Notes under the pieces: model-generated | What the model saw: the letters and a program-made list of their open reading frames with translations, nothing else | Database searches by the model: none | What the model was told of the DNA's origin: nothing | Program-made: the position numbers and the translations under genes | Source: an uncultured Christensenellaceae bacterium | GTDB lineage: Bacteria; Bacillota; Clostridia; Christensenellales; UBA3700 | Assembly: GCA_963931165.1 (NCBI GenBank) | Contig: OZ006985.1 | Span: 655,900 to 719,899, forward strand | DNA: 64,000 bases | Direction of reading: 5' to 3' | In this document: positions 1 through 64,000 of the stretch, piece after piece | How positions within the stretch are numbered: position 1 is the first letter of the stretch | How the letters are laid out: each line of letters begins with the position of its first letter

Positions 1-3000
1 GAGGCGGATCTCGATTCGATCACGTCCGACACCGAGGTCTATGCTCATTTCGGCACGCAAAAGCGCACCTATACGGTCGAGTTCTATGTCGAGGGCAAGC
101 TCGTCGATACCCAGAGAGTCACGACCGGCGCCGCGGCGGTCGCACCCGGCGAAGACAAGGTCCAAGCCGCGATCTCTTCCGAAGAGGGCGTGGTCAAGGA
201 GTTCAAAGGATGGGACAAGACATACGGGGAGGTAAAGTCCGACCTTGTCGTCAATGCGGTGATCGAGCGCACGCTCGAGACGCGCACCGTCACATTCAAA
301 TGGTGGGGGCTTGAAGGAGAGGAGAGCAAAGAGATGACGGTGACCTTCGGCACCGCGGCGGTCGCGCCCGAGGTCGAAAATACCACGATCGAAAAAGAGG
401 ACGGCATATATGTGTTTGACGGCTGGGAAGTGGTCACCCAGGGCTACGACAGCTGGACATCGGTCAAGTCCGATCTGACCGTCGAGGCGCAATACAAAAA
501 GTACCCCAAGGTGTTCGAGGTGCGCTTCCTCGACGCGGAGGGCGCGTTGATCGAAGGCGTACAGATGGTCGAGTACGGAGAGTCGGCGACCGCGCCGAGC
601 GAAGAGCCGCAAAAGGCGGCGGACGCGCAATATACATATGAGTTCGACCGTTGGGACAAAGATTTTACGAACGTCACGTCCGACCTCGAGATCAGACCCG
701 TTTACGAAAAGAAGGTGCGCAGCTACACCGTCGTCTTCTATGACGCGGACGGCGCGCAGATAGGCGACGCGCAGCAGGTCGAGTACGGAAAGGCGGCGGA
801 CGAGCCCGATACCACCCCTGTCAAGGAGTCGACCGAAAAATACAGCTATACATTTGCAGTCTGGACGGGCGGCGATGTCGACAATATCGTCGGCGACACG
901 GAGTTCTATCCGACCTACACCGGGACGGTGCGCAAATACAACGTCACCTTTATCTACAAGGTCGACAAGCCGGAAAGCAGCGACGACTATCACGAGGAAA
1001 CTCAGCAAGTCGAGTACGGCAAGTCCGCGGAGGCGCCCGAAGAAGAGGCGAAGGCGTACACAGGCACCGATACGACCGAATATCAATTCGCCGGCTGGGA
1101 GACGTCCAACTATCTCAATGTCACCGGTGACCTGACCGTCAAGGCGGTCTACCGCACTTACGACAAATATTTCAACGTCACGTTCCGCGACGAGAGCGGC
1201 GCATTGCTCAGCGCGCCGCAATATGTCCGCTACGGCAGGGACGCGGTCGTCTTGCCCTCCGCCGAAAACATCGTCAAACAGCAAGACGTGCAATATACCT
1301 ATGCGTTTGACGGCTGGACGGACGACGACGGTACGTTCATCTCCGACGAAGACTTCGCGGCGATCGCGGGCGGCATGAAAGTAAACCGCGACTATAAGCT
1401 GACCGCGCATTTTGCGAAGACTTTGCGCAAGTACACCGTCATCTTCTATGACGACGACCGCACGACCGTGCTCAGCGAGCAGCAGGTCGATTACGGCACG
1501 TCCGCGATCCAGCCCGAAGCCCCGACCAAGGAGCAAACGGTGCAATGGGTCTACACATTCGGCGGATGGGATTCGACGGCGTGGAAGAACATCGTCGGCG
1601 ATACGGTCGTCTACGCGACCTATTCGCAGGCTTTGCGCAAGTACGACGTCACCTTTGTCTACGGCAACGTCGACGATCCGAGCAGCGGCGACTATCGCAC
1701 GAGGAAGATACAGGTCGAGTACGGCAAGATCCCGACTGTACCGGAAGACATCGACCCGACGCGTCCGTCCACGGCGAAGTATGACTACGCGTTCAACGGC
1801 TGGAACGGCTTGCTCGCGGTCAGCGGAGACATGACGGTCACCGCCGACTACGTCGCGACGATCCGCAACTACAAGGTCACCTTCTACAACATGACCACCG
1901 GCGCGTTCGAGGGCGAAAACGAGATGCCGTACGGCTCGTGGATAGAGCGCACGATGAGCGCGGGCGGCTATGTGTTCGACAGCTGGTACACCAAGGACGG
2001 CGACGATTATACCGCGCTCCCGACCAAGGACGACGTGCAGTCCGCAGGAGGAGAGGGACACGTCAACGGCGATATGGTGCTGTACGGCAACCTCGTTATG
2101 GAAGGTTTCGAGTTCGACGCGGACAACAATATCGAGTCTTACGGAGGCAGCGCAAGTTTCGTCATACTGCCGACTTACGCCAACCGTCAGAAGGTCTCCG
2201 AGATCAAACCCAAGATGTTCTGGGGCAGGACGCAGGACGAGATCAGCGCGGTCTACGTACCGGAGGGTCTTAAAGTGCAGAAAGAGGCGTTCCGTTCCGA
2301 CAACACTTATACTTGGGATGAGGATTCGACCAAATACGGTCAGGTCAAAGATACCGACGTTGCAAAGACCGTTCTCGTGCTGTTCGCATGTGAAAAACCT
2401 TTGGGAGGTACCGCGGCTTCTACCGGCAACTTCTCGCTGAACTGGGCGAGCGGTCTTAAAGGAGAAAACGTGTTCTGGGACGTCAGCACCGCCGTTGCGA
2501 TAGGCGATTACGAGGTGATCCTCTACGGCGGTACGGGCGCGATACTTTACAAGTTCCTCAATGCGACCACCTCTTATGTGAATATTCCGACGACGGTTAC
2601 TTACAAGGGCGCTACGGATACCGAGGCAAAGACATATACCGTGACCACCATCACCGATTACTGTTATGCGGACAGAACGAATATTCAGACGGTATTCGTA
2701 CCCGCAGAGGCGGCGAATATGAAACTGGGCGCATACCTGTTCAAGAACGTGACGGCGACCGTCTATCTCGCGATGGAGAGACCCAAGAAGCTCGGTGTCG
2801 AGCACGACTACGTACTCGGCAAATGGAGCATGTTCTGGAATTACAACACATGGACGAGCAAAAACGAAAATCTGACCCTCGAATGGAACTGCGACGGACT
2901 TGTCGAGATCGACAACGTTACCTACCTGCTGAGAGGCACGGGCGAAGCGGTCGCGATAGCTCAGGACCTGACCTTCGTCGGATCGCTTACAAACTACACG

Positions 3001-3837
3001 ATACCGTCCACCGTGACTTACAAAGAAAAGACGTACACCGTTACCGAACTGGGCGCGCAACTGTTCAAGGACGAACTCCTGCTGTCCGTCGTGACTATAC
3101 CGGATACGATAAACGTTATCGGCGATCAGGCGTTCTACGGCACCAACCTCGAAAGCCTGACCCTTCCCGAAGGTCTTGAAACGATAGGCGACCTCGCGTT
3201 TGCGATGAACACAAATCTCAAATACGTCTACGTACCGGCTTCGTGCAGCGAAATAGGTTACTTTGCGTTTACCGGCGCGAACAACGCGGAGCTGTTTATG
3301 GGTCGCGATTCCGCTCCGACGGGTTCGGGTCTTATAGGTTACAAGATGGGCTGGAACTACACGACCTCGCTTACCGGCATCGACCTCGGAAACATAGCCG
3401 GAGCTGTCGAAACGCTGTTCAAGAACGGCACGGAGCTGCCGACCTATTGGAGTGCGAGAGGAAAGGTTCAGGAGAAGATGACCAATCTGGGAGAGATTGC
3501 GATATATAAGGAAATATACGTAAATTATGTGGTCAAGACCGACGGTACTGCTTACATTTACAGCAGTGGGAAAACGTCGTCCGCTATGCCTGTTCTGGAT
3601 AAGTTCGCTTTGACTTCAGCGGTCACGTTCAACGGAGAAAGCATTACCGTCACCGTGATAAAGGCAGATGCGTTCGGCAGCGCGGTCAGCGAGATATTCA
3701 TTCCGTCCACCGTTACGACGATTGAGTCGGGAGCGTTTACGAATGCCGTCAGCGTCAGGACAGACGCTACCGAAACGCCCGCAGGCTGGAATCTGCCGGA
3801 AGGCTCGACCGTTACCACGGGCGTAAGCGGTCTGTGA
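1..3837 (+). CDS. Large cell-surface repeat protein whose 5' end is cut by the window edge. It has about 9-10 tandem ~70-aa Listeria-Bacteroides-type (Flg_new / InlB B-repeat-like) modules followed by BspA-type leucine-rich repeats (LRR_5-like).
   Basis: Frame 1 is open from nt 1 (EADLDSITSDTEVYAHFGTQKRTYTVEFYVEGK...), so the tracked ORF 190..3837 is only the first in-window ATG. A recurring module is visible (xRxYxVxF...VEYGxxAxxP...YxFxGW...VxxDxxVxAxY). The C-terminal third carries LRR units (IPSTVTYKEKTYTVTELGAQLFKD, VTIPDTINVIGDQAFYGTNLESLTLPEGLETIGDLAF). A strong terminator follows. Confidence 0.8.
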   Translation, partial: EADLDSITSDTEVYAHFGTQKRTYTVEFYVEGKLVDTQRVTTGAAAVAPGEDKVQAAISSEEGVVKEFKGWDKTYGEVKSDLVVNAVIERTLETRTVTFKWWGLEGEESKEMTVTFGTAAVAPEVENTTIEKEDGIYVFDGWEVVTQGYDSWTSVKSDLTVEAQYKKYPKVFEVRFLDAEGALIEGVQMVEYGESATAPSEEPQKAADAQYTYEFDRWDKDFTNVTSDLEIRPVYEKKVRSYTVVFYDADGAQIGDAQQVEYGKAADEPDTTPVKESTEKYSYTFAVWTGGDVDNIVGDTEFYPTYTGTVRKYNVTFIYKVDKPESSDDYHEETQQVEYGKSAEAPEEEAKAYTGTDTTEYQFAGWETSNYLNVTGDLTVKAVYRTYDKYFNVTFRDESGALLSAPQYVRYGRDAVVLPSAENIVKQQDVQYTYAFDGWTDDDGTFISDEDFAAIAGGMKVNRDYKLTAHFAKTLRKYTVIFYDDDRTTVLSEQQVDYGTSAIQPEAPTKEQTVQWVYTFGGWDSTAWKNIVGDTVVYATYSQALRKYDVTFVYGNVDDPSSGDYRTRKIQVEYGKIPTVPEDIDPTRPSTAKYDYAFNGWNGLLAVSGDMTVTADYVATIRNYKVTFYNMTTGAFEGENEMPYGSWIERTMSAGGYVFDSWYTKDGDDYTALPTKDDVQSAGGEGHVNGDMVLYGNLVMEGFEFDADNNIESYGGSASFVILPTYANRQKVSEIKPKMFWGRTQDEISAVYVPEGLKVQKEAFRSDNTYTWDEDSTKYGQVKDTDVAKTVLVLFACEKPLGGTAASTGNFSLNWASGLKGENVFWDVSTAVAIGDYEVILYGGTGAILYKFLNATTSYVNIPTTVTYKGATDTEAKTYTVTTITDYCYADRTNIQTVFVPAEAANMKLGAYLFKNVTATVYLAMERPKKLGVEHDYVLGKWSMFWNYNTWTSKNENLTLEWNCDGLVEIDNVTYLLRGTGEAVAIAQDLTFVGSLTNYTIPSTVTYKEKTYTVTELGAQLFKDELLLSVVTIPDTINVIGDQAFYGTNLESLTLPEGLETIGDLAFAMNTNLKYVYVPASCSEIGYFAFTGANNAELFMGRDSAPTGSGLIGYKMGWNYTTSLTGIDLGNIAGAVETLFKNGTELPTYWSARGKVQEKMTNLGEIAIYKEIYVNYVVKTDGTAYIYSSGKTSSAMPVLDKFALTSAVTFNGESITVTVIKADAFGSAVSEIFIPSTVTTIESGAFTNAVSVRTDATETPAGWNLPEGSTVTTGVSGL

Positions 3838-3861
3838 TACGGCTTAAAACAAAATGAGAAA

Positions 3862-3887
3862 GAGTCGCCCCATGGCGGCTCTTTTTT
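3862..3887 (+). terminator. Rho-independent terminator of the surface-protein gene
   Basis: GAGTCGCC-CCAT-GGCGGCTC hairpin followed by TTTTTT. Confidence 0.8.
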
Positions 3888-3920
3888 AATGCGCGAAAGA
3901 GCGCGCCGACGGGGTCCGGT

Positions 3921-4448
3921 TTGATTGGCTACAAGGTCGGTTGGAACACCACCGTCGACCTCACCGGTATCGACATTTCGTCGATAGGCAGCATCGTCTC
4001 CAGCCTTGTGGGCAGCGGCACGACTTTGCCGACCTATTGGAATGCGGTGGGGAAGACGGAAGTAGATATAAGAGGTACCGGCGTGGAGATAGGCTTCCAG
4101 GTCAGATTGATCTTCGTTGTCACAAAAGACGGCAACGCCAGAGTCATCGGTGCAACTACGGCGGGCGCAAATATCGGATTCAAATTGAAGAGCTTCACCA
4201 TTCCGAGAGAAGTTGAGTACAACGGCACAAAGTACACCGTCACAGCGATCGACAGCAGCGCGTTCGGCAGCTGGGACATCGAGACGCTCGGCATTCCGTC
4301 GACGGTCACATCGATCGCGTCCAACGCGTTCTCGTCCATCAAGACGATCAACACCGATCTGGCGCAGCCGACCGAGGGGACGAAGCCCGCGGGCTGGGAG
4401 TTCGACGCGACAAACATCACGATCAACTACGGGCAAACGCTTAGCTGA
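3921..4448 (+). CDS. Orphan C-terminal module paralogous to the last ~180 aa of the upstream surface protein. It may be a 5'-truncated gene copy or cassette, and expression is uncertain.
   Basis: The ORF opens with TTG and has no SD. The product aligns with the upstream C-terminus (SAPTGSGLIGYK[M/V]GWN, LTGID, LPTYW, IPSTVT.I.S.AF, PAGW). Similarity continues upstream of the TTG to ~3891 (RKSAPTGSG versus RDSAPTGSG), directly abutting the terminator. It has its own terminator at 4477. Confidence 0.45.
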   Translation: MIGYKVGWNTTVDLTGIDISSIGSIVSSLVGSGTTLPTYWNAVGKTEVDIRGTGVEIGFQVRLIFVVTKDGNARVIGATTAGANIGFKLKSFTIPREVEYNGTKYTVTAIDSSAFGSWDIETLGIPSTVTSIASNAFSSIKTINTDLAQPTEGTKPAGWEFDATNITINYGQTLS

Positions 4449-4476
4449 GATAAACGCTTTGAGCGCAATATCAAAA

Positions 4477-4501
4477 GGCTCTCCTTCGGGGGAGCCTTTT
4501 T
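4477..4501 (+). terminator. Rho-independent terminator
   Basis: GGCTCTCC-TTCG-GGGGAGCC hairpin followed by TTTTT. Confidence 0.8.
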
Positions 4502-4536
4502 GTATGCTTTGCGCGCGGACGGCAATACTTGCCGAT

Positions 4537-4845
4537 ATGGGCAGAGGATGTTTCGGAGGGTGTTTGAGCCGCATAGTCATCGTCGCCGCGGTGTTCGTCA
4601 TCGCAGGGTGGTGGGCGTATTCTTCGCTGACGTTGGAGACGCTCGGCAAGGCTGACGAGGTGGGGCTGTTCGGCTTTTTGGGCGAGGAGTACGAGGACAA
4701 GACCGCGCGCGACCTCGGCATCGAGGACCTCACCGTGCGCTCGATCGTCGAGTATTTCCGCCGCAAACTCGCAAAGGACAAAGAGGGGGACGAAAGAGCC
4801 GCCGCGGGCGCGTTTTCGCCACCTGTTTTCGCTTTTTCGACGTGA
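4537..4845 (+). CDS. Small hypothetical membrane-anchored protein (start uncertain; alternative ATG at 4504)
   Basis: One N-terminal TM helix (LSRIVIVAAVFVIAGWWAY) followed by a charged tail. The ORF is bracketed by terminators. There is no convincing SD. The tracked ORF 4213..4845 overlaps the previous gene and terminator, so only the distal part is plausible. Confidence 0.45.
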   Translation: MGRGCFGGCLSRIVIVAAVFVIAGWWAYSSLTLETLGKADEVGLFGFLGEEYEDKTARDLGIEDLTVRSIVEYFRRKLAKDKEGDERAAAGAFSPPVFAFST

Positions 4846-4855
4846 CAGCAAAAAA

Positions 4856-4882
4856 GACGGAGCGATTTGCTCCGCCTTTTTT
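4856..4882. terminator. Bidirectional terminator shared by the 4537 ORF (+) and the 4901 small ORF (-)
   Basis: GACGGAGC-GATTT-GCTCCGCC hairpin flanked by an A-run (4849-4855) and a T-run (4877-4882). Confidence 0.75.
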
Positions 4883-4900
4883 GAGACAAAGAACACAGGT

Positions 4901-5035
4901 TCAATGTTTCTCGATCCACTCTGCCAACTCGTCTTCAAAGTGATAGATACCGTTGTTTTCGTCCTTCAAACTCATCGCAAGGTTGGCTCTGTCGATCTTT
5001 CGCGCCCGCTTTGAGCGCTTGTCTTTTTTGCCCAT
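4901..5035 (-). CDS. Unannotated 44-aa highly charged small protein (MGKKDKRSKRARKIDRANLAMSLKDENNGIYHFEDELAEWIEKH)
   Basis: It falls below the ORF-track cutoff. On the minus strand, ATG is preceded by GGAGG 8 nt upstream (ctcGGAGGcaaaagctATG). The stop is followed by the bidirectional terminator. A forespore-type promoter-like sequence lies upstream. Confidence 0.5.
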   Translation of the reverse strand: MGKKDKRSKRARKIDRANLAMSLKDENNGIYHFEDELAEWIEKH

Positions 5036-5053
5036 AGCTTTTGCCTCCGAGTA

Positions 5054-5083
5054 TGGTATGCGCCCGTCGCGGAGAACTATTCA
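5054..5083 (-). promoter_or_regulatory. Candidate sigma-G/F-type (forespore) promoter for the 44-aa ORF
   Basis: The minus strand reads TGAATA-N17-CATACCA. The remembered B. subtilis sigma-G consensus is GHATR-N17/18-CATxHTA. Confidence 0.3.
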
Positions 5084-5137
5084 ACGTTTTTGCAAATTTT
5101 CAAAATCGGCAAAGCGCGCCTTTTGCGCGCAAGAAGA

Positions 5138-5166
5138 TTGAAGTGCGCCCGCCGATATGCTATAAT
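5138..5166 (+). promoter_or_regulatory. Sigma-A-type promoter giving a leaderless rlmD-like mRNA
   Basis: TTGAAG (5138-5143), a 17-bp spacer, then TGcTATAAT (-10 at 5161-5166). The ATG at 5173 lies 6 nt after the -10 and there is no SD. Confidence 0.55.
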
Positions 5167-5172
5167 GTAGGC

Positions 5173-6531
5173 ATGAAAAAGGGCGACATTTTGGAACTTG
5201 AGATCACCTCTTCCGGCATGGAGGGCGAGGGCGTCGCGAGACATGACGGCGTCGTCGTGTTCGTGCCGCGCGCCCTTGTCGGCGAAAAGGTCAGGGTGAT
5301 GGTCAAAGAGGTGCGCAGCCGCTTTGCGCGCGCCGGCGTCATCAGATTGATCGAGCCGTCGCCGCATCGCGTCAAGCCCGTCTGCCCCGTCTTTTACAAG
5401 TGCGGCAGCTGCGACATGCAGCATATCGACTACGGCGAACAATTGCGCGTCAAGCGCGCGTCGGTCGCAAGCTGCCTTGCCAAGGCGTGCGGACGCGAGA
5501 TCGATGTCGACGAGGTCGTGCCGTCGCCGCACATCGTGGGCTATCGCAACAAGATCCAAGCGCCGCTCGGCGTCGTCGACGGCAAGCTCGTCGCAGGCTA
5601 TTTCGCCGAGGGGACGCACCGCGTCGTGCCCTTCCCGGACGGAGGCTGCGCGATGTACGACAGGGATATGTCGCGGCTTTTGGACGTCTTTTTGACCTTT
5701 GCGAGAGAGAGGGGCTTGACCTGCTACGACGAGAGCACGCGCAAGGGGCTTTTGCGCCACTTCGTCGCGCGAAGGGTCGGAGACGCGTATGCGATCGTCG
5801 TCGTCATCAACGGCGCCAAACTGCCGCATGCGGACCAATTGATCGCCGCGATCAAACGCGAAAAGGCAAAGTTTTCGCTGTTCACATGCTCCAACACCGC
5901 GCCGACCAACGTGATCTTGCACGGCAAGCTGACCCGCCTTTGGGGCGAGGAGAGCCTGCCTTGCAACGTGCTCGGGGTCAAGGCGCAGGTCGGTCCGATG
6001 TCGTTCATGCAGATCAACGACGAGGTGCGCGACCTCATCTATTCCGCCGCGGCGAGCAGGGCGGCGGCGCTCGACAATGCGACCGTCATCGACGCTTACA
6101 GCGGCACGGGCATGTTGACCAACATCCTCGCAAAGCACGCAAGCCGCGTTGTCGGCATCGAGATCGTCCCCGAGGCGGTCGCCGACGCGGACGCCTTGAC
6201 CGCGATGAACGGCAACGAGGGCAAGGTGCGCAACATTTGCGGCGATTGCGCCGAGGTGCTGCCGCGCGAAGTCGCCGCGCTCGCGGCGCAAAACACCCCG
6301 TCCGTCGTCGTGCTCGACCCGCCGCGCAAGGGCTGCGACAAAAAGGTCGTCGACGCGCTGCTTTCCGCCGCCCCCGACAAGATCGTCTACATCTCCTGCA
6401 ATCCGGCGACCCTCGCGCGCGACGTCGCGCTGTTGATGCAAAAGTATGACATAACGTCCGTCACCCCGTACGATATGTTCCCTCAAACAAAACACGTCGA
6501 GACGCTCGCGGTGCTCGAAAAGAGAAAATAA
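5173..6531 (+). CDS. rlmD: 23S rRNA (uracil-C5)-methyltransferase, RlmD/RumA family
   Basis: TRAM-like N-terminus (MKKGDILELEITSSGMEGEGVARHDGVVVFVP), a Cys cluster (CPVFYKCGSCDMQH) and SAM-MTase motifs (IDAYSGTGM, VVVLDPPRKG, YISCNPATLARD, PYDMFPQTKHVE). Confidence 0.85.
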   Translation: MKKGDILELEITSSGMEGEGVARHDGVVVFVPRALVGEKVRVMVKEVRSRFARAGVIRLIEPSPHRVKPVCPVFYKCGSCDMQHIDYGEQLRVKRASVASCLAKACGREIDVDEVVPSPHIVGYRNKIQAPLGVVDGKLVAGYFAEGTHRVVPFPDGGCAMYDRDMSRLLDVFLTFARERGLTCYDESTRKGLLRHFVARRVGDAYAIVVVINGAKLPHADQLIAAIKREKAKFSLFTCSNTAPTNVILHGKLTRLWGEESLPCNVLGVKAQVGPMSFMQINDEVRDLIYSAAASRAAALDNATVIDAYSGTGMLTNILAKHASRVVGIEIVPEAVADADALTAMNGNEGKVRNICGDCAEVLPREVAALAAQNTPSVVVLDPPRKGCDKKVVDALLSAAPDKIVYISCNPATLARDVALLMQKYDITSVTPYDMFPQTKHVETLAVLEKRK

Positions 6532-6622
6532 ATTCGATTTTTGTCAGTCACAACATTGATCGAGCAGCAGAGATCATACAAAAGTCACTTGGCTTTTTAT
6601 ACCGACAAGCAAAACAAACACG

Positions 6623-7519
6623 TCATCGGTTTCCGCCGTCCCCATCGGGCGGCGGCTTCAATGTGTACGATCTTACGATCATAAAGAGCCCTATGCCCGA
6701 GATCAGCAAAGCCACTGCTGCGCCCGTTATATTGTTTGCAAACGCGTTTTGCGCACTCCCGAACGCCTGAATCATCGCGACCTGCAACACGAACACGGAA
6801 TACAGCGCGTCGGCGAGGTTGAAGTTGCGAAGCGCCTGTACGACAAGTCCGCCGCGCTTTTTTGCTTTTGAAAATTGTACGGCGGCGGCAATGATCTTGT
6901 AGAACGTATATGCCGCCGCGGCATAGATCATCATCCCCGCATATTCAAAGTGCATATTCGTTTTGTTCATCAAAATGACGATCGCCGACAGCGTTACGGC
7001 GAGCAGAAAGAGCAGACAGCCGCAAACGCGATAGACTTTCCGCGTTTTCTCGAAGTTGTTTTTTGCGCGTTTGCCGCCCAAAAACGCGATCACCTTCAGC
7101 GCGATCAACACAAAGTAGAAGGCGGCGATCGCGATGTTCCATATCGAGCGTGCAACGATGCCGACGATCGTCTGCAACAGCGCGTATCCTATATTGACGA
7201 CAGATCCTACCGTTGCAAAGACGACGGTGCGAAAGCCGTAATCGTTGAGCAGATTGTCGGTGAAGCGATGTCGGTGCATCGCTCGAACAGTCGAGTTTTT
7301 GATCTTTGGGGCAAGATATACGATCGTGTAAACAAAGTAGGCAAGACCGGCGGCGGCAAGTGCATAGCACACATAGCACAATATCGTCTGTGTGGGCGCT
7401 AAAATTGCAAATGCGATCGCCGCTGTCAAAGTGCATGCAAAAAGAATATAGAAGACAAACAGGGACCATCCGCGCGGATGTTTGAGAATGTCGAGCAATT
7501 TTGAAAACAGTTTTTTCAT
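6623..7519 (-). CDS. Hypothetical polytopic membrane protein
   Basis: 298-aa ORF with at least 6 hydrophobic helices. It is the downstream gene of a two-gene minus-strand operon. Confidence 0.7.
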   Translation of the reverse strand: MKKLFSKLLDILKHPRGWSLFVFYILFACTLTAAIAFAILAPTQTILCYVCYALAAAGLAYFVYTIVYLAPKIKNSTVRAMHRHRFTDNLLNDYGFRTVVFATVGSVVNIGYALLQTIVGIVARSIWNIAIAAFYFVLIALKVIAFLGGKRAKNNFEKTRKVYRVCGCLLFLLAVTLSAIVILMNKTNMHFEYAGMMIYAAAAYTFYKIIAAAVQFSKAKKRGGLVVQALRNFNLADALYSVFVLQVAMIQAFGSAQNAFANNITGAAVALLISGIGLFMIVRSYTLKPPPDGDGGNR

Positions 7520-7553
7520 GCGGAAGGTCCCTCGTTTGCGGTTGCGGCGAAGT

Positions 7554-8087
7554 TCAGATCAACTCCGCGTTCAAAAGGTCGTTGCCCTTTTCAAGAATAT
7601 TGGCAAGTTTTTCCTCAGTCTCGTCAATGACGGGGAGCAGACTTTTCGTCTTTTTGACGACGAGCTTTTTGAAAACAGGATAATTTACGGCGCACATCGC
7701 TATGCCGACCAGCCCGATGACAACGCCCGCCGCCATCGCCGCGGCGCTCTCGGGCAGCATGCAAAGACACATCCCTCCGCCGAGAACCAAAGCGGCGATA
7801 CATCCGAAAATATAGGCAAACACGCGCGCTCCTTGCGTCTTTGCCTTCTCCAAACCGTTGACGGCTTCAAAGGCGTTTTCGGCTTGCCTCTCCAATTTGA
7901 CGAGTTCGGCTTTGTGGTTGATCTTGCGGTCTCTTTTCATCGAGATCGTCACGTTGTCGAGCACGGTGCGCTCGGTCGCCGTGATCTCCCAGCCGAACGC
8001 TTCATACAGGTCTATCGCCTTGGATTGGTCTTTTGCTTTGACCGACACGGTCTTGTATTCGTAGGATACGAAATCTTTTTCTTGCAT
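7554..8087 (-). CDS. Hypothetical protein with a soluble N-terminal domain and C-terminal TM helices
   Basis: Start chosen at MQEKDFVSYEYKTV because of its SD (gaGGTGaaaaaATG). TM helices are VFAYIFGCIAALVLGGGMCLCML and AAGVVIGLVGIAMCAV. It is divergent from a TetR gene. Confidence 0.7.
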   Translation of the reverse strand: MQEKDFVSYEYKTVSVKAKDQSKAIDLYEAFGWEITATERTVLDNVTISMKRDRKINHKAELVKLERQAENAFEAVNGLEKAKTQGARVFAYIFGCIAALVLGGGMCLCMLPESAAAMAAGVVIGLVGIAMCAVNYPVFKKLVVKKTKSLLPVIDETEEKLANILEKGNDLLNAELI

Positions 8088-8138
8088 TTTTTCACCTCGT
8101 TTTATATTTTGTCTCGAGAGTGCCGACGCGCGTTTCGG

Positions 8139-8167
8139 TTGACTTCTTTGTGAGACAAGTGTATCAT
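8139..8167 (+). promoter_or_regulatory. Sigma-A-type promoter of the first TetR gene
   Basis: TTGACT-N17-TATCAT. The spacer contains TTGTgagACAA. Confidence 0.45.
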
Positions 8168-8266
8168 AAGACGAGGAGGGACAAGAAATCAACCGCCTCA
8201 AAAGGCGATAAGACAAAACGGCGCTTTCTGTCGCCGCAAACGAAACAAAAAAAGGAGTTTTGTCTC

Positions 8267-8797
8267 ATGGAATATTCGCCCGACGAGTACACAAGACACT
8301 ACATCGTGACCGCGCTTTTCAAGCTCATGCACGAGTACGAGTACGAAAAGATCAAGGTTACGGACATCGTCGCCAAGGCAGGCGTCGGCAGGGCTACATT
8401 TTACCGCTACTTCAAGAGCAAGGAAGACGTCATCATATATTACTTCGAGCGGCACACGCGCGAATTTGTGTTCGAACAGCGCATTATCCCGCGGGGAAAA
8501 GAGGATCATATCAAGATCGCTTTCGACACTTTGACGATGTTCAAGCAAAATAAAGAGCCTTTCAAATTGTTGCAGAAGGCTCATTTGACCGACCTTTACC
8601 TGGGCTATCTCAACAAAAAATTTGTGCAAAATTTTGAGCGCGACAACAGCGATAAAAACCGCTATCTTCCCTATCTCTATGCCGGGATGCTGTACAACGT
8701 GTCGATGAAATGGCTCGAGGATGACTGCAAAGAGGACGCCCAAACGCTTGCAGCAATGATCGTGGAAGCGATCTATGACAAAGGAGACAAAGAATGA
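8267..8797 (+). CDS. TetR/AcrR-family transcriptional regulator
   Basis: SD is AAGGAG. N-terminal HTH is IKVTDIVAKAGVGRATFYRYFKSKEDV. Size is ~176 aa. Confidence 0.85.
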   Translation: MEYSPDEYTRHYIVTALFKLMHEYEYEKIKVTDIVAKAGVGRATFYRYFKSKEDVIIYYFERHTREFVFEQRIIPRGKEDHIKIAFDTLTMFKQNKEPFKLLQKAHLTDLYLGYLNKKFVQNFERDNSDKNRYLPYLYAGMLYNVSMKWLEDDCKEDAQTLAAMIVEAIYDKGDKE

Positions 8798-9065
8798 TCA
8801 AGTGCGAAGAGACGATCGCCGAATTGGTGCGAGCTTGGGAAGTTCCGTCCGGGCGACGCACCTCTTTTTGTCCGAAAGCGAGATCGACCGCATAAAGGGC
8901 TATGTGCCGCAGGCGTTGAGGCAGGTGCGGCATTTGCTTGTCGACAGCGCGGGCAAAGTCAACGGAAATTTCGGGATCCGTACGAAAAACGTGTGCAAAA
9001 ATCACGTTTTCGACACGAATGCGAGTCAAAAGGTTGTAAAAGGCGCCAAATCGCGGCGACGTTGA
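8794..9065 (+). pseudogene. Possible frameshifted gene remnant
   Basis: ATG at 8794 overlaps the TetR stop (ATGA) and reads MIKCEETIAELVRAWEVPSG... for 32 codons. A plausible continuation (LFLSESEIDRIKGYVPQALRQVRHLLVDSAGKVNG...) lies in another frame after the T5 run near 8865. No family was recognised. Confidence 0.25.
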
Positions 9066-9127
9066 AAAGGCAGGCAGAGACGGATCGAAAAAATATTTTT
9101 ATTTGATGTGCAAGCAGCGGAAAATCG

Positions 9128-9166
9128 TTGACAGAATAGAATAACAGTGTTACAATAACATTGTTA
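9128..9166 (+). promoter_or_regulatory. Sigma-A-type promoter of the second TetR gene, with two tandem TAACA-N-TGTTA palindromes
   Basis: TTGACA (9128-9133)-N17-TACAAT (9151-9156). The palindromes are ATAACAgTGTTA (9141-9152) and ATAACAtTGTTA (9155-9166), overlapping the spacer, the -10 and +1. Confidence 0.55.
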
Positions 9167-9190
9167 TCAAAAAACAAGACGAGACAAAGC

Positions 9191-9808
9191 ATGAAAGTAA
9201 AGGACGAAAGTATCAACTCAAAACTGTTGGAGTGCGCCAAAGCGGAGTTTATGGAAAAAGGCTTTGCCGACGCTTCCATGCGCACGATCGCGGAACGCGC
9301 GGGCGTCACGACGGGGATGCTTTACAGCCGCTTTGCAGACAAGAGCGAAATCTTCCGCGAACTGGTGGATGGGCCGGCAGACGAGCTGTACAATTATTTC
9401 ATGACCGTACAAAACGAGTTTGCAGGGTATTCCCCCGAATACCAGCGCAGGGAAATGCACCCTTATGTCGCGCAGAAGATAGACCGTATGGTCGATCTCA
9501 TCTACGATAATTTCGATGCTTTTAAGCTCATCATCTGTAAAAGTGGGGGAACGAGCTATGAATACTACGTCGATAAAATGATAGACGTGGAGACGGAGAG
9601 CACCTTCCGCTTTATCGATGCGGTTAAAGGCGCGGGTTTTCAGATTGCCGACATCCGCAAAGATTTGGCGCACATGCTGGCGAGCGCAATGTTCAACGGC
9701 ATGTTCGAGGTCGTCATGCACGACTTATCGCGGGAGGACGCGCGGCAATATATCCTGAAATTGCAGGAATTTTTCAACGCGGGCTGGGATAAACTGCTCG
9801 GTCTGTAA
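9191..9808 (+). CDS. TetR/AcrR-family transcriptional regulator
   Basis: HTH is FADASMRTIAERAGVTTGMLYSRFADKSEIF. It lies directly upstream of the ABC exporter pair. Confidence 0.85.
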   Translation: MKVKDESINSKLLECAKAEFMEKGFADASMRTIAERAGVTTGMLYSRFADKSEIFRELVDGPADELYNYFMTVQNEFAGYSPEYQRREMHPYVAQKIDRMVDLIYDNFDAFKLIICKSGGTSYEYYVDKMIDVETESTFRFIDAVKGAGFQIADIRKDLAHMLASAMFNGMFEVVMHDLSREDARQYILKLQEFFNAGWDKLLGL

Positions 9809-9847
9809 AGAGAAGGGGAGGGAAACTCCCCTTAACGTATGCACAAT

Positions 9848-9865
9848 AGTTCGCATAAGCGAACT
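9848..9865. promoter_or_regulatory. Palindromic operator candidate AGTTCGC-ATAA-GCGAACT
   Basis: Perfect 7-bp arms, 18 nt upstream of the ABC exporter start. The same motif occurs twice at 13506-13556. Confidence 0.5.
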
Positions 9866-9882
9866 AAAATATAGGAGGACTT

Positions 9883-11643
9883 ATGGCTAAAACAGAGAAG
9901 CGTAGGGGTACGTTCTCGTACCTGTACGAATGGGCGCGACCGTATCGCCGCCGGTATGTTTTGTCGGTGCTGTTTGCGGTGCTCGAAGTCGGATTCGGAA
10001 TTGTTCCGTTCGTTTGCCTCGGCAAAATCACTGAACTGCTCGTCGCGGGCGAGTTTGCGTTCACGTTCGGAACTTACGGTATGTGGCTGCTGATCGCCGC
10101 GCTGTGCTGGGTGGGGCATTACGCCTGCCACATGGTTTCAACGACCATTTCGCACAAGGCGACGTTCACTGTCATCTCCGACGTGCGCACGAACGCCTGC
10201 GACAAACTCGCGCGCATGTCGCTCGGCGATGTCCTTTCGCGGCCGAGCGGCGAGATCAAGAACACCATTTTAGAGCGCATCGACAGCATCGAAACAACGC
10301 TCGCGCACATCGTTCCCGAAGTGTCGTCCAAACTGCTTGCGCCGATCGCGCTATTCGTTTACATAATGACCATCGACTGGCGGGTGGGGCTGATCTCGCT
10401 CATCACGATACCCGTGGGACTTTTGATGTATATGTGCATGATGATAGGCTATCAAAAGAAGTTCGGGCGGTATGTGCGCGCGGGCAAGAACCTCAACTCT
10501 GTCGCCGTGGAATATATCAACGGCATCGAGGTCATCAAGACGTTCAATCAGTCCGCCGATTCGTATAAGAAGTTCACCGACGCCGCGCATGAGTCCGCGC
10601 ACTCCGCTATCGACTGGATGAAACAGAGCCAGGTTTTCTTTTCCATTGCAATGGCGGTGTTCCCCGCCGTGCTTCTGACGGTATTGCCCGCATCTGTCGC
10701 GTTTTACGTTCAGGGCAGCGTCACTCTCGCCGAGTTCGTCATGCTCGTTGTTCTGAGTTTCGGTATGCTCACGCCGCTCATCGGCATAATGAGTTACAGC
10801 GATGACATCGGCAAGATAAGCGTCATCGTCGGGGAGATAAATTCCATTCTGCAAAAGCCGGAGCTTGTCCGCCCCAAAGATAAGGTAAAACTTACAGACT
10901 ATACCGTAAAGGGCGAAAATGTCCGTTTCGGCTACGTCGAGGGGAAAGAGATCCTGCACGGCGTAAATTTTGAATTCCGGCAGGGGACGGTGAACGCGCT
11001 CGTCGGGCCTTCGGGCAGCGGAAAATCGACGATTGCAAAGCTCATCGCCTCCATGTGGGATGTTGGAAGCGGAAAAATAACCATAGGCGGCAAGGACATC
11101 CGTGAAATTCCGCTCGAACAACTCAACCAAAACATCGCCTATGTCGCGCAAGATAACTTCCTGTTCAACGAGAGCGTGCGCGAAAACATCCGCAAGGGTA
11201 ACCTTGCCGCCACCGACGAGGAGGTGGAGAATATCGCCAAAGCGTCCGGCTGCCACGAATTTATCATGAAACTCGAAAACGGCTACGACACCGTGGTCGG
11301 CAGTTCGGGCGGGCACCTTTCGGGCGGCGAAAGACAGCGCATTGCCATTGCGCGCGCCATGCTCAAAAACGCGCCCGTCGTCATTTTAGACGAGGCGACT
11401 GCCTATACCGATCCAGAAAACGAGGCGGTCATTCAGAGTGCCGTGTCAAAACTCGTGCAGGGCAAAACGCTCATCGTCGTCGCGCACAGGCTCTCGACCA
11501 TCGTCGATTCGGATAAAATATTCCTTGTCAACGGCGGTAAAATCGAGGCGAGCGGCACGCACGAAGAGCTGCTCAAATCATCCGCGCTCTATAACGAGCT
11601 GTGGCAGGCGCATATCGGCGCAAAGGACAGAGCGGAGGATTAA
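9883..11643 (+). CDS. ABC transporter permease/ATPase fusion (exporter type), subunit 1 of a heterodimer
   Basis: Six-TM N-terminal domain plus an NBD with Walker A (GPSGSGKST), signature (LSGGERQR) and Walker B (VVILDEAT). Confidence 0.9.
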   Translation: MAKTEKRRGTFSYLYEWARPYRRRYVLSVLFAVLEVGFGIVPFVCLGKITELLVAGEFAFTFGTYGMWLLIAALCWVGHYACHMVSTTISHKATFTVISDVRTNACDKLARMSLGDVLSRPSGEIKNTILERIDSIETTLAHIVPEVSSKLLAPIALFVYIMTIDWRVGLISLITIPVGLLMYMCMMIGYQKKFGRYVRAGKNLNSVAVEYINGIEVIKTFNQSADSYKKFTDAAHESAHSAIDWMKQSQVFFSIAMAVFPAVLLTVLPASVAFYVQGSVTLAEFVMLVVLSFGMLTPLIGIMSYSDDIGKISVIVGEINSILQKPELVRPKDKVKLTDYTVKGENVRFGYVEGKEILHGVNFEFRQGTVNALVGPSGSGKSTIAKLIASMWDVGSGKITIGGKDIREIPLEQLNQNIAYVAQDNFLFNESVRENIRKGNLAATDEEVENIAKASGCHEFIMKLENGYDTVVGSSGGHLSGGERQRIAIARAMLKNAPVVILDEATAYTDPENEAVIQSAVSKLVQGKTLIVVAHRLSTIVDSDKIFLVNGGKIEASGTHEELLKSSALYNELWQAHIGAKDRAED

Positions 11644-11646
11644 ACT

Positions 11647-13398
11647 ATGTTCAAATATCTGTTGAAGTTTATAAAATTTGCAGGGAAACAGCGTAAACAC
11701 ATGATTGTGGCGCTTGTGTTCGGGTTGTTGCAGTCGGTATTTACCGCGTTTTCACTCCTTGCAACGGCGTATGCCCTGCAAAATATGATAGAGGGAACAG
11801 CGACCATGTCCACGGTCTGGTCGGCGTTCGGCATTGTGGGCGGGGGCGTGCTGCTCGCCGCCGTATGCAATTATTTCTCTACGCAGTTTCTGACGTATGC
11901 GGGCTATACCATAGCGGCGAACGCGCGTATCCGCATCGCCGACAAGCTCAAATACGCGCCGATGGGGTATTTCAACGAACATAACCTCGGTCAAATCGCC
12001 AACACCGCGACCAACACGGCGGAGTCATTGCAGGATACACTCACGCGCTGCCTGCTTTTGACGACGAAGGGATTGTTTATGGCGCTCGTCATAACCATTT
12101 CGTTGCTTGTTTTTGACTGGCGTATAGGGCTTGTCGCCGCGGCGGGATTTGTTCTCTTTCTCATTATCAATCATTTCCTGCACAAAGCGGGAGAAAAGAA
12201 CTCGGACAGAAAGACTGTTTCGGGCGATAAAGCGGTGGAGGCCGTGCTCGAATATGTGCAGGGCATTGCAGTCATCAAATCGTATAACCTGACGGGCAAG
12301 GCAAATAAAAAGGTAACTTCCGCCATCAAAGAGGACAGGGATGTCAATTACGCACTCGAAAAGAACTATATCCCGTTCATGGCATTGCAGGGCGTTGCCG
12401 TCAAACTTGCCGGTGTGGCGATCATCGCGGTGTCGGTATGGCTCTACACGCAGCTTTCAATGCCTCTGTTTACGGCGCTCGTCGCCTGTATCGCATCCTT
12501 CATGGTGTTTAACGACCTCGATTCGGGCGGCAATATGTCCGCGCTGCTGCGCATAGCGGCGAACAGCATCGACAAGATCGAGGCGGCGATGAATTTGCCC
12601 GTCATGGATATAAACGGCAAGGAGATAACGCCTGTCAAGGCAGATATTGCCGTGCAGAATGTGGATTTTTCCTACGACAAGCGCAAGATCATCGACGGCG
12701 TTACAGTGGATATACCCGCGCGCTCCTCGCTCGCCATCGTCGGCGGTTCGGGCAGTGGAAAAACGACGCTGTGCAACCTTATCCTGCGGTTCTGGGACGT
12801 GGATAAGGGAAGCATATCCCTCGGCGGACACGATGTGCGCGAATATAAACTGGATAGCCTCTTAAAAAATTACAGTATGGTGTTCCAGAACGTGTACCTG
12901 TTCAACGATACGATTGCAAACAATATCCGTTTCGGAAAGCCGGACGCGAGTATGGAGGAAGTGATAGAGGCGGCGAAAAAGGCGTGTTGTCACGACTTCA
13001 TCTCCGCGCTCCCCGACGGGTACGATACGGTCATCGGCGAGGGCGGCGCGAGCATTTCGGGCGGCGAAAAACAGCGCATTTCCATTGCCCGCGCAATCAT
13101 TAAAGACAGCCCCGTCATCATTCTGGACGAGGCGACGGCGAACGTCGATCCCGAAAACGAATGGATGCTGCAAAACGCCATCCGGGAACTGACGAAGTCC
13201 AAAACGGTCATCATGATCGCGCACCGGTTAAAGACAGTGCGCCATGCCGATAAGATCATCGTGCTCGACGGCGGCAAGATTGTCGAAGAGGGTACGCACA
13301 AAGAACTTTTGGCAAAGCAGGGCAAGTATGCCGAATTTATCGCCATGCGCGAAAAGTCCGTGGGCTGGAAACTCGGCAGTGCAATGCAAAACAGATAG
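11647..13398 (+). CDS. ABC transporter permease/ATPase fusion (exporter type), subunit 2
   Basis: Walker A (GGSGSGKTT), signature (ISGGEKQR) and Walker B (VIILDEAT). It starts 3 nt after the previous gene. Confidence 0.9.
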   Translation: MFKYLLKFIKFAGKQRKHMIVALVFGLLQSVFTAFSLLATAYALQNMIEGTATMSTVWSAFGIVGGGVLLAAVCNYFSTQFLTYAGYTIAANARIRIADKLKYAPMGYFNEHNLGQIANTATNTAESLQDTLTRCLLLTTKGLFMALVITISLLVFDWRIGLVAAAGFVLFLIINHFLHKAGEKNSDRKTVSGDKAVEAVLEYVQGIAVIKSYNLTGKANKKVTSAIKEDRDVNYALEKNYIPFMALQGVAVKLAGVAIIAVSVWLYTQLSMPLFTALVACIASFMVFNDLDSGGNMSALLRIAANSIDKIEAAMNLPVMDINGKEITPVKADIAVQNVDFSYDKRKIIDGVTVDIPARSSLAIVGGSGSGKTTLCNLILRFWDVDKGSISLGGHDVREYKLDSLLKNYSMVFQNVYLFNDTIANNIRFGKPDASMEEVIEAAKKACCHDFISALPDGYDTVIGEGGASISGGEKQRISIARAIIKDSPVIILDEATANVDPENEWMLQNAIRELTKSKTVIMIAHRLKTVRHADKIIVLDGGKIVEEGTHKELLAKQGKYAEFIAMREKSVGWKLGSAMQNR

Positions 13399-13468
13399 TC
13401 GGGAAATAAGGATTAAATATTGTATGTGGTCGGGCGAGTGGCGTATCTGAAAAACTTGTACGGAAGGG

Positions 13469-13497
13469 TTGACAAATGTCGCCCTTCCGTATATAAT
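13469..13497 (+). promoter_or_regulatory. Consensus sigma-A promoter of the DUF3793-flavodoxin operon
   Basis: TTGACA-N17-TATAAT. The -35 is embraced by the inverted repeat ACGGAAGGG (13460-13468) / CCCTTCCGT (13482-13490). Confidence 0.6.
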
Positions 13498-13505
13498 GGC
13501 AGTAG

Positions 13506-13521
13506 GTTCGCATAAGCGAAC
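13506..13521. promoter_or_regulatory. Palindromic operator candidate GTTCGC-ATAA-GCGAAC (copy 2)
   Basis: Identical to the 9849-9864 core and located just downstream of the -10. Confidence 0.5.
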
Positions 13522-13536
13522 TCATTAAATACGGGT

Positions 13537-13556
13537 CAGTTCGCATATGCGAACTG
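13537..13556. promoter_or_regulatory. Palindromic operator candidate CAGTTCGCATATGCGAACTG (copy 3, perfect 20-bp palindrome)
   Basis: Perfect dyad 15 nt after copy 2 and immediately upstream of the SD. Confidence 0.5.
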
Positions 13557-13567
13557 AAAGGAGAGCT

Positions 13568-14104
13568 ATGAGCGTAACGGAATATGCCATCGGTCGCCAT
13601 TGCGGCGTGACGTTTGCGGGACTGAAAATCGCCAGTCTCGTAAATTTGCCGAAAGGCGACGAGGATGTCTTAACCATGCTGGCGCGACGTTTTGCAAGCA
13701 AAGGTTTTTTGTTCGAACTTTTGCGAGAAAGCGATGTGCGATCGCTCGTCTATGTTTGTCATCAAATGCGGTTGGAGCAATATCTTACTCGTCCCGAGGT
13801 GAAAAACTTCCTCTCTTCCTTTGGGTACGAATATGCGACGGCAGCAGATGCGCTGGAACAGTTAAAAGATCGTATGAGCGGCGAATTTCCACATGAGATC
13901 GGCATCTTTTTGGGTTATCCGCTTTGCGACGTTCGAGGTTTTTTGCGCGATCCGGACGGATGTATTTTGTGCGGCGAATGGAAGGTATACGCAAATGCGG
14001 ACGAAGCGGTGCGCACCTTTGAGAGGTTTCGCAGGTGCAATGCTTGTATCTGTCGGCATATGGACAGAGGGAGAACGCTCTCCCAAATATTCAATGTGAC
14101 CTAA
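13568..14104 (+). CDS. DUF3793-like protein (family assignment from memory; it commonly neighbours flavodoxin in Clostridia)
   Basis: SD is AAAGGAG. Motifs are HCGVTFAGLKIASL and FPHEIGIFLGYPLCDVRGF. A C-terminal Cys-rich segment is present. Confidence 0.65.
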   Translation: MSVTEYAIGRHCGVTFAGLKIASLVNLPKGDEDVLTMLARRFASKGFLFELLRESDVRSLVYVCHQMRLEQYLTRPEVKNFLSSFGYEYATAADALEQLKDRMSGEFPHEIGIFLGYPLCDVRGFLRDPDGCILCGEWKVYANADEAVRTFERFRRCNACICRHMDRGRTLSQIFNVT

Positions 14105-14127
14105 AACAATTTTTCAGGAGGTATTTT

Positions 14128-14547
14128 ATGAAAGTTTCCATCGTGTATTGGTCGGGTACCGGCAATACGGAAGCAATGGCAAACGCCGTGGCAGAGGGCG
14201 CGAAGAGCGCGGGAGCCGAGGTCGAACTTTTGAATGTTTCGCATGCGACAGCCGAGGTCTTGAAGAGTGACGCTATCCTTCTCGGATGTCCGGCTATGGG
14301 CTCGGAGCAACTCGAAGACAGTGAGTTTGAGCCGTTTTTCGCATCCATTGAAAGTTCGCTCGCCGGCAAGAGGATCGGATTGTTCGGTTCTTACGATTGG
14401 GGCGACGGCGAGTGGATGCGCACTTGGCAAAAACGAGTCGAAGACGCCGGCGGAACCATGATAGAGGACGGGGTCATTTGCAACAATGAGCCTGACTTCG
14501 ACGCGCTTGCGGCATGCGGTGCGCTCGGCGAAAAGGCGGCAGAGTAA
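14128..14547 (+). CDS. Short-chain flavodoxin
   Basis: SD is AGGAGG. The FMN-binding motif is VSIVYWSGTGNTEAMA, and GLFGSYDWGDGEWM is also present. Size is 139 aa. Confidence 0.9.
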   Translation: MKVSIVYWSGTGNTEAMANAVAEGAKSAGAEVELLNVSHATAEVLKSDAILLGCPAMGSEQLEDSEFEPFFASIESSLAGKRIGLFGSYDWGDGEWMRTWQKRVEDAGGTMIEDGVICNNEPDFDALAACGALGEKAAE

Positions 14548-14738
14548 GACGCAAGCCAAACACCGATCGCAAGTCGGAGAAAAATCGGTATCGCGCAATA
14601 TACAAGACGTATTGTATGAGCGATGCGCAGCGCAGAGGCGCGAAATGTTGCGGTCTTCTGCGCGAATGTCGGCGAAGCGCCGCGAGGCGTAAAACTGTTC
14701 GCGACGCTTTGTCGGCAAATATCATTTGGAGATAGAAA

Positions 14739-15359
14739 ATGTTTGTCGTCCGTAAATATGAGGAGAGAGACGTTCCCGCCTGTGCGAAATGCTTTTACGA
14801 AAGTTTTTTCGACTGTCCGTTGACGGAAAAGGATAAGATATTTTTGCGCGACTACGCGCAGGTGCTCATCGAAAAGTGTTCGTTTACATACGTCGCGGAG
14901 AGCGAAGGGCAGGTCGTCGGGTTCATTATCGGGCATTACAAAAAGAGTTTTGACAAATCGCTTGCCAAAACGCACGACGCAAAACCGCACTACAAGGCGT
15001 GGTCAAGGTGCTTTTTCAAGTTTATGTTCGGCGGCTACAAGATGTCCGCACCGTTCAAGGCACAGTTCGATCTCTTTTATAAGAAACTTAAAGAGAACGG
15101 CAAGGATACGCCGCTCGCCTGCGACTGCGAACTGATGGCACTCTGCTCGCGCAGAGATTACCGCAAAGGTTTGGGAACGGCGCTCTGGGAAGCCTTTAAG
15201 GAGCGGTGCATTCAAAGCGGCGTGAAGACGGTGCGCGTGTTCACCGATACGGACGCCACATATACTTTTTACGAAAAGCGAGGTTTCAAACTCGTATGGG
15301 AAAAGCCGTATTCCTTCGGCACTCCCGGCAGATCGCTGGTGTACGAGTATAAATTATAA
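14739..15359 (+). CDS. GNAT-family N-acetyltransferase
   Basis: Acetyl-CoA motif RRDYRKGLGTALWEAF and C-terminal YEKRGFK. Confidence 0.75.
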   Translation: MFVVRKYEERDVPACAKCFYESFFDCPLTEKDKIFLRDYAQVLIEKCSFTYVAESEGQVVGFIIGHYKKSFDKSLAKTHDAKPHYKAWSRCFFKFMFGGYKMSAPFKAQFDLFYKKLKENGKDTPLACDCELMALCSRRDYRKGLGTALWEAFKERCIQSGVKTVRVFTDTDATYTFYEKRGFKLVWEKPYSFGTPGRSLVYEYKL

Positions 15360-15374
15360 GAGGTGCAAGGCTAT

Positions 15375-15983
15375 ATGTTAAAAAAGTTCTTAAAAAATTG
15401 CAAAAAACCGGAAGGTAAATTCGGTAAATGGGTAGTGAGTGCAATGAACAAAGGTCATGCGCCTCTCGCGCTTTGGGCGTTTGAAGTTTGTCCGCTTTCG
15501 GACGGGGAAAGCGTCCTGGACGTCGGGTGCGGCGGCGGAGGCAATCTTGTCCGCATTCTGGAGCGCTGCCCGAAAAGCCGCGCCGACGGAATTGACTATT
15601 CGGAGGAAAGCGTTGCATGCAGCCGTAAAGCGACCAAAAAATATGCGGACAGGTGCAGTATCTTGTGCGGAGATGCCATGCATCTGCCGTATCGGGATGA
15701 TGCATTCGACAGGGCGGTGTCCTTTGAATCCATATATTTCTGGCCGGATCCGGTACGCGGACTGAAAGAGATTTGCCGCGTATTGAAACAAGGCGGCAAA
15801 GTCATGATTGCCTCTGAAATGACCGATCCCGAAAAGGGAAAATTCTGGGCAAAACGCTGTGAAGGCATGACGATCTATACGGCGGAGCAGCTCGCTGCCC
15901 TTATGGGGAAAGCAGGGTTTTCCGATATAAAAATCCATAAGACGCGCAAAGTGTGGTGTGCCGTCGAGGGGATAAAGCCCTGA
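15375..15983 (+). CDS. Class I SAM-dependent methyltransferase
   Basis: Motif I is VLDVGCGGGGNL. ATG 15375 was chosen over GTG 15363 on SD spacing. Confidence 0.75.
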   Translation: MLKKFLKNCKKPEGKFGKWVVSAMNKGHAPLALWAFEVCPLSDGESVLDVGCGGGGNLVRILERCPKSRADGIDYSEESVACSRKATKKYADRCSILCGDAMHLPYRDDAFDRAVSFESIYFWPDPVRGLKEICRVLKQGGKVMIASEMTDPEKGKFWAKRCEGMTIYTAEQLAALMGKAGFSDIKIHKTRKVWCAVEGIKP

Positions 15984-16014
15984 TGCGGCAAAGATATGGA
16001 CGGAAGCATAGAAA

Positions 16015-16497
16015 ATGATTTTAGCAATCGAAACGACGGCTTTATGTATTGTCTTTTTTCTGTTATGTTTTTTGGGAACGGGGACTGACGAGAAGAACTT
16101 GAAAAATTATTCGTCATATCCGGATGAGGTTCAAAATCTGATAAACGAAATTGCAGAATATCGTGGGCGCTATAAAGAACACAGTAAAGCGGCGGTATTT
16201 TTGTTGAATTTTTTGTTGTTCTTGTTTTTATTTTTCATTTTGGGACTGTTTATCAGAGACAGCAGCTTTTTGCAAAATTTTGTTTCCCTGACCATTATGG
16301 GGCAAAGTCTGAACGTATTTGATTTTCTGGTCATTGACCTTTTATGGTGGCGGAATACAAAACGCATTCGTTTTACAAAAATACCCGAAAAAGAATTGTA
16401 TCGGAATCCGAAAAAACATATATGGTCGTTTATCAGGGGAGTTGTGATGTATCTGATAATCGCTTTAGTAGACGGATATATATTGACGTTATTTTAG
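16015..16497 (+). CDS. Hypothetical membrane protein in a markedly AT-rich segment
   Basis: Four hydrophobic helices. Local GC is clearly lower than the flanking DNA by eye. Confidence 0.65.
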   Translation: MILAIETTALCIVFFLLCFLGTGTDEKNLKNYSSYPDEVQNLINEIAEYRGRYKEHSKAAVFLLNFLLFLFLFFILGLFIRDSSFLQNFVSLTIMGQSLNVFDFLVIDLLWWRNTKRIRFTKIPEKELYRNPKKHIWSFIRGVVMYLIIALVDGYILTLF

Positions 16498-16533
16498 TCG
16501 GAAATATGGTATGTACGGTAATGGAGGATACGA

Positions 16534-17325
16534 ATGAAACCGGATTATAAGAATTGGGTGCCGAGAGGGTTGTTGTTTCTCCTCGGCGGCATGGCGATTA
16601 TCTGCCTTGCCTTATGTATCGTGTTCGGCATGGCGGGCGTGGCGACGGAGGGCGGGCTGCGCATCGCGCTCGGCGTACTCTTTGGCGCGGCGTTTTTGCT
16701 GTTTGCCGTCCTGACGGGCATATTTGCAAATATGTATTGCGCCTTTTCGTATCACGGCAAAAAGCAGGTTTCAAAACGGGTGATCGAAGGCATTGTGCAA
16801 TACGTTGCGTTGCCGGACGGAGGAAAGGGGTTGGATGTCGGCTGCGGCAGCGGGGCGCTTACCATCGCCTGCGCAAAGCGCAATCCGCACGCGCAGATGG
16901 TCGGCATAGACCGCTGGGGCAAAGAATACGCCTCGTTCAATCTTCCGCTCTGCGAACGCAATGCAGAGGCGGAAGGGGTGCGAAACGTATCATTTTTGCG
17001 CGGGAACGCCGTAAAACTCGACTTTCCGGACAAAACGTTCGACGCCGTGACGAGCAACTATGTCTATCACAACATCAAGGGCAAGGATAAGCAGCAGCTT
17101 CTTTCGGAAACGCTGCGCGTGCTGAAAAAGGGCGGCACATTCGCCATTCACGACATCATGTCGCCGCGCGAATACGGCGATATGCGGGCGTTTGTGAAAA
17201 AGCTGAAAGAGTGCGGTTATGAAAAGGTCGAGCTTGTCGATACGACGGACGGATCGTTACTGACAAAGAAAGAGAGCAGGGCATATATGCTCGCTCATTC
17301 CAAACTGTTGGTCGGGAAAAAGTAA
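16534..17325 (+). CDS. Membrane-anchored class I SAM-dependent methyltransferase
   Basis: Two N-terminal TM helices followed by motif I (GLDVGCGSGALT) and DAVTSNYVYHN. Confidence 0.75.
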   Translation: MKPDYKNWVPRGLLFLLGGMAIICLALCIVFGMAGVATEGGLRIALGVLFGAAFLLFAVLTGIFANMYCAFSYHGKKQVSKRVIEGIVQYVALPDGGKGLDVGCGSGALTIACAKRNPHAQMVGIDRWGKEYASFNLPLCERNAEAEGVRNVSFLRGNAVKLDFPDKTFDAVTSNYVYHNIKGKDKQQLLSETLRVLKKGGTFAIHDIMSPREYGDMRAFVKKLKECGYEKVELVDTTDGSLLTKKESRAYMLAHSKLLVGKK

Positions 17326-17346
17326 CGGCACGAAAGGAGGGCAGAT

Positions 17347-18138
17347 TTGACGACGACTGCAATGACCGTACTCGGTTTTTGTATCATTTTCATAGCGACG
17401 ACTGCGGGCGCGGCGTTTGTATTTTTCTTCAAGGGAGAGATGTCCGGCAAACTCAATACTCTGTTTTTGGGGTTTGCTTCGGGTGTGATGGTGGCGGCGT
17501 CCGTCTGGTCGCTGCTCATTCCGTCCATTGATGGCGCGGAAGAAACATACGGAGCATTGAGTTTTCTGCCTGCCGTCACAGGTTTTCTTCTCGGCGGAGC
17601 GTTTCTCGTGCTTATTGACAAGCTCGTACCGCACCTTCATAAGGGAACAAACGAGGAAGAGGGCTTAAAAAGCCACTTAAATAAGCCCGCTAAACTCTTT
17701 CTTGCCGTCACTATACATAACATTCCCGAAGGACTTGCCGTAGGTTTTGCGTTCGGCGCGGCGGCAGCGCTCGGAGAGGAAGGCGCGTTTGTTTCCGCGC
17801 TCGGTCTTGCCGTGGGCATGGCGATACAGAATTTTCCGGAAGGCGCGGCGGTGTCTTTGCCCCTGAAAACGGCGACGGGCAGCCGCGGCAAGGCCTTTTT
17901 ATACGGCATGGGCAGCGGAGCGGTGGAACCTGTATTTGCCGTCGTCGGGTATTTTCTTGCAGCAAATCTCACGGCGGCACAGCCGTGGTTTTTGGCGTTC
18001 GCTGCGGGCGCAATGATATTTGTCGTCATAGAAGATCTCATCCCCGACGCGCACCTTTCCGAACACCCGCATTTCGGCACATGGGGCGCAATGCTCGGCT
18101 TTGTCGTGATGATGGCGCTGGACGTCGCTTTAGGATAA
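17347..18138 (+). CDS. ZIP-family divalent metal transporter (ZupT-like)
   Basis: TTG start 6 nt after GGAGGG. ZIP signatures are HNIPEGLAVGFAFG and QNFPEGAAVS. Confidence 0.85.
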   Translation: MTTTAMTVLGFCIIFIATTAGAAFVFFFKGEMSGKLNTLFLGFASGVMVAASVWSLLIPSIDGAEETYGALSFLPAVTGFLLGGAFLVLIDKLVPHLHKGTNEEEGLKSHLNKPAKLFLAVTIHNIPEGLAVGFAFGAAAALGEEGAFVSALGLAVGMAIQNFPEGAAVSLPLKTATGSRGKAFLYGMGSGAVEPVFAVVGYFLAANLTAAQPWFLAFAAGAMIFVVIEDLIPDAHLSEHPHFGTWGAMLGFVVMMALDVALG

Positions 18139-18246
18139 AAGATTATTTCCGTTAGCGTATGTTAATGCTTCGCGTTTTCTCTTGACATTTGCCGGAAGTA
18201 ATAATATAATAAAATTACTAAATGATATAAGGAGAGGCTCGCATAG
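18007..18246 (+). repeat. Direct repeat copy 1: ZIP gene 3' end, stop, intergenic promoter region and up to the position of the dtxR start
   Basis: It aligns with 18786-19024. There are 6 mostly synonymous differences in the first ~50 nt, then 111 nt of perfect identity (18055-18165), then progressive divergence through the promoter. The ATG equivalent reads ATA. Confidence 0.85.
18182..18210 (+). promoter_or_regulatory. Consensus sigma-A promoter inside repeat copy 1, now facing the AT-rich insert
   Basis: TTGACA-N17-TATAAT. Confidence 0.5.
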
Positions 18247-18377
18247 GTTTGATCTCTTCTTTAGTGATAAATCTATATTATACAACAAAATAGACAAAAA
18301 GAAAATATAGAAAGGCTGCCGCAACCATCACTTTATTCCTATTTGTGCTGATGCTTTGTGGCAGAATAGTGATTGAT

Positions 18378-18623
18378 ATGAAAACATATTCATTATTAGA
18401 TGTATATAAATTAAATCGTAAGATTTTAGGTGTAATGATGCCTATCGCTGCTACAGTATTTTTATTGTTGGCGATAATTATTCTTATTGCTATGCCTACA
18501 ATATGGTGGGGAAGCCTAATATTGTTCGGAATTGCGCTTGGACTTATACTGTTATGTATCTTTATTCGCAAATACATAGATAAAAAAATCAAAGAGTTGG
18601 AAGAAAAAGAGCGCAACAACTAA
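18378..18623 (+). CDS. Small two-TM membrane protein in the AT-rich insert (start uncertain)
   Basis: MKTYSLLDVYKLNRKILGVMMPIAATVFLLLAIIILIAMPTIWWGSLILFGIALGLILLCIF followed by a KKIKELEEKERNN tail. SD is weak. Confidence 0.45.
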   Translation: MKTYSLLDVYKLNRKILGVMMPIAATVFLLLAIIILIAMPTIWWGSLILFGIALGLILLCIFIRKYIDKKIKELEEKERNN

Positions 18624-18669
18624 ATATTTTTTAACTTATTTACAATATTTATAATGGGGGAATAATTTC

Positions 18670-18786
18670 ATGAATAAGATCTTGGCGGGCAGAAAAAGAA
18701 CTTGCTTTACCGTTTTATTGCTTATAGGTTTAGTGCTTGTAGCGATAAGCATTATTTTATCGAAAAGAAATGTCGCATTCGCGTAG
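18670..18786 (+). CDS. 38-aa hydrophobic peptide (MNKILAGRKRTCFTVLLLIGLVLVAISIILSKRNVAFA)
   Basis: Below the ORF-track cutoff. SD is GGGGGA, 9 nt upstream. The stop codon sits exactly at the junction with repeat copy 2. The last residues (AFA) match the ZIP sequence LAFAAG. Confidence 0.4.
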   Translation: MNKILAGRKRTCFTVLLLIGLVLVAISIILSKRNVAFA

Positions 18787-18917
18787 GCGCAATGATATTC
18801 GTCGTCGTGGAAGATCTGATCCCCGACGCACATCTTTCCGAACACCCGCATTTCGGCACATGGGGCGCAATGCTCGGCTTTGTCGTGATGATGGCGCTGG
18901 ACGTCGCTTTAGGATAA
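18786..18917 (+). pseudogene. Detached 3' fragment (last 43 codons) of a ZIP transporter gene
   Basis: It encodes GAMIFVVVEDLIPDAHLSEHPHFGTWGAMLGFVVMMALDVALG, which is identical to the C-terminus of the intact gene except for I->V. There is no upstream ZIP coding sequence. Confidence 0.8.
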
Positions 18918-18960
18918 AAGATTATTTCCGTTAGCGTATGTTAACGTCCCGCGTTTTCTC

Positions 18961-18989
18961 TTTACTTTTGCCGTAGAAAATAGTATAAT
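18961..18989 (+). promoter_or_regulatory. Sigma-A-type promoter of the DtxR-family gene (in repeat copy 2)
   Basis: TTTACT-N17-TATAAT. Confidence 0.5.
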
Positions 18990-19021
18990 AAATATCGAAA
19001 ATGATATGATGAGGTGCGCAT

Positions 19022-19396
19022 ATGGCTGTCAACAGGACGAGAGAGTCGGAAGAAATGTATTTGGAGACCATTCTTTTGCTGCATAAAGGACAGCCGAACG
19101 TGCGCGCCGTGGACGTCAAAGACGAACTCGGTCTTGCCAAATCGAGCGTTTCGCGCGGCGTCAATCTCCTTGAAAAGAAAGGGTTTATCCATATCGACCG
19201 CGAAACGGGAAATCTGAGTTTCACCGACGCAGGCAGAAAAAAGGCAGAGGGCATATACGAGCGGCATCAGACGCTTACTAAGGCGCTTATGAAGCTCGGA
19301 GCAAACCTCGAACTTGCCGAAGAAAACGCCTGCCGCATGGAGCACGTCGTCTCCGACGAGATGATGAGAGTGTTCCGAAATTATATCAAAGAGTAA
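19022..19396 (+). CDS. DtxR/MntR-family metal-dependent transcriptional regulator (short form)
   Basis: SD is GAGGTG. Motifs are EEMYLETILLLHKG and the wHTH LGLAKSSVSRGVNLLEKKGFI. Size is 124 aa. Confidence 0.85.
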   Translation: MAVNRTRESEEMYLETILLLHKGQPNVRAVDVKDELGLAKSSVSRGVNLLEKKGFIHIDRETGNLSFTDAGRKKAEGIYERHQTLTKALMKLGANLELAEENACRMEHVVSDEMMRVFRNYIKE

Positions 19397-19403
19397 GGGA
19401 AAA

Positions 19404-19428
19404 GGAACGCCGCGCGCGTTCCTTTTTT
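19404..19428 (+). terminator. Rho-independent terminator
   Basis: GGAACGC-CGCGC-GCGTTCC hairpin followed by TTTTTT. Confidence 0.8.
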
Positions 19429-19606
19429 GTGTAGACATTTTTTGGGAAAATTTAATTGACTCGGCAAACAAATTCGACTTGCGGGCGGCAATGATAATGC
19501 CGTACATCGGTTCGCAGGATGAAATTTGAAATGCGTATTTATACACAATTTGCAAGTTGGTAACCGCGTACAAAGAAATGTCCGAAAATTCGCGCCGTTT
19601 CGCGTT

Positions 19607-19634
19607 GCATATCCCGCCAAAGAGCGCATATATT
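19607..19634 (+). promoter_or_regulatory. Candidate mother-cell (sigma-E-like) promoter of the SipL-like gene
   Basis: GCATATC-N13-CATATATT. The remembered consensus is kmATATT-N13/14-CATACAmT. Confidence 0.3.
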
Positions 19635-19662
19635 TGAGGTAGAAAACTTGCGAGGGTGGACT

Positions 19663-21144
19663 ATGCAAACCAAACAAATCCAATTCGACCGCATCCGAAA
19701 ACTCGGGGCGGGACAATTCGTAGTGGAGTGCAATGTGAGCGCGGACAGCGAGATCAAGTCGCTGCTGTGCGTGAGCGCGGACGTCGGCGACATACGCGCC
19801 GCGATCACCGCCGGACAGATCGCGGTGTCGGGCAAGATCGGCGTCAACGTGATATACGAGACGGAAGAGGGCGTCGATTCGGCGGATCACGTCACCGACT
19901 TTTCAAAGCTGCTGTCCGACGAGGGTGTGGGCGACGGCGCAAAGGCGCTTGTCGACGCGACGATCGCGGACACTGAGACTGAGTTGCGTGGCAACTCGGT
20001 CGCGGTGAGGATAGTCGTGCAATTGTCGCCGACGGCGGTCGAGACGCAAAGCCTCGACGTGTTCGACGGCGAGGACGGAACGTGCGAAAAGAGGCGCACG
20101 CTTTCGCTCATCGAGACCGTCGCTGACATAGACGCAGAGGTCGAGACAGAGGAAAAATATTCGGTCGGCAGCGGCGTGGAAAAGGTGCTCGGCTTTACGA
20201 CTGCCGCCGTGATCTGCAAACAGACCGCTACCGAGACGGGGCTGTCGATAGACGGCGAGATCTGCGCCGACGTCATCTATCTTTCGGACGGAGAGATGTG
20301 CCGCAAGACCTTCTCGATGCCCTTTGCAAAGTCGATCGACGCGCCGGAGAACTGCTGCGCTTTGGCGGTCGTCTCGATGAAGGAGAGCGCGCTCAACGTG
20401 GGCGGCAAGGCGGACGACGCAACGCTCACGCTCACCGCGAAGGCGACGGTGTCGGGCTTTGTGTTGAGGCAGTTTGACGAAGAGGTGATCTGCGATGTCT
20501 ACTCGCCGTGTCACAAACTCGAATTTTCGTGCCCGTGTCTGTCTTTCGACGAAATTGTCGACACGGGTGCATACCGCGAACGCATCTCGGGCAGCGTGTC
20601 CGTAGCCGACGGAGAGGCGGACGCGGCGCGCGTCGTATGTGCTCGGGTCGCCGAGTGCGACCTGACTTCGGTCACGACGAAGGACGGCTGCATCGTCACC
20701 GAAGGTGTCGTGACCGCCTGCGTCGTATACGAGACGGAGGACGGCGGCAAGTCGTCGGTCAAGGTGGAGCTGCCCTATGCGCTCGACCACGAAGCGCGAG
20801 ACGTCAAAGAGGGCGACTTTGCGTTCGTGAGCGCGGGATGCTGCGACCTGTTCGCCAAGGTCAAGCGCGGGCGCGAGATCGAAGTCGGGGCGACGCTGGC
20901 GTTTTCTGCGCTTGCGACGCGCACTTGTCGCGCGACGGTCGTCACCGAGGCGACGGTCGGCGAAAAGCTCGAAGACGACGGAGAGGCGATTGTCGTTGTG
21001 TCGGCGAAAAAGGGCGAGACGGCGTGGGATCTTGCCAAGCGGCTCTGCGTGAGGGCGGAAGAGGTCGAAAGTTTCAATCCGTCCGTGGAGTTCCCCGCCG
21101 AGGGCGGCGAAAAGATCGTGGTTTACAGAATGCTCGCGATGTGA
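19663..21144 (+). CDS. DUF3794/SPOCS-domain protein with a C-terminal LysM-like domain (SipL-like spore-coat morphogenetic protein)
   Basis: SD is GAGGGTGG. The protein is acidic with repeated beta-rich segments. The C-terminus (KKGETAWDLAKRLCVRAEEVESFNP...GEKIVVYR) resembles LysM. It sits upstream of ispE, as is common in Clostridia. Confidence 0.65.
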   Translation: MQTKQIQFDRIRKLGAGQFVVECNVSADSEIKSLLCVSADVGDIRAAITAGQIAVSGKIGVNVIYETEEGVDSADHVTDFSKLLSDEGVGDGAKALVDATIADTETELRGNSVAVRIVVQLSPTAVETQSLDVFDGEDGTCEKRRTLSLIETVADIDAEVETEEKYSVGSGVEKVLGFTTAAVICKQTATETGLSIDGEICADVIYLSDGEMCRKTFSMPFAKSIDAPENCCALAVVSMKESALNVGGKADDATLTLTAKATVSGFVLRQFDEEVICDVYSPCHKLEFSCPCLSFDEIVDTGAYRERISGSVSVADGEADAARVVCARVAECDLTSVTTKDGCIVTEGVVTACVVYETEDGGKSSVKVELPYALDHEARDVKEGDFAFVSAGCCDLFAKVKRGREIEVGATLAFSALATRTCRATVVTEATVGEKLEDDGEAIVVVSAKKGETAWDLAKRLCVRAEEVESFNPSVEFPAEGGEKIVVYRMLAM

Positions 21145-21150
21145 TATAAT
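21122..21150 (+). promoter_or_regulatory. Sigma-A-type promoter giving a (near-)leaderless ispE mRNA
   Basis: TTTACA-N17-TGaTATAAT. GTG at 21157 lies 6 nt after the -10 and there is no SD. Confidence 0.45.
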
Positions 21151-21156
21151 AAGGTC

Positions 21157-21975
21157 GTGGACAAGACGACCGAATTGAGAGCGTACGCCAAGCTCAATCT
21201 CGCGCTCGACATCACGGGCACGGACGGCGAGGGCTATCATCTGCTCGACATGATCAATTGTACGGTGGGCGTATTCGATACGCTCGCCGTTTCGCGCGCC
21301 GCAAAAGTCGCGGTGACGATGGACGGCAAGCCTTGCGGCGGCGAGAATACCGCCTACCGTGCCGCTTCGGCGGTCGAGAGGCTGTCGGGCGCGCCGCTTG
21401 CGGTCAACATCGTCAAGGGCATACCGTTCGGCGCGGGGCTGGGCGGCTCGTCCGCGGACGCGAGCGCGGTGCTGCGCTATGCGGCGGACGCGGGGCTGAT
21501 CTCGCTTGCCGACGCCGAAGAGGCGGCGCGCTCGATAGGCAGCGACGTCGTGTATATGATGCACGGCGGGATGGCGCGCGTGCGCGGCAGGGGAGAGCTG
21601 ATCGAGCCGTTGAGACAAAGCGAGCTTGACATCGTTATCGCCCGTCGGGACAGGGGCGGTTCGACCGCAGAGGTCTACCGCAAATATGACGAGATCGGGC
21701 GGCAAGGCGCGGGGATAGACGGCGTTTTGAGAGGGGAGACCGCACGCTACAATGTGCTCGAAGCGCCGGCGGTCGCGCTGTGTCCCGAAATAGCGCGGCT
21801 CAAAGAGAGGATGGCAGGCGCGTTCGGCGAGGCGGTGATGACGGGCAGCGGCAGCGCGGTCTGCTCGATCGTAGCAGACGCCGACAACGCGCGGCGGACG
21901 TTGGAGCGCGGCTTTTGCGACGCGAATTTTCGCGCGGTCGTAAAGACGGTGCCGCGAGCTATAGAATATCTTTGA
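21157..21975 (+). CDS. ispE: 4-diphosphocytidyl-2-C-methyl-D-erythritol kinase
   Basis: AYAKLNLALDI N-terminus and the GHMP kinase motif KGIPFGAGLGGSSADASAVL. The start is GTG 21157, with an in-frame TTG six codons later as an alternative. Confidence 0.9.
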   Translation: MDKTTELRAYAKLNLALDITGTDGEGYHLLDMINCTVGVFDTLAVSRAAKVAVTMDGKPCGGENTAYRAASAVERLSGAPLAVNIVKGIPFGAGLGGSSADASAVLRYAADAGLISLADAEEAARSIGSDVVYMMHGGMARVRGRGELIEPLRQSELDIVIARRDRGGSTAEVYRKYDEIGRQGAGIDGVLRGETARYNVLEAPAVALCPEIARLKERMAGAFGEAVMTGSGSAVCSIVADADNARRTLERGFCDANFRAVVKTVPRAIEYL

Positions 21976-21988
21976 GGCCTGCGAATTT

Positions 21989-22012
21989 GCGCGCCGCAAG
22001 GCGCGTTTTTTT
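21989..22012 (+). terminator. Rho-independent terminator
   Basis: GCGCGCC-GCAA-GGCGCG hairpin followed by TTTTTTT. Confidence 0.8.
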
Positions 22013-22220
22013 GTGCGGTTTTGTCAAGAGAGACGGACGCATTTTTTGAAAAATTTTCTCAAAGAGCGGTTTTTTCGCTTTTTCGTTTGCGGCGGCGCGC
22101 CCGATCCTGTCAAGAGTTTGCGCCGTTTTTTTTGCGCTTTGACTGCTGCCGAAAGGGCGCGGATATCGCGGTGAGCGCGCCGAGGTATATCCCGCTGCGC
22201 CGCAGGCAATAATCGCCGAT

Positions 22221-22574
22221 GTGAAAAAGGTCGTCGTCATTTTGATCGTGGCGCTCATTGCGGCGTTTGTGCTGGTCAACGTCTTTGCAAAGCCGGGGGC
22301 GGTCACGCTGAAGGTCTACACCGACGGCGATCCGTTCGGCGTGTTGGACGCGGCGGCGTATGTCATCGAGCCGCTCGACGGCGTCGAGGGCAGCGAAGAG
22401 TACATAGCGGCGGCATGCGAGGACGCATTGCGACGCGAAGGGCGCGGCGGAAGAGTGACCGTAAAGATAGACGGCGGCGTCGTCACCGTGACGGTGGACG
22501 GGTCGACAAGACTTGCGGTCGAGACGCGCCCGGGCGGAGCGGTGTTCGGGCTTGCCCGCCTTTTGGGAGAATGA
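22221..22574 (+). CDS. Hypothetical signal-anchored protein upstream of sleB
   Basis: GTG start. The N-terminus is MKKVVVILIVALIAAFVLVNVFA. There is no SD, and AATAAT lies 7 nt upstream. Confidence 0.6.
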   Translation: MKKVVVILIVALIAAFVLVNVFAKPGAVTLKVYTDGDPFGVLDAAAYVIEPLDGVEGSEEYIAAACEDALRREGRGGRVTVKIDGGVVTVTVDGSTRLAVETRPGGAVFGLARLLGE

Positions 22575-22575
22575 A

Positions 22576-23283
22576 ATGGACGAAACAAAAAAGATCTTGG
22601 TCGCGAGGATAGTCTGCGCGGTCTCGGTATTGGCGGTGTTGGTCGCCGCGGTCGCGCTGTATGTGCCGCTTGCCGGCGGCGAAGAACAGAGCGCCGCGGT
22701 GCTCAAAGTGGGGTCGAGCGGCGCGCAGGTGCGCACGTTGCAGACAAAGCTCAACAATTGGGGTTACGACGCGGGCACTGTGGACGGGATATTCGGCTCG
22801 AATACGCTTGCGGCGGTCAAGCGCTTTCAGCAGCGCAACGGGCTTGCTGTCGACGGCATAGTCGGCGCAAAGACGGCGGCTGCGCTCGGGATGAGCCTGT
22901 CGAGCGGCTCGGGCGGCAACAGTTCTTACTCGTCGTCCGACGTCTACCTTCTCGCCAAGTGCATCTATGCCGAGGCGAGGGGAGAGCCGTATATCGGGCA
23001 GGTCGCGATCGGCGCGGTCGTGCTCAACCGCGTCAAGAGCAGCAGCTTTCCCAACACGATCGCGGGGGTGATCTATCAGCCGTACGCGTTCACCGCCGTT
23101 GCGGACGGACAGATAAATTTGGAGCCGAACGACACCGCCTACAAGGCGGCGCGCGACGCGATGAACGGCTGGGATCCGACCAACGGCTGCCTGTACTACT
23201 ACAATCCGGCGACCGCGACGAGCGCGTGGATATGGTCGCGTCCGGTCATGCTTTCGATCGGCAACCACAACTTTGCCAAGTGA
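22576..23283 (+). CDS. sleB: Spore cortex-lytic enzyme SleB
   Basis: Signal anchor, a PG_binding_1 repeat (GSSGAQVRTLQTKLNNWGYDAGTVDGIFGSNTLAAVKRFQQRNGL) and a Hydrolase_2 core (YLLAKCIYAEARGEPYIGQVAIGAVVLNRV). Confidence 0.9.
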   Translation: MDETKKILVARIVCAVSVLAVLVAAVALYVPLAGGEEQSAAVLKVGSSGAQVRTLQTKLNNWGYDAGTVDGIFGSNTLAAVKRFQQRNGLAVDGIVGAKTAAALGMSLSSGSGGNSSYSSSDVYLLAKCIYAEARGEPYIGQVAIGAVVLNRVKSSSFPNTIAGVIYQPYAFTAVADGQINLEPNDTAYKAARDAMNGWDPTNGCLYYYNPATATSAWIWSRPVMLSIGNHNFAK

Positions 23284-23290
23284 GGTAAAA

Positions 23291-24643
23291 ATGGAGAATA
23301 CGAACACGGGCAGGAAAAAATATAAGATCGCCGTCGCGGCGTGCGCGTTGTTTTTGGCGGCGGCGGTCGTACTTGCGGTTTTGCTCGGAGTATATGTGTC
23401 GAGGGCGGGAGACGCGCGCATCGACGCCGAGAACAACTATCGGGCGGCGTATTTCGAGCTGCTCGACAGCATGCTCGACATCGAGACAGATCTGTCCAAG
23501 ATGAAGGTCGCCTCGACAGATGCGATGCAGACGGAACTCATGCTGGACACCGCGATCAACGCCGAGCTTGCGGGGCAGAGTTTGAGCGCGCTCGTCAGGG
23601 ATGAATATCAACTTGAACCGACGATCAAGTTTTGCAATCAATTGCAGGATTTTGCAAAATACATCGTCAAGAAGATAGACCGCGAGCAGCCGTTGACGGG
23701 CAAGGACTATGAGTCGCTGGACGACCTTCACGAAGCGGCGCTCGAGCTGGGCAGACGGCTAGCGGCGATGGGCGACGGCATGCGTGAGGACGGATACTAT
23801 TTCATTGAGACGATCGGCGAGGACGACCCCTTCCGCGACATCGTCGACGGAGTCGAGGACAGCGCGGTGCAATATCCGTCGCTGATCTACGACGGGCCGT
23901 TCAGCGACGGCTTGGAAGACCCCGAGCCGCACGCGTTGAAGGGTGAAGAGGTGACGCGCGAGCAGGCGGCGCAAAAGGCGAAGGAGTATTTGAGCGAATA
24001 TGACGTGACGGAAGTGGAGTTCACCGCCGAGGCGAACGGCTATTTCGAAAGCTATATGTATTCTTTCGCGACCGCGGACGGCAAGGCCGGCACCGTACAG
24101 CTCAGCAAGACAGGCGGACATCTCGTGATGTTCGACATCTATGAGGAGATGGTGATGCCGACCTTCTCCAAGGACGAGGGCGTCGAGGTCGCGAAGATAT
24201 ATTGCCGCGACCACGGCTACGACGGCATGACCGCGGTGTGGAGCACGGTGTCGGACAGCGAACTCTTTGTCAACCTCTGCTACGAGCGCGACGGGATAGT
24301 CTTCTATCCCGACATGGTCAAGGTCAAGGTGTCGTTGCAGACGGGCAAGGTGATAGGTTTCGAGGCGCTGCAATATATCTACAACCATGACCGCGAGGAC
24401 GAGGTCGACTATGCGGTCGAACTGACCGAGGAGGAGGTGCGCGCCGTCTATCGCGACGACTTTGAGATCGAGAGCGTCCGTCTTGCGGTGATCCCGACGG
24501 GCGGCGGTGAGGAGAAGCTGTGTTACGAGGTGTACGGCGAGTGCGACGGGGACAAGTATTTTGTCTTTGTCGACGCCGAGACGGGGTATGAGCTTGAGGT
24601 GATGCAGGTCATCGACGGCGACGACGGCGAACTTTTGATGTGA
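23291..24643 (+). CDS. ypeB: Germination protein YpeB
   Basis: It lies immediately after sleB. It has an N-terminal TM helix, a length of ~450 aa and PepSY-like C-terminal repeats. Confidence 0.8.
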   Translation: MENTNTGRKKYKIAVAACALFLAAAVVLAVLLGVYVSRAGDARIDAENNYRAAYFELLDSMLDIETDLSKMKVASTDAMQTELMLDTAINAELAGQSLSALVRDEYQLEPTIKFCNQLQDFAKYIVKKIDREQPLTGKDYESLDDLHEAALELGRRLAAMGDGMREDGYYFIETIGEDDPFRDIVDGVEDSAVQYPSLIYDGPFSDGLEDPEPHALKGEEVTREQAAQKAKEYLSEYDVTEVEFTAEANGYFESYMYSFATADGKAGTVQLSKTGGHLVMFDIYEEMVMPTFSKDEGVEVAKIYCRDHGYDGMTAVWSTVSDSELFVNLCYERDGIVFYPDMVKVKVSLQTGKVIGFEALQYIYNHDREDEVDYAVELTEEEVRAVYRDDFEIESVRLAVIPTGGGEEKLCYEVYGECDGDKYFVFVDAETGYELEVMQVIDGDDGELLM

Positions 24644-24648
24644 ATCGA

Positions 24649-24674
24649 CCCGCCCGAAAGGGCGGGCTTTCTTT
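24649..24674 (+). terminator. Rho-independent terminator
   Basis: CCCGCCC-GAAA-GGGCGGG hairpin followed by CTTTCTTT. Confidence 0.7.
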
Positions 24675-24729
24675 ATGAAGAGGTCCTCATCATAGTTTTC
24701 GACAATGATACGAGATAAAAAAGAGATAT

Positions 24730-24758
24730 TTGACAGCGCGCGCCCGTGCATTTATAAT
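24730..24758 (+). promoter_or_regulatory. Consensus sigma-A promoter
   Basis: TTGACA-N17-TATAAT, 36 nt upstream of the ATG at 24794. Confidence 0.6.
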
Positions 24759-24793
24759 AAAGGCATAGGGCGCGCATGCGCCGAGGAGGAAAT

Positions 24794-25933
24794 ATGGTAT
24801 ACAGAGACTTCCAAGGCAAAAAGCTGTCCGCACTCGGCTTCGGGACGATGAGGCTTCCGATCAAAGGCGGGAATTACTCCGACATCGACGAGGCGGCGGC
24901 AAAGGAGATGTTCGACTACGCGATCGCGCACGGCGTCAACTATTTCGACACCGCGTGGGGCTACCACGACGGCGAGTCCGAAAACGTCGTCGGCAAATTG
25001 CTGAGCGCCTATCCGCGCGACAGCTTTTATCTGGCGAGCAAGTTCCCCGGCTATGATCTGTCCAACATGGGCAAGGCGGAGGAGATCTTTGAAAAACAGC
25101 TCAAAAAGTGCCGCACCGACTACTTTGACTTCTATCTCTTTCACAATGTCTGCGAACTCAACATCGACGCCTATCTCAACGAGGATAAGTATCACACTCA
25201 CGCCTATCTGACCGCGCAGCGCGACAAGGGGCGCATCAAGCATCTCGGCTTTTCGGCGCACGGCAGCATAGACGTGATCGAGCGCTTTTTGGACAGGTTC
25301 GGCGAGGACATGGAGTTCTGCCAATTGCAGATCAATTGGCTGGATTGGACCTTCCAGGACACCAAGGCGAAGGTGGAGCTCATCCGCAAGCGGAACATAC
25401 CGATCTGGGTGATGGAGCCGCTCAGAGGCGGCAGGCTCGTGCACTTGGGCGAAAAGGACGAGGCGGCGCTGCGCGCTCTGCGCCCGGATGAGACGATCGC
25501 AGCGTGGGCGTTCCGCTACTTGCAGACCATCCCCGATGTGACGATGATCTTGTCGGGCATGTCCGATCTCGAACAGGTCAAGGGCAACGTCGCGACGTTC
25601 GCCGAAGACAAGCCGCTTGACGCAAAAGAGCTCGCCGCACTTCAAAAGATAGCGGACGAGATGATCGCGACCTCGTCGCTGCCGTGCACCGCGTGCCGCT
25701 ATTGCACGAGCCATTGTCCCAAGCATCTCGACATCCCCGAGCTGATCAAGCTGTACAACGAGCACCGCTTCACCGGCGACGACGGCTTCATCGCGCCGAT
25801 GGCTCTCGGGGCGATGTCCAAGGACAAGTGGCCGAGCGCGTGCATAGGCTGCCGCAGCTGTGAGAGAGTGTGCCCGCAGGGCATCAAGATATCCGAGATG
25901 ATGAAAGACTTCTCGGCAAGACTGAAAGCATAA
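24794..25933 (+). CDS. Aldo/keto reductase with a C-terminal 2x[4Fe-4S] ferredoxin-like domain
   Basis: SD is GAGGAGG. The AKR N-terminus is LGFGTMRLP. The C-terminal cluster motifs are CTACRYCTSHCP and CIGCRSCERVCP. Confidence 0.8.
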   Translation: MVYRDFQGKKLSALGFGTMRLPIKGGNYSDIDEAAAKEMFDYAIAHGVNYFDTAWGYHDGESENVVGKLLSAYPRDSFYLASKFPGYDLSNMGKAEEIFEKQLKKCRTDYFDFYLFHNVCELNIDAYLNEDKYHTHAYLTAQRDKGRIKHLGFSAHGSIDVIERFLDRFGEDMEFCQLQINWLDWTFQDTKAKVELIRKRNIPIWVMEPLRGGRLVHLGEKDEAALRALRPDETIAAWAFRYLQTIPDVTMILSGMSDLEQVKGNVATFAEDKPLDAKELAALQKIADEMIATSSLPCTACRYCTSHCPKHLDIPELIKLYNEHRFTGDDGFIAPMALGAMSKDKWPSACIGCRSCERVCPQGIKISEMMKDFSARLKA

Positions 25934-25945
25934 AGGAGTACATAT

Positions 25946-26536
25946 ATGTTGATCGAAACCGTATTGGAAAGAAAGAGAGCAAAGTCGGGAGTCAGACTGA
26001 CCGTCAAGACGGCGGTCGCGGCGTTCGTGGTCGCGCTTGCGGTCGCGCTTCCGCAGATAGTTCACCTTGTCGCCGGCGCGTCGGGAGGAGTGAGGTGGCT
26101 GCCGATGTACGCGCCGATATTGCTGGGCGGATGTCTGCTCGGCTTCAAGTGGGGGCTCGGGGTCGGGATAGCCGCGCCTATCGTGAGCTTTGCGATCACT
26201 TCCGCGCTCGGCAACGCGATGCCGGCGGCGGCGAGACTGCCGTATATGATCGCCGAACTCGCGGTGTTCGCGGCGGTGAGCGGTGCGTTCTCAAAACTCA
26301 TAGTCCGCAACGCTTGGGCGGCATTCCCGGCGGTATTGCTCGCCGAGGTCGCGGGAAGGGCAGTCTTCCTCGCGCTCGCGGCGATCTTCCAAGGCGTCTC
26401 TTCGCTCGACGCGGCGACGGTGTGGAGCCAGATCCAAAGCGGTCTGCTCGGCATGGTGTTGCAGGCGGTCGTCGTGCCGGCGATCGTGATCGCGCTGCGC
26501 GCGGCGTTGCTGTCGGACGGCAAAAAGAGCGAGTGA
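25946..26536 (+). CDS. ECF-transporter S-component-like membrane protein (substrate unknown)
   Basis: SD is AAGGAG. It has about 6 TM helices and a WLPMYAPILLGGCLLG motif typical of S components. No ECF A or T genes are in the window. Confidence 0.55.
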   Translation: MLIETVLERKRAKSGVRLTVKTAVAAFVVALAVALPQIVHLVAGASGGVRWLPMYAPILLGGCLLGFKWGLGVGIAAPIVSFAITSALGNAMPAAARLPYMIAELAVFAAVSGAFSKLIVRNAWAAFPAVLLAEVAGRAVFLALAAIFQGVSSLDAATVWSQIQSGLLGMVLQAVVVPAIVIALRAALLSDGKKSE

Positions 26537-26569
26537 GAAAAAGCATGATTTTCGGAGCCCGTGTCGATA

Positions 26570-26992
26570 ATGCGCTATGACATCCAAGATCTGAAACGGC
26601 TCGTCCGCGACGGTCACACCGTTGCGGCGAGCGACGGTGAGAGGCTTTTGACCTCTTGCGAGAGGGGGATAAAGCCGCTCGTGCAATGGTTGGACGACGG
26701 GCTCTGTCTTGCCGGGTTTTCGGTCGCCGACAAGATCGTCGGCAGGGCGGCGGCGATGCTCTATGTCCGTCTCGGCGCGGCGCGCGTATGGGCGCAGGTG
26801 ATGTCGAGAGGCGGCAAAACGGTGCTCGCCGAACACGGCATAGCCGCCGAGTGCGAGGTCGAAACGGAGAGGATAATCAACCGTCTCGGCACCGGGATGT
26901 GCCCTATGGAAGAGACGGTGTCGGGCGTCGACGATCCGCTCGAAGCGGAGCGCGCGCTCAAAGCCAAACTCAAACAGTTGAGGGGCGCATAG
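26570..26992 (+). CDS. DUF1893-like protein (family assignment from memory)
   Basis: Motifs are ERGIKPL, VADKIVGRAAAML and GTGMCPME. The alternative start is GTG 26561. Confidence 0.6.
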   Translation: MRYDIQDLKRLVRDGHTVAASDGERLLTSCERGIKPLVQWLDDGLCLAGFSVADKIVGRAAAMLYVRLGAARVWAQVMSRGGKTVLAEHGIAAECEVETERIINRLGTGMCPMEETVSGVDDPLEAERALKAKLKQLRGA

Positions 26993-27004
26993 TCCGTCAA
27001 ATGC

Positions 27005-27029
27005 AGACCGCCTTCGGGCGGTCTTTTTT
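27005..27029. terminator. Bidirectional terminator between the DUF1893 gene and spoIIE
   Basis: AGACCGCC-TTCG-GGCGGTCT hairpin followed by TTTTT. It overlaps the spoIIE stop codon. Confidence 0.8.
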
Positions 27030-29292
27030 ATGCGGCGAAGAGGCGCACCGCGACGACTGTCGAGTCGTCCTTTGCGCCGTGTTCGGTCGCGAGCGAGAGC
27101 AATTTGTCGCACACTTCCTGAGGCGACAGCGTCTCGGTGCGCGACAGGATGAGTTTGATCCCGTCTGCGCCCAGCGCGTCGGCGACGCCGTCGGTGACCA
27201 GCACGACGCAGTCGGTCGGCGACAGCATGCGGCTGACGGTGTAGGGGCGCGCCTCTTCGACGATGCCGATCGGCAGAGCGGACGGTTCGATGACGTCGAC
27301 GACATCCGCGCGCTTGACAAAACTCTGAACGCCGCCCAGCTTGACGAAGTGGGCAAGCGCGGTGTTGAGGTCGAACACGCACAGATCGAGCGCGGCGAAG
27401 TCGTCGCTCTCTTTGAGCATGAGCATGCGGTTGATCATGTTGAGAGTCGCCTCGCCGCCGAAGCCCGCGCCGTAAAAGTGTTCGACCATCGCGAGCGTGG
27501 ACGCGCTTTGCTCGGCGGCGTGACTGCCGCTGCCCATACCGTCGCATACGGCGACGAACAGCTTGTCGCCGTTCAGTCTGCGGACGGTGCGGCTGTCGCC
27601 GTTGCCGTCCGAACCGAATTTGCGTGCGCTCGCCTCGCCGTAGATCGCGCCGTAGCGCGGCTTTGAGCGAAATGAGACGGACACTCTGTCGCCGCCGACG
27701 GGGCGCGGATCGCCGTCGCGCTGCATCTTGTGACCGAAGACCTCGTCGACGGTCTTGTCCAAAAGAGTTTTGTCCAGATCGGAGCGGCGCACGGTCAGCG
27801 ACGCGTGCAGACCGCCGTCGCGCGCATAAGTTACCGCCTCGGTGCAGACGATGTTGCGGTAGCCCAGCTTTTCGATCAATTCGTCCTCGTCCGCGTTCAT
27901 CGTGATGCCCTCGTTGACGTCGTCGGCGATCGCGCTCACGATGTTGCCGACTCCGTACATCTGCTCGGCGATCACACGCCTTGCGAGGTCGAGTTTGCGC
28001 GAAGTCTCGGCGCGGCGGCGGCAGCGTGCGGCGGCGGAGTTGCATTCGTTGACCAGCGCGTCGACGCGGTCGCAGCGCGACATCACGAACGGCGGCATGT
28101 CCTGAGGGACGGCTCCGCCCGAGGCGAGGGCGGCGGAAGCGGCGGCAGTGAACAGCGCCGAAGTGTCTCCGCCGAGCGCCCTTTGGCAATTTTCGCGCGA
28201 AGGGCAGCGCGCGCAGACGCGCAGCATCACGTCTTGGGCGACCTGTTCGCTTGCGGGCAAACGCGTCTCCGGGCGGTCGCCGCCCACCGAAAAGCTCTTG
28301 CCCATCTCGAAAAACACGCCGGCGACTCCGGTAAGCCGCGCGAACACTTCGCTCCTGCCGTGGGCGAGGATGCGCTTTGCGCTTGCCGCGCGGTCTTCGG
28401 GGGTGTAGACGGCAAGGTGCGCTCGTGCCTTTTTGGGCAGCAAAACGTAGCACAGTCCGCCGATCGCGAGCGCGGCGACGTGCAGCAGCGTATACGGATA
28501 CGCCTCGGTCAGCGCGCCGACGAGGAAGTCGGCGACCATGACGGACGCAAAGGAGAAAAAGCAGGGCAGTTTGCGGAACGCGCATGCCGTGACGTACATC
28601 GCGACCGCGGCGCCGCAGACGGCAAAGTCGAGCGCGGCGACCGCACCTCCCGTGCCCATGCAGAACGCGATCAACAGCCCCGCCTGGGTGGAGAAAGAGC
28701 GCAGCGACGCGAGCACGATCCAGCCGAGCAGCGCGAAAAACGGAGGGAATCCGAACACGTCGAGCCGATACAGCCCCACGCTCAGCGCGACGAGCACGAC
28801 CGCTCCGCCGACGACCTCGTCCGTGCTCAGGCGGTTTTTTACGCCGCGGACGATCAGCGCATAGCCGATCACCGTCGCGCAATAGCACAGCAGTTGATTG
28901 GCGGCGACCGACGCGATCGCGAGTCGGAGAGGGAAGTCGCCCGACAAAAACAGGAAGGACGGCAGCTGCCCTATCATCGCATAGAGATTGGCGGCGAGCA
29001 TCCCCATCGGGCGCGCGGCGAGGAAGTGGATCAGCTTCGCGACGCCGAAAAAGAGGATGGGCACCGCACAGCAGACAAGTCCGCGCAGCGAGGAGTCGGC
29101 GAGCGCGCTGCCCGCAAAGAACATCGGCGAGATCAAAAAATAGTCGCAGCGGCAAAAGATGAGCGCGACATAGATCCCGAGCGCCAGCCCGGTCATGCCG
29201 TCGTAGATCTTTGCTTCGGCGGCGAGGAAAAATGGGACGATGGACAGCAGATAGAGCGCGATCTCGCCCTTGCGCGTCGTAGTGAACTTCAT
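27028..29292 (-). CDS. spoIIE: Stage II sporulation protein E (PP2C phosphatase with a polytopic membrane domain)
   Basis: Start chosen at MKFTTTRKGEIALYLL, giving 754 aa. It has about 10 TM helices and C-terminal PP2C motifs (LFVAVCDGMGSGSHAAEQSAS and VVLVTDGVADAL). The tracked ORF 27028..30081 is over-extended. Confidence 0.9.
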   Translation of the reverse strand: MKFTTTRKGEIALYLLSIVPFFLAAEAKIYDGMTGLALGIYVALIFCRCDYFLISPMFFAGSALADSSLRGLVCCAVPILFFGVAKLIHFLAARPMGMLAANLYAMIGQLPSFLFLSGDFPLRLAIASVAANQLLCYCATVIGYALIVRGVKNRLSTDEVVGGAVVLVALSVGLYRLDVFGFPPFFALLGWIVLASLRSFSTQAGLLIAFCMGTGGAVAALDFAVCGAAVAMYVTACAFRKLPCFFSFASVMVADFLVGALTEAYPYTLLHVAALAIGGLCYVLLPKKARAHLAVYTPEDRAASAKRILAHGRSEVFARLTGVAGVFFEMGKSFSVGGDRPETRLPASEQVAQDVMLRVCARCPSRENCQRALGGDTSALFTAAASAALASGGAVPQDMPPFVMSRCDRVDALVNECNSAAARCRRRAETSRKLDLARRVIAEQMYGVGNIVSAIADDVNEGITMNADEDELIEKLGYRNIVCTEAVTYARDGGLHASLTVRRSDLDKTLLDKTVDEVFGHKMQRDGDPRPVGGDRVSVSFRSKPRYGAIYGEASARKFGSDGNGDSRTVRRLNGDKLFVAVCDGMGSGSHAAEQSASTLAMVEHFYGAGFGGEATLNMINRMLMLKESDDFAALDLCVFDLNTALAHFVKLGGVQSFVKRADVVDVIEPSALPIGIVEEARPYTVSRMLSPTDCVVLVTDGVADALGADGIKLILSRTETLSPQEVCDKLLSLATEHGAKDDSTVVAVRLFAA

Positions 29293-29298
29293 GGTTTG

Positions 29299-29306
29299 AT
29301 TATAAT
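29299..29306. promoter_or_regulatory. Palindromic ATTATAAT that reads as a -10 on both strands (spoIIE leaderless on the minus strand; possible gerA-operon -10 on the plus strand)
   Basis: The minus strand reads TATAAT-caaacc-ATG (spoIIE start 29292). The plus strand reads TATAAT at 29301-29306. Confidence 0.4.
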
Positions 29307-29392
29307 GCCGCGCGCGCGGCGGAAAAGGGGAGATGACGGCGAAAAGGCGCAAAAAAGCGCATAACAACGGACGCGCGGCGCACACCAAGGAT

Positions 29393-30826
29393 ATGATAAA
29401 AATCGACGCGGTGACAAAGGCGGTCAAGGAGGAGTTCGGGGACGCGGCGGACCTGATCGTAATGCGGTTCAAGGCGATGGGGAAGGAGTGTGCGTTCGTA
29501 TGGCCGGACGGGATCATAGACAAGGAGCTGTTCGAACTCAACATCGTCAGACCGCTGAAAAATTGCCAAAAAGAGGTCAAAACCCAAGACATATCCGCCG
29601 TTTTGACCCAAAAGACGCGCCCGACGACGCCGATCGAGGAGATAGGAGAAGAGGAGATCGCGGACACCGTCGCCGGAGGAGACATCGTGCTGATCGTCGA
29701 CGGCGCGCCGTCCGCGTATGTGTTTTCGGAGCGCAAATATTCCGTCCGCGCGATCGCCGAACCGCCCGTCAGCAACGTGCTGCGCGGTCCGCGCGAGGGC
29801 TTTGTCGAGGACATGAAGACCAACATGACGATGATACGCCGGCGGCTGCGCACGCCCAAGCTGAGGCTAAAAGTCAAAAAGGTGGGGCGGCTGAGCGGCA
29901 CTGCGGTCTGTATCGTCCACATCGACGGAGTCGCCGACCCCAAGGTCGTCGCCGAGGCGGAGCGCAAGATAGACTCGATCGACATCGACGGCGTAGTCGA
30001 GGCGGCGTATATCGCCCGAAGGCTCGAGGACGACAACCGTTCGCTGTTCGAGCAGGTCGGCTCGACCGAAAAGCCGGACATCGCGACGGCGAAGCTGCTC
30101 GAAGGCAGGGTCGCGGTGATCGTCGACGGCTCGCCGGTCGTGCTGACGGTGCCGTTCGTGATGTTCGAGCATTTGCAGTCTGCGGAGGATTACTACATCA
30201 AGAGCTATCGCGCGACGCTGCTGCGGTGCGTGCGCGTGATGGCGCTGGCGATCGCGATATTTTTGCCGGCGGCGTACGTCGCTTTGCAAGAATTTCAATA
30301 CCAAATGTTCCCGCTCAAATTTTTGATCACGATCATGAACTCGGTCTACGGCATACCGCTGACGCCGACGCTCGAGATGCTGGTGGTGCTGACGGTGTTC
30401 GAGATCCTCAGCGAGGCGAGCGTGCGCATGCCGCGCTACATCGGCACCGCGCTGTCGATAGTGGGCGCGCTCATTTTGGGCAACATAGCGGTGTCGGCGG
30501 GGCTGCTGTCCATGCCGACGGTGCTGATCATCTCCGTCTCGACGATAGGGATGTATTGCGTGCCGGACGAGGCGAACACCGCGTCGGTCTTGCGGCTGAC
30601 GTTTGTCGCGGTCGCCGGGGTCATGGGGCTTTTGGGCGTGATACTCGGCGCGGTCGCGCTGATCGCCTACCTTGCCGACCTGCGCAACTTCGGCACGTCC
30701 TATCTCGCGCCGTTCGCGCCGGCTCTGCCCGGCGATTGGAAGGACGCGTTTTTCAAGGGCAGTCTGACCGAGCAGACGACGCGCCCGTACAGCGTGCCCA
30801 ACGTCAATCACAGGAGGATGAGATGA
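29393..30826 (+). CDS. Spore germination protein, GerA/GerKA family (A subunit)
   Basis: LRGPREGFVEDMKTNMTMIRRRL motif and C-terminal TM helices. Start chosen at MIKID. The upstream in-frame ATG 29333 would bury the spoIIE promoter. Confidence 0.8.
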   Translation: MIKIDAVTKAVKEEFGDAADLIVMRFKAMGKECAFVWPDGIIDKELFELNIVRPLKNCQKEVKTQDISAVLTQKTRPTTPIEEIGEEEIADTVAGGDIVLIVDGAPSAYVFSERKYSVRAIAEPPVSNVLRGPREGFVEDMKTNMTMIRRRLRTPKLRLKVKKVGRLSGTAVCIVHIDGVADPKVVAEAERKIDSIDIDGVVEAAYIARRLEDDNRSLFEQVGSTEKPDIATAKLLEGRVAVIVDGSPVVLTVPFVMFEHLQSAEDYYIKSYRATLLRCVRVMALAIAIFLPAAYVALQEFQYQMFPLKFLITIMNSVYGIPLTPTLEMLVVLTVFEILSEASVRMPRYIGTALSIVGALILGNIAVSAGLLSMPTVLIISVSTIGMYCVPDEANTASVLRLTFVAVAGVMGLLGVILGAVALIAYLADLRNFGTSYLAPFAPALPGDWKDAFFKGSLTEQTTRPYSVPNVNHRRMR

Positions 30827-31902
30827 GGGGAGGAACGACTTCGACGAACGTCTATCCGTCGCAGCTCGCCGCGCTGGCGTTCATAGCGTCGGTGACGTTC
30901 AAGGTGCTGATGCTTCCGCGCTATTTCGCGGGCGAGTGCGGACGGCAGTTTTGGCTGGCGGCGGCGATCATGATCACGCTCGACATCGCGGTGTTCGCGT
31001 TTGTCTACAAGATCGCGTGCGCGGGCGGACTGCGTTCGCTCGACATACCGCTCGCGGTCAAGAACGCGGCGATAGTCCTTGCGGTCGTCGGCAGCGCGTT
31101 CAAGGCGGTGCTGTTCTGTTCGGAGACTGTCGCCTATGCGGCGACGACGCTGTTCGACGAGGGACTTTGGCGGCTCGTGCTCGCCTCGCTCGTCCCGGCG
31201 CTCGCCTATATCGCCTACAAGGGATTCAACGTGATAGCGCGCGTCGCGCAGGTCGCGGTATGGCTGATCGGCGCGGTCGTCGTGCTCAATGTCTTGCTCG
31301 CCGACTTCAACGGCGACCCGGACGCGGTGCTGCCGATCATGCCGGACGCGGGGGTGATATCGGCATGCGACAAGTACCTGTTTTGGTTCGGGGACTTCAC
31401 TCCGCTGATGTTCTGCTCGGTCGCGGTCGACATGCGCAGAAAACACGCGCCCGTGTTGATATCTCTCGCTTTCATCGCGCTGTTCACGATAGGATTCACG
31501 ATCGCTTTGGCGTGCGTTTTCGGCGGAGGGACGACCTATGCGTCGTTCGCGTTCGCCAAGCTGTCGGTGTTCAACAAGCTGTCCAAACTGCTCGGCGCTC
31601 TCGATTTCCCGGTCGTCAGCGCGTGGCTGATCATGGCGACGATCAAGCTGTCTCTGCTGCTGACGGCGGTCGCCGAGGGGACCTCCCATTTCGTCGGACA
31701 CAGAGGCGCGGCGGCGGTGATCGCGGCGGTCGCCGTGGGGCTCGTCTGCAAGCTCGCGGTCGGCAACGTCGGCGCAGCGCACGACTTCTTTACGGGCGGC
31801 GTGCGCTATCTCGCCGCGGTCGTCGAATACGCGGTGCCGATGGTTGTGTACGCGGCGTGGGAACTGTCCCGACGCAGGCGTGAGAGGAGGGTCTGCGCAT
31901 GA
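30823..31902 (+). CDS. Spore germination protein, GerAB family (B subunit, APC-like permease)
   Basis: ATGA overlap with the A subunit. It has about 10 TM helices. It is the in-frame distal part of tracked ORF 29488..31902. Confidence 0.8.
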   Translation: MRGGTTSTNVYPSQLAALAFIASVTFKVLMLPRYFAGECGRQFWLAAAIMITLDIAVFAFVYKIACAGGLRSLDIPLAVKNAAIVLAVVGSAFKAVLFCSETVAYAATTLFDEGLWRLVLASLVPALAYIAYKGFNVIARVAQVAVWLIGAVVVLNVLLADFNGDPDAVLPIMPDAGVISACDKYLFWFGDFTPLMFCSVAVDMRRKHAPVLISLAFIALFTIGFTIALACVFGGGTTYASFAFAKLSVFNKLSKLLGALDFPVVSAWLIMATIKLSLLLTAVAEGTSHFVGHRGAAAVIAAVAVGLVCKLAVGNVGAAHDFFTGGVRYLAAVVEYAVPMVVYAAWELSRRRRERRVCA

Positions 31903-33026
31903 AGCTCAAACCGTCCGCGCGTAAGTGGCTGGTGATCCCGCTGCTGTTTGTGATGTTCGCGCTGCTGGGCAGTCTGTCGTCGGGGATAAATCTGCTCGAT
32001 CGGGCGATAGTGGTCGGAGTCGCGCTGGACGGCGCGCCCGGCGACCTGACTTTGACCGCGCAGATCGTAGTGCCGCAAAACGGGGGCACCGCGTCGGGCG
32101 GCGACAAGTTCGCGATCTTTCACAGCAAGGGCGAGACCGTCGCCGAGGCGGTCGAGAACCTGTCGCTCGGGTCGGGGCTGAGAGCGTCGTTCGCGCATAC
32201 GGACGTGATATTGTTCGGGACGGATCTGCTCAAAGCGGGGCCGCAGGAGGCGCTCGAATACATCTTCAAGTCCGATCTCGTCCGCGACACTGCGCTTCTC
32301 GTCGCCGTGCCCGGAGAGGCGGGCGCGCTGCTCAAGACCAAGCTGACCGTGGGCGAGTCGGTCAGCTATCACCTGCTCGAAATGTTGCAGTCCAACCGCG
32401 ACGAGGCGGGGCAAAATCCGATGACATTGCAGCGGTACTACTTCGATTGGTTCACGTTGGGCGGCGCGTGCTACATGCCGCTCGTCACCGCGGTAGAGGA
32501 GAAGGACGGCTCGATCGCGCCCGACGCGACGGACGACGCCTATCGTCTGGAACTGACCGACACCGTAGTGATGACGCGCGAGGGCTATGCGCTGAGGCTG
32601 GACGGCGAGGAGAGCAAGGGGCTGTCGTACGGCACCAAGCGCATCAACAGCGGTACGATCCCCTACGAGGACGGGGAGGGCAGGCGGCTGGACGCGGTGA
32701 TCTTGGACTCTCACCCCGACTTCCGCGCGGTCGGCGAGAGGGAGGCGGAGCTCGAGCTGACGGTGATGTGCCGTCCTGCGGAGAAGCCGCATTCCGAGGG
32801 CGGAAGGCAGGTCGGAGTGCTCGACGAGAGCGCGGTCGAACAGATTGCCGCGGCGATAGAGGACAGGGTCATCGCGTGTTTTGAGGCGTGCCGCGAAAAG
32901 GATTGCGACGTCTTCGGGCTTCGCGAGGTGCTGTACCGCCGCTACGGCGCGCGGATAAGAGCGGAGGGCGACGGGCTTTTGCACCGGCTGGAATTGACGG
33001 TCGACGTGCACGTTTTCACCAAATGA
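31899..33026 (+). CDS. Spore germination protein, Ger(x)C family (C subunit)
   Basis: ATGA overlap with the B subunit. The N-terminal anchor is followed by GINLLDRAIVVGVALD, typical of GerAC. No lipobox cysteine is present. Confidence 0.75.
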   Translation: MKLKPSARKWLVIPLLFVMFALLGSLSSGINLLDRAIVVGVALDGAPGDLTLTAQIVVPQNGGTASGGDKFAIFHSKGETVAEAVENLSLGSGLRASFAHTDVILFGTDLLKAGPQEALEYIFKSDLVRDTALLVAVPGEAGALLKTKLTVGESVSYHLLEMLQSNRDEAGQNPMTLQRYYFDWFTLGGACYMPLVTAVEEKDGSIAPDATDDAYRLELTDTVVMTREGYALRLDGEESKGLSYGTKRINSGTIPYEDGEGRRLDAVILDSHPDFRAVGEREAELELTVMCRPAEKPHSEGGRQVGVLDESAVEQIAAAIEDRVIACFEACREKDCDVFGLREVLYRRYGARIRAEGDGLLHRLELTVDVHVFTK

Positions 33027-33037
33027 CATCGCGCGGT

Positions 33038-33066
33038 TTGACTTGCCGTGGCGCGTGTGCTATAAT
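33038..33066 (+). promoter_or_regulatory. Sigma-A promoter giving a leaderless mRNA
   Basis: TTGACT-N17-TGcTATAAT. ATG at 33073 lies 6 nt after the -10 and there is no SD. Confidence 0.6.
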
Positions 33067-33072
33067 CGTCGT

Positions 33073-33948
33073 ATGCGAAACGGAGCATCGAACATCACGT
33101 CAGGCGCGCTCGGCGGCAGGCGTTCCCGCATTTGGGAGCTGGACTTTCTGCGCGGCATATGCGTGCTGCTCATGGTGTTTGACCACACGATGTACGACAT
33201 CGCGTTGCAGTTCGGCAACACATGGTACGCGGCGACGGACAGCGAGTTTTTGCGCGAGCTGATCTTGCGGGCGCGCGAATATTGGCATTCCGACCTGCGC
33301 TACACCGTGCAGGACATCGTGGTCTGGCTGTTCGCGCTGCTTTGCGGCATTTCCTGTTCTTTTTCCAAAAACAACTTCAAGAGGGGCGTCGAGGTCGCGC
33401 TGTTCGCGGGGATCATCACCGTCGTCACGACGCTGATAGAGACGCCGATCACGTTCGGCATATTGCACATGTTCGCGTTCTCCATTTTGTTGTGGGTGAT
33501 CGTGGACATCTGCTGCGGCGGCGACAAACACAAGACGGCGCTCGTCTGTCTGGTGCTGGGGCTGGCGATCATCTTCATCGACTACGGCTTTACGCAGGTC
33601 TACGAGAGGGACAGATATGCGTTTGCCGACGACGATTCCTTCTTTTGGCTGGCGCAGTGGATGAAGGGCGCGCCGACGGGTTCGGCGCAGGCAGTGTATT
33701 CCGCGGACTACTATCCGGTGTTCCCGACGACAGGCTACATGCTGATAGGCGCGGCGATCGCGCCGGTGCTCTATCCCAAGCGGCGCTCGCTCTTGCCGTG
33801 GCTTGGGGAGTACAATTGGTACGCGCCGTTCTCGTTTTGGGGCAGGCACGCGCTGTGGGTGTATGTGCTGCATCAGGTGGTGCTCGCGGTGATCTTTGCG
33901 ATCATCAGCGCGCTGTTCGTCACGCCGGGCGACTTTGTGATCATATGA
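33073..33948 (+). CDS. DUF1624 / heparan-alpha-glucosaminide N-acetyltransferase-like membrane acyltransferase
   Basis: IWELDFLRGICVLLMVFDHTMYD motif and about 8 TM helices. Confidence 0.7.
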   Translation: MRNGASNITSGALGGRRSRIWELDFLRGICVLLMVFDHTMYDIALQFGNTWYAATDSEFLRELILRAREYWHSDLRYTVQDIVVWLFALLCGISCSFSKNNFKRGVEVALFAGIITVVTTLIETPITFGILHMFAFSILLWVIVDICCGGDKHKTALVCLVLGLAIIFIDYGFTQVYERDRYAFADDDSFFWLAQWMKGAPTGSAQAVYSADYYPVFPTTGYMLIGAAIAPVLYPKRRSLLPWLGEYNWYAPFSFWGRHALWVYVLHQVVLAVIFAIISALFVTPGDFVII

Positions 33949-33970
33949 TCTGCGACCTGTATTCGGTTTT

Positions 33971-33992
33971 TGCGCCGTAAGGCGCATTTTTT
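33971..33992 (+). terminator. Rho-independent terminator
   Basis: TGCGCC-GTAA-GGCGCA hairpin followed by TTTTTT. Confidence 0.8.
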
Positions 33993-34050
33993 GTCTTCGG
34001 GAAGGAGAGGTTTCCTTTGCGCAACTTTTTCAAATTGTTGCCCAAAGCTG

Positions 34051-34079
34051 TTGAAAAGGGCGGGCGCGTATGCTATAAT
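34051..34079 (+). promoter_or_regulatory. Sigma-A promoter of the hydrogenase operon
   Basis: TTGAAA-N17-TGcTATAAT. Confidence 0.6.
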
Positions 34080-34083
34080 AACA

Positions 34084-34101
34084 TTGTTAAATAATAAACG
34101 A
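34084..34101. promoter_or_regulatory. Rex-box-like site overlapping +1 of the hydrogenase promoter
   Basis: TTGTTAAATAATAAACGA matches 12 of 14 specified positions of the clostridial Rex consensus TTGTTAANNNNTTAACAA. It also contains TAACAtTGTTA (34079-34089). Confidence 0.35.
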
Positions 34102-34121
34102 GCCCTTCGGGGCGCGTTTTT
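34099..34121 (+). promoter_or_regulatory. Terminator-like hairpin inside the short hydrogenase 5' UTR (possible attenuator)
   Basis: CGAGCCC-TTCG-GGGCGCG hairpin followed by TTTTT, located between the predicted +1 and the SD (GGTGAGGAG). Confidence 0.35.
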
Positions 34122-34135
34122 AAGGTGAGGAGAAT

Positions 34136-34630
34136 ATGAGCGAAAAGAAATCGACTTTCCACGGCACCGCCGCGCAGAAAGCGGAGCTTCAAGCCGTCAT
34201 CGAGGAGTCAAAGCACATCCCTGGCAGCTTGGTGCACGTCTTGCAGCGCGCGCAGGGCATTTACGGCTATCTCCCGATCGAGGTGCAGACGATCATTGCC
34301 GAAGGCATGGGCGTCTCGCTTTCCGAGGTCTATGGGGTGGCCACTTTTTATTCGCAATTTTCGTTGACGCCCAAGGGCAAACACCGCATCAGCGTATGTC
34401 TCGGCACCGCTTGTTACGTCAAGGGGTCGGACAAGATCTTGGAGGCTGTCGAAAAGGAGTTGGGGATCAAGTGCGGCGAGTGCACCGAGGACGGCTTGTT
34501 CTCGATCGACAGCTGCCGTTGCGTGGGCGCGTGCGGACTTGCGCCGGTCATGATGATCGACGACGAAGTTTACGGCAAGCTCGAACCGGGCAAGGTCAAG
34601 GCGATCATCGCCAAGTACAGGGAGGCGTGA
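34136..34630 (+). CDS. hydC: NuoE-like [2Fe-2S] subunit of NADH-dependent [FeFe] hydrogenase (HydC)
   Basis: Motifs are ISVCLGTACYVKGS and CRCVGACGLAPVMMID. Confidence 0.9.
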   Translation: MSEKKSTFHGTAAQKAELQAVIEESKHIPGSLVHVLQRAQGIYGYLPIEVQTIIAEGMGVSLSEVYGVATFYSQFSLTPKGKHRISVCLGTACYVKGSDKILEAVEKELGIKCGECTEDGLFSIDSCRCVGACGLAPVMMIDDEVYGKLEPGKVKAIIAKYREA

Positions 34631-34631
34631 G

Positions 34632-36524
34632 ATGACGATCAAAGAGTTGGACAAGATCCGCGAGTCCAAAAAGGACCTGATCGCGGTGCGCCGCCTCGTC
34701 AAAGAGGAGGGCGAAAAGCTGGCGAAAAAGACGGGCTACCGCAAGCAGGTGCTCGTATGCGGCGGCACGGGGTGCACGTCGTCCCACTCGATGAAGGTCA
34801 TCGAGAGATTGGAAGCGACGTTGAAGGAGATGGGTCTCGACGACGTCTTGGTCGTCAAGACGGGCTGTTTCGGGCTTTGCTCGCTGGGGCCGATCATGAT
34901 CGTCTATCCCGAGGGCGCGTTCTATGCGCAGATGACGCCCGAGCACGCCGAGACTGTGGTCAAACAGCACCTTGTCAAGGGCGGGAGCATCGTCAAGGAG
35001 CTGCTCTACGCGGGCACGGTGACCGAGAGCGGCGACATCATACCGTTCGCGGAGACGCCGTTCTACAAAAAGCAGATGCGCATCGCGCTTCGCAATTGCG
35101 GCGTGATCGCGCCCGAGGACATCACCGAGGCGATCGCGGCGGGCGACTATGCGGCGCTCGAAAAGGTTTTGACGACGATGACCCCGGACGACGTCATCAG
35201 CGAGATGCTGGCGTCGGGCTTGCGCGGCAGGGGCGGCGCGGGCTTCCCGACGGGGCGCAAGTGGTCGTTTGCGAAGGCGTCGCAGGGCGACGTCAAGTAT
35301 GTCTGCTGCAACGCGGACGAGGGCGACCCGGGCGCGTTCATGGACAGGTCGGTGCTCGAAGGCGACCCGCATTGCGTGCTCGAAGCGATGGCGATCGCCG
35401 GCTATGCGATCGGTTCGCATTACGGCTACATATATGTGCGCGCGGAGTATCCTGTCGCGGTCGAGAGGCTCAACATCGCGATCGAGCAGGCGCGCGAATA
35501 CGGGTTGCTGGGCAAAGACATCTTGGGCAGCGGTTTTGATTTCGACATCGAGATCAGGCTGGGCGCGGGCGCGTTCGTCTGCGGCGAGGAGACCGCTTTG
35601 ATGACCAGCATAGAGGGGCACAGAGGCGAGCCTCGTCCCCGTCCGCCGTTCCCGGCGGTCAAGGGCTTGTTCGGCAAGCCGACCATTCTCAACAACGTCG
35701 AGACGTGGGCGAACGTCAACCCCATCATCATGAACGGCGCGGCGTGGTTCTCGTCGATCGGGACGGAGTCGTCTTCGGGCACCAAGGTGTTCGCTTTGGG
35801 CGGCAAGATCACCAACGTCGGACTTGTCGAAGTGCCGATGGGCACGACTTTGCGCGAGATCGTCGAAGAGATCGGCGGCGGCATCCCGAACGGCAAAAAG
35901 TTCAAGGCGGCGCAGACGGGCGGACCGTCGGGCGGCTGCATCCCGGCGTCGTGCATAGACACTCCGATCGACTATGACAGTCTGATTGCGATAGGCTCGA
36001 TGATGGGCAGCGGCGGCATGATCATTTTGGACGAAGATTCGTGCATGGTGGACATCTCCAAGTTCTATTTGGAGTTCACCGCGGACGAGTCGTGCGGCAA
36101 GTGCACGCCCTGCCGTATCGGCACAAAGAGGCTGCTGCAATTGTTGACCAAGATCACCGAGGGCAAGGGTGAGCCGGAGGATCTGGACAAGATCGAGGAG
36201 CTTGCCAACCACATGAAGCAGTCGTCGCTGTGTGCGCTCGGTCAGTCGGCGCCCAACCCGGTGCTGTCGACGATGCGCTATTTCCGCGACGAATACGAGG
36301 ATCACATCCTGCGCAAGGAGTGCAAGGCGAAGGTGTGCAAGGCGTTGATGAGCTACTACATCGATCCGGACAAGTGCCGCGGCTGTACGCTGTGCGCGCG
36401 CAACTGTCCGGTCAAGGCGATCAGCGGCGCGGTCAAGCAGCCGCATGTGATCGACAGGACCAAGTGCGTCAAGTGCGGACTTTGCGAGAGCAATTGCAAG
36501 TTCGGCGCGATCGAGAGGAGGTGA
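34632..36524 (+). CDS. hydB: NuoF-like flavoprotein subunit (HydB) with an N-terminal [2Fe-2S] domain and C-terminal ferredoxin domains
   Basis: Motifs are GLRGRGGAGFPTGRKW, NADEGDPGAFMDR, ESCGKCTPCRIG and a C-terminal CRGCTLCARNCP / CVKCGLCESNCK pair. Confidence 0.9.
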   Translation: MTIKELDKIRESKKDLIAVRRLVKEEGEKLAKKTGYRKQVLVCGGTGCTSSHSMKVIERLEATLKEMGLDDVLVVKTGCFGLCSLGPIMIVYPEGAFYAQMTPEHAETVVKQHLVKGGSIVKELLYAGTVTESGDIIPFAETPFYKKQMRIALRNCGVIAPEDITEAIAAGDYAALEKVLTTMTPDDVISEMLASGLRGRGGAGFPTGRKWSFAKASQGDVKYVCCNADEGDPGAFMDRSVLEGDPHCVLEAMAIAGYAIGSHYGYIYVRAEYPVAVERLNIAIEQAREYGLLGKDILGSGFDFDIEIRLGAGAFVCGEETALMTSIEGHRGEPRPRPPFPAVKGLFGKPTILNNVETWANVNPIIMNGAAWFSSIGTESSSGTKVFALGGKITNVGLVEVPMGTTLREIVEEIGGGIPNGKKFKAAQTGGPSGGCIPASCIDTPIDYDSLIAIGSMMGSGGMIILDEDSCMVDISKFYLEFTADESCGKCTPCRIGTKRLLQLLTKITEGKGEPEDLDKIEELANHMKQSSLCALGQSAPNPVLSTMRYFRDEYEDHILRKECKAKVCKALMSYYIDPDKCRGCTLCARNCPVKAISGAVKQPHVIDRTKCVKCGLCESNCKFGAIERR

Positions 36525-36528
36525 CGGT

Positions 36529-38265
36529 ATGGAAAACGTTCAGCAAAAAATGGTCAATCTCAAGATCAACGGCATAGCGGTCACCGTTCCCGAGGGGACG
36601 ACGATATTGCAGGCGGCGCGCAAGGCTCATATCGAGATCCCGACGCTGTGCTATCTCAAAGACGTCAGCTGCGTCGGTTCGTGCCGCATGTGCGTGGTCG
36701 AGGCGACGGGCGCGAGAGGGCTTGTCGCGGCGTGCGTCTATCCGGTCGCGGAGGGCATGGAGGTGCGCACCAACACCGACAAGTGCCGCCGTTCGCGCAA
36801 GCTGACGCTTGAACTCATTCTCAGCAAGCACAAAAAGAAGTGTCTTTCGTGCGAGCGCAACCACAATTGCGAACTTCAAAAGTTGTCGCTCGGCTACTAC
36901 GTCGACGAGGACAGGTTCAAGGGCGAGGACTTCGTCTTGCCCATCGACATGTCGACGCCGTACGTCGTCCGCGACAACGACAAGTGCATCAACTGTATGC
37001 GCTGCGTCGCAGCCTGCCGCAAGCAGAGCGTCAACGCGATAGGTCCGATCGGCAGGGGCTTCCACGTCCACATCGGCAGCGCGTTCGACAGACCGCTCGT
37101 CGATTCGCCGTGCGTGGGCTGCGGACAATGTATTGTCGCGTGCCCGGTCGGCGCGCTGTCCGAGAGGACGACGACGGGCGACGTATGGGCGGCGCTTTCC
37201 GATCCGTCCAAAAAGGTGGTGTTCTTCACCGCGCCGTCGATCAGGGCGACGCTGGGCGAGGCGTTCGACATGCCTGTCGGCACCAACGTCGAGGGCAAGA
37301 TGGTCGCGGCGATCCGCAGGCTGGGTCCGGACGCGGTGTTCAACATGGACGTCACCGCCGACCTCACGATCATGGAGGAGGCGAGCGAGCTGATCAACCG
37401 CATCAAGACGGGCAAGCCGCTGCCGATGTTCACGTCGTGCTGTCCGGGGTGGATCAAGTTCGTCGAACAGACCTATCCCGAGATGATCCCGCACCTTTCG
37501 ACCTGCAAGTCGCCGCAGCAGATGTTCGGCGCGTTGCTCAAAAGCTATTGGTGCGAAAAGAACGGCATCGATCCCAAGAACCTCTACGTCGTCAGCATCA
37601 TTCCGTGCACGGCGAAGAAATACGAGTGCACGCGCGAGGAGATGAATGACGACGTCGACGCGGCGTTGACGACGCGCGAACTTGCGCGCATGATCAAGAC
37701 CGCGGGCATCAAGTTCGCCGAGCTTCCCGACGAAGAATTTGACAATCCGTTCGCATTGGCGTCGGGCGGCGGCGCGATCTTCGGCGCGACGGGCGGCGTC
37801 ATGGAGGCGGCGTTGAGGGCGGCGGCTCATATGCTGGACGGCAGCTTTGAGGTGCTCGACTTCTTCAGCGTGCGCGGCGCCGAACCGATCAAAGAGGCGA
37901 CCTATCTCGTCGCGGGACACCCGATCAAAGTCGCGGTCGCGTCCGGGCTTTCCAACGCACGCAAGATCGTCGAGCAAGTCAAGTCGGGCGAGAAGAAGTA
38001 CGATTTCATCGAGATCATGGCGTGCCCGGGCGGCTGCGTCAACGGCGGCGGACAGCCGACGCTCTCGGACAGCGTTCGCAATTCCACCGAGCTCAAAGAG
38101 GCGAGGGCAAAGGCTCTCTACACGTCGGACGCGACCAACAAATTGCGCCGTTCGTCCGACTCGCCGGTGATGAACGTCATCTATGACGACTACTTCGGCT
38201 TCCCCAACAGCGCCAAGGCGCACAAGCTCCTTCACACGTCCTACAAGGCGGACAAGAAGGTCTGA
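36529..38265 (+). CDS. hydA: [FeFe] hydrogenase catalytic subunit (HydA, bifurcating group A3 architecture)
   Basis: N-terminal 2Fe-2S and 4Fe-4S domains, plus H-cluster motifs FTSCCPGWIKF, IPCTAKKYE and MACPGGCVNGGGQP. Confidence 0.92.
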   Translation: MENVQQKMVNLKINGIAVTVPEGTTILQAARKAHIEIPTLCYLKDVSCVGSCRMCVVEATGARGLVAACVYPVAEGMEVRTNTDKCRRSRKLTLELILSKHKKKCLSCERNHNCELQKLSLGYYVDEDRFKGEDFVLPIDMSTPYVVRDNDKCINCMRCVAACRKQSVNAIGPIGRGFHVHIGSAFDRPLVDSPCVGCGQCIVACPVGALSERTTTGDVWAALSDPSKKVVFFTAPSIRATLGEAFDMPVGTNVEGKMVAAIRRLGPDAVFNMDVTADLTIMEEASELINRIKTGKPLPMFTSCCPGWIKFVEQTYPEMIPHLSTCKSPQQMFGALLKSYWCEKNGIDPKNLYVVSIIPCTAKKYECTREEMNDDVDAALTTRELARMIKTAGIKFAELPDEEFDNPFALASGGGAIFGATGGVMEAALRAAAHMLDGSFEVLDFFSVRGAEPIKEATYLVAGHPIKVAVASGLSNARKIVEQVKSGEKKYDFIEIMACPGGCVNGGGQPTLSDSVRNSTELKEARAKALYTSDATNKLRRSSDSPVMNVIYDDYFGFPNSAKAHKLLHTSYKADKKV

Positions 38266-38313
38266 TACAGCCAAGAAAAGGACGGTCCCCGAGCCGTCCC
38301 ATGCAGAAGAAAA

Positions 38314-38342
38314 GACGCGGTTCTTACGAGCCGCGCCTTTTT
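38314..38342 (+). terminator. Rho-independent terminator of the hydrogenase operon
   Basis: GACGCGGTTC-TTAC-GAGCCGCGCC hairpin followed by TTTTT. Confidence 0.75.
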
Positions 38343-38490
38343 CGCGAGCAGCGGTTTGAGTCAAGCGTGAAGGTCGATCGAGCGCGGAGCCGATCTAAAA
38401 ACAGAGAAAAAGGCTAAACTGCAAAACGCCGGTAGACTTGTTTGAACAAGAATTGCAAAAGTGTTGCACTTAACTTGAATTCACTGACGC

Positions 38491-38520
38491 AAAAAAGCGG
38501 GGCGGTTCGCCTCGCTTTTT
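38491..38520. terminator. Terminator downstream of trmL (minus strand; bidirectional shape)
   Basis: A6-GCGGGG-CGGTTCG-CCTCGC-T5. Confidence 0.7.
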
Positions 38521-39074
38521 CAATCTTCGTATTGCGTCAATTTGCCGTCTTCTTTCAAGCCGGCGAAGTCGTGCTGCCGGAGATATTCGTAGACGATGAT
38601 CGCCACGCTGTTGGCGAGGTTGAGCGAGCGCGCGTTTGCGCGCATAGGTATGCGCACGCAATCGTCGTAATTGGCGTGCAGGATGTCCTCGGGCAGTCCC
38701 TTTGTCTCTCTGCCGAAAAAGACGTAGCAATCTCTTTGGTAATTCACCTCGCAATGGGTGTGTCTGGACTTGGTCGACGCGTACAAAAATTGCGTGCCCG
38801 TGTTTGTCTTCGTCACTTTGAGGTCGGTCGGCACGTCGCCTGTGTTCACCGCCTTGTCGCCGAAGTTTGCGGCGAGGAAGGCGTGCATGTCGGGATATCT
38901 GCGCACGTCCGAGATCTCCCAATAGTCGAGACCGCTGCGTTTGAGATATTTGTCTTCCCAGCTGAATCCGCACGGCTCGATGACGTGCAGGACCGCGCCG
39001 GTCGCCGCGCAGGTGCGGACGATGTTGCCGGTATTGTTGGGGATCTCGGGGTTGACCAGGACGACGTTGATCAT
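38520..39074 (-). CDS. trmL: tRNA (cytidine/uridine-34-2'-O)-methyltransferase, SpoU/TrmL family
   Basis: MINVVLVNPEIPNNTGNIVRTCAATG and C-terminal RSLNLANSVAIIVYE. ATGA overlap with gltX. It carries a ~20-aa internal insertion relative to the E. coli TrmL as I remember it. Confidence 0.85.
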   Translation of the reverse strand: MINVVLVNPEIPNNTGNIVRTCAATGAVLHVIEPCGFSWEDKYLKRSGLDYWEISDVRRYPDMHAFLAANFGDKAVNTGDVPTDLKVTKTNTGTQFLYASTKSRHTHCEVNYQRDCYVFFGRETKGLPEDILHANYDDCVRIPMRANARSLNLANSVAIIVYEYLRQHDFAGLKEDGKLTQYED

Positions 39075-40519
39075 GCCAGCGCCTCTCGGAGCAGCGCGAT
39101 CGAAAAGTCGAGACGTTTGAGGCTCTCTTCTTTGCCCAGCAATTCCGCCATCTCTGTCGCGCCGCCGGGGGTGGTCGCCGCGCCGGTGATCGCGAGGCGG
39201 AGGGGCAGATAGATCTGACCCGTCTTTCTGCCCTCTCTTTCGGCGAGCGCGTTGAGCGCGGCTTTGAGCGACTCGTCCGTCCACTCGTCGACGGAGGGGA
39301 GCAGCTCGGCGCACTTTTGCAGCACTTCGAGCGCAAGCGGCATCGTGATCTTCATCTTTTTGTGTTCGAACATCGTCGGGTCATACTTGCCGAACGAGCG
39401 CAGGCACTCCACCTTTTCGGGGATCTCGGACAAGATCTCGACGCGGGGGATGAGCAATTTTGCGACTTTGAGATAGTCGTACTTGCCGGCGACCGCGCTC
39501 TCGTCCAAGAATTTGCGCGCGCGCTCGACGAACTTCTCGGGAGTCATCTCCTTGATGTATTCGCCGTTGAGCCAGCGCATCTTTGCCTCGTCGAAGATGG
39601 ACGGCGACTTGGAGATGCCGTCGACGTCGAACAGTTCGATCAATTCGTCCATGCTCAATTTTTCGCGGTCGTTTTTGGGGCTCCAGCCGAGCAGCGCGAT
39701 GTAGTTGACGATCGCCTCGGGCAGATAGCCCTTTGCGAGGAAGTCCTCGAAGTTGGCGTCGCCGTAGCGCTTGGACAGCTTGCGCTGCGCGTCCTTCATG
39801 ATGGGCGGCAGGTGCATATAGTGCGGTCTCTCCCAGCCGAACGAATCGTAGAGCAGATTGTATTTGGGAGTGGAGGAGAGATATTCCATGCCGCGGATGA
39901 CGTAGTTGATGTGCATCAGGTGGTCGTCGACGACGTTGGCGAAGTTGTAGGTCGGCATGCCGTCCGACTTGATGAGAATGTTGTCCTCCATGTCGGCGTT
40001 GGGGACGGCGATGTGTCCGAAGACCATGTCGTCATATTCGCTCACGCCCTCGGTGGGGACGTTTTGGCGGATGACGTACGGTTCGCCTGCGGCGAGGCGC
40101 GCCTCGACTTCTTCTTTGGACAGGCTCAGGCAATGTTTGTCATACTTGTGCACGCCGTTTTCGCCGCCGAGGGTGGCGAGGCGCTCTTTGGTGCAAAAGC
40201 AATAGTACGCGCCGCCCGTCTCGACCAGCTTTTTGGCGTATTCGAGATAGAGGGGCTTGCGTTCGCTTTGGATATAGGGGCCGTATCCGCCGTCCTTGTC
40301 GGGGCCTTCGTCGTGGGAGATGCCGGCGGTCTCGAGGGTGCGGTAGATGACGTCGACCGCGCCTTCGACATAGCGTTCGCGGTCGGTGTCCTCAATGCGC
40401 AGCACGAAGGTGCCGCCGCGCTTTTTGGCGTAGAGGTAGGCGTACAGGCAGGTACGCAGGTTGCCGATATGCATAAAGCCCGTGGGAGAGGGGGCGAATC
40501 TCGTTCTTACTTTTTCCAT
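39071..40519 (-). CDS. gltX: Glutamate--tRNA ligase
   Basis: The HIGH motif is RFAPSPTGFMHIGNLRT and the KMSKS-like motif is KLSKR. Start chosen at MEKVRT with a GAGG SD. Confidence 0.92.
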   Translation of the reverse strand: MEKVRTRFAPSPTGFMHIGNLRTCLYAYLYAKKRGGTFVLRIEDTDRERYVEGAVDVIYRTLETAGISHDEGPDKDGGYGPYIQSERKPLYLEYAKKLVETGGAYYCFCTKERLATLGGENGVHKYDKHCLSLSKEEVEARLAAGEPYVIRQNVPTEGVSEYDDMVFGHIAVPNADMEDNILIKSDGMPTYNFANVVDDHLMHINYVIRGMEYLSSTPKYNLLYDSFGWERPHYMHLPPIMKDAQRKLSKRYGDANFEDFLAKGYLPEAIVNYIALLGWSPKNDREKLSMDELIELFDVDGISKSPSIFDEAKMRWLNGEYIKEMTPEKFVERARKFLDESAVAGKYDYLKVAKLLIPRVEILSEIPEKVECLRSFGKYDPTMFEHKKMKITMPLALEVLQKCAELLPSVDEWTDESLKAALNALAEREGRKTGQIYLPLRLAITGAATTPGGATEMAELLGKEESLKRLDFSIALLREALA

Positions 40520-40691
40520 AATACCTCGCGTGTTTCTATTATGATAGCACAAACCGCGCCGAAAACAAAGGAAAATCGCTCACGCGGCGAAAATTGCGAA
40601 ATTTTTGCGAGGGCATTGCGCGAGACGGCTTGCAAGTGGTATAATCGATACGGATACAAGAGAGGAGAGCGGCTCTGCCGCGCGGGAGAAT

Positions 40692-42152
40692 ATGAAATTG
40701 TCCGTTAAAGAAAAGGTCTGTTATGGTCTCGGGGATCTGTCCGCCAACATTTTGTTCGCGGCGATCTCCTTCTATTTGCTTTACTTTTTTGTCAATGTCG
40801 GCGGGCTTTCGCCCGGGCTGGCGTCGGCGGTGTTCCTCATCGCCAAGGCGTGGGACGCGATCACCGACTACCTGATGGGGCGCATCACCGACAAGACTCA
40901 AAGCAAGTGGGGCAAGCGCAGGGTATATATGCTGTTCGGCGCGCTGCCGTACGGGCTGTGTTTTCTGTTGCTTTGGCTGGTGCCGGGCGGCGCCGATCAA
41001 CAATGGGAAAAGATGCTGTACTACACCTTTGCCTACATGCTGTTCAACACCGCATGGACGGTCGTCTACATCCCGTACAACTCCGTTACCGCCAACATGA
41101 CGGACGACTATGACGAGAGGACTTCGCTCAACGGCATCCGTATTGCGCTCGCCAACGTCGGGCTCATCATCGGCGCGGCGGTGTTCGCGCTGCTTGCGGA
41201 CGGCGTCGAGAGCGTGTTTTACGGCATATTCGGCGACAGCAAGCGCGCCTATCTTCTCGCCGCGGGCATATTTGCGGCGATTGCGGTCGCGATCATGTTT
41301 TTCAGCGGCTACAACATCAAAGAGCGCGTGTCCGACGCGCCCGAGAACGACAAGGGCTTTTTCACCACGCTCAAAGAATTTTTCAAGCTGCCCGAGTTCC
41401 GCAACATCATGATGTGCTACCTGCTCAGCATGGTCGGGTTTGACATCATCATGGCGGTGTTCATGTTCTTCATCAACGACTCGCTCGGCTTCGGCGGCGG
41501 CGCGATGGCGATGATCTTTGTTGCGATCCCGCTCGTCTGCGCGATAGCGTCGTCCGCACTATGGGTCAAGCTCAGCGAGAAGTACAACAAGCACAAGGTC
41601 TACGTCGCCGCATGCGTGTATATGGCGTTCGTGCTGTTGTTCGCGATCTTCGTGCCGGCAGAGACGGTCTGGTCGACGGTGCTTTTGTGTGTGTTCGCAG
41701 GGGCCGGGATGTCGGCTATACAGATCTTGCCCTATGCGGGCGTGCCCGATGTCATAGAGGTGGACGAGTACGTCAACGGCGTCCGCCGCGAGGGCGCCTA
41801 CTACGGCATAACTCAATTCATGTACAAGATCGCCAGCGGCGTATCCATCGCGCTCGTATCGCTCGTACTCGAGGCGTTCGGCTACACCGAGAGCATGGAC
41901 GGCACGGTGATCGATCAGCCCGACAGCGCGCTTATGGCGGTGCGTGTCGTGCTCGGCGTGCTTCCCGGCGTTATCTTCCTTGTCTCTATCGTCTTTTCGC
42001 ACAGGGCGAACATGGGGCGCGACCGCTTCAATATGATCAAAGAGGAGCTTGCCAAGCGCCGCGCCGCGGCGGAAGACGACGTAAGCGGCGAGAGCGCAGC
42101 CGTCGATACCGCCGATAGTGCCTCTCACGGCGGCGGAAAGTTTGCGGAATGA
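40692..42152 (+). CDS. MFS glycoside-pentoside-hexuronide (GPH):cation symporter family transporter
   Basis: GPH signature AWDAITDYLMGRITDKTQSKWGKRR and 12 TM helices. An extended -10 (TGgTATAAT) lies at 40637-40645. Confidence 0.8.
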   Translation: MKLSVKEKVCYGLGDLSANILFAAISFYLLYFFVNVGGLSPGLASAVFLIAKAWDAITDYLMGRITDKTQSKWGKRRVYMLFGALPYGLCFLLLWLVPGGADQQWEKMLYYTFAYMLFNTAWTVVYIPYNSVTANMTDDYDERTSLNGIRIALANVGLIIGAAVFALLADGVESVFYGIFGDSKRAYLLAAGIFAAIAVAIMFFSGYNIKERVSDAPENDKGFFTTLKEFFKLPEFRNIMMCYLLSMVGFDIIMAVFMFFINDSLGFGGGAMAMIFVAIPLVCAIASSALWVKLSEKYNKHKVYVAACVYMAFVLLFAIFVPAETVWSTVLLCVFAGAGMSAIQILPYAGVPDVIEVDEYVNGVRREGAYYGITQFMYKIASGVSIALVSLVLEAFGYTESMDGTVIDQPDSALMAVRVVLGVLPGVIFLVSIVFSHRANMGRDRFNMIKEELAKRRAAAEDDVSGESAAVDTADSASHGGGKFAE

Positions 42153-42171
42153 GAGACCGGTTCATGAAAAG

Positions 42172-42199
42172 CGCGTGCGTTTCGGCGCGCGCGTTTTTT
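42172..42199 (+). terminator. Rho-independent terminator
   Basis: CGCGTGC-GTTTCG-GCGCGCG hairpin followed by CG and TTTTTT. Confidence 0.6.
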
Positions 42200-42213
42200 A
42201 TTTGTCGATATAG

Positions 42214-42242
42214 TTGACTTATCCCTTTCTTTTGGTTACAAT
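42214..42242 (+). promoter_or_regulatory. Sigma-A promoter of the polyamine operon
   Basis: TTGACT-N17-TACAAT. Confidence 0.55.
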
Positions 42243-42549
42243 AGGGGTACATGGGATATCACAGAGTATCCATGCAAATATTCGGACCTCCCGCAAGGAT
42301 AAGGCCATACGGACAGCCGGGTCCACTGCCGATCGCAACGCAAGTTGCCTTATTGTGATCGAGTTCGCTCGATCTTATGAGTTGGTTACTCAACAAACAG
42401 TGCGAAAGCACAAACCGCTTGTAAAACAATCAATAAGAGTAGTAAAAGTGTATTTGCTATATAGACTCTGAAGATATCCGTGGAGGATCTCACGGTTGTT
42501 TTACGGGCGATATGCGGAGTGCATGTCGCCTTTCTCATGGGAGACGCTT
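42243..42549 (+). promoter_or_regulatory. Structured 5' leader of ~300 nt upstream of the polyamine operon (candidate cis-regulatory RNA of unrecognised class)
   Basis: Multiple hairpins are present, including GAUCGAG-UUCG-CUCGAUC (42357-42374), GUGC-GAAA-GCAC (42400-42411) and a 10-bp terminator-like stem GGCGAUAUGC/GCAUGUCGCC (42506-42530) followed by UUUCUC. No plausible protein is encoded. Confidence 0.5.
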
Positions 42550-43320
42550 ATGGGAGACAAACTCAAGCTGTACGGCTTCAACAACCTGACCAAATCGCTC
42601 AGCTTCAACATCTACGATGTCTGCTACGCCAAGACCGCGCGCGAACAGCGCGATTACATCGCATACATTGACGGGCAGTACAACTCGGAGAGGCTGACCA
42701 ACATCTTGACGACGCTGACCGACATGATCGGCGCCAAGGTGCTCAACATCGCCAGCCAGGACTACGAGCCGCAGGGCGCGTCCGTCGCGGTGCTCATCGC
42801 CGAGGACAGTATGATCCCGGCGGGGGAGACCCAGCTTGCGCATTTGGACAAGAGCCACGTCACCGTGCACACCTATCCGGAGTTTCATCCCGAGACCTCG
42901 CTCGCGACCTTCCGCGTCGACATCGACGTCGCGACCTGCGGCGAGATCACCCCTCTGTCCACTCTCGACTATTTGATCGATTCCTTTGATTCTGACATCA
43001 TTTCGCTCGACTACCGCGTGCGCGGTTTCACGCGCGACGTCAACGGGCAAAAGCTGTTCATGGATCACGACGTCAAGTCCATACAGGACTACATCGCGCC
43101 CGAGACACTGCGTCGCTACGACGCGGTCGACATCAACGTATATGAGGCGAACATCTACCACACAAAGATGATGGTCAAGGACATCGACCTTCAAAACTAC
43201 CTGTTCAAGACGGACGTCTATGAACTTCCGCCGCGCACGCGGCTCGAGATCATGGACAATCTGCGCCGCGAGATGATCGAGATCTTCAGCGGACGCAACG
43301 TCTTTTCCGCCCGCAAATGA
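42550..43320 (+). CDS. speD: S-adenosylmethionine decarboxylase proenzyme (E. coli SpeD type)
   Basis: [20 protein letters not shown] and the processing-site region [15 protein letters not shown]. Confidence 0.9.
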
Positions 43321-44771
43321 AAAAGCTGTCGCAGACGAGCGCACCCATCTATGAAGCCCTTCAAGAGATGAAGAGCATGCGTCTCGTGCCCTTTGACGTA
43401 CCGGGGCACAAGCGCGGCAGAGGCAATCCCGAATTGACCGAGCTTCTCGGGCAAAAGTGCGTGTCGCTCGACGTCAACTCGATGAAGTGTCTGGACAACC
43501 TCTGTCACCCGGTCTCGGTGATCAGGGACGCGGAACAGCTCGCCGCCGAGGCGTTCGGCGCGCACGGCGCGTTCCTCATGGTCGGAGGGACGACGTCGGC
43601 GGTGCAGACGATGATCTTGACGGTGACCAAGCGCGGCGAAAAGATCATCTTGCCGCGCAACGTCCACCGCAGCGTTATGACCGCGATGGTCCTCAACGGC
43701 GCGGTGCCCGTCTATGTCGACCCCGAGACGGACGACAGGCTGGGGATCTCGCTCGGCATGAGCGTGGACGCGGTCAAGAGGGCGATCGCCGCCAATCCCG
43801 ACGCAAAGGCGGTGCTCGTCAACAATCCCACCTATTACGGCATTTGCAGCGATCTGCGTACGATCGTGTCGCTCGCGCACGCCGCCGGCATGCTATGCAT
43901 CGTCGACGAGGCGCACGGCACTCATTTTTATTTCGGCAAGGACATGCCCGTCTCGGCTATGGCGGCGGGCGCGGACATGGCGGCTGTGTCCATGCACAAG
44001 TCGGGCGGCTCGCTCACGCAGAGCTCGCTGCTTCTGACCGGACCCGCAATGCAGGACGGCTACGTCCGCCAGGTGATCAACCTCACGCAGACGACCAGCG
44101 CGTCCTATCTCTTGCTGTCCTCGCTCGACATCTCGCGCCGCAATCTCGCGCTCAGGGGAGAGCGGGCGTTCGGCGAGGTGATGCGCATGGCGCGCTACGC
44201 CCGCGACGAGATCAACGACATCGGCGATTACTACGCGTACGGCAAAGAGCTTGTCAACGGCGACACCGTGTTCGACTTTGACGAGACAAAGCTGTCCGTC
44301 AACACCCTCGACATAGGGCTTGCCGGCATAGAGGTCTACGACCTGCTGCGCGACGAGTACGACATCCAGATCGAGTTCGGCGACCTCGGCAACATCCTCG
44401 CCTATCTGTCCATCGGCGACAGGGAGAGGGACATCGAGCGGCTTGTCAGCGCGCTCGCGGAGATACGCCGATTGTACAAAAAGTCAAAGGCGGGCTTGAT
44501 GAAGCACGAATACATCGAGCCCATCGTCGAGATGAGTCCGCAGGATGCGTTCTATGCGGACAAAGAGGAGATGCTTCCCATCGAAAAGACGGAGGGAAGG
44601 ATATGCAGCGAGTTCGTGATGTGCTATCCGCCCGGCATCCCCATCCTCGCGCCCGGCGAGCGCATCACGCGCCGCATACTCGACTACATCGCCTACGCCA
44701 AGGAGAAGGGCTGCCAGATGACGGGGCCCGAAGATCCGGCGATCGAGAAGCTCAACGTCGTGGAGGAATGA
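43317..44771 (+). CDS. PLP-dependent Orn/Lys/Arg decarboxylase (probable arginine decarboxylase, B. subtilis SpeA type)
   Basis: [12 protein letters not shown] and the PLP-lysine motif [19 protein letters not shown] overlap with speD. Confidence 0.8.
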
Positions 44772-44774
44772 GCA

Positions 44775-45635
44775 ATGGATTATTGGTTTTCGGAATTGCA
44801 CACCAAGGACGTCAAGCTGTCCATCCGCGTGGACAGGCAGCTTTACAGCGGGCACAGCGACTTTCAGCGCATAGACGTGTTCGACAGCCCCGAGTTCGGG
44901 CGCTTCCTCGTGCTCGACGGCTACATGATGCTCACTCAAAAGGACGAGTTCATCTATCACGAGATGATCGTGCACCCGGCGATGGCGGTGCATCCGCGCG
45001 TCAGGAGAGTGCTGGTGATAGGCGGCGGCGACGGCGGAGCGGTGCGCGAGCTTTGCCGCTACGACGACGTCGAGCACATCGACCTTGTCGAGATAGACAA
45101 ACAGGTCGTCGACGTCAGCCGCGAGTTTTTCCCCGAGGTCACCTGTTCGCTCGACGATCCGCGCGTGACGATACACTACCGCGACGGCTTGCGCTTCGTC
45201 AGAGGCTGCAAGGACGAATACGACCTCATAATCGTCGACAGCACCGACCCGTTCGGACCGGGCGAAGGGCTGTTCACGCGCGAGTTTTACGGCAATTGCT
45301 GCAAGGCTTTGCACGAGGACGGCATCATGATCAATCAGCACGAAAGCCCGTTCTACGACGAGGACGCTCTCGCCTGCCAGCGCGCACACAAGAGGATAGT
45401 GGAGTCCTTCCCGGCGGCGAAGGTCTATCAGGCGCACATCCCGACCTATCCGTCCGGGCATTGGCTGTTCGGTTTCGCTTCCAAGAAGTATCATCCGCTG
45501 CGCGATCTCAACGAGCGCAGATGGAACATGCGCGGGCTCAAGTGCCGCTACTACACGACGACGCTGCACAAGGGCGCGTTCTACATCCCGGCATATGTGG
45601 AGGAACTTTTGAAAAATGTTGAGCAGACAGATTGA
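44775..45635 (+). CDS. speE: Spermidine synthase (aminopropyltransferase)
   Basis: Motifs are RVLVIGGGDGGAVRE and LIIVDSTDPFGPGEGLF. Confidence 0.9.
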   Translation: MDYWFSELHTKDVKLSIRVDRQLYSGHSDFQRIDVFDSPEFGRFLVLDGYMMLTQKDEFIYHEMIVHPAMAVHPRVRRVLVIGGGDGGAVRELCRYDDVEHIDLVEIDKQVVDVSREFFPEVTCSLDDPRVTIHYRDGLRFVRGCKDEYDLIIVDSTDPFGPGEGLFTREFYGNCCKALHEDGIMINQHESPFYDEDALACQRAHKRIVESFPAAKVYQAHIPTYPSGHWLFGFASKKYHPLRDLNERRWNMRGLKCRYYTTTLHKGAFYIPAYVEELLKNVEQTD

Positions 45636-46479
45636 CGCATTCATGGGCTGCGACCGTCCGTTCGAAGAGGCGGACATCGTGATGTTCGGCGCGCCGTTCG
45701 ACGGCACGACTTCCTTCCGCCCCGGGACGAGGTCGGGACCTCGGGCGATACGCGTCGACTCGATCGGGCTTGAAGAGTACAGCCCCTATCTCGACGCGGA
45801 GCTGTCCGAAGTCGCCGTCTGCGACGCCGGCGATCTCGAGCTTGCGATAGGCGACTCTCAGCTTGTGCTCGCCGCGATAGAGGAGGCTGCGGCGGACATA
45901 TTTGCGGCGGGCAAGGTCCCGTTCATGCTGGGCGGCGAACATCTCGTCACGCTCGGCGCGGTCAGGGCGGCGGTGCGCAAATACCCCGATCTGCACATCG
46001 TCCACTTCGACGCTCACGCCGACCTTCGGGACGACTATCTCGGGGTGAAATTTTCGCACGCGTGTGTGTTAAGGCGGTGTTGGGAGCTTGTCGGCAAGGG
46101 CAGGATACACCAATTCGGCATACGTTCGGGCGACAGGTCGGAGTTTGTCTTCGCCGCGTCCGAGACGGACATGCACAAGTTCGACTTCGACGGGTTGGAG
46201 GGGGTCGTACAAGACCTCGCCGGCAAGCCCGTCTACTTTACGCTCGACCTCGACGTGCTCGATCCGTCGGTGTTCCCCGGGACGGGGACGCCCGAACCTG
46301 GCGGAGTGTCTTTTGACAAATTGCGCCGCGCGGCGACTTTTGTCGCGAGAAGGTGCAACGTGATAGGGCTGGACGTCAACGAGCTCAGCCCCCACTACGA
46401 CGCGAGCGGCGCTTCTACCGCCGCGGCATGTAAGATCGTGCGCGAATTGTTGATCGCGCTCGGGATAAAGGAGAAGTGA
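45616..46479 (+). CDS. speB: Agmatinase
   Basis: Ureohydrolase Mn-binding motifs GGEHLVT, HFDAHADLRD and LDLDVLDPSVFPGTGTPEPGG. The start is either 45616 or 45643. Confidence 0.88.
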   Translation: MLSRQIDAFMGCDRPFEEADIVMFGAPFDGTTSFRPGTRSGPRAIRVDSIGLEEYSPYLDAELSEVAVCDAGDLELAIGDSQLVLAAIEEAAADIFAAGKVPFMLGGEHLVTLGAVRAAVRKYPDLHIVHFDAHADLRDDYLGVKFSHACVLRRCWELVGKGRIHQFGIRSGDRSEFVFAASETDMHKFDFDGLEGVVQDLAGKPVYFTLDLDVLDPSVFPGTGTPEPGGVSFDKLRRAATFVARRCNVIGLDVNELSPHYDASGASTAAACKIVRELLIALGIKEK

Positions 46480-46480
46480 A

Positions 46481-47740
46481 ATGGCAAAAGTTTTGATCAT
46501 CGGCTGCGGCGGGGTCGCTTCCGTCGCGATCCGCAAGTGCTGCATGAACAGCGACGTGTTCGGCGAGATAGTCATCGCCAGCCGCACCAAGTCCAAGTGC
46601 GACGACTTGGCGGCAAAACTCGCGGGCAAGACCGCGACGAAGATATCCACCGCCGAGGTGGACGCGGACGACTTTGACGCGCTCGTCTCTCTCATCCGCG
46701 AGGTCAAGCCCGACCTCGTGATGAACATCGCTCTTCCCTATCAGGACCTGACGATCATGGACGCCTGTCTCGAATGCGGCGTCGACTATATGGACACCGC
46801 CAACTACGAGCCCGAAAATCTCGACGATCCCGTCTGGAAGGCGAGGTACGAGAAGAGGTGCAAAGAGCAGGGCTTCACCGCGCTGTTCGACTACTCGTGG
46901 CAGTGGGACTACAAGGAGAAGTTCGAGAAGGCGGGCTTGACCGCGCTGCTCGGTTCGGGCTTCGACCCGGGCGTGACGCAGGTGTTCTGCGCGTACGCTC
47001 AAAAGCATCTGTTCGACACGATCGAGACCATCGACATCCTCGACTGCAACGGCGGCGACCACGGCTATCCGTTCGCGACCAACTTCAATCCCGAGATCAA
47101 TCTGCGCGAAGTTTCCGCGCCGGGATCGTATTGGGAGGACGGCAAGTGGGTCGAGATCCCGCCGATGAGCATAAAGCGCCAATACGACTTTGACGGCGTC
47201 GGAGTCAAGGACATGTATCTGCTCCATCACGAAGAGATAGAGTCGCTCGCCAAGAACATCAAGGGAGTCAAGCGCATCCGCTTCTTCATGACGTTCGGGC
47301 AGAGCTATCTGACGCACATGAAGTGTTTGGAGAACGTCGGCATGCTGTCCACTTCGCCGATAATGTACGAGGGCAGGGAGATCGTGCCGATACAGTTCCT
47401 CAAAGCGCTGCTGCCCGATCCGGCGTCGCTCGGTCCGCGCACCAAGGGCAAGACCAACATCGGCTGCATATTCACCGGCGTCAAGGACGGCAAGCGCAAG
47501 ACCGCCTACATCTACAACGTCTGCGACCATCAGGAGTGTTACAGGGAGGTCGAGTCTCAGGCGATCTCCTACACGACTGGCGTGCCGGCGATGATAGGCG
47601 CCAAGATGCTGCTGACGGGCAAGTGGGACAGGGACGGCGTGTTCACATGCGAGGAGTTCGACCCCGATCCGTACATGGACGAGCTGAACAAGAACGGCTT
47701 GCCGTGGCAGGTGGAAGAGCACCCCGACTTGGTGGAGTGA
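46481..47740 (+). CDS. Saccharopine-dehydrogenase-family enzyme; carboxy(nor)spermidine dehydrogenase
   Basis: Rossmann motif KVLIIGCGGVASVAIRK. Size is ~419 aa. It is adjacent to the decarboxylase partner. Confidence 0.8.
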   Translation: MAKVLIIGCGGVASVAIRKCCMNSDVFGEIVIASRTKSKCDDLAAKLAGKTATKISTAEVDADDFDALVSLIREVKPDLVMNIALPYQDLTIMDACLECGVDYMDTANYEPENLDDPVWKARYEKRCKEQGFTALFDYSWQWDYKEKFEKAGLTALLGSGFDPGVTQVFCAYAQKHLFDTIETIDILDCNGGDHGYPFATNFNPEINLREVSAPGSYWEDGKWVEIPPMSIKRQYDFDGVGVKDMYLLHHEEIESLAKNIKGVKRIRFFMTFGQSYLTHMKCLENVGMLSTSPIMYEGREIVPIQFLKALLPDPASLGPRTKGKTNIGCIFTGVKDGKRKTAYIYNVCDHQECYREVESQAISYTTGVPAMIGAKMLLTGKWDRDGVFTCEEFDPDPYMDELNKNGLPWQVEEHPDLVE

Positions 47741-48849
47741 TGCGCACGCCCTATTTCGAGATAGACGAGGCGGCGCTCATCCGCAACTTGGAGATATTGA
47801 GCGGAGTACGCGAGGCGGCGGGCTGCAAGATTTTGCTCGCCCAAAAGGCGTACTCCGCTTTTTGCACCTATCCGCTGATAGCGCGCTACTTGGACGGCAC
47901 GACCGCGAGCGGGCTTTACGAAGCGCGCCTCGGCAAGACGCGTTTCGGCGGCGAGACGCACGTCTTTTCGCCTGCCTACAACGATGAAGAGTGGGACGAA
48001 TTGATGGAGTATGTCGATCACATAATATTCAATTCACCGACACAGGCACGAAAATTTTTGCCGCGAGCAAAGGCGGCTGGCAAGCAGGTCGGGTTGCGGC
48101 TCAACCCCCAATTTTCCACCCAAAGAGGGCACGGCATCTACGACCCGTGCGGCGACTTTTCGCGGCTGGGGACGACGGCGGACGAGCTGCCCGAAGACGT
48201 CGCCGAGATGTTGGACGGCGTGCACATGCACACCCTCTGCGAGCAAAATTCGGACGATCTCGCATCGACGGTGGACGCGCTCGAGGCGAGGTTCGGCGGC
48301 TTGCTCAAAAGGTGCAAGTGGATCAATTTGGGTGGGGGTCACCACATCACGCGCAAGGACTACGACCGCGACAGGCTGGTCAGGGTCGTCAAGCGGCTTC
48401 AAGACAAGTACGGCGCAGAAGTCTACTTGGAGCCGGGCGAGGCGGTCGTGCTCAACGCGGGGGCGTTGGTCTGCCGCGTAGAGGACATCGTGCGCAACGG
48501 CATGGACATCGCGATCGTCGACGCGTCGGCGGCGTGTCATATGCCCGACGTGTTGGAGATGCCCTATCGTCCGCCTCTCGAGGGGAGCGGAGAGCCGGGG
48601 AAGAAGGCGCACACCTATCGCCTGGGCGGACCGACATGCCTTGCCGGCGACGTGATCGGCGACTACTCTTTCGACGCGCCGCTCGCGGTCGGGGACAGGC
48701 TCAGGTTCCTCGACATGGCGCTCTACACGATGGTCAAGACGAACACGTTCAACGGCATGCGTCTGCCGTCGATATGCGTGCGTCACGCCGACGGCACGCT
48801 CGAGACGGTGAGGGAATTCGGCTACGACGAGTTCGAGCGCAGGCTTTGA
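47740..48849 (+). CDS. nspC: Carboxy(nor)spermidine decarboxylase
   Basis: TGATG overlap with the previous gene. Alanine-racemase-fold decarboxylase motifs are WINLGGGHHITR and YRLGGPTCLAGDVIG. Confidence 0.8.
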   Translation: MRTPYFEIDEAALIRNLEILSGVREAAGCKILLAQKAYSAFCTYPLIARYLDGTTASGLYEARLGKTRFGGETHVFSPAYNDEEWDELMEYVDHIIFNSPTQARKFLPRAKAAGKQVGLRLNPQFSTQRGHGIYDPCGDFSRLGTTADELPEDVAEMLDGVHMHTLCEQNSDDLASTVDALEARFGGLLKRCKWINLGGGHHITRKDYDRDRLVRVVKRLQDKYGAEVYLEPGEAVVLNAGALVCRVEDIVRNGMDIAIVDASAACHMPDVLEMPYRPPLEGSGEPGKKAHTYRLGGPTCLAGDVIGDYSFDAPLAVGDRLRFLDMALYTMVKTNTFNGMRLPSICVRHADGTLETVREFGYDEFERRL

Positions 48850-48868
48850 GCGATGTACGCGCATTCGG

Positions 48869-48897
48869 TTGACGGGTGCGCGCATATGATATATAAT
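48869..48897 (+). promoter_or_regulatory. Sigma-A promoter of the SPFH / zinc-ribbon pair
   Basis: TTGACG-N17-TATAAT. Confidence 0.55.
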
Positions 48898-48927
48898 CGA
48901 GGTAACAAACGTTAGGAGGACGCAATA

Positions 48928-50046
48928 ATGGGTCTTTTCGATTTTTTGAGAAAGCAATATCGCAAGGTCATACAATGGGAGAATGACAATCCTCAATCCA
49001 TTGTGTGGAAATATCCTTTGGAGCGCAAAGAGGAGATCATGCGCAATTCCGTGCTGGTCGTCCGCGAGGGGCAAAAGGCGATGTTCATCCAAGAGGGCAA
49101 ACTTGCCGACGTGTTCGGACCGGGCACCTACAAGCTCGAGGATCTCAAGAACATCCCGCTTTTGACCGCGCTCTACAATTGGAAATACTTCTGGGAGACG
49201 CCGTACACGGGCGACATCTACTTCATCTCGACCAAGCAATTCATCGACAACAAGTGGGGTACGTCCAACCCGGTGATGATGCGCGACAAGGAGTTCGGCA
49301 TGGTCAGGGTCAGAGGTTTCGGCGTCTATTCCTTCTCGGTCGGCACGCCTACGGCGGCGATGAACGAGTTGTTCGGTTCTATGGGCGAGCTGACGGTCAA
49401 GGACGTCGACGACTACTTCAAGAAGATCATCGTGTCCGAGCTGTCCACCGCGATCGCGGAGTCGGGCATCCCGGCGATCGATCTTGCGATGCACTATGAC
49501 GAGCTGTCCGACATCACCCGCCAGAAGATGGCGGAAGACTTCGCCAAGATAGGCATCGAGATCGACGCGTTGTACATCGAGAACATCTCGCTGCCCGAAG
49601 AGGTCGAGAAGATGATGGACAAGCGCACGTCCGTCGGCGTGATGGGCGGCGCGATGCAGGGCTATGCGCAGATGCAGGCGGTCGAGGCGATGCGCGACGC
49701 GGCAAAGAATCCGGGCGGACTCGCAGGCGCGGGCGTCGGAGTCGGAGCGGGCTTGGGCATCGGCAAGATGTTCGCCGACAACATGTCGGGCATAGGTGAG
49801 GACGACGGCAAGGCGACCTGTCCGCATTGCGGAGCCAAGGTCAAGAAGAGCGCGAAGTTCTGCCCCGAGTGCGGCAAGCCGATGGTCGAGACCGTCGAGT
49901 GTCCGGGCTGCCACAAGCAGGTCAAAAAGGGTGCGAAGTTCTGCCCCGAGTGCGGCGCGTCTTTGGTCGCCAAGTGCCCCAAGTGCGGTAAAGAGGTCAA
50001 GCCGGGCGCCAAGTTTTGTCCCGAATGCGGAGAGAAGCTGTCATGA
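48928..50046 (+). CDS. SPFH (band-7/flotillin-like, YdjI-like) domain protein with three C-terminal zinc-ribbon repeats
   Basis: SD is AGGAGG. The body is SPFH-like. The C-terminal repeats are CPHCGAKVKKSAKFCPECG, CPGCHKQVKKGAKFCPECG and CPKCGKEVKPGAKFCPECG. Confidence 0.75.
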   Translation: MGLFDFLRKQYRKVIQWENDNPQSIVWKYPLERKEEIMRNSVLVVREGQKAMFIQEGKLADVFGPGTYKLEDLKNIPLLTALYNWKYFWETPYTGDIYFISTKQFIDNKWGTSNPVMMRDKEFGMVRVRGFGVYSFSVGTPTAAMNELFGSMGELTVKDVDDYFKKIIVSELSTAIAESGIPAIDLAMHYDELSDITRQKMAEDFAKIGIEIDALYIENISLPEEVEKMMDKRTSVGVMGGAMQGYAQMQAVEAMRDAAKNPGGLAGAGVGVGAGLGIGKMFADNMSGIGEDDGKATCPHCGAKVKKSAKFCPECGKPMVETVECPGCHKQVKKGAKFCPECGASLVAKCPKCGKEVKPGAKFCPECGEKLS

Positions 50047-51161
50047 GCGAAGAAAGAGTGCCTCTTTCGCAGGTGGACGGGGCGCAGACGCCGCAGGAGC
50101 CGAAAAAGGTGACCTCGGAGACGTACAAGTGTCCTTCGTGCGGCAACTTCCTCAAATTCGACCCGGCGACGCAAAAGCTCAAATGCGCATATTGCGGCAC
50201 CGAGCGCGACATCGCCGCCAAGCCCGCACAGGAACTTGTCTATACGACGCTTTCCGAGGCGAATTACGAGGCGTGGGGCGGCACCAAGGCGTACAAATGT
50301 CCGTCGTGCGGCGCGGTGTCCGTGCTCGAAGAATACGAGACGGCGGATGTCTGTCCGTTTTGCGGCGCGCCCAACATCATAGAGCGCGACGAGCTTCCCG
50401 GGCTCAAACCCAACGCGGTGCTGCCGTTCACGGTGCCCGAAGAGGAGGCGAAGGGCTTTTGGCGCAAGTGGCTCAAAAAGAAGTGGCTCGCGCCGCGAAA
50501 GCTCAAAAAAGAGGCGCGGATGCAAAAGATGCGCGGCGTCTACATCCCGGTGTGGACGTTCGACAGCCACGTCGACGCGATGTACGAGGCGAGGCTGGGC
50601 GAGACATACACGGTCATCGTCGGCACGGGCAAGAACAGGCGCACCGAGACGCGCGTCAGGTGGTTCCACGTCAGCGGCGTCATCAATCAGGATTACGACG
50701 ACATACAGGTCGAGGCGAGCAAGCACATCGACGGCAAGGCGTTGGGCAAGCTGGGCGGTTTCGACACCGTCAATGCGCTCGCCTATGACGACGACTTCAT
50801 GTCGGGCTATTCGGCGGAAAGATATTCCGAGGGGCTCGACGACTGCTGGGACACCGCGCAGGGCATCATCATCGACGACCTCAGGGCGAGGGTCAAGGCG
50901 CGCTATCCGCGTGCGGACAGGGTGGACTACATCAACATCAGCCCCGTCTATTCGGGCACGACCTACAAATATGTCTGCGCGCCCCTTTGGATCAGCAGCT
51001 ACCGCTACCGCAAAAAGGATTACGGCTGCGTGGTCAACGGCAGGACGGGCAGGGCATACGGCAAGGCGCCTGTGTCGCCGGTCAAGGCGACGCTGCTCGG
51101 CTTGGCGATCGCGGCGGCGGTCGCGGGGATAGCCTATCTCTTCGTCACATATTTGCTGTAA
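50043..51161 (+). CDS. Double zinc-ribbon protein with a C-terminal TM anchor (YdjG-like)
   Basis: ATGA overlap with the previous gene. Zinc ribbons are YKCPSCGNFLKFDPATQKLKCAYCG and YKCPSCGAVSVLEEYETADVCPFCG. The C-terminal TM helix is ATLLGLAIAAAVAGIAYLFVTYLL. Confidence 0.7.
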   Translation: MSEERVPLSQVDGAQTPQEPKKVTSETYKCPSCGNFLKFDPATQKLKCAYCGTERDIAAKPAQELVYTTLSEANYEAWGGTKAYKCPSCGAVSVLEEYETADVCPFCGAPNIIERDELPGLKPNAVLPFTVPEEEAKGFWRKWLKKKWLAPRKLKKEARMQKMRGVYIPVWTFDSHVDAMYEARLGETYTVIVGTGKNRRTETRVRWFHVSGVINQDYDDIQVEASKHIDGKALGKLGGFDTVNALAYDDDFMSGYSAERYSEGLDDCWDTAQGIIIDDLRARVKARYPRADRVDYINISPVYSGTTYKYVCAPLWISSYRYRKKDYGCVVNGRTGRAYGKAPVSPVKATLLGLAIAAAVAGIAYLFVTYLL

Positions 51162-51254
51162 AAACGCTTGCCCAAAGCCGAGGGCTGTGCTATAATGACA
51201 ACAATCCCCACCAAAAAGGTATGAATTGAGTGCGGGATACGGAGGTAACACACT

Positions 51255-51458
51255 ATGAAGATAACAAAGGATATGTTGATCGCGGACGCGCTCAAATGCG
51301 GCAACGCCGAAGAGATCGCCAACGTGCTTTTCAGTGTAGGTATGCATTGTCTGGGGTGCGCGCTTGCGCACAACGAGACCGTCGAAGACGCGGCGGCGGT
51401 ACACGGCGTCGACGTAGACGCGCTTGTGGACAAACTGAACGAAGCGGCGGAGCGTTGA
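51255..51458 (+). CDS. DUF1858-like small protein
   Basis: SD is GGAGG. It is 67 aa, with a GMHCLGCALAHNETVEDAA motif. Confidence 0.65.
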   Translation: MKITKDMLIADALKCGNAEEIANVLFSVGMHCLGCALAHNETVEDAAAVHGVDVDALVDKLNEAAER

Positions 51459-51491
51459 GCCGGTCGTTTCTACGGTCATATCGATCGAACG

Positions 51492-51514
51492 GCGCGCCGG
51501 AAGGCGCGCTTTTT
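51492..51514 (+). terminator. Rho-independent terminator
   Basis: GCGCGCC-GGAA-GGCGCGC hairpin followed by TTTTT. Confidence 0.85.
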
Positions 51515-51569
51515 CGTTTCGTTTTACGCGCGGCGAGAGGAATTTTTTAGAAAAATTTTGTAAAACCCG

Positions 51570-51598
51570 TTGACAAGCGGTCAAGATGGGAATATAAT
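51570..51598 (+). promoter_or_regulatory. Consensus sigma-A promoter of the ArsR-family gene
   Basis: TTGACA-N17-TATAAT. Confidence 0.6.
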
Positions 51599-51602
51599 AT
51601 GA

Positions 51603-51626
51603 TTGAACATTTGAAGAAGTGTTCAA
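51603..51626. promoter_or_regulatory. ArsR/SmtB-type operator candidate TTGAACA-N10-TGTTCAA at +1
   Basis: Perfect 7-bp inverted arms directly after the -10. Confidence 0.5.
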
Positions 51627-51636
51627 GTGAGATAAT

Positions 51637-51969
51637 ATGGAAAAGGAACTCGACATAATCGAAAAGGTGAAGAGAGCGCTGCCGTCCGACGACGTGTTGT
51701 ACGACTTGGCGGATCTGTTCAAGATGTTCGGCGATTCGACTCGCGCGAAGATCCTCGGCTGTTTGGGGCAGGCGGACTTGTGCGTCGGCGAGATCGCGGA
51801 GATCTTGGGCATGACGGTGTCGGCGGTGTCGCACCAATTGCGGATATTGCGCGGAGCCAAGCTGGTCAAGGGGGCCAAGGCGGGCAAAGAGGTCAAATAT
51901 TCGCTGGACGACGACCACGTCGTCAAGATCATGGAATACGGGCTCACGCACATCAACGAGGGCAAGTGA
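51637..51969 (+). CDS. ArsR/SmtB-family metalloregulator
   Basis: The HTH is DLCVGEIAEILGMTVSAVSHQLRIL. Size is 110 aa. Confidence 0.88.
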   Translation: MEKELDIIEKVKRALPSDDVLYDLADLFKMFGDSTRAKILGCLGQADLCVGEIAEILGMTVSAVSHQLRILRGAKLVKGAKAGKEVKYSLDDDHVVKIMEYGLTHINEGK

Positions 51970-52005
51970 GAGCGGGCAAAAAGCCCGTTTTCAAACGACT
52001 CAAAC

Positions 52006-52037
52006 TTGAACATTTGCTCAACCGTCCAAGTGTTCAA
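52006..52037. promoter_or_regulatory. Second copy of the TTGAACA / TGTTCAA dyad (N18 spacing)
   Basis: It shares TTGAACATTTG and AAGTGTTCAAG with the first site. It lies upstream of the HMA and ATPase genes. Confidence 0.4.
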
Positions 52038-52088
52038 GCAAAGACAGGAAATAATTTGAATATGCCGCAACAGCGGCGGGAGGACTAT

Positions 52089-52307
52089 ATGAAAAAGGTA
52101 TTCAGGCTTCAAGATCTCGATTGCGCCAATTGCGCGGCGAAGATGGAGCGGAACGTCGCCAAGCTTGACGGCGTCAACTCGGTCAGCATCAGCTTTATGA
52201 CTCAGCGCATGGCGATCGACGCGGACGAAAGCCGTTTTGACGAGATCATGGACGAGGTCGTCAAGGTGTGCCGCAAGGTGGAGCCGGACTGCCGCATCGT
52301 CAGGTGA
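52089..52307 (+). CDS. Stand-alone heavy-metal-associated (HMA) domain protein
   Basis: SD is GGGAGG. It carries the CxxC metal site DCANCAAKMERNV. Size is 72 aa. Confidence 0.8.
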   Translation: MKKVFRLQDLDCANCAAKMERNVAKLDGVNSVSISFMTQRMAIDADESRFDEIMDEVVKVCRKVEPDCRIVR

Positions 52308-52314
52308 GGGCGGT

Positions 52315-54225
52315 ATGGACGGCTACAAGATGAGCCGCAAGCAGAGGCGGCAATTGATCCGCATCGTCGTCTGTCTGGCGGCGTTCGCGGTGCTGTTCGC
52401 AGTGGACAGGGTGACGGACGGCTGGGCGGCTATGATCCCCGGGCGGTACGGCTGGCTGTTGGCGTTCGGGCTCTATTTGGCAGTCTATTTGGCGATAGGG
52501 TACGACGTGCTTTGGCGTGCGGTGCGCAACATCGCACACGGACAGGTTTTTGACGAAAACTTTTTGATGTGCATCGCGACTTTGGGCGCGTTCGCCTTGG
52601 CGATCTATCGCGGCGCGACGGGCATGGAGATCGAGGGCTTCGACGAGGCGTGCGCGGTGCTGTTGTTCTATCAGGTGGGCGAGTGGTTCCAGGGCTACGC
52701 GACCGGCAAATCGCGCAAGTCCATCTCGGCGCTGATGGACATCCGTCCCGACAGCGCGGACGTGATCAGAGACGGCGAGGTAGTGACGGTAGACCCGTCC
52801 GAGGTCAAGGTGGGGGAATTCATCCTGATCGATCCGGGCGAAAAGGTGCCGCTCGACGGCACGATCGCAGAGGGCGCGTCGTCGCTCGACACCAAGGCGT
52901 TGACGGGCGAATCGCTTCCGCGCGACGTCGCCGAGGGCGACGCGGTGGTCAGCGGCGCAGTCAACCTTACGTCGCAGCTCAAAGTGCGGGTGGAGAAGGA
53001 GTTTTACGACTCGACTGTCGCCAAGATCCTCGACCTTGTCGAGAACGCCGCCGAGCAAAAATCCAAGGCGGAGAACTTCATCACCAAATTCGCGAGATAC
53101 TACACGCCGGCGGTGGTCGCGGTCGCGTTGCTGTTGGCGGTGATCCCGGGCGCGGTGACGGGCGAGTGGTCGACGTGGGTATACCGCGCGCTCAGCTTCC
53201 TTGTCGTGTCCTGTCCGTGCGCGTTGGTGATCTCGATACCGTTGACCTTCTTTGCGGGCATAGGCGCGGCGTCCAAGCACGGCATTTTGGTCAAGGGTTC
53301 CAACTATCTCGAGCGTTTCGACAAGGCGAACATCTTTGTCTTTGACAAGACGGGCACTTTGACGAAGGGCAACTTCGCGGTGACGGCAGTCGTGCCGGAG
53401 GGCGGCAGAGAGGAGATATTGCGCCTTGCGGCGAGCGCGGAAAAGGACTCGACTCATCCGATCGCTCGCTCGATCGTCGCCGCCTACGGCAAGGAGCCGG
53501 ACGGCGGATACACGTTGACCGACGTCGCCGGCGAGGGCATAGCCGCGACGGGCGAGGGCGGAGAGATCTTGTGCGGCAACGCCAAATTGATGAGGGCGCG
53601 CGGCATAGCCTTCGACGAAGTCGACGCGGTCGGCACCGTCGTCTATGTCGCAAAGGACGGGGCGTACAAGGGCGCGCTCGTCATCGAAGACGAGGTCAAG
53701 TCCGAGTCTGCCGAGGTGATCGGGGGATTGAACGCGCTCGGCTGCCGCACGGTCATGCTCACCGGCGACAATGCGCGCGTCGCAGACAGCGTCGCGGCAA
53801 AGCTGGGCTTGAGCGACGTCAAGTCGTCATTGCTTCCCGGCGACAAGGTCGGCGAGGTCGAAAAGCTGCTTGCCGCCAAGCGCAAAGGCGACGAGTTGTG
53901 CTTTGTCGGCGACGGCATAAATGACGCGCCCGTGTTGATGAGAGCCGATATAGGCATCGCGATGGGCGGCGTCGGCAGCGACGCGGCGATCGAGGCTTCG
54001 GACATCGTGTTGATGAAGGACGACCTGCGCGGTATCCCCACCGCAAAGCGCATCGCGCGCAAGACGATGGCGATCGTCAAGCAAAACATCGTCTTCGCAC
54101 TCGCCGTCAAATTCCTCATCCTCATCCTGTCCGCATTCGGCATCACGAACATGTGGTTCGCCGTGTTCGGGGATGTGGGGGTGGCTGTTTTAGCTATTCT
54201 CAACGCCATGCGCAATCGCGCTTAG
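52315..54225 (+). CDS. Heavy-metal-translocating P1B-type ATPase (Cd/Zn/Co class) lacking a fused N-terminal HMA domain
   Basis: Motifs are CPC (VVSCPCALVISIP), DKTGT (FVFDKTGTLT) and GDGINDAPVL. Confidence 0.9.
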   Translation: MDGYKMSRKQRRQLIRIVVCLAAFAVLFAVDRVTDGWAAMIPGRYGWLLAFGLYLAVYLAIGYDVLWRAVRNIAHGQVFDENFLMCIATLGAFALAIYRGATGMEIEGFDEACAVLLFYQVGEWFQGYATGKSRKSISALMDIRPDSADVIRDGEVVTVDPSEVKVGEFILIDPGEKVPLDGTIAEGASSLDTKALTGESLPRDVAEGDAVVSGAVNLTSQLKVRVEKEFYDSTVAKILDLVENAAEQKSKAENFITKFARYYTPAVVAVALLLAVIPGAVTGEWSTWVYRALSFLVVSCPCALVISIPLTFFAGIGAASKHGILVKGSNYLERFDKANIFVFDKTGTLTKGNFAVTAVVPEGGREEILRLAASAEKDSTHPIARSIVAAYGKEPDGGYTLTDVAGEGIAATGEGGEILCGNAKLMRARGIAFDEVDAVGTVVYVAKDGAYKGALVIEDEVKSESAEVIGGLNALGCRTVMLTGDNARVADSVAAKLGLSDVKSSLLPGDKVGEVEKLLAAKRKGDELCFVGDGINDAPVLMRADIGIAMGGVGSDAAIEASDIVLMKDDLRGIPTAKRIARKTMAIVKQNIVFALAVKFLILILSAFGITNMWFAVFGDVGVAVLAILNAMRNRA

Positions 54226-54361
54226 CCGCGGATAGCGGCACATCTTCGCTCCGTTCGGAACGTCTCGTCGGCTGACCGTGTACGTTTTAGTACACTGGGT
54301 CGCCGCCTCGCAACCCGAACGGAGCGAATCTGCACCACTCTTCACGGCTAAGCGCGATTGC
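54212..54361. repeat. 17-bp perfect inverted repeat pairing the ATPase stop-codon region with downstream DNA
   Basis: GCAATCGCGCTTAGCCG (54212-54228, includes the TAG stop) versus CGGCTAAGCGCGATTGC (54345-54361). The antisense arm recurs at 54439-54455 and, with 15 of 17 identity, at 54533-54549. Confidence 0.8.
54250..54339. repeat. 90-bp palindrome-containing insertion relative to the repeat-unit consensus
   Basis: It is bounded by CTTCGC (54244-54249) and CTTCAC (54340-54345). An 11-bp perfect inverted repeat is present: GCTCCGTTCGG (54248-54258) and CCGAACGGAGC (54315-54325). An inner GTGTAC/GTACAC stem is also present. Confidence 0.6.
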
Positions 54362-54577
54362 CGGATCTATCGGTTTGTGCGGTCGAGACACGCGCCTCGG
54401 AACTTGTGGTAAGGCGCGCGGATAGCGGCACATCTTCACGGCTAAGCGCGATTGCCGGATCTATCGGTTTGTGCGGTCGAGGCACGCGCCTCGGAACTTG
54501 GGGTAAGGCGCGCGGATAGCGGCACATCTTCGCGGCTAAGCGCGATTGCGTGATCTATCGTTTTGCGTGGTCGGGAA
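54345..54577 (+). repeat. Tandem repeat, 94-bp unit, about 2.5 copies
   Basis: Units are 54345-54438 and 54439-54532 (3 mismatches between them), plus a degenerate partial third copy from 54533. There are no unique spacers. Confidence 0.85.
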
Positions 54578-54870
54578 AGGTGTCTCAAAGCAAGGCAGAC
54601 GAGAGGACAGAGCCGCGCCTTTTTCAAATTTTGCGTAAATTCGCGAATAATTTTTTTTGGTCGAAAATTTTTACATTCTTTGTCAACCGGAGTCGAGAGC
54701 TATGCGCCGCTTGACTTTTTTGCCTTGTACGCAAACGGAAGAGGGCGGATTTTGGTGTAAATTGATAACTGTCGGACAAATAGCCCGATTTTGGTAAAGT
54801 GTTCGATTGACTTTTACGGCGCGCATATGTCAAAATATTAACGATAAAGTATGATTAGGAGATACACAAC

Positions 54871-57800
54871 ATGTCAAAGCGGATTTTCGCGCTCATTGCG
54901 CTTGCGGCGGTCTTTGCGCTCACATTGACAGGCTGTTCGCTCTTCGGCGGCGGCGACGGTGACGGAGGCGGCGACGGCGGCGACGGAGGCGGCACAGGGA
55001 CCGCCGCCGATTCGGTGGCGATCACCTATATGGCTGACGGCGAGTTGTTTTTGAAACAGGTCGTCGGTCCTAACACCACCGAGACGACGTCGCGCCCTTA
55101 CAAGGCGGGATACACGTTTACGGGGTGGTACGCGGACGAGGCGTGCACGCAGCTTTTCGATTTCGACGCCTACTTCGCTTCGCAGGAAAAGGCGGACGTG
55201 ACCGTCTACGCCGGTTTTGAAGAGGTCGTTGCGACTGTCGTCGCGATCGTCTACATGTCCGACGACGTACAATTCGAGACGCAGATCGTCGAAGACGGCG
55301 TCACCGCGCCCACGTCGAGGAGACCGGGCAAGGCGGGGTTCAGGTTTACCGGCTGGTACGCGGACGAGGAGTGTACGCAGCTTTTCGATTTCGACGCCTA
55401 TTTCGCGCAGGATGAAAAGACGAGCGTGATCGTCTATGCCGGATTCGAGGTGGACGAAGACGCGATCATACAGATCATATATTATGTAGACGGCAATGTC
55501 GCGCATACGCAGAACGTGACGGCGCAGACGACGTCGTCCGATGCGGATGCGCCGCACAAAGCAGGTCACAAGTTCACCGGATGGTATGCGGACGCGGCGT
55601 GCACGAAGCTTTTCGATTTCGGCGCCTATTTCAAGTCATCCCCAAGGAATACCGTTTCGGTCTACGCCGGTTTCGATGAGATCGCCGACGTACGTTTGCA
55701 TTACAGCGTGGACGGAGAGATCGTGCACACCCAAACGGTCGCGTACGACACGACGGCGTCCGATTTTGCGGATCCCGTCGAGGTCGGCTACGAGTTCATA
55801 GGCTGGTTTGCTGACGCGGCGTGCGAAACGCCGTTCGATTTCGAGAGTTATTTCGCTCAAACGGACAAGGCGACGGAGACGACCGTCTATGCGGGGTTTG
55901 AGGAGATCATCGAGATCTTCTACTATTTCGACGGCAAGCTGACTTGGACGCAGGTGGTGAGTGACGATACGGCAGACGCGATCCCCAATGAGCCGGGCAA
56001 AGCGGGCTACAGCTTTGCCGGTTGGTACGACGGCGAGGGCGCCGACGCGCAGAAGTTCGACTTTGAGGCATATTTCGCCGATCCCGACAAGACAGACGTC
56101 AAAGTCTATGCGCACTTTGAGCGGATCGCCGAGGACGCGGTGCAGATCTTCTATTTTGCGGACGGACAGCCGTGGCTCACGCAGGTCGTCGAGGGCGACG
56201 TAGTGACTCCGGCGACCGTCGACGATCCCGTCAAAGAGGGCTATGTCTTTGCCGGTTGGTACGAGGACGCGGCTTTCGAGACCGCGTTCGATCTCGAGGC
56301 GTTCATCGCGCGGCAGGACAAGACCGACATCACCGTATACGCGCGCTTCGACGTCGTCACCGTCACGCTGACGTTTATGTCGCAGGGCGTTGTCCACGAC
56401 TCCGTCGACGTCACGATCGAGTCCGGCGAACCGGATGTGGCGGATCCCGTCAAGAGCGGTTACGAGTTCATCGGCTGGTTCGAAGACGAGGCGTGCGCAA
56501 CTCCGTTCGACTATCGCGAATATTTTTCGGACCGCTTTGTTGAGGGCGCGGCGGACGTGACCGTCTATGCCGGCTTTGCCCGCATAGCGACGATCACCTA
56601 TCTTGCCGACGACGCGTTGCCCGCCACTCAGACCCAGCCCGTGATGAGCGCGACCGACGCGCCGACCGCGCAGACGCCGTCCAAGCCGGGCTATGACTTT
56701 GTCGGATGGTATCTCGAAGGAGAGGAAAAACAATTCGACTTCAAGGCATATTTCGAGTCTGACGCTGAGAGGCAGGACGTCACGCTCCATGCGCGGTTTG
56801 AGGTGAGGACGGTGTACATTTGGTATTATGCCGATCCGTCGTCCGACGAGCGCTTCCATACTCAACCGGTCACGATCGACACCAAAGAGGAGTACGGAGC
56901 GGTGCCGACCAAACAGGGGTATGTTTTCAAGGCGTGGTACACGACGCCCGAGTGCGTCGAAGAATTCGACTTCGACGACTACTTTGCAGATCCCGACAAA
57001 CAGAGCGTAAGCGTCTATGCCGGCTACGAGAGAGCGGCGCTGACCACGGTCATCACCTATTATGTAGACGGCGTTCAGTTCGCTCAGCAATCCGTCACGA
57101 GCGTCGACGATCCGCAGTTCAACGGAAAGCCTGTCAAATTCGCCCACAAGTTCAAGGGATGGTACGAGGACAAGGAGTGCACGACGGCGTTCGAGTACGA
57201 CAAGTTTATGACGTCGAGCGACAGAGGCGCGACCAAGAGCGTCTACGCGGGCTTCGAGCTGAGCGTCGACCACATCGACGAGGACGGCGACGGCATTTGC
57301 GACATCGACGGACACAGCGACAAGGTGCTTGTCTACACCGACAACAGCGGTCTCGAACTGTTCGACTACCGCATCGGCTACATCTCGGACAACGCCGCCA
57401 ACAATTCCGTAAACTTGGCGCAGGCGATCCCCGGCGGCAGTGACTTCACCCTTGTCGGCGGCGACGGCTATGTTACGTTGAACGGCAACACTCTCACAGC
57501 GATCGAGGCGACCCCGACCACCACGACGGTTCGCTTGAAGTATATCGCCGACAGCCGCAACGGCGCAAAGATCGCCAAGACCGTCAACCTTCATGTTCTC
57601 AACGGCTATACCAATGTTTCGGGCGATTGGAGCAAACTATATGGTGCGATCATGCAGTCCGGAGACGTGCGCAACGTCGTCGTTCAATCGGCGATGACGT
57701 CGCCCGCGGATGCGCAAAAGAGCAACGGGTTTGTGTTTATCGATTACGATTATGATATTTCGCTGGATAACAGAAAGTATCCCGAAGCCGGTCCGTCTCC

Positions 57801-58584
57801 GTACACGCTCAATCTATATGGCAACGCACTCAAATGGGATGTCAGTTCGATGATAATGAAAGGTATAGACATTTTCCGCATCGAGTGGATCGCGAAGACG
57901 ATCAACATCACCGACGTCCACATGTTCGGAGGTACCAACGTCGCGTCGGCGACCGGCGCGTATTTCGTCGCAAACGGTTCGACCGTGCCGACCACGCCCG
58001 TATTCAACGTCACACATTGCTTGACGGATAACGGCTTACAGCACTATCGCGTGGGATCGAGCTCGGTAAACATCAAGAACAGCATACACATAAATTCTCA
58101 TGACGCGGTGATCAAAGCCGGATCCAAAAGTGGGCCTGGCAACAATATAGTCATCGAAAATTCGGTTCTTGCCAATTCAGATACGTCCGCGATCCTGATT
58201 TGGGGTGTGTCCTCGAACATCCAATTCAAAGGATTTGCAGACGTCTACAATTGGAAGGACAGAGACGATCCCAAGGTGATTATAGACGAGGAGGTGATCA
58301 AAAACAGCGAAATAAAGAAAGAACTTCAAAACAGCAAGTTCGATCAATATTTTGTCGGCAGCGGAGGCAAAGATTATACAAACCTGGTGGCGCTGCGCAT
58401 CGATATAGATGCGAATATCACCGATAACGCAGGAATGGGTATTGTCACGGCAGAATACACGAAAAAACTTGGATTTATTCCGCTTGGCACGGCATATCTC
58501 ACATTGATCAACAAGGGAGATCCGCTTGCGACGATGTATGACAACCCCTCTCTCAACTACGAACTCAACTTCGGCAGAAGCTGA
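54871..58584 (+). CDS. Giant surface lipoprotein: lipobox signal peptide, Gly/Asp linker, about 11 Listeria-Bacteroides (Flg_new) repeats and a C-terminal beta-helix-like domain
   Basis: SD is AGGAG. The lipobox is ALTLTGC. The linker is GGGDGDGGGDGGDGGG. A repeated unit is seen (AGYTFTGWYADEACTQLFDFDAYF....DVTVYAGFEE). The C-terminus carries VNIKNSIHINSHDAVIKAGS..NNIVIENSVLANS. Confidence 0.85.
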   Translation: MSKRIFALIALAAVFALTLTGCSLFGGGDGDGGGDGGDGGGTGTAADSVAITYMADGELFLKQVVGPNTTETTSRPYKAGYTFTGWYADEACTQLFDFDAYFASQEKADVTVYAGFEEVVATVVAIVYMSDDVQFETQIVEDGVTAPTSRRPGKAGFRFTGWYADEECTQLFDFDAYFAQDEKTSVIVYAGFEVDEDAIIQIIYYVDGNVAHTQNVTAQTTSSDADAPHKAGHKFTGWYADAACTKLFDFGAYFKSSPRNTVSVYAGFDEIADVRLHYSVDGEIVHTQTVAYDTTASDFADPVEVGYEFIGWFADAACETPFDFESYFAQTDKATETTVYAGFEEIIEIFYYFDGKLTWTQVVSDDTADAIPNEPGKAGYSFAGWYDGEGADAQKFDFEAYFADPDKTDVKVYAHFERIAEDAVQIFYFADGQPWLTQVVEGDVVTPATVDDPVKEGYVFAGWYEDAAFETAFDLEAFIARQDKTDITVYARFDVVTVTLTFMSQGVVHDSVDVTIESGEPDVADPVKSGYEFIGWFEDEACATPFDYREYFSDRFVEGAADVTVYAGFARIATITYLADDALPATQTQPVMSATDAPTAQTPSKPGYDFVGWYLEGEEKQFDFKAYFESDAERQDVTLHARFEVRTVYIWYYADPSSDERFHTQPVTIDTKEEYGAVPTKQGYVFKAWYTTPECVEEFDFDDYFADPDKQSVSVYAGYERAALTTVITYYVDGVQFAQQSVTSVDDPQFNGKPVKFAHKFKGWYEDKECTTAFEYDKFMTSSDRGATKSVYAGFELSVDHIDEDGDGICDIDGHSDKVLVYTDNSGLELFDYRIGYISDNAANNSVNLAQAIPGGSDFTLVGGDGYVTLNGNTLTAIEATPTTTTVRLKYIADSRNGAKIAKTVNLHVLNGYTNVSGDWSKLYGAIMQSGDVRNVVVQSAMTSPADAQKSNGFVFIDYDYDISLDNRKYPEAGPSPYTLNLYGNALKWDVSSMIMKGIDIFRIEWIAKTINITDVHMFGGTNVASATGAYFVANGSTVPTTPVFNVTHCLTDNGLQHYRVGSSSVNIKNSIHINSHDAVIKAGSKSGPGNNIVIENSVLANSDTSAILIWGVSSNIQFKGFADVYNWKDRDDPKVIIDEEVIKNSEIKKELQNSKFDQYFVGSGGKDYTNLVALRIDIDANITDNAGMGIVTAEYTKKLGFIPLGTAYLTLINKGDPLATMYDNPSLNYELNFGRS

Positions 58585-58604
58585 ACGTGATCAACAACAG
58601 CTAT

Positions 58605-58637
58605 ACGGGACGCCTTCGGGCGTCCCGTCCTGTTTGA
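58605..58637 (+). terminator. Terminator of the lipoprotein gene
   Basis: ACGGGACGCC-TTCG-GGCGTCCCGT 10-bp stem followed by CCTGTTT. Confidence 0.65.
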
Positions 58638-58726
58638 GCGGCGCAAAACCTGCAAAGGACTTGCGCAGTTGTTTTGACTCGCCGTCCGCGAGGGACGGTT
58701 TGCTCGCCTCTGCGGCGCCGTTCAAA

Positions 58727-58773
58727 TTGAAAACTTTTCCCGTTTTTGGCAAAAGTTTTCAATTTCGCTTTTT
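58727..58773 (+). repeat. AT-rich hairpin repeat, copy 1
   Basis: TTGAAAACTTTT-cccgtttttggc-AAAAGTTTTCAA followed by TTTCGCTTTTT. Confidence 0.75.
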
Positions 58774-58838
58774 GAACTTGTCGTGATCTTGCCGAAATTT
58801 TCATATACAGTAACGATTTTTCCGTTTTTACACGAAAC

Positions 58839-58884
58839 TGAAAACTTTTCCTGTTTTTGACAAAAGTTTTCAATTTCACTTTTT
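58839..58884 (+). repeat. AT-rich hairpin repeat, copy 2
   Basis: TGAAAACTTTT-cctgtttttgac-AAAAGTTTTCA followed by ATTTCACTTTTT. Confidence 0.75.
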
Positions 58885-59155
58885 ACTTATACTGCACATT
58901 AGTTAAAGTTATATAAATGCATTTCGTTGTGCAAAGAGCTGGTGTGGGCAATGTCGGATTGTCCGCGATCATGACGGCATATTGACGGTGAACGCGATCG
59001 ACTTCTTGATGGGCGGAGAGCTGTGAGCGCTCCGCCCGAGAGGGCAGGACGAGGGGAGTGGGCGCAAAATAATACCCAAATCGCGCCGAAATGTTACTTT
59101 AATAAAAATTTTACATAAATTTTACATTTCGAAAAAACTTTTTTGCTCAAATCGT

Positions 59156-59184
59156 TTGACTTAACTTTTTCCTTTTTATATAAT
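59156..59184 (+). promoter_or_regulatory. Consensus sigma-A promoter of the S10 operon with an A/T-rich UP-like region
   Basis: TTGACT-N17-TATAAT. Positions 59101-59147 are A/T tracts. Confidence 0.6.
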
Positions 59185-59371
59185 CTCAAATGCACGCTGC
59201 AAAGGGGTGAAGCATAAGGTTACCGGACGCGGAGAACTTATGCGGACAAATGTCCGAACGATCGGGCGACTAACGGAGGCGGACTGCCCGCCTTTTAAAA
59301 TTGCGGCGATGCGGAACACACGGCTGCGTGAAATGCGCGTCGAAAAAAGTTAGGAAAAAGGAGAACGAAAA
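59185..59371 (+). promoter_or_regulatory. Structured S10-operon leader with an internal terminator-like hairpin
   Basis: GCATAAG/CTTATGC stem (59210-59244), GGACA-AA-TGTCC, and GGCGG-ACTGC-CCGCC followed by TTTT (59278-59296). Confidence 0.4.
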
Positions 59372-59680
59372 ATGGCAGGACTCATCATCAGGATCAGGCT
59401 CAGAGCCTACGATCACAATCTCATCGACGAAGCTGCAAGCAAGATCGTCGAGACCGTCACCAGATGCGGCGTCAAAGTGGGCGGACCCATTCCGCTCCCG
59501 ACCGAGAAAGAGGTCGTGACGATACTTCGCGCGGTGCACAAGGACAAGGACAGCCGCGAGCAGTTCGAACTGCGCACGCACAAGAGGCTGATCGACATTT
59601 ACAGCCCGACCAAGGCTGCGATGACCGCGCTGGAGAAGCTCAGCTTGCCCGCAGGTGTGGACATCAAGATCAAATTCTAA
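59372..59680 (+). CDS. rpsJ: 30S ribosomal protein S10
   Basis: [24 protein letters not shown]. Confidence 0.97.
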
Positions 59681-59735
59681 TAATAGATGATACGGCCGCG
59701 CGAGCGGCAGAGAATATCGGAGGTGAACTTTATCT

Positions 59736-60380
59736 ATGAATAAAGCAATCATTGGAAAGAAACTCGGGATGAGCCAAGTCTTCACCGAAGACGGCATAGT
59801 GATCCCGGTCACGGTCGTGGAGGCAGGTCCCTGCCCCGTCGTTCAAAAGAAGACCGTGGACAAGGACGGCTACGACGCCGTACAGGTGGCGTTCGGCTCT
59901 TACAAGGACGACAAGAGAGCGGACAAGCTGACCAACAAGCCCTTGAAGGGCCACTACGCGAAGGCGGGCGTCAAGCCGATGCGCACTCTCAAAGAGTTCA
60001 GGCTGGATGACTGCGCGGCGTATGAAGTTGGCGGCGCGATCACCTGCGACGTGTTCGCGGCGGGCGACAAGGTCGACGTTGTCGGCACCAGCAAGGGTCA
60101 CGGTTTCACCGGTGCGATCAAGAGATGGAACCAGCATTGCGGACCCATGGCTCACGGTTCCGGTTACCACAGAGGCGTCGGTTCTCTGAGCGCAAACTCG
60201 ACTCCGTCGAGGGTGTTCAAGAACAAGAAGATGTCCGGACATTGGGGCAACGAGCGCGTCACGGTTCAGAATCTGACCGTGGTCAAGGTCGACAAGGATC
60301 GCAACCTGATCCTCGTCAAGGGCGCTGTTCCGGGTCCCAAGGGCGGCACGGTCGTCGTCAAGACGTCCAGCAAGGCGTAA
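59736..60380 (+). CDS. rplC: 50S ribosomal protein L3
   Basis: [16 protein letters not shown], plus [10 protein letters not shown]. Confidence 0.97.
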
Positions 60381-60394
60381 GGAGATCAAGAGAT

Positions 60395-61033
60395 ATGGAA
60401 CTCAACGTATATAACATGAAGGCGAAAGAAGTCGGCAAGATGAGCGTCAGCGACAGCGTGTTCGGCTGCGAATACAACGAAGCTCTCGTGCACCAGGTCG
60501 TCGTCGCATATCTCGCCAACCAGAGGCAGGGCAACAAGAGCACTTTGACCCGCAGCGAGGTCAGAGGCGGCGGCAAGAAGCCGTGGCGTCAAAAGGGCAC
60601 CGGCAGGGCTCGTCAGGGCTCCATCCGCAGCCCGCAATGGACGGGCGGCGGCGTCGTGTTCGCGCCCAAGCAGAGAGATTTCTCTCAAAAGGTCAACAAG
60701 AAGATGAAGAGGGCGGCGTTCGTCAGCGCGCTCTCCGCGAGGGTGGCGGACGGCGGTCTGACCGTTGTCGACAAGCTCGAGCTTGCGGAAGCTAAGACCA
60801 AGCTGATGGCGGCGGTCCTCAAGAATTTCGCGGTGAACGGCAAGGTTTTGGTCGTCACCGACGCCGATGACGAGAAGGTTTTGAGGGCGAGCGGCAACAT
60901 CCCCGGCTTGACCGTGACCAACGTCGATCTCGTCAATGTCTACGAGCTTGCCGCCAACGGCAAGTGCATCGTCACCAAGGCGGCGGTCGAAAAGCTCAAC
61001 GCCAAGTACGGCGCCGAGGAGGTAGCAGAATGA
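60395..61033 (+). CDS. rplD: 50S ribosomal protein L4
   Basis: GGGKKPWRQKGTGRARQGSIRSPQW. The start was set at MELNVYNM within tracked ORF 60125..61033. Confidence 0.95.
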   Translation: MELNVYNMKAKEVGKMSVSDSVFGCEYNEALVHQVVVAYLANQRQGNKSTLTRSEVRGGGKKPWRQKGTGRARQGSIRSPQWTGGGVVFAPKQRDFSQKVNKKMKRAAFVSALSARVADGGLTVVDKLELAEAKTKLMAAVLKNFAVNGKVLVVTDADDEKVLRASGNIPGLTVTNVDLVNVYELAANGKCIVTKAAVEKLNAKYGAEEVAE

Positions 61034-61320
61034 ACAAGTACGACATCATCATCAGCCCGATGCTGACCGAGAAGAGTTACGACGGCATACAGGCGAAGAG
61101 ATACACCTTCAAGGTGGACAAGAGAGCGACCAAGACTCAGATCAAAGTCGCGATCGAGGACATCTTCGGGGTCAAGGTCGAGAAAGTCAACACCGCCAAC
61201 TATGACGGCAAGAAGAAGCGCATGGGCAGATATGAAGGCATGACTTCTTCGTACAAGAAGGCGATCGTTCAGCTTTCCAAGGACAGCAAGCCCATCGAGT
61301 TCTTCGAGAGCTTGTCCTGA
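61030..61320 (+). CDS. rplW: 50S ribosomal protein L23
   Basis: ATGA overlap with rplD. The sequence is YDIIISPMLTEKSY...YTFKVDKRATKTQIK. Confidence 0.95.
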   Translation: MNKYDIIISPMLTEKSYDGIQAKRYTFKVDKRATKTQIKVAIEDIFGVKVEKVNTANYDGKKKRMGRYEGMTSSYKKAIVQLSKDSKPIEFFESLS

Positions 61321-61335
61321 TAGGAGGAACAGACA

Positions 61336-62160
61336 ATGGCACTTAAGAGATACAATCCGACTTCCGACGGCCGTCGTCACATGACGAGCCTCTCGTACAG
61401 CGAGATCACGACCGACAAGCCGGAGAGGAGCCTGCTCGAGAGCAGGAGCAAGACGGGCGGACGCAACGCAAACGGCCGCATCACCGTCAGACACATCGGC
61501 GGCGGCAACCGTGCTAAGTACCGCATCGTCGACTTCAAGCGCAACAAGGACGGCGTTCCCGCGAAGGTCGCGTCCATCGAGTACGATCCGTACAGAAGCG
61601 CGTTCATCGCCCTTCTCAACTATGCGGACGGCGAGAAGAGATACATCCTGGCTCCGGTCGGACTTCAAGTCGGCGACACCGTGATGAGCGGCGAGGGCGC
61701 GGACATCAAGGCGGGCAACGCGTTGCCTCTCGAGAAGATCCCCGTCGGTACCTTGGTCCACAACATCGAGATGCAGCCGGGCAAGGGCGGTCAGATCGCG
61801 AGAGCGGCGGGCGGCAGTGCTCAGCTGATGGCGAAAGAGGGCAAGTACGCCACGCTCAGACTTCCCAGCGGTGAGATGAGATACATCCTCGTCAAGTGCC
61901 GCGCGACGGTCGGTCAGGTGGGCAACCTCGAGCACGAGATCGTCAGCATCGGCAAGGCGGGACGTCATCGCCACATGGGCGTCAGACCGACCGTAAGAGG
62001 TGTGGTCATGAACCCGAACGACCACCCGCACGGCGGCGGCGAAGGCAAGTCCCCGATCGGTATGCCCAGCCCTGTGACCCCGTGGGGCGTTCCGACGCTC
62101 GGCCACAAGACCAGGCACAAGAACAAGAGCAACAAGATGATCATCAAGCGTATCAACTAA
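61336..62160 (+). CDS. rplB: 50S ribosomal protein L2
   Basis: [16 protein letters not shown], plus [13 protein letters not shown]. Confidence 0.97.
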
Positions 62161-62176
62161 TGCGGAGGACAGGAGA

Positions 62177-62455
62177 ATGAGCAGATCTGTTAAGAAAGGG
62201 CCTTTCGTCGAAGAGAGGCTGATCAAGAGGATAATCGCCATGAACGAGGCGAACGAAAAGAAGGTCGTCAAGACCTGGTCGCGTTCTTCTACTATCTTCC
62301 CCGAGATGGTCGGACACACGATCGCCGTTCATGACGGACGCAAGCATGTTCCCGTCTACATCACCGAGGACATGGTCGGATGCAAGCTGGGCGAGTTCGC
62401 TCCCACGCGTACCTTCAAGGGCCACGCGGGCGAGAAGACCACCGGCAAGAAGTAA
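62177..62455 (+). CDS. rpsS: 30S ribosomal protein S19
   Basis: [15 protein letters not shown], plus [17 protein letters not shown]. Confidence 0.97.
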
Positions 62456-62472
62456 TTTGGAGGAGAGCTGAA

Positions 62473-62868
62473 ATGGCAAAGAGAATAAGAGAAAAAGCCG
62501 CGGCGCGCCAAGAGAGCGCGGACAAGCGTCCGAGAGCCGTCGCCAAGTATGTCAGGATCTCTCCCGACAAGGTCAGGGTCGTACTCGACGTCATCCGCGG
62601 GGCGGGTTACACCGAGGCGGTCGCGATCCTCAAATCGACTCGCAAGGCAGCTTGCGAACCGTTGCTCAAAGTGTTGAATTCCGCGGCTGCGAACGCCGAG
62701 AACAACCTCAACATGAGCAAGGGCGAGCTGTACGTTGCGGAGTGCTATGCCAACGCCGGTCCCATCCTCAAGAGGGTGATGCCCAGGGCGAAGGGCAGCG
62801 CTTCGAGGATCAACAAGAGGACCAGCCACATCACCGTCATTCTCGACACGAAAACGGAGGAGAGATAA
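62473..62868 (+). CDS. rplV: 50S ribosomal protein L22 (with a ~20-aa basic N-terminal extension)
   Basis: [22 protein letters not shown], plus [13 protein letters not shown]. Confidence 0.95.
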
Positions 62869-62869
62869 C

Positions 62870-63541
62870 ATGGGTCAGAAAGTCAGCCCCAAGGGCATGA
62901 GGATCGGCGTCAACAAGGAATGGGACGCGCAATGGTATGCGGACAAGAAATCCTTCTCCGACTACCTCATCGAGGATCACAAGATCAGAGAGTTCCTCAA
63001 GAAGAAGTATTATGATATGTCGCTCAGCCGCATCGCGATCAGCCGCATCAGCTCGGTCGGAGTGTTGACCATCAGCGTCTACACCTCCAAGCCGTCGCTG
63101 CTCATCGGCAAGAACGGCGCGGGCGTCAATCAGATGACCGAGGAGGTCAAGAAGATCTCCAAGAGCAAGGAAGTGAGCATCAACGTGTTCGAGGTCAAGA
63201 GACCGGACGTGGACGCTCAGCTCGTTGCGGAGAACATCGCCAAAGAGCTCGAGGAGAGGAAGTCTTTCCGCCGCGCGATGAAGTCGGCGATCGGCCGCGC
63301 GATGAGAGCGGGCGCCAAGGGAGTCAAGGTCATGGTTTCCGGCAGGCTCGACGGCGCCGAGATCGCAAGAAGCGAAAAGTATCATGAGGGATCCATCCCC
63401 CTTCAGACGCTCAGAGCGGATATCGATTACGGCTTTGCGCAGGCGAAGACGACGTTCGGTATCATCGGCGTCAAGACGTGGGTGTACAAGGGTGAGATCC
63501 TCGGCAAGACCGCTGTCACAGGCGAAGGAGGAAATGCATAA
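62870..63541 (+). CDS. rpsC: 30S ribosomal protein S3
   Basis: [24 protein letters not shown]. Confidence 0.97.
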
Positions 63542-63987
63542 TGTTGATGCCTAAGAGAGTCAAGAGACGTCGCGTTCACCGCGGCAGGATGACGGGCAAG
63601 GCGACCAAGGGCAACCGCGTCGCGTACGGCGAGTACGGTTTGATGGCGCTTGAGCCGGGTTGGATCACCTCCAATCAGATCGAGGCTGCCCGTATCGCAA
63701 TGACCAGATATATCAAGAGAGGCGGCAAGGTGTGGATCGACATCTTCCCCCACAAGCCGATCACGAAGAAGCCTGCCGAGACCCGTATGGGTAGCGGTAA
63801 GGGAAGCGTCGAGTATTGGGTGGCGGTCGTCAAGCCGGGCAGAGTGATGTTCGAGATGGCGGGCGTTGCCGAAGAGGTCGCGAGAGAGGCGTTGCGTCTT
63901 GCGGGACACAAGCTCCCTGTCAAGTGCAAGTTCGTCAAGGCGGAAGCTGCCGAGCAGAGCGAGGTGAACAACGATGAAAACAACTAA
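63541..63987 (+). CDS. rplP: 50S ribosomal protein L16 (short acidic C-terminal extension)
   Basis: [17 protein letters not shown], plus [26 protein letters not shown]. Confidence 0.97.
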
Positions 63988-64000
63988 TTTTTTCGAAATG
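63974..64000 (+). CDS. rpmC: Probable start of 50S ribosomal protein L29 (cut by the window edge)
   Basis: GAGGTG SD followed by ATG, overlapping the rplP end. Only 9 codons are visible, so the call rests on conserved S3-L16-L29 gene order. Confidence 0.45.

Follow-up and report, generated by a model that had tools for sequence, protein, structure and literature searches.

The window, which is the whole stretch of 64,000 nucleotides that was analysed from an uncultured Christensenellaceae bacterium, carries a gene for a ZIP-family metal transporter and, after it on the same strand, a gene for a DtxR/MntR-family regulator. Between the two genes lies AT-rich DNA, bounded by two copies of a direct repeat. 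The features to which the text refers are as follows.

17347 to 18138, plus strand: intact gene for a ZIP-family metal transporter (Pfam PF02535, open reading frame list, genes called in L001 and L003)
18007 to 18246, plus strand: direct repeat, copy 1 (repeat search, alignment, comparison with empty sites and other strains)
18182 to 18210, plus strand: consensus sigma-70-type promoter, TTGACA-17-TATAAT, 12/12 (promoter scan)
18247 to 18373, plus strand: AT-rich leader of 127 nt (97% identity between the window and L030)
18374 to 18771, plus strand: homology to a mobilizable element at its left end, covering the 81-aa gene, a spacer and ~100 nt at the start of the GLUG gene (L026-L028, L015-L022)
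18378 to 18623, plus strand: intact gene for an 81-aa two-helix membrane protein (homologues, alleles, dN/dS, AlphaFold model)
between 18653 and 18654, no strand: point at which a nested tet(W) element is inserted in related strains (left junction in L013; right junction in L040, L041 and L042)
18670 to 18786, plus strand: 38-aa open reading frame, the truncated 5' end (signal peptide) of a GLUG-protein gene (comparison with L028)
18778 to 18783, plus strand: microhomology TTCGC(G), 5-6 bp, at a joint (joint compared with both the GLUG gene and the ZIP gene)
18786 to 19024, plus strand: direct repeat, copy 2 (repeat search, alignment, strain comparison, promoter scan)
19022 to 19396, plus strand: intact gene for a DtxR/MntR-family regulator with its native promoter region (Pfam PF01325 and PF02742)

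The identities proposed for the two flanking genes were confirmed by Pfam. The ZIP protein has 263 aa when read from a TTG start (gene callers start at 17362, giving 258 aa) and matches PF02535 above threshold (E=3.6e-20, 72.9 bits), and the regulator is over threshold for both PF01325 (34.3 bits) and PF02742 (47.6 bits). The duplication spares ZIP, dtxR and the dtxR promoter, all three of which are intact, and from 18786 onward the window is 98.6% identical to strains in which the site is empty.

Recomputation reproduced the layout given in the original prediction, namely the repeats with their 111-nt core and rightward divergence, the pair of promoters, the ATA, the dip in GC and both reading frames. 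GC is 29-33% across 18100-18800 and 50-60% in the flanks; the insert between the repeats, ~540 bp long, has roughly 30% GC in a genome region of ~55%. The repeat search paired 18007-18234 with 18786-19013 at 89% identity over 228 nt, and a MAFFT alignment carries the homology on to the dtxR start codon (18007-18246 versus 18786-19024). The copies are identical over the 111 nt of the core, 18055-18165. Six substitutions separate them to the left of it, counted by Nei-Gojobori path averaging as 4.5 synonymous and 1.5 non-synonymous with the ATA/GTG codon included, and to the right they diverge increasingly through the promoter until the dtxR ATG of copy 2 is matched by ATA in copy 1. Copy 1 is made up of the resident ZIP 3' end (18007-18054), the core and an intergenic region here called E-type (18166-18246), which is a diverged copy of the ZIP-dtxR intergenic region and ends in the ATA. 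Copy 2 starts with a ZIP 3' fragment of a foreign allele (E-left, 18786-~18835), after which come the shared core and the native intergenic region, which contains the promoter of dtxR; the reading frame of the ZIP remnant within it runs from 18792 to 18917 (41 codons). The consensus promoter of copy 1 faces into the insert, and its -35 box is TTTACA in some relatives, while that of copy 2 (18961-18989) reads TTTACT-17-TATAAT and agrees with the consensus at 10/12 positions. No confident palindrome was found in the duplicated promoter when it was searched for a DtxR operator.

The ZIP-dtxR site is polymorphic across related strains, in which it is empty or holds either the 540-bp version or a version with an element. 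An empty site is present in L002, L006, L009 and L010, which lack the insert and encode an identical DtxR protein; with the same protein the site is occupied in L001, L003-5 and L007-8. The site is also empty in strains whose ZIP allele is far more diverged, at 80% nt identity. Repeats of this size confuse short-read assemblers, and the apparent tandem in L011 may be an example, but the duplication is almost certainly not an assembly artefact from a collapsed or chimaeric repeat: other samples, assembled independently, show the arrangement with 100% identity over 3.6 kb (on contigs that include ones of 138 kb, 122 kb and 1.8 Mb), and the two copies differ at fixed positions which recur across samples. 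The exact 41-aa product of the ZIP remnant is indexed in 93 blocks of a public collection.

The genes of the insert have close relatives in a mobile element. The segment 18374-18771 is 86-88% identical to L026-L028, and 18374-18639 is 91% identical to L015-L022; the MAGs that bear the element are labelled Ruminococcaceae, Catabacter, Clostridiales and 'Mollicutes', with 86-91% identity to the insert genes. Elsewhere the genes of the element are ordered as 81-aa protein, GLUG protein (1247 aa, with a signal peptide), 198-aa protein, NikA-like protein, relaxase, large serine recombinase. Across more than 20 contigs the 81-aa-type gene always comes after a serine recombinase and ahead of the GLUG, NikA-like, relaxase and 542-aa serine recombinase genes. 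The window keeps the left ~400 bp of this, corresponding to the 81-aa gene and the first ~34 GLUG codons. Since neither the open reading frame list nor Pfam gave a recombinase or relaxase inside 18247-18785, the window holds a fragment of a serine-recombinase integrative mobilizable element (IME) and is not an IME member. The earlier statement that no integrase is present is therefore correct locally, but it does not extend to the parent element with its large serine recombinase and relaxase.

Larger versions of the element occur at the same site. In L030-L035, ZIP is followed by the E-type intergenic region, then by the leader of 127 nt, the 81-aa gene and the GLUG gene in full, and the element DNA of these contigs is 99.5-99.8% identical to L028; the element there is complete at least through the 198-aa gene, the recovered contigs ending inside it and before the right-hand junction. 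The spacer and GLUG 5' part of the window are 79.7% identical to the L028-type element (dS 0.49); the remnant is not a recent derivative of it. The complete copies found at the ZIP site may instead be later arrivals that recombined with the remnant. The leader sits between the E-type intergenic region and element DNA in every ZIP-site version, those with the complete element included, and no convincing match to it was found outside these versions. A diverged dtxR 5' end and an IS terminus were both considered for the leader and dropped, as it has only short AT-rich similarity to L024 and L029. Homology to the element begins ~4 nt before the ATG at the ZIP site, 29 nt before it in L024 and L029 and 52 nt before it in L014, and the right limits likewise vary among insertion sites. 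As the boundaries vary between settings, no fixed att site is evident. A blastn search of the insert against phage and plasmid collections found nothing.

The 38-aa reading frame is explained by the GLUG gene. In L028 this gene (8300-12043) begins MNKILANKKRTCFIVLLLTVLVFVAICITLQERNTVFAASADV, and the frame in the window reads MNKILAGRKRTCFTVLLLIGLVLVAISIILSKRNVAFA up to its stop; it aligns with the GLUG gene over the initial ~34 codons, and the stop is created at the joint. On this comparison it is a pseudogene fragment and no peptide gene of its own, and its product has no above-threshold match in Pfam, PHROGs, NCBIfam or PADLOC. The GLUG gene is truncated in other ways in L024 and L029. Where the GLUG 5' end meets the ZIP 3' fragment, the microhomology is common to ZIP (..GCGTTCGCTGCG..) and to the GLUG gene (..GTTTTCGCGGCA.., encoding ..VFA|A..), and the joint is read as an illegitimate one formed at this microhomology. 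The terminal AFA of the 38-aa frame, which had been derived from ZIP, is consequently not assignable to ZIP alone, because the microhomology is shared with the GLUG gene.

The insert is regarded as foreign because it is AT-rich, is absent from the site in related strains and matches a mobile element of several gut Clostridia lineages. We consider it probable that it is a polymorphic insertion scar, consisting of the stranded left end of a gut-Clostridia mobilizable element together with a duplicated piece of ZIP. One illegitimate recombination event would have made the 779-bp unit of ZIP 3' end, intergenic region, leader, 81-aa gene and GLUG 5' end, either by microhomology-mediated tandem duplication in an element-bearing strain, or by a deletion within an element with ZIP copies already on both sides. 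As the duplication takes in the ZIP 3' end and the entire intergenic region, the stop codon of ZIP and the promoter of dtxR are both preserved, and the scar would therefore be near neutral for the two genes and could persist. The locus thus provides a worked natural example of how duplication of a gene's 3' end and the adjacent promoter lets foreign DNA settle harmlessly between genes. It counts against this reading that contigs which end within the element do not fix the order of events (deletion, tandem duplication, circle integration).

The polarity could also be reversed, with the repeat-flanked arrangement as the old state and the empty sites as secondary deletions by recombination between the repeats. 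A crossover in the 111-nt core would give exactly the empty-site sequence of L002 and L006, so that empty sites could in principle come from such a deletion between the identical cores, and both states are found among strains with an identical DtxR protein. This is nevertheless decidedly improbable given the contrast in GC between the insert (~30%) and its region (~55%), the 86-91% identity of its genes to a mobile element in differently labelled MAGs, and the empty sites of strains whose ZIP allele is 80% identical at the nucleotide level. Single deletions could still take place, but the insert as such is an acquisition.

The repeats are reciprocal hybrids, copy 1 having a resident left and a donor-type right part and copy 2 a donor-type left and a resident right part, and the empty sites, which read as the left part of copy 1, the core and the right part of copy 2, have resident sequence on either side. 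The ZIP fragment of copy 2 differs from L002, the nearest empty-site allele, by four synonymous and no non-synonymous changes, and its descent from a different, once-functional ZIP allele is supported. A metagenome scan found no full-length ZIP allele with the foreign E-left signature, and the broader E-left pattern and the exact 41-aa remnant product gave matches only in contigs with the joint of GLUG 5' to ZIP 3'. The switch between alleles falls at ~18148-18166 in copy 1 and at ~18831-18866 in copy 2, which in repeat coordinates is ~142-160 versus ~45-81, and between these points both copies are resident-type. Because the switch points are unequal, one clean single crossover is insufficient and an added conversion tract is needed. 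The proposed origin from another strain is therefore borne out by the foreign ZIP allele and the hybrid repeats, but a single Campbell-type crossover does not suffice to produce them.

Integration by such a crossover, at an empty site, of a ~779-bp circle that bore AT-rich cargo together with the 3' end of a foreign ZIP gene and a homologue of the intergenic region is a possible but doubtful origin. It agrees with the reciprocal hybrids and with the synonymous changes alone in the foreign ZIP piece, and the permuted order in L011 (insert, ZIP 3', E-type intergenic region, insert) is what would be expected from a circle or a tandem array. L011 is however a 1.5-kb short-read contig, and may be a chimaeric path through the repeat. 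The ~100 nt between the switch points of the two copies would require the extra conversion tract, the circle would first need the same illegitimate TTCGC joint in order to form, and a unit of 779 bp is without a replicon, recombinase or transfer function. With the left-hand ZIP gene and the right-hand ZIP remnant acting as homology arms, the spread among strains is explained without a circle.

The scar favoured here is comparable to several known arrangements. Cis-mobilizable elements (CIMEs) are recombinase-less remnants flanked by direct repeats and have been described for relatives of the streptococcal ICESt1 and ICESt3. As in the decayed IMEs and CIMEs of Firmicutes, a short stretch of element without recombinase or transfer genes has been left at an integration locus; it lies between direct repeats, is found in the population together with empty sites and complete elements, and can interact with complete elements that arrive. 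Whereas CIMEs have short att cores and arise by site-specific recombination, the repeats here are ~240 bp of diverged homologous host sequence, and one boundary is a microhomology joint with no fixed att site evident. Some integrative elements, among them SXT/R391 in prfC and ICESt1/3 in fda, enter a protein-coding gene at its 3' end and bring a substitute for that end with them. The ZIP site resembles these in that the target gene is intact and a gene 3' end is displaced or duplicated on the far side; it differs in that the duplication also takes the whole intergenic region up to the neighbour's start codon, that the segment is ~10% diverged either side of an identical core, and that no recombinase-defined core was found. 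Homology-facilitated illegitimate recombination (HFIR) has been described in Acinetobacter and in Streptococcus pneumoniae transformation, and normally gives insertion or replacement without long direct duplication. The single novel joint at 5-6 bp of TTCGCG beside extensive anchoring homology is like microhomology duplication or HFIR, and so is the outcome of foreign DNA with host sequence around it; the long direct duplication is unlike HFIR, and a simple tandem duplication alone leaves the foreign-allele signature of copy 2 unexplained without later recombination. A literature search on illegitimate recombination gave nothing specific to the ZIP-dtxR case.

The 81-aa gene, in contrast to the 38-aa frame, is real and conserved, with 14 distinct alleles that are all intact, a dN/dS of 0.11-0.45 and an intact coding sequence in four separate genomic settings. 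An AlphaFold model (mean pLDDT 79.8) gives a plain helical hairpin with helices at 6-38 and 43-80, and the protein is hydrophobic with a charged C-terminal tail. The locus thereby draws attention to an uncharacterised family of ~80-aa two-helix membrane proteins (44 representatives) with an MK..SLL(D/E)xYK motif and an (I/V)WW.(G/S)L turn, whose members occur both on chromosomes and in mobile contexts. The gene is probably transcribed from the consensus promoter, which would descend from the dtxR promoter, with a weakened ribosome-binding site, as the AAGGAGG of the element copies is missing upstream of it in the window. Our best guess is that the product serves the element as a small membrane protein with an accessory or exclusion-type role.

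The original prediction had read both peptides as resembling type I toxins or other small membrane effectors under a metal-regulated promoter. It is highly improbable that the insert is a working module of this kind, with a type I toxin or holin-like effector and a partner peptide under a metal-responsive promoter. The two helices and charged tail of the 81-aa protein are like those of class II (two-TM) holins and type I toxins, a promoter of consensus type derived from that of dtxR precedes its gene, and it has a sub-threshold match to Phage_holin_3_6 (E=1.6e-4, 22.1 bits, cut-off 28.4). Such weak matches were however found in just 5 of 38 family members, and neither Pfam, PHROGs, NCBIfam nor PADLOC gave a match above threshold, the sub-threshold ones being typical of transmembrane helices. 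The putative partner is what a truncation has left of the 1247-aa GLUG protein, namely its N-terminal signal peptide, and the ribosome-binding site is degraded in the context of the window. Unlike holins, the 81-aa protein has no lysin as a neighbour, its neighbours being the GLUG surface protein or unrelated genes; distant family members lie in ordinary chromosomal settings, in which no conserved partner, lysin or antitoxin-like gene was seen. Unlike holins and type I toxins alike, it belongs to a distinct ~80-aa family. Rfam matched no RNA family across 17300-19700 even at a permissive E<=1, and the promoter scan reported no minus-strand site in 18247-18785, although an antisense RNA of a new kind may exist. 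A scan of IMG/VR for the family found nothing. The claim of a toxin thus falls for the 38-aa frame and is without support for the 81-aa protein, which is a conserved two-helix protein outside any family matched above threshold. The main value of the analysis is corrective: what resembled a metal-controlled toxin cassette with two peptides is the remnant of a mobile element, an ordinary insertion scar rather than a new toxin module.

The distribution of the scar indicates that it is exchanged among strains, and apparently between species too, by homologous recombination in the flanking ZIP sequences. The remnant is 96-97% identical upstream of a TetR/ABC block in contigs with a dtxR homologue that is only 71% identical. 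Alleles of the 81-aa gene are mosaics of the remnant and element types, with a crossover between nt 25 and 72 in L030-32 and patchworks in L036 and L039, and these show that the scar also recombines with circulating complete elements through this gene. The locus illustrates in this way how a scar can spread through homologous recombination and exchange sequence with copies of its parent element that are in circulation.

An extended reading, which is improbable, makes the 779-bp unit an integrase-free cassette that moves between Clostridia ZIP loci by homologous recombination, serves as a landing pad for the complete element and for the tet(W) element, and is kept for a benefit of the 81-aa protein. 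The ZIP gene and its duplicated 3' end would then be portable homology arms, the complete element would be recruited through homology to the 81-aa gene, and the benefit might be exclusion of, or immunity to, the element with the GLUG protein. In close relatives the scar hosts the tet(W) resistance element, whose tet(W) identity is 98.5%.

The repeat search returned one long direct repeat, 18007-18234 against 18786-19013 (89% identity), and alignment extended its homology to the dtxR start codon, agreeing with the originally noted pair of about 240 bp. The DNA between the copies is AT-rich as claimed, at about 30% GC compared with 50-60% outside. The features are as follows.

Left flank: ZIP transporter gene (PF02535)
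18007-18246: copy 1 of the direct repeat
18182-18210: perfect promoter of copy 1, TTGACA-17-TATAAT (promoter scan)
18247-18373: leader of 127 nt
18378-18623, plus strand: 81-aa gene
18670-18786, plus strand: 38-aa ORF
18786-19024: copy 2 of the direct repeat
18961-18989: promoter of copy 2, TTTACT-17-TATAAT (promoter scan)
Right flank: gene for a 124-aa DtxR/MntR-family regulator (PF01325 and PF02742)

The core, 18055-18165, spans 111 nt without a difference between the copies. Six substitutions lie to its left, one ATA/GTG codon among them; path averaging scores 4.5 as synonymous and 1.5 as non-synonymous. To its right, divergence climbs across the promoter. The dtxR ATG of copy 2 is ATA in copy 1. 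The identical tract, the six substitutions, the better promoter of copy 1 and its ATA had all been noted and were all recovered. The neighbouring genes (SipL, SleB-like, YpeB and SpoIIE) indicate a spore-forming host within the Clostridia.

Human-gut and chicken-gut metagenomes are among the assembly sets that supplied related contigs. An exact look-up of the DtxR protein retrieved contigs from many samples. Over 15900-19500 the window is matched at 100% identity by L001 (a contig of 138 kb), L003 (1.8 Mb) and L004 (122 kb), and the insert was also present in L005, L007 and L008. In the collection, 93 blocks index the exact 41-aa product encoded by the ZIP remnant, and the same arrangement was seen in all ten places listed. 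The arrangement, for which an assembly artefact had been a stated concern, is not an artefact. The empty site sought in related genomes was found in L002, L006, L009 and L010, where dtxR comes straight after ZIP with a 104-nt gap between them. The site is polymorphic between strains.

A homologue 85% identical to the 81-aa protein (P0008) was found in more than 20 contigs, always just 3' of a serine recombinase gene and followed by genes for a GLUG-motif protein, a 198-aa protein, a NikA-like protein, a relaxase and a 542-aa serine recombinase, while the DNA farther upstream varies (phage structural genes, Hachiman genes and others). These contigs match the window at 18374-18639 with 91% nucleotide identity, and the match reaches 18771 in L026-L028, gut MAGs labelled Clostridiales, Bacillota and 'Mollicutes'. 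In L028 the 81-aa gene precedes a gene for a 1247-aa GLUG protein starting MNKILANKKRTCFIVLLLTVLVFVAICITLQERNTVFAASADV, and the product of the 38-aa ORF is MNKILAGRKRTCFTVLLLIGLVLVAISIILSKRNVAFA, ending at a stop; the ORF is the truncated signal peptide of the GLUG protein. Around the cut, the sequence is GTTTTCGCGGCA in the GLUG gene, GCGTTCGCTGCG in ZIP and GCATTCGCGTAG in the window. GLUG and ZIP meet in an illegitimate joint at the TTCGC(G) microhomology (18778-18783), and the stop codon of the ORF is generated there. The original likening of two small hydrophobic peptides to type I toxins was not upheld: for the 38-aa ORF it was rejected in favour of a GLUG 5' fragment, and the insert belongs to no type I toxin or holin family.

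Six contigs (L030-L035, one from chicken gut) carry at the ZIP site a diverged intergenic region (E-type), the leader (97% identical to that of the window) and the 81-aa gene; after these come the GLUG gene in full and the 198-aa gene, with 99.5-99.8% identity to L028. As a more complete element thus occupies the same site, the window insert is a left-end fragment of a mobilizable element; it is not itself a complete integrative mobilizable element. The GLUG fragment of the remnant is only 79.7% identical to the L028 type (dS 0.49), so the scar is old or derives from another lineage of the element, and the complete copies may be later arrivals which recombined with the remnant. The right junction of a complete element at the ZIP site was sought among the contigs and not recovered.

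An independent scar of the same element is found in L029 (7750-7971, minus strand) and L024, where an orphan 81-aa gene, with the GLUG gene cut after about 18-24 codons, adjoins the truncated N-terminus of an IS transposase. In element copies L015-L022 and L025-L028 the 81-aa gene is always preceded, at a distance of about 400 nt, by a short serine recombinase gene (329-387 aa), whose final 185 nt or so are conserved together with a 395-nt spacer. All DNA upstream of this conserved stretch differs (phage head genes, Hachiman, CTD6/MC2 or a tyrosine-integrase element), which looks as if different elements had accumulated in tandem at a single recombinase-associated site.

The 81-aa protein has close homologues only, in 15 clusters, in a set of 5.8 billion proteins, and gave no match at threshold to Pfam, NCBIfam, PHROG or PADLOC models. 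All 14 distinct nucleotide alleles are intact, with pairwise dN/dS of 0.11-0.45, lowest for the most divergent pair. The coding sequence is kept in four settings: inside the mobilizable element, at the ZIP site, beside the truncated IS transposase (L029, a Catabacter MAG, and L024, a Ruminococcaceae MAG), and between a giant Big_3 protein and a glycosyltransferase (L014). Homology breakpoints lie tightly around it: before the ATG they fall at about 4, 29 or 52 nt, and past the gene region at 1, about 54-70 or about 100 nt. A profile search of 1.84 billion representatives gave a family of 44, with members of about 80 aa that share an N-terminal MK..SLL(D/E)xYK motif, two hydrophobic helices linked by an (I/V)WW.(G/S)L turn and a KKIKELE-type charged tail; the AlphaFold model is a helical hairpin (helices 6-38 and 43-80, mean pLDDT 79.8). 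The distant members have no conserved partner gene nearby and lie in ordinary chromosomal neighbourhoods. This uncharacterised small-protein family is of modest additional interest.

Empty sites consist of the left part of copy 1 (the resident ZIP 3' end), the core, and the right part of copy 2 (the native intergenic region with ATG). In occupied sites, copy 1 joins the resident left part and core to a diverged E-type intergenic region, and copy 2 joins a foreign ZIP piece, E-left (ATATTCGTCGTCGTGGAAGATCTG...), and core to the native intergenic region. E-left has four changes from the closest empty-site allele (L002), all synonymous, and so diverged within a working ZIP gene elsewhere. Other strains carry additional E-type markers in the core-equivalent region (GGGGTGCAATG, GCCATGATG and TTGGGGTAAAGAATTATTTCAG), at which both window copies have the resident version. 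In copy 1 the change between donor and resident type comes at about 18148-18166, in copy 2 at about 18831-18866. A conversion or crossover tract is the best reading of the 111-nt identity, for which a single clean crossover does not account; the repeats did not conform to a strict single crossover. The foreign origin proposed for the second copy is favoured, for its ZIP piece, by the reciprocal hybrids and the synonymous E-left changes, but the Campbell-type crossover proposed with it is insufficient alone, as the switch points differ.

Three routes fit these repeats. In the first, a tandem duplication mediated by microhomology would have taken place in a strain bearing the element, fusing the GLUG 5' end with the ZIP 3' end upstream of it; the native intergenic region and dtxR would then have been regained by recombination with an empty-site allele. 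In the second, the element already lay between two ZIP copies and its interior was deleted, joining the GLUG 5' end to the right-hand copy. In the third, a circle of a 779-bp unit (ZIP 3' end, intergenic region, leader, 81-aa gene and GLUG 5' end) integrated by a Campbell-type crossover. The order in L011 (insert, E-left, E-type intergenic region, insert) fits the first or third, although this is a 1.5-kb short-read contig and possibly a chimaeric path. Across L011:1-1468 there are two successive units (ZIP 3' end, E-type intergenic region, insert), about 5% apart in the intergenic region and leader; the tandem is either genuine or the product of a chimaeric path in the assembly.

The reading frame of ZIP is complete and has its stop codon, dtxR retains its native promoter region and start codon, and the scar is inferred to be nearly neutral for both. 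A consensus promoter is directed into the insert, within which no terminator-like site turned up in the plus-strand scan. Element copies have a strong AAGGAGG ribosome-binding site that is absent before the window 81-aa gene, where a weak GTGAT match is all that is left. The duplicated promoter probably drives transcription of this gene, yet its translation would be weak; read-through could boost dtxR transcription, and metal control of the duplicated promoter is possible. The closest known things are CIME-like scars (recombinase-less remnants of integrative mobilizable elements), elements whose insertion leaves a second 3' end of the target gene, and duplication through microhomology or homology-facilitated illegitimate recombination; the locus is a fresh example of an already known kind of event.

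At the ZIP site the 81-aa gene occurs in mosaic alleles that mix remnant and element types (that of L030-L032 switches between nt 25 and 72, and those of L036 and L039 are patchworks), showing that remnant and circulating element swap DNA by homology. ZIP alleles beside the remnant are up to 20% apart among strains 98.6% identical on the dtxR side. In a comparison over 17376-18213, the ZIP gene has only about 80% nucleotide identity to L002, L009 and L010, compared with 98.6% for the ZIP 3' end and dtxR side. The alleles change abruptly within ZIP, which suggests that this transporter often recombines or has its allele replaced. The remnant also occurs, at 96-97% identity, in contigs where ZIP remnant, terminator and a TetR/ABC-exporter block follow one another and a dtxR homologue only 71% identical lies about 7 kb further on. 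With ZIP sequence at both ends, the cassette can enter any genome with a similar ZIP gene on a linear fragment.

The block of TetR and two ABC-exporter genes lies in the window at 9220-13391, about 5 kb upstream of ZIP; a copy of about 92% identity is directly downstream of the ZIP remnant in L037 (reverse complement 7481-11688) and L041 (reverse complement 1104-5310), and L002 and L057 carry another allele at the upstream position. An upstream block (160-aa ORF and methyltransferase) is present or absent independently of the insert, all four combinations being seen. The 160-aa gene is itself a second AT-rich single-gene indel (15988-16522, 34% GC, ORF 16015-16497), missing in L037, and its multi-pass membrane product had no family match; the larger block 15977-17375, with the methyltransferase (16534-17325), is missing in L002, L005, L009 and L010.

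The site is also of modest interest as a recombination hot spot bearing tet(W) in close relatives. In related strains a tet(W) element is inserted within the scar at window 18653|18654, between the 81-aa gene and the 38-aa ORF (junctions in L013:990-1059, L040:1-2670, L041 and L042:1-60). It carries tet(W), 98.5% identical to plasmid tet(W), a 310-aa methyltransferase and a Mob_Pre relaxase. L042, which has the insertion, is 98% identical to the window over 18654-21941, and 'ATG' is found at both junctions of the element.

Follow-up and report, generated by a model that had tools for sequence, protein, structure and literature searches.

The speD leader in the window (the whole 64,000-nucleotide stretch of DNA that we analyzed, from an uncultured Christensenellaceae bacterium) raises the question of what kind of element precedes this polyamine operon and what it might respond to. 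An earlier note, made from the sequence alone, had described a structured leader of the riboswitch or attenuator type, and we located all of the sequence features that it listed and confirmed its coordinates for promoter, helices, and speD operon (Table 1). The promoter was the sole sigma-70-like site called by a promoter scan within 41900-42800, and it places the predicted transcript start of the leader at about 42249. Relatives carry a TTGACA...TATA(C/A)T promoter with the same spacing to the conserved leader as in the window. The leader RNA (42249-42560) had a minimum free energy of -103.1 kcal/mol compared with -82.7 ± 4.6 kcal/mol for shuffled sequences (z = -4.4), and none of 100 shuffles equaled it, while the opposite strand reached a z score of only -2.8. 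These values support a structured leader in front of the operon. The minimum-energy fold also paired UUCUCAUGGG (42532-41) with CUUAUGGGAG (42547-56), a predicted helix that would mask the ribosome binding site and the speD start codon.

The earlier note had regarded this leader as a candidate novel riboswitch or attenuator and had proposed a covariance-model search, treating a clear Rfam match as evidence against that idea. The search identified the family SpF59/ldcC RNA (RF02440) with 61 bits, compared with a gathering threshold of 37.2 bits (E = 1.6e-8 for the whole window), and the match was full length (model positions 1-54 of 54). Because of this clear, above-threshold match, the leader is not a new RNA family. 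Bases 42301-42322 matched columns that were invariant across 116 aligned sequences, and the element lies between the promoter and speD. The window shares with the ldcC motif the hairpin with its large, asymmetric, conserved bulge AAGGCCAUACGGACAGCCGG, the 3' tail UGCCGA, and a 5' untranslated region site in front of decarboxylase, S-adenosylmethionine (SAM) decarboxylase, and potA genes. Among the matches listed, the closest leaders came from Oscillospiraceae and Flavonifractor-like Clostridia (L047, L110, and L044). Many gut Clostridia and soil Bacilli carry the motif, which is common across Firmicutes. Its earlier description placed it in front of potA and of genes for arginine, ornithine, or SAM decarboxylase, mainly in Firmicutes and rarely in Spirochaetes, and tied it to polyamine homeostasis; there, as in Rfam, it was modeled as a 54-nt "hairpin with a bulge" that may form a pseudoknot (Weinberg et al. 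2017, NAR 45:10811, PMC5737381). In the literature searched, no ligand was reported for the family and nothing on the motif was found beyond that 2017 study. As the earlier note had stated, the leader did not resemble T-box or SAM-I elements: neither the T-box model nor the SAM-clan or other riboswitch models gave a match in 42100-42700, even at an E value of up to 10.

Table 1. Coordinates of the leader elements and operon genes in the window
Feature	Position	Strand	Sequence or basis
Sigma-70-type promoter	42214..42242	+	TTGACT (-35), 17-nt spacer, TACAAT (-10); 10/12 consensus positions matched
5' hairpin H0	42250-58 / 42267-74	+	CAUGGGAUA / UAUCCAUG, G42255 bulged; clade comparison
Whole conserved RNA domain, putative aptamer (P1-P9)	42262..42471	+	covariance model R1
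P1	42262-67 / 42465-70	+	covariance model R1
P2	42274-80 / 42451-57	+	covariance model R1
ldcC motif proper (P3 hairpin, RF02440)	42284..42332	+	covariance-model match
P3a	42284-88 / 42320-24	+	GGACC / GGUCC; 98.6% paired
P3b	42289-91 / 42297-99	+	UCC / GGA; ldcC motif
Invariant 20-nt P3 bulge	42300-19	+	UAAGGCCAUACGGACAGCCG; ldcC motif
ldcC 3' tail	42325-32	+	ACUGCCGA; ldcC motif
P4	42335-39 / 42344-48	+	covariance model R1
P5	42349-55 / 42431-37	+	covariance model R1
P6 (UUCG hairpin)	42357-63 / 42368-74	+	98% paired; 6/6 pairs covary
P7	42376-82 / 42417-23	+	covariance model R1
P8, nested form in window	42384-87 / 42413-16	+	covariance model R1
P9, variable hairpin	42400-03 / 42408-11	+	GUGC-GAAA-GCAC; covaries
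Switching strand	42416..42431	+	CGCUUGUAAAACAAUC; P7 3' strand, J7/5, and first base of P5 3' strand
P0 3' strand	42473..42479	+	GAUAUCC; pairs with GGAUAUC 42254-60 in minimum-energy fold
Linker hairpin	42478..42495	+	CCGUG...CACGG; terminator-like in consensus scan, not conserved
Antiterminator 3' strand	42494..42509	+	GGUUGUUUUACGGGCG; overlaps first 4 bases of terminator 5' arm
Terminator hairpin	42506-30, element to 42538	+	GGCGAUAUGC-GGAGU-GCAUGUCGCC; -18.5 kcal/mol with one extra G-U pair
Ribosome binding site	42539-44	+	GGGAGA; sequence
speD start codon	42550-52	+	ATG; AdoMet_dc, predicted N-terminus aligns with that of relatives
Operon under leader	42550..48849	+	six genes, Pfam matches
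speD (AdoMetDC)	42550-43320	+	Pfam
Orn/Lys/Arg decarboxylase	43317-44771	+	Pfam
speE	44775-45635	+	Pfam
Agmatinase	45616-46479	+	Pfam
Saccharopine-dehydrogenase-like gene (carboxyspermidine dehydrogenase type)	46481-47740	+	Pfam
Orn_DAP_Arg_deC decarboxylase	47737-48849	+	Pfam

Conservation extended well past the database model, spanning about 210 nt (42262-42471) rather than 54 nt, and blastn found 75 to 81% identity across 42300-42471 (about 180 nt) in Paenibacillus, Neobacillus, Priestia, Oscillospiraceae, and Lachnospiraceae. Two scans for relatives each collected at least 120 loci. When elements with rough boundaries were aligned globally with MAFFT, the variable hairpins were misaligned and the RNAalifold consensus was meaningless; the final structure was instead defined by hand on a cleaner alignment, followed by covariance-model alignment. 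The resulting model, R1 (225 positions, 62 base pairs, ten helices), matched the window and 99 genome loci, nearly all of them end to end, with scores of 100 to 243 bits; the window itself matched positions 1-225 with 150.1 bits (E = 2.4e-34). In the R1 alignment, which was itself fitted to the model on which these main statistics bear, 91.7% of the cells were paired (shuffles, 83.3%, with none of 500 reaching the observed value), the covariation score was 0.241 compared with 0.03 to 0.07 for slid-partner controls, and 44 of the 62 pairs showed compensatory changes, the kind of covariation among upstream regions that had been suggested as a check. A sequence-only MAFFT alignment gave 86.9% paired cells and a covariation score of 0.176 (controls, 0.04 to 0.08), and in a blind mutual-information scan all of the top canonical covarying pairs fell within the proposed helices. 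P5 and P7 were nearly invariant and were supported by conserved complementarity and by exchanges between G-U and A-U pairs, not by full compensatory changes.

Several helices that had been picked out by eye found a place in this structure: the GGACC/GGUCC helix is P3a of the ldcC motif, the UUCG-capped stem is P6, and the GUGC-GAAA-GCAC hairpin is the variable but covarying P9. In the modeled topology, P2, P3, P4, and P5 would meet in a four-way junction, P5 would lead to a three-way junction with P6 and P7, and P7 would enclose P8 and P9. The comparison of about 200 relatives thus indicates that the published 54-base ldcC motif is one arm of a larger conserved ten-helix RNA, and the earlier description of an entirely structured leader was closer to the truth than the 54-nt hairpin of the databases. 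In contrast to that hairpin, the conserved unit here measures about 210 to 225 nt and is followed by a sequence-conserved terminator/antiterminator. No family in Rfam 15 spans the 3' 150 nt of the conserved domain, and other Rfam families matched this part at chance level only (e.g., DUF805 RNA, 17 bits compared with a 51-bit threshold).

The genes behind the element were highly consistent. Among the matches listed, the first downstream gene belonged to polyamine synthesis or uptake at 105 of 107 loci, with 34 OKR decarboxylases, 29 AdoMetDCs, 25 saccharopine-dehydrogenase-like proteins, and 17 PotA-type ABC ATPases. About 8 to 10% of the metagenomic relatives listed lacked the ldcC hairpin but retained the remainder of the RNA, in front of the same genes. 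Thus, these relatives can do without the P3 hairpin and its invariant bulge, the most obvious place for a binding pocket.

A canonical intrinsic terminator followed the element at 93 of the 97 loci listed when a fold-based detector was used; an earlier scan that required perfect stems had recovered only 48 of 107. The terminator arms were conserved in sequence (RCAAGU.../...ACUUGY). In the window, as at only a few of the loci, the U-tract is weak; its sequence is degenerate (UUUCUCAU), and the terminator was missed by the consensus scan. The terminator-like stem of the window, already noticed in the earlier reading, is homologous to ACAGGC...GCCUGUUUUUU in L110, L097, and L044, close relatives among the matches listed, and so corresponds to the terminator conserved in the group. 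The terminator arm is complementary to the 3' strand of P7: in the window, 42416-42431 and 42494-42509 can form a contiguous 16-bp duplex of -23.2 kcal/mol, compared with -17.3 ± 2.3 kcal/mol for a shuffled arm (3 of 200 shuffles as good). Across the loci listed, the aptamer segment that paired best with the terminator 5' arm was P7-3'/J7-5 at 57 of 93 loci and a neighboring segment at 9 others. Each terminator arm paired better with its own aptamer than foreign arms did (-15.5 versus -13.1 kcal/mol; Wilcoxon p = 4.5e-9), with a modest gain over shuffled arms in many loci (2 to 6 kcal/mol). The two window conformers were nearly isoenergetic (aptamer helices plus terminator, -101.4 kcal/mol; H0 plus antiterminator, -100.1 kcal/mol). 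That the switching strand comes from inside the aptamer and is not the P1 3' strand is unusual and topologically awkward. In these models, the leader has an expression platform whose alternative structures exclude each other and which would be coupled to the putative aptamer.

Further pairings at the 5' end and in the linker bear on this platform. The GGAUA/UAUCC pairing (42254-42271) in the earlier list proved to be the inner part of H0, a hairpin that has an equivalent in most of the distinct "CCAUGC" clade leaders listed (26 of 29), and this inner part covaries (GAUAU/GUAUC, GGAA/UUCC, and GGGAA/UUUCC). Since the H0 loop contains the P1 5' strand, H0 and P1 are mutually exclusive, and H0 folded unprompted when the antiterminator was forced in constrained folding. 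The P0 helix would extend P1 in the folded-aptamer state and compete with H0. By visual inspection, L009, L116, L097, L111, and L020 likewise have 5' leaders that could pair with their 3' flanks. The proposed long-range GAUAAGGC/GCCUUAUU helix fared less well. Its core, AAGGC/GCCUU, was complementary in 81 to 99% of the 101 relatives listed, but it showed no covariation, which the invariant 5' side precludes, and the helix competes with P4 and P5, with compensatory changes in P4 exactly where the long-range pairing breaks. It was retained only as a possible pseudoknot or alternative pairing. Similarly, the CCGUG/CACGG hairpin is present in the window but belongs to a nonconserved linker, which in relatives is unrelated in sequence and length; the U-run behind it, together with bases 42494-95, pairs with the switching strand as part of the antiterminator.

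Taken with the gene association, these features make it probable that the leader is a transcription-attenuating cis riboregulator of the ldcC family and works as a riboswitch turned OFF by a polyamine, with spermidine as the likeliest ligand. We infer the ligand-driven folding, the polyamine as the ligand, and the OFF direction upon binding. In this model, transcription would start at about 42249 and the nascent RNA could fold into the ten-helix domain. With the domain folded, P7 and its flank would engage the switching strand, leaving the terminator hairpin free to form, and transcription of speD and the five following genes would stop; in the window, translation initiation may be the blocked step instead. 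When the domain is not stabilized, H0 (42250-74) would sequester the P1 5' strand, the switching strand would pair with 42494-42509 as the antiterminator, the base of the terminator would be disrupted, and the operon would be read through.

Other readings of the same RNA place the sensor elsewhere. The same platform might respond to polyamine status indirectly, through an RNA-binding protein or other macromolecule acting in trans, by analogy to the protein-mediated attenuation of the PyrR, TRAP, and L-box style. The size of the domain (about 210 nt) and its long invariant single strands (UCAAUAAGAGUAGUAAAAGU and the 20-nt P3 bulge), which could be recognition sites, are compatible with such an effector, as are the modularity shown by the P3-less variants and the lack of a reported ligand in the literature searched. 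However, the regulated operons, which start with speA-type, speD, carboxyspermidine dehydrogenase-type, or potA genes, have no protein in common, which excludes autoregulation and would demand a separate regulator spanning Bacilli, Clostridia, and Negativicutes. No candidate regulator gene was indicated within the window, and base invariance together with a multijunction architecture is typical of metabolite aptamers; we therefore regard a protein effector as unlikely. Few cellular cations are as abundant as polyamines, and bulk polyamine or Mg2+ could tip the balance between the ten-helix fold and the antiterminator without a dedicated pocket. Such a nonspecific polycation sensor would fit conformers that lie only about 1 kcal/mol apart, an invariant-bulge hairpin that some relatives can do without, and the general stabilization of compact RNA folds by polyamines (PMC10853860). 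It would not lead one to expect the extreme invariance of the unpaired segments across phyla, nor an association with spermidine synthesis and uptake genes rather than with Mg2+ or general cation homeostasis, and we consider it improbable, more so than a protein effector.

Two further proposals can be given very little weight. Rfam lists RF02440 as type "Gene; sRNA," and a promoter with a downstream terminator would give a discrete RNA of about 280 nt, as expected for a free-standing SpF59-type small RNA gene that acts in trans and lies upstream of speD by chance. This is highly improbable given that 105 of the 107 loci listed have the element in the same orientation directly before polyamine genes, that no second promoter was called in the window, and that the terminator arms coevolve with an internal aptamer strand, which is an attenuator signature; moreover, a prematurely terminated leader would itself resemble a small RNA in transcriptome sequencing. 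Less credible still is the proposal of the earlier note that a proline-rich leader peptide with GPP and PGP motifs, encoded at 42251-42358, stalls ribosomes in response to polyamines and governs the downstream structures. SpeFL and the eukaryotic AdoMetDC/AZIN upstream open reading frames (uORFs) are conserved, translated arrest peptides, and they have in common with this locus the control of polyamine-pathway genes from the 5' leader. The open reading frame does exist in the window, and its frame reads RPYGQPG over the invariant core in all relatives listed. Unlike the known arrest peptides, however, it is not conserved: only 27 of the 101 relatives listed have an in-frame upstream ATG without an intervening stop, located 4 to 49 codons away and with variable ends, and the closest relatives listed have a homologous ATG followed directly by TGA. 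The hairpins P3b and P4 vary in length and shift the reading frame, the 23 invariant bases of the core include all wobble positions, and the start codon, about 2 nt from where transcription is predicted to begin, lacks a Shine-Dalgarno sequence. An 85-codon open reading frame that stops where conservation ends (42214-42471) was also rejected, with no frame conserved; for both open reading frames, an in-frame ATG was present in 13 to 27 of the 101 relatives listed. The constraint appears to act at the RNA level, and on this comparative evidence the arrest-peptide reading is already refuted.

The proposed polyamine-responsive attenuator can be set against known riboswitches. In classical termination riboswitches of Firmicutes (SAM-I, lysine, and T-box leaders), a multijunction aptamer precedes a terminator of which one arm alternatively pairs with an aptamer strand, and the present leader, with its putative aptamer and a terminator 5' arm that pairs with an aptamer strand, is built in the same way. 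Unlike those leaders, the switching strand here is the internal P7-3'/J7-5 segment, about 50 nt before the aptamer 3' end, and the clade-specific H0 also competes with P1. To our knowledge, only one class of polyamine riboswitch, the SAM-I variant, has been validated. This spermidine-binding OFF riboswitch, for which ligand binding was demonstrated, is rare, with a consensus built from 13 representatives (Salvail et al. 2023, Cell Rep, PMC10853860), compared with the at least 120 loci found in each of our two scans. The two RNAs share Firmicutes hosts, overlapping genes (ldcC/speA-type decarboxylase, speE, and speB) and, as predicted here, OFF logic with a competing terminator and antiterminator, but their folds are unrelated and the helix topology is different.

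What is new is a conserved unit four times the size of the database model, a defined ten-helix architecture, a terminator/antiterminator that uses an internal strand, and natural variants without the ldcC hairpin. The extended structure calls for a revision of the Rfam family and gives exact construct boundaries and mutations for ligand-binding tests. More tentatively, the full RNA of about 210 nt, and not the 54-nt hairpin, could be the aptamer of a widespread second natural class of polyamine (spermidine) riboswitch. Because the natural P3-less variants keep the same genes, the sensor would then sit largely in P1-P2 and P4-P9, and the absence of a reported ligand since 2017 could arise because any construct built on the 54-nt model would be missing three quarters of the domain. 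If this is true, operons of the speA, speD, carboxyspermidine dehydrogenase, and potA types would be under its control across Bacilli, Clostridia, and Negativicutes. In the organism studied here, the presence of the element predicts that the six-gene operon, which encodes both the decarboxylated SAM-dependent and the carboxyspermidine routes to spermidine, is under feedback control.

The RNA of the leader upstream of speD (42249-42560, sense) folds at -103.1 kcal/mol, with z = -4.4 against shuffles, whereas the antisense strand stands out less (z = -2.8). An earlier note had described several complementary segments and an ORF here, all of which are present in the window sequence, and had proposed a novel type of leader RNA. 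The novelty claim fails, because part of the leader matches the whole 54-position Rfam model RF02440, 'SpF59 sRNA (ldcC RNA)', at 61 bits with a gathering score of 37.2; the element adds one member to a known family with no reported ligand. The ldcC motif was described as 'a hairpin with a bulge', widespread in Firmicutes and located in the 5' UTRs of arginine, ornithine, and SAM decarboxylase genes and of potA, with a proposed link to polyamine homeostasis (Weinberg et al. 2017, PMC5737381). In the searchable literature, we found no later paper on a ligand or mechanism for this motif.

Coordinates of the leader and its surroundings in the window, with the helices of the conserved domain
Feature	Position	Remark
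MFS-transporter gene	end 42152	upstream neighbor
Terminator of MFS-transporter gene	42171-42194	
Sigma-70-like promoter	42214-42242	TTGACT-17-TACAAT; single such site between MFS-transporter terminator and leader
Leader	between promoter and speD	gene free, ~300 nt
H0, 5' hairpin	42250-58/42267-74	P1 5' strand held in loop
Conserved domain	42262-42471	150 bits against covariance model
P1, P2		long-range closing helices
P3	42284-42332	ldcC hairpin, RF02440 match
P4, P6		hairpins
P5		long-range helix, UUAUUGA/UCAAUAA
P7		long-range helix, UAUAAGUU/AACUUGUG
P8, P9		hairpins inside P7
AAGGC	42301-42305	start of invariant P3 bulge
GCCUU	42347-42351	end of P4 and start of P5
Antiterminator	42416-42431 with 42494-42509	16 contiguous bp, -23.2 kcal/mol
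Terminator	42506-42530	
ATGGGAGAC, two copies	42537-42545, 42550-42558	13 nt apart (ATGGGAGACGCTT|ATGGGAGACAAA)
speD	ATG 42550	AdoMet_dc match

Five genes lie 3' of speD (an Orn/Lys/Arg decarboxylase, speE, an agmatinase, a saccharopine-dehydrogenase-like protein, and an Orn_DAP_Arg_deC-type decarboxylase), and the operon therefore encodes both known spermidine routes. The gene directly after it (48928-50046) encodes an SPFH/Band-7 protein that has several zinc-ribbon domains at its C terminus. Upstream of the MFS transporter, the two longest listed plus-strand ORFs (38442-39212 and 39317-40708) did not match Pfam at E <= 0.001; ORFs about as long overlap them on the minus strand, so the true genes may be on that strand.

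A scan for the 20-base core of ldcC in a single genome of each species yielded at least 120 loci, which, among the matches listed, were in Bacilli, Clostridia, and one Negativicute. By blastn, window positions 42300-42471 aligned at 75 to 81% identity to nearly all listed loci, a span exceeding the 49-nt motif, and in their multiple alignment near-invariant blocks reached ...UAUUUGCUAUAUAGACUCUGA at 42471. Ten helices were derived from this alignment and the minimum-energy fold, and a covariance model of the structure, built from 43 sequences, matched the window and 99 genome loci with 100 to 243 bits, nearly always over its full length. In the model-fitted alignment, 91.7% of cells were paired (0 of 500 shuffles scored as high), 44 of 62 pairs had compensatory changes, and the covariation score was 0.241, compared with 0.03 to 0.07 when the 3' partners were slid by 1 to 3 columns. 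Because that alignment was fitted to the model, the count was repeated on a sequence-only MAFFT alignment, which gave 86.9% paired cells, 23 compensatory pairs, and a score of 0.176 versus 0.04 to 0.08. A blind mutual-information scan placed all top canonical covarying pairs within the proposed helices. True covariation supports P2, P3a, P3b, P4, P6, P8, and P9, while the almost invariant P5 and P7 are supported by conserved complementarity and A-U/G-U exchanges. No Rfam 15 family covered the 3' 150 nt of the window element or of eight diverse relatives. The impression of a large, multihelix sensor in the earlier note was right: on comparative grounds, the conserved unit far exceeds the Rfam model in size, and this public description of the ldcC family is seriously incomplete.

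Some further features of the domain were observed. AAGGC in the P3 bulge is complementary to GCCUU in 81 to 99% of 101 sequences; this candidate pairing, one side of which never varies and so shows no covariation, would form an H-type pseudoknot with P3a or an alternative to the P4 base. In one alignment of relatives (A4), columns 319/443 (window ~42375/~42427, in junction strands J6/7 and J7/5) show an A.C <-> G.U exchange (64 versus 19 sequences) joining the base after P6 with one J7/5 base; such a pattern is typical of a tertiary or junction pair with wobble geometry, but it may instead reflect just two or three clades. An extra variable hairpin between the UGCCGA tail and P4 (e.g., ...UGCCGAAAACCGC-UUGC-GGUUGGCAAC...) occurs in potA-type Oscillospiraceae (L007, L030, L037, L041, L051, L055, L065-L067, L090, L091, L101, L103, and L112), and one member (L076:4338-4583) has a tandemly duplicated P8 region, GGCAACUCAAUUGCC then GGUUACUUCAUAACC. 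Unrelated to the finding, a c-di-GMP-I riboswitch (75.6 bits) lies ~4 kb from an ldcC-type leader in Peribacillus (L068:5106-5195, minus strand).

When metagenome contigs were scanned reciprocally for a 20-base pattern of the 3' domain, at least 120 loci matched. Among the matches listed, 93 of 109 evaluable loci had the ldcC core 118 to 190 nt upstream, and at least eight of the other 16 (L129, L133, L161, L185, L201 [e.g., L201:3287-3451], L204, L206, and L221) run P2 straight into P4 and lack P3. In a further P3-less type (L130, L135, and L173), P4 is UAAGGC-GAUUGGA-GCCUUA and reuses the AAGGC that starts the P3 bulge in normal members. The variants keep P1, P2, P4 to P9, and the terminators, and match the covariance model end to end with 112 to 135 bits over 153 to 178 nt (61 bits for the L130 type). 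AdoMetDC or OKR-decarboxylase genes follow the eight with a scanned downstream ORF; L221 has none on its contig. The sole part present in the literature and Rfam is therefore dispensable in nature, and, judged from these loci, the rest of the RNA is the constant part.

The first downstream ORF, classified at 107 loci among the matches listed, was an OKR-type decarboxylase in 34, AdoMetDC in 29, a saccharopine-dehydrogenase-like protein (carboxyspermidine dehydrogenase type) in 25, and a PotA-type ABC ATPase with a TOBE domain in 17 (together 105 of 107). Making or importing spermidine is their common denominator, which argues for end-product feedback.

An intrinsic terminator follows the domain by 30 to 175 nt in 93 of 97 loci among the matches listed, and its arms are conserved in sequence, which is unusual for terminators (5' RCAAGU..., 3' ...ACUUGY and then a U-run). 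Since the 3' arm resembles the P7 3' strand in sequence, that strand is complementary to the 5' arm as well. For 57 of 93 loci, the segment of their own aptamer that pairs best with the 5' arm is centered on P7-3'; for a further 9, it is centered on the neighboring P9-3' or J7/5. Lineage-specific extensions keep the pairing, for example between GCGCAGACUUGUG and CGCAAGUCUGCAC (Subdoligranulum-like loci) and between CUUGUAAAA and UUUUACRGG (clade of the window), and arms paired better with their own aptamer (-15.5 kcal/mol) than did arms from other loci (-13.1 kcal/mol; p = 4.5e-9). The energy of the window antiterminator, which unpairs the lowest 4 bp of the terminator, was matched by just 3 of 200 shuffled arms. 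The comparative aptamer helices with the terminator (-101.4 kcal/mol) and H0 with the antiterminator (-100.1 kcal/mol) are nearly iso-energetic. In the window's clade, 26 of 29 distinct leaders conserve H0, with covariation; this hairpin contains the first helix of the earlier note. The window terminator is atypical, with a degenerate U-tract (UUUCUCAU) and the speD start just 20 nt on, whereas in relatives the tract is UUUUUU and the start codon lies 30 to 200 nt beyond the terminator. The minimum-energy fold pairs its tail with the ribosome-binding site and start codon, and control in the window may therefore be partly translational. speD starts in the second ATGGGAGAC copy, and its ribosome-binding site, GGGAGA, comes from the first; the arrangement suggests that a small duplication or deletion fused the terminator tail to the start region.

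Control of the operon by an arrest peptide, for which the earlier note had offered a 35-codon proline-rich uORF (42251-42358), is poorly supported: the uORF is not conserved among 101 relatives, and its ATG is directly followed by TGA in the closest of those listed. In the three frames, an in-frame upstream ATG without a stop was present at 18, 27, and 13 loci, respectively, ATG distances and ORF ends vary, variable hairpins shift the frame, and the 23 invariant bases cover every third-codon position. An 85-codon ORF (42214-42471), whose stop coincides with the end of conservation, was also rejected as a gene since its frame is not conserved. As far as these comparisons indicate, the leader is not coding. 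A free-standing sRNA, as the Rfam name has it, is likewise poorly supported beside the conserved terminators and downstream genes.

The best-supported reading of the leader is a cis-acting transcription attenuator of the riboswitch type, in which the folded domain would let the terminator form and turn the operon off, and the unfolded domain would let the antiterminator form and turn it on. Spermidine or a close polyamine is the likely candidate signal, given the gene set and the precedent of a spermidine riboswitch; that sole validated polyamine riboswitch is a rare SAM-I variant unrelated to the ldcC-type leader (PMC10853860). The same two conformers could possibly be shifted by a protein effector acting on the leader or by a non-specific polycation effect on its fold. 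Neither Rfam 15 nor the searchable literature was found to contain the extended architecture, the switching strand, or the P3-less variants, which together make the search for the ligand of this attenuator directly testable.
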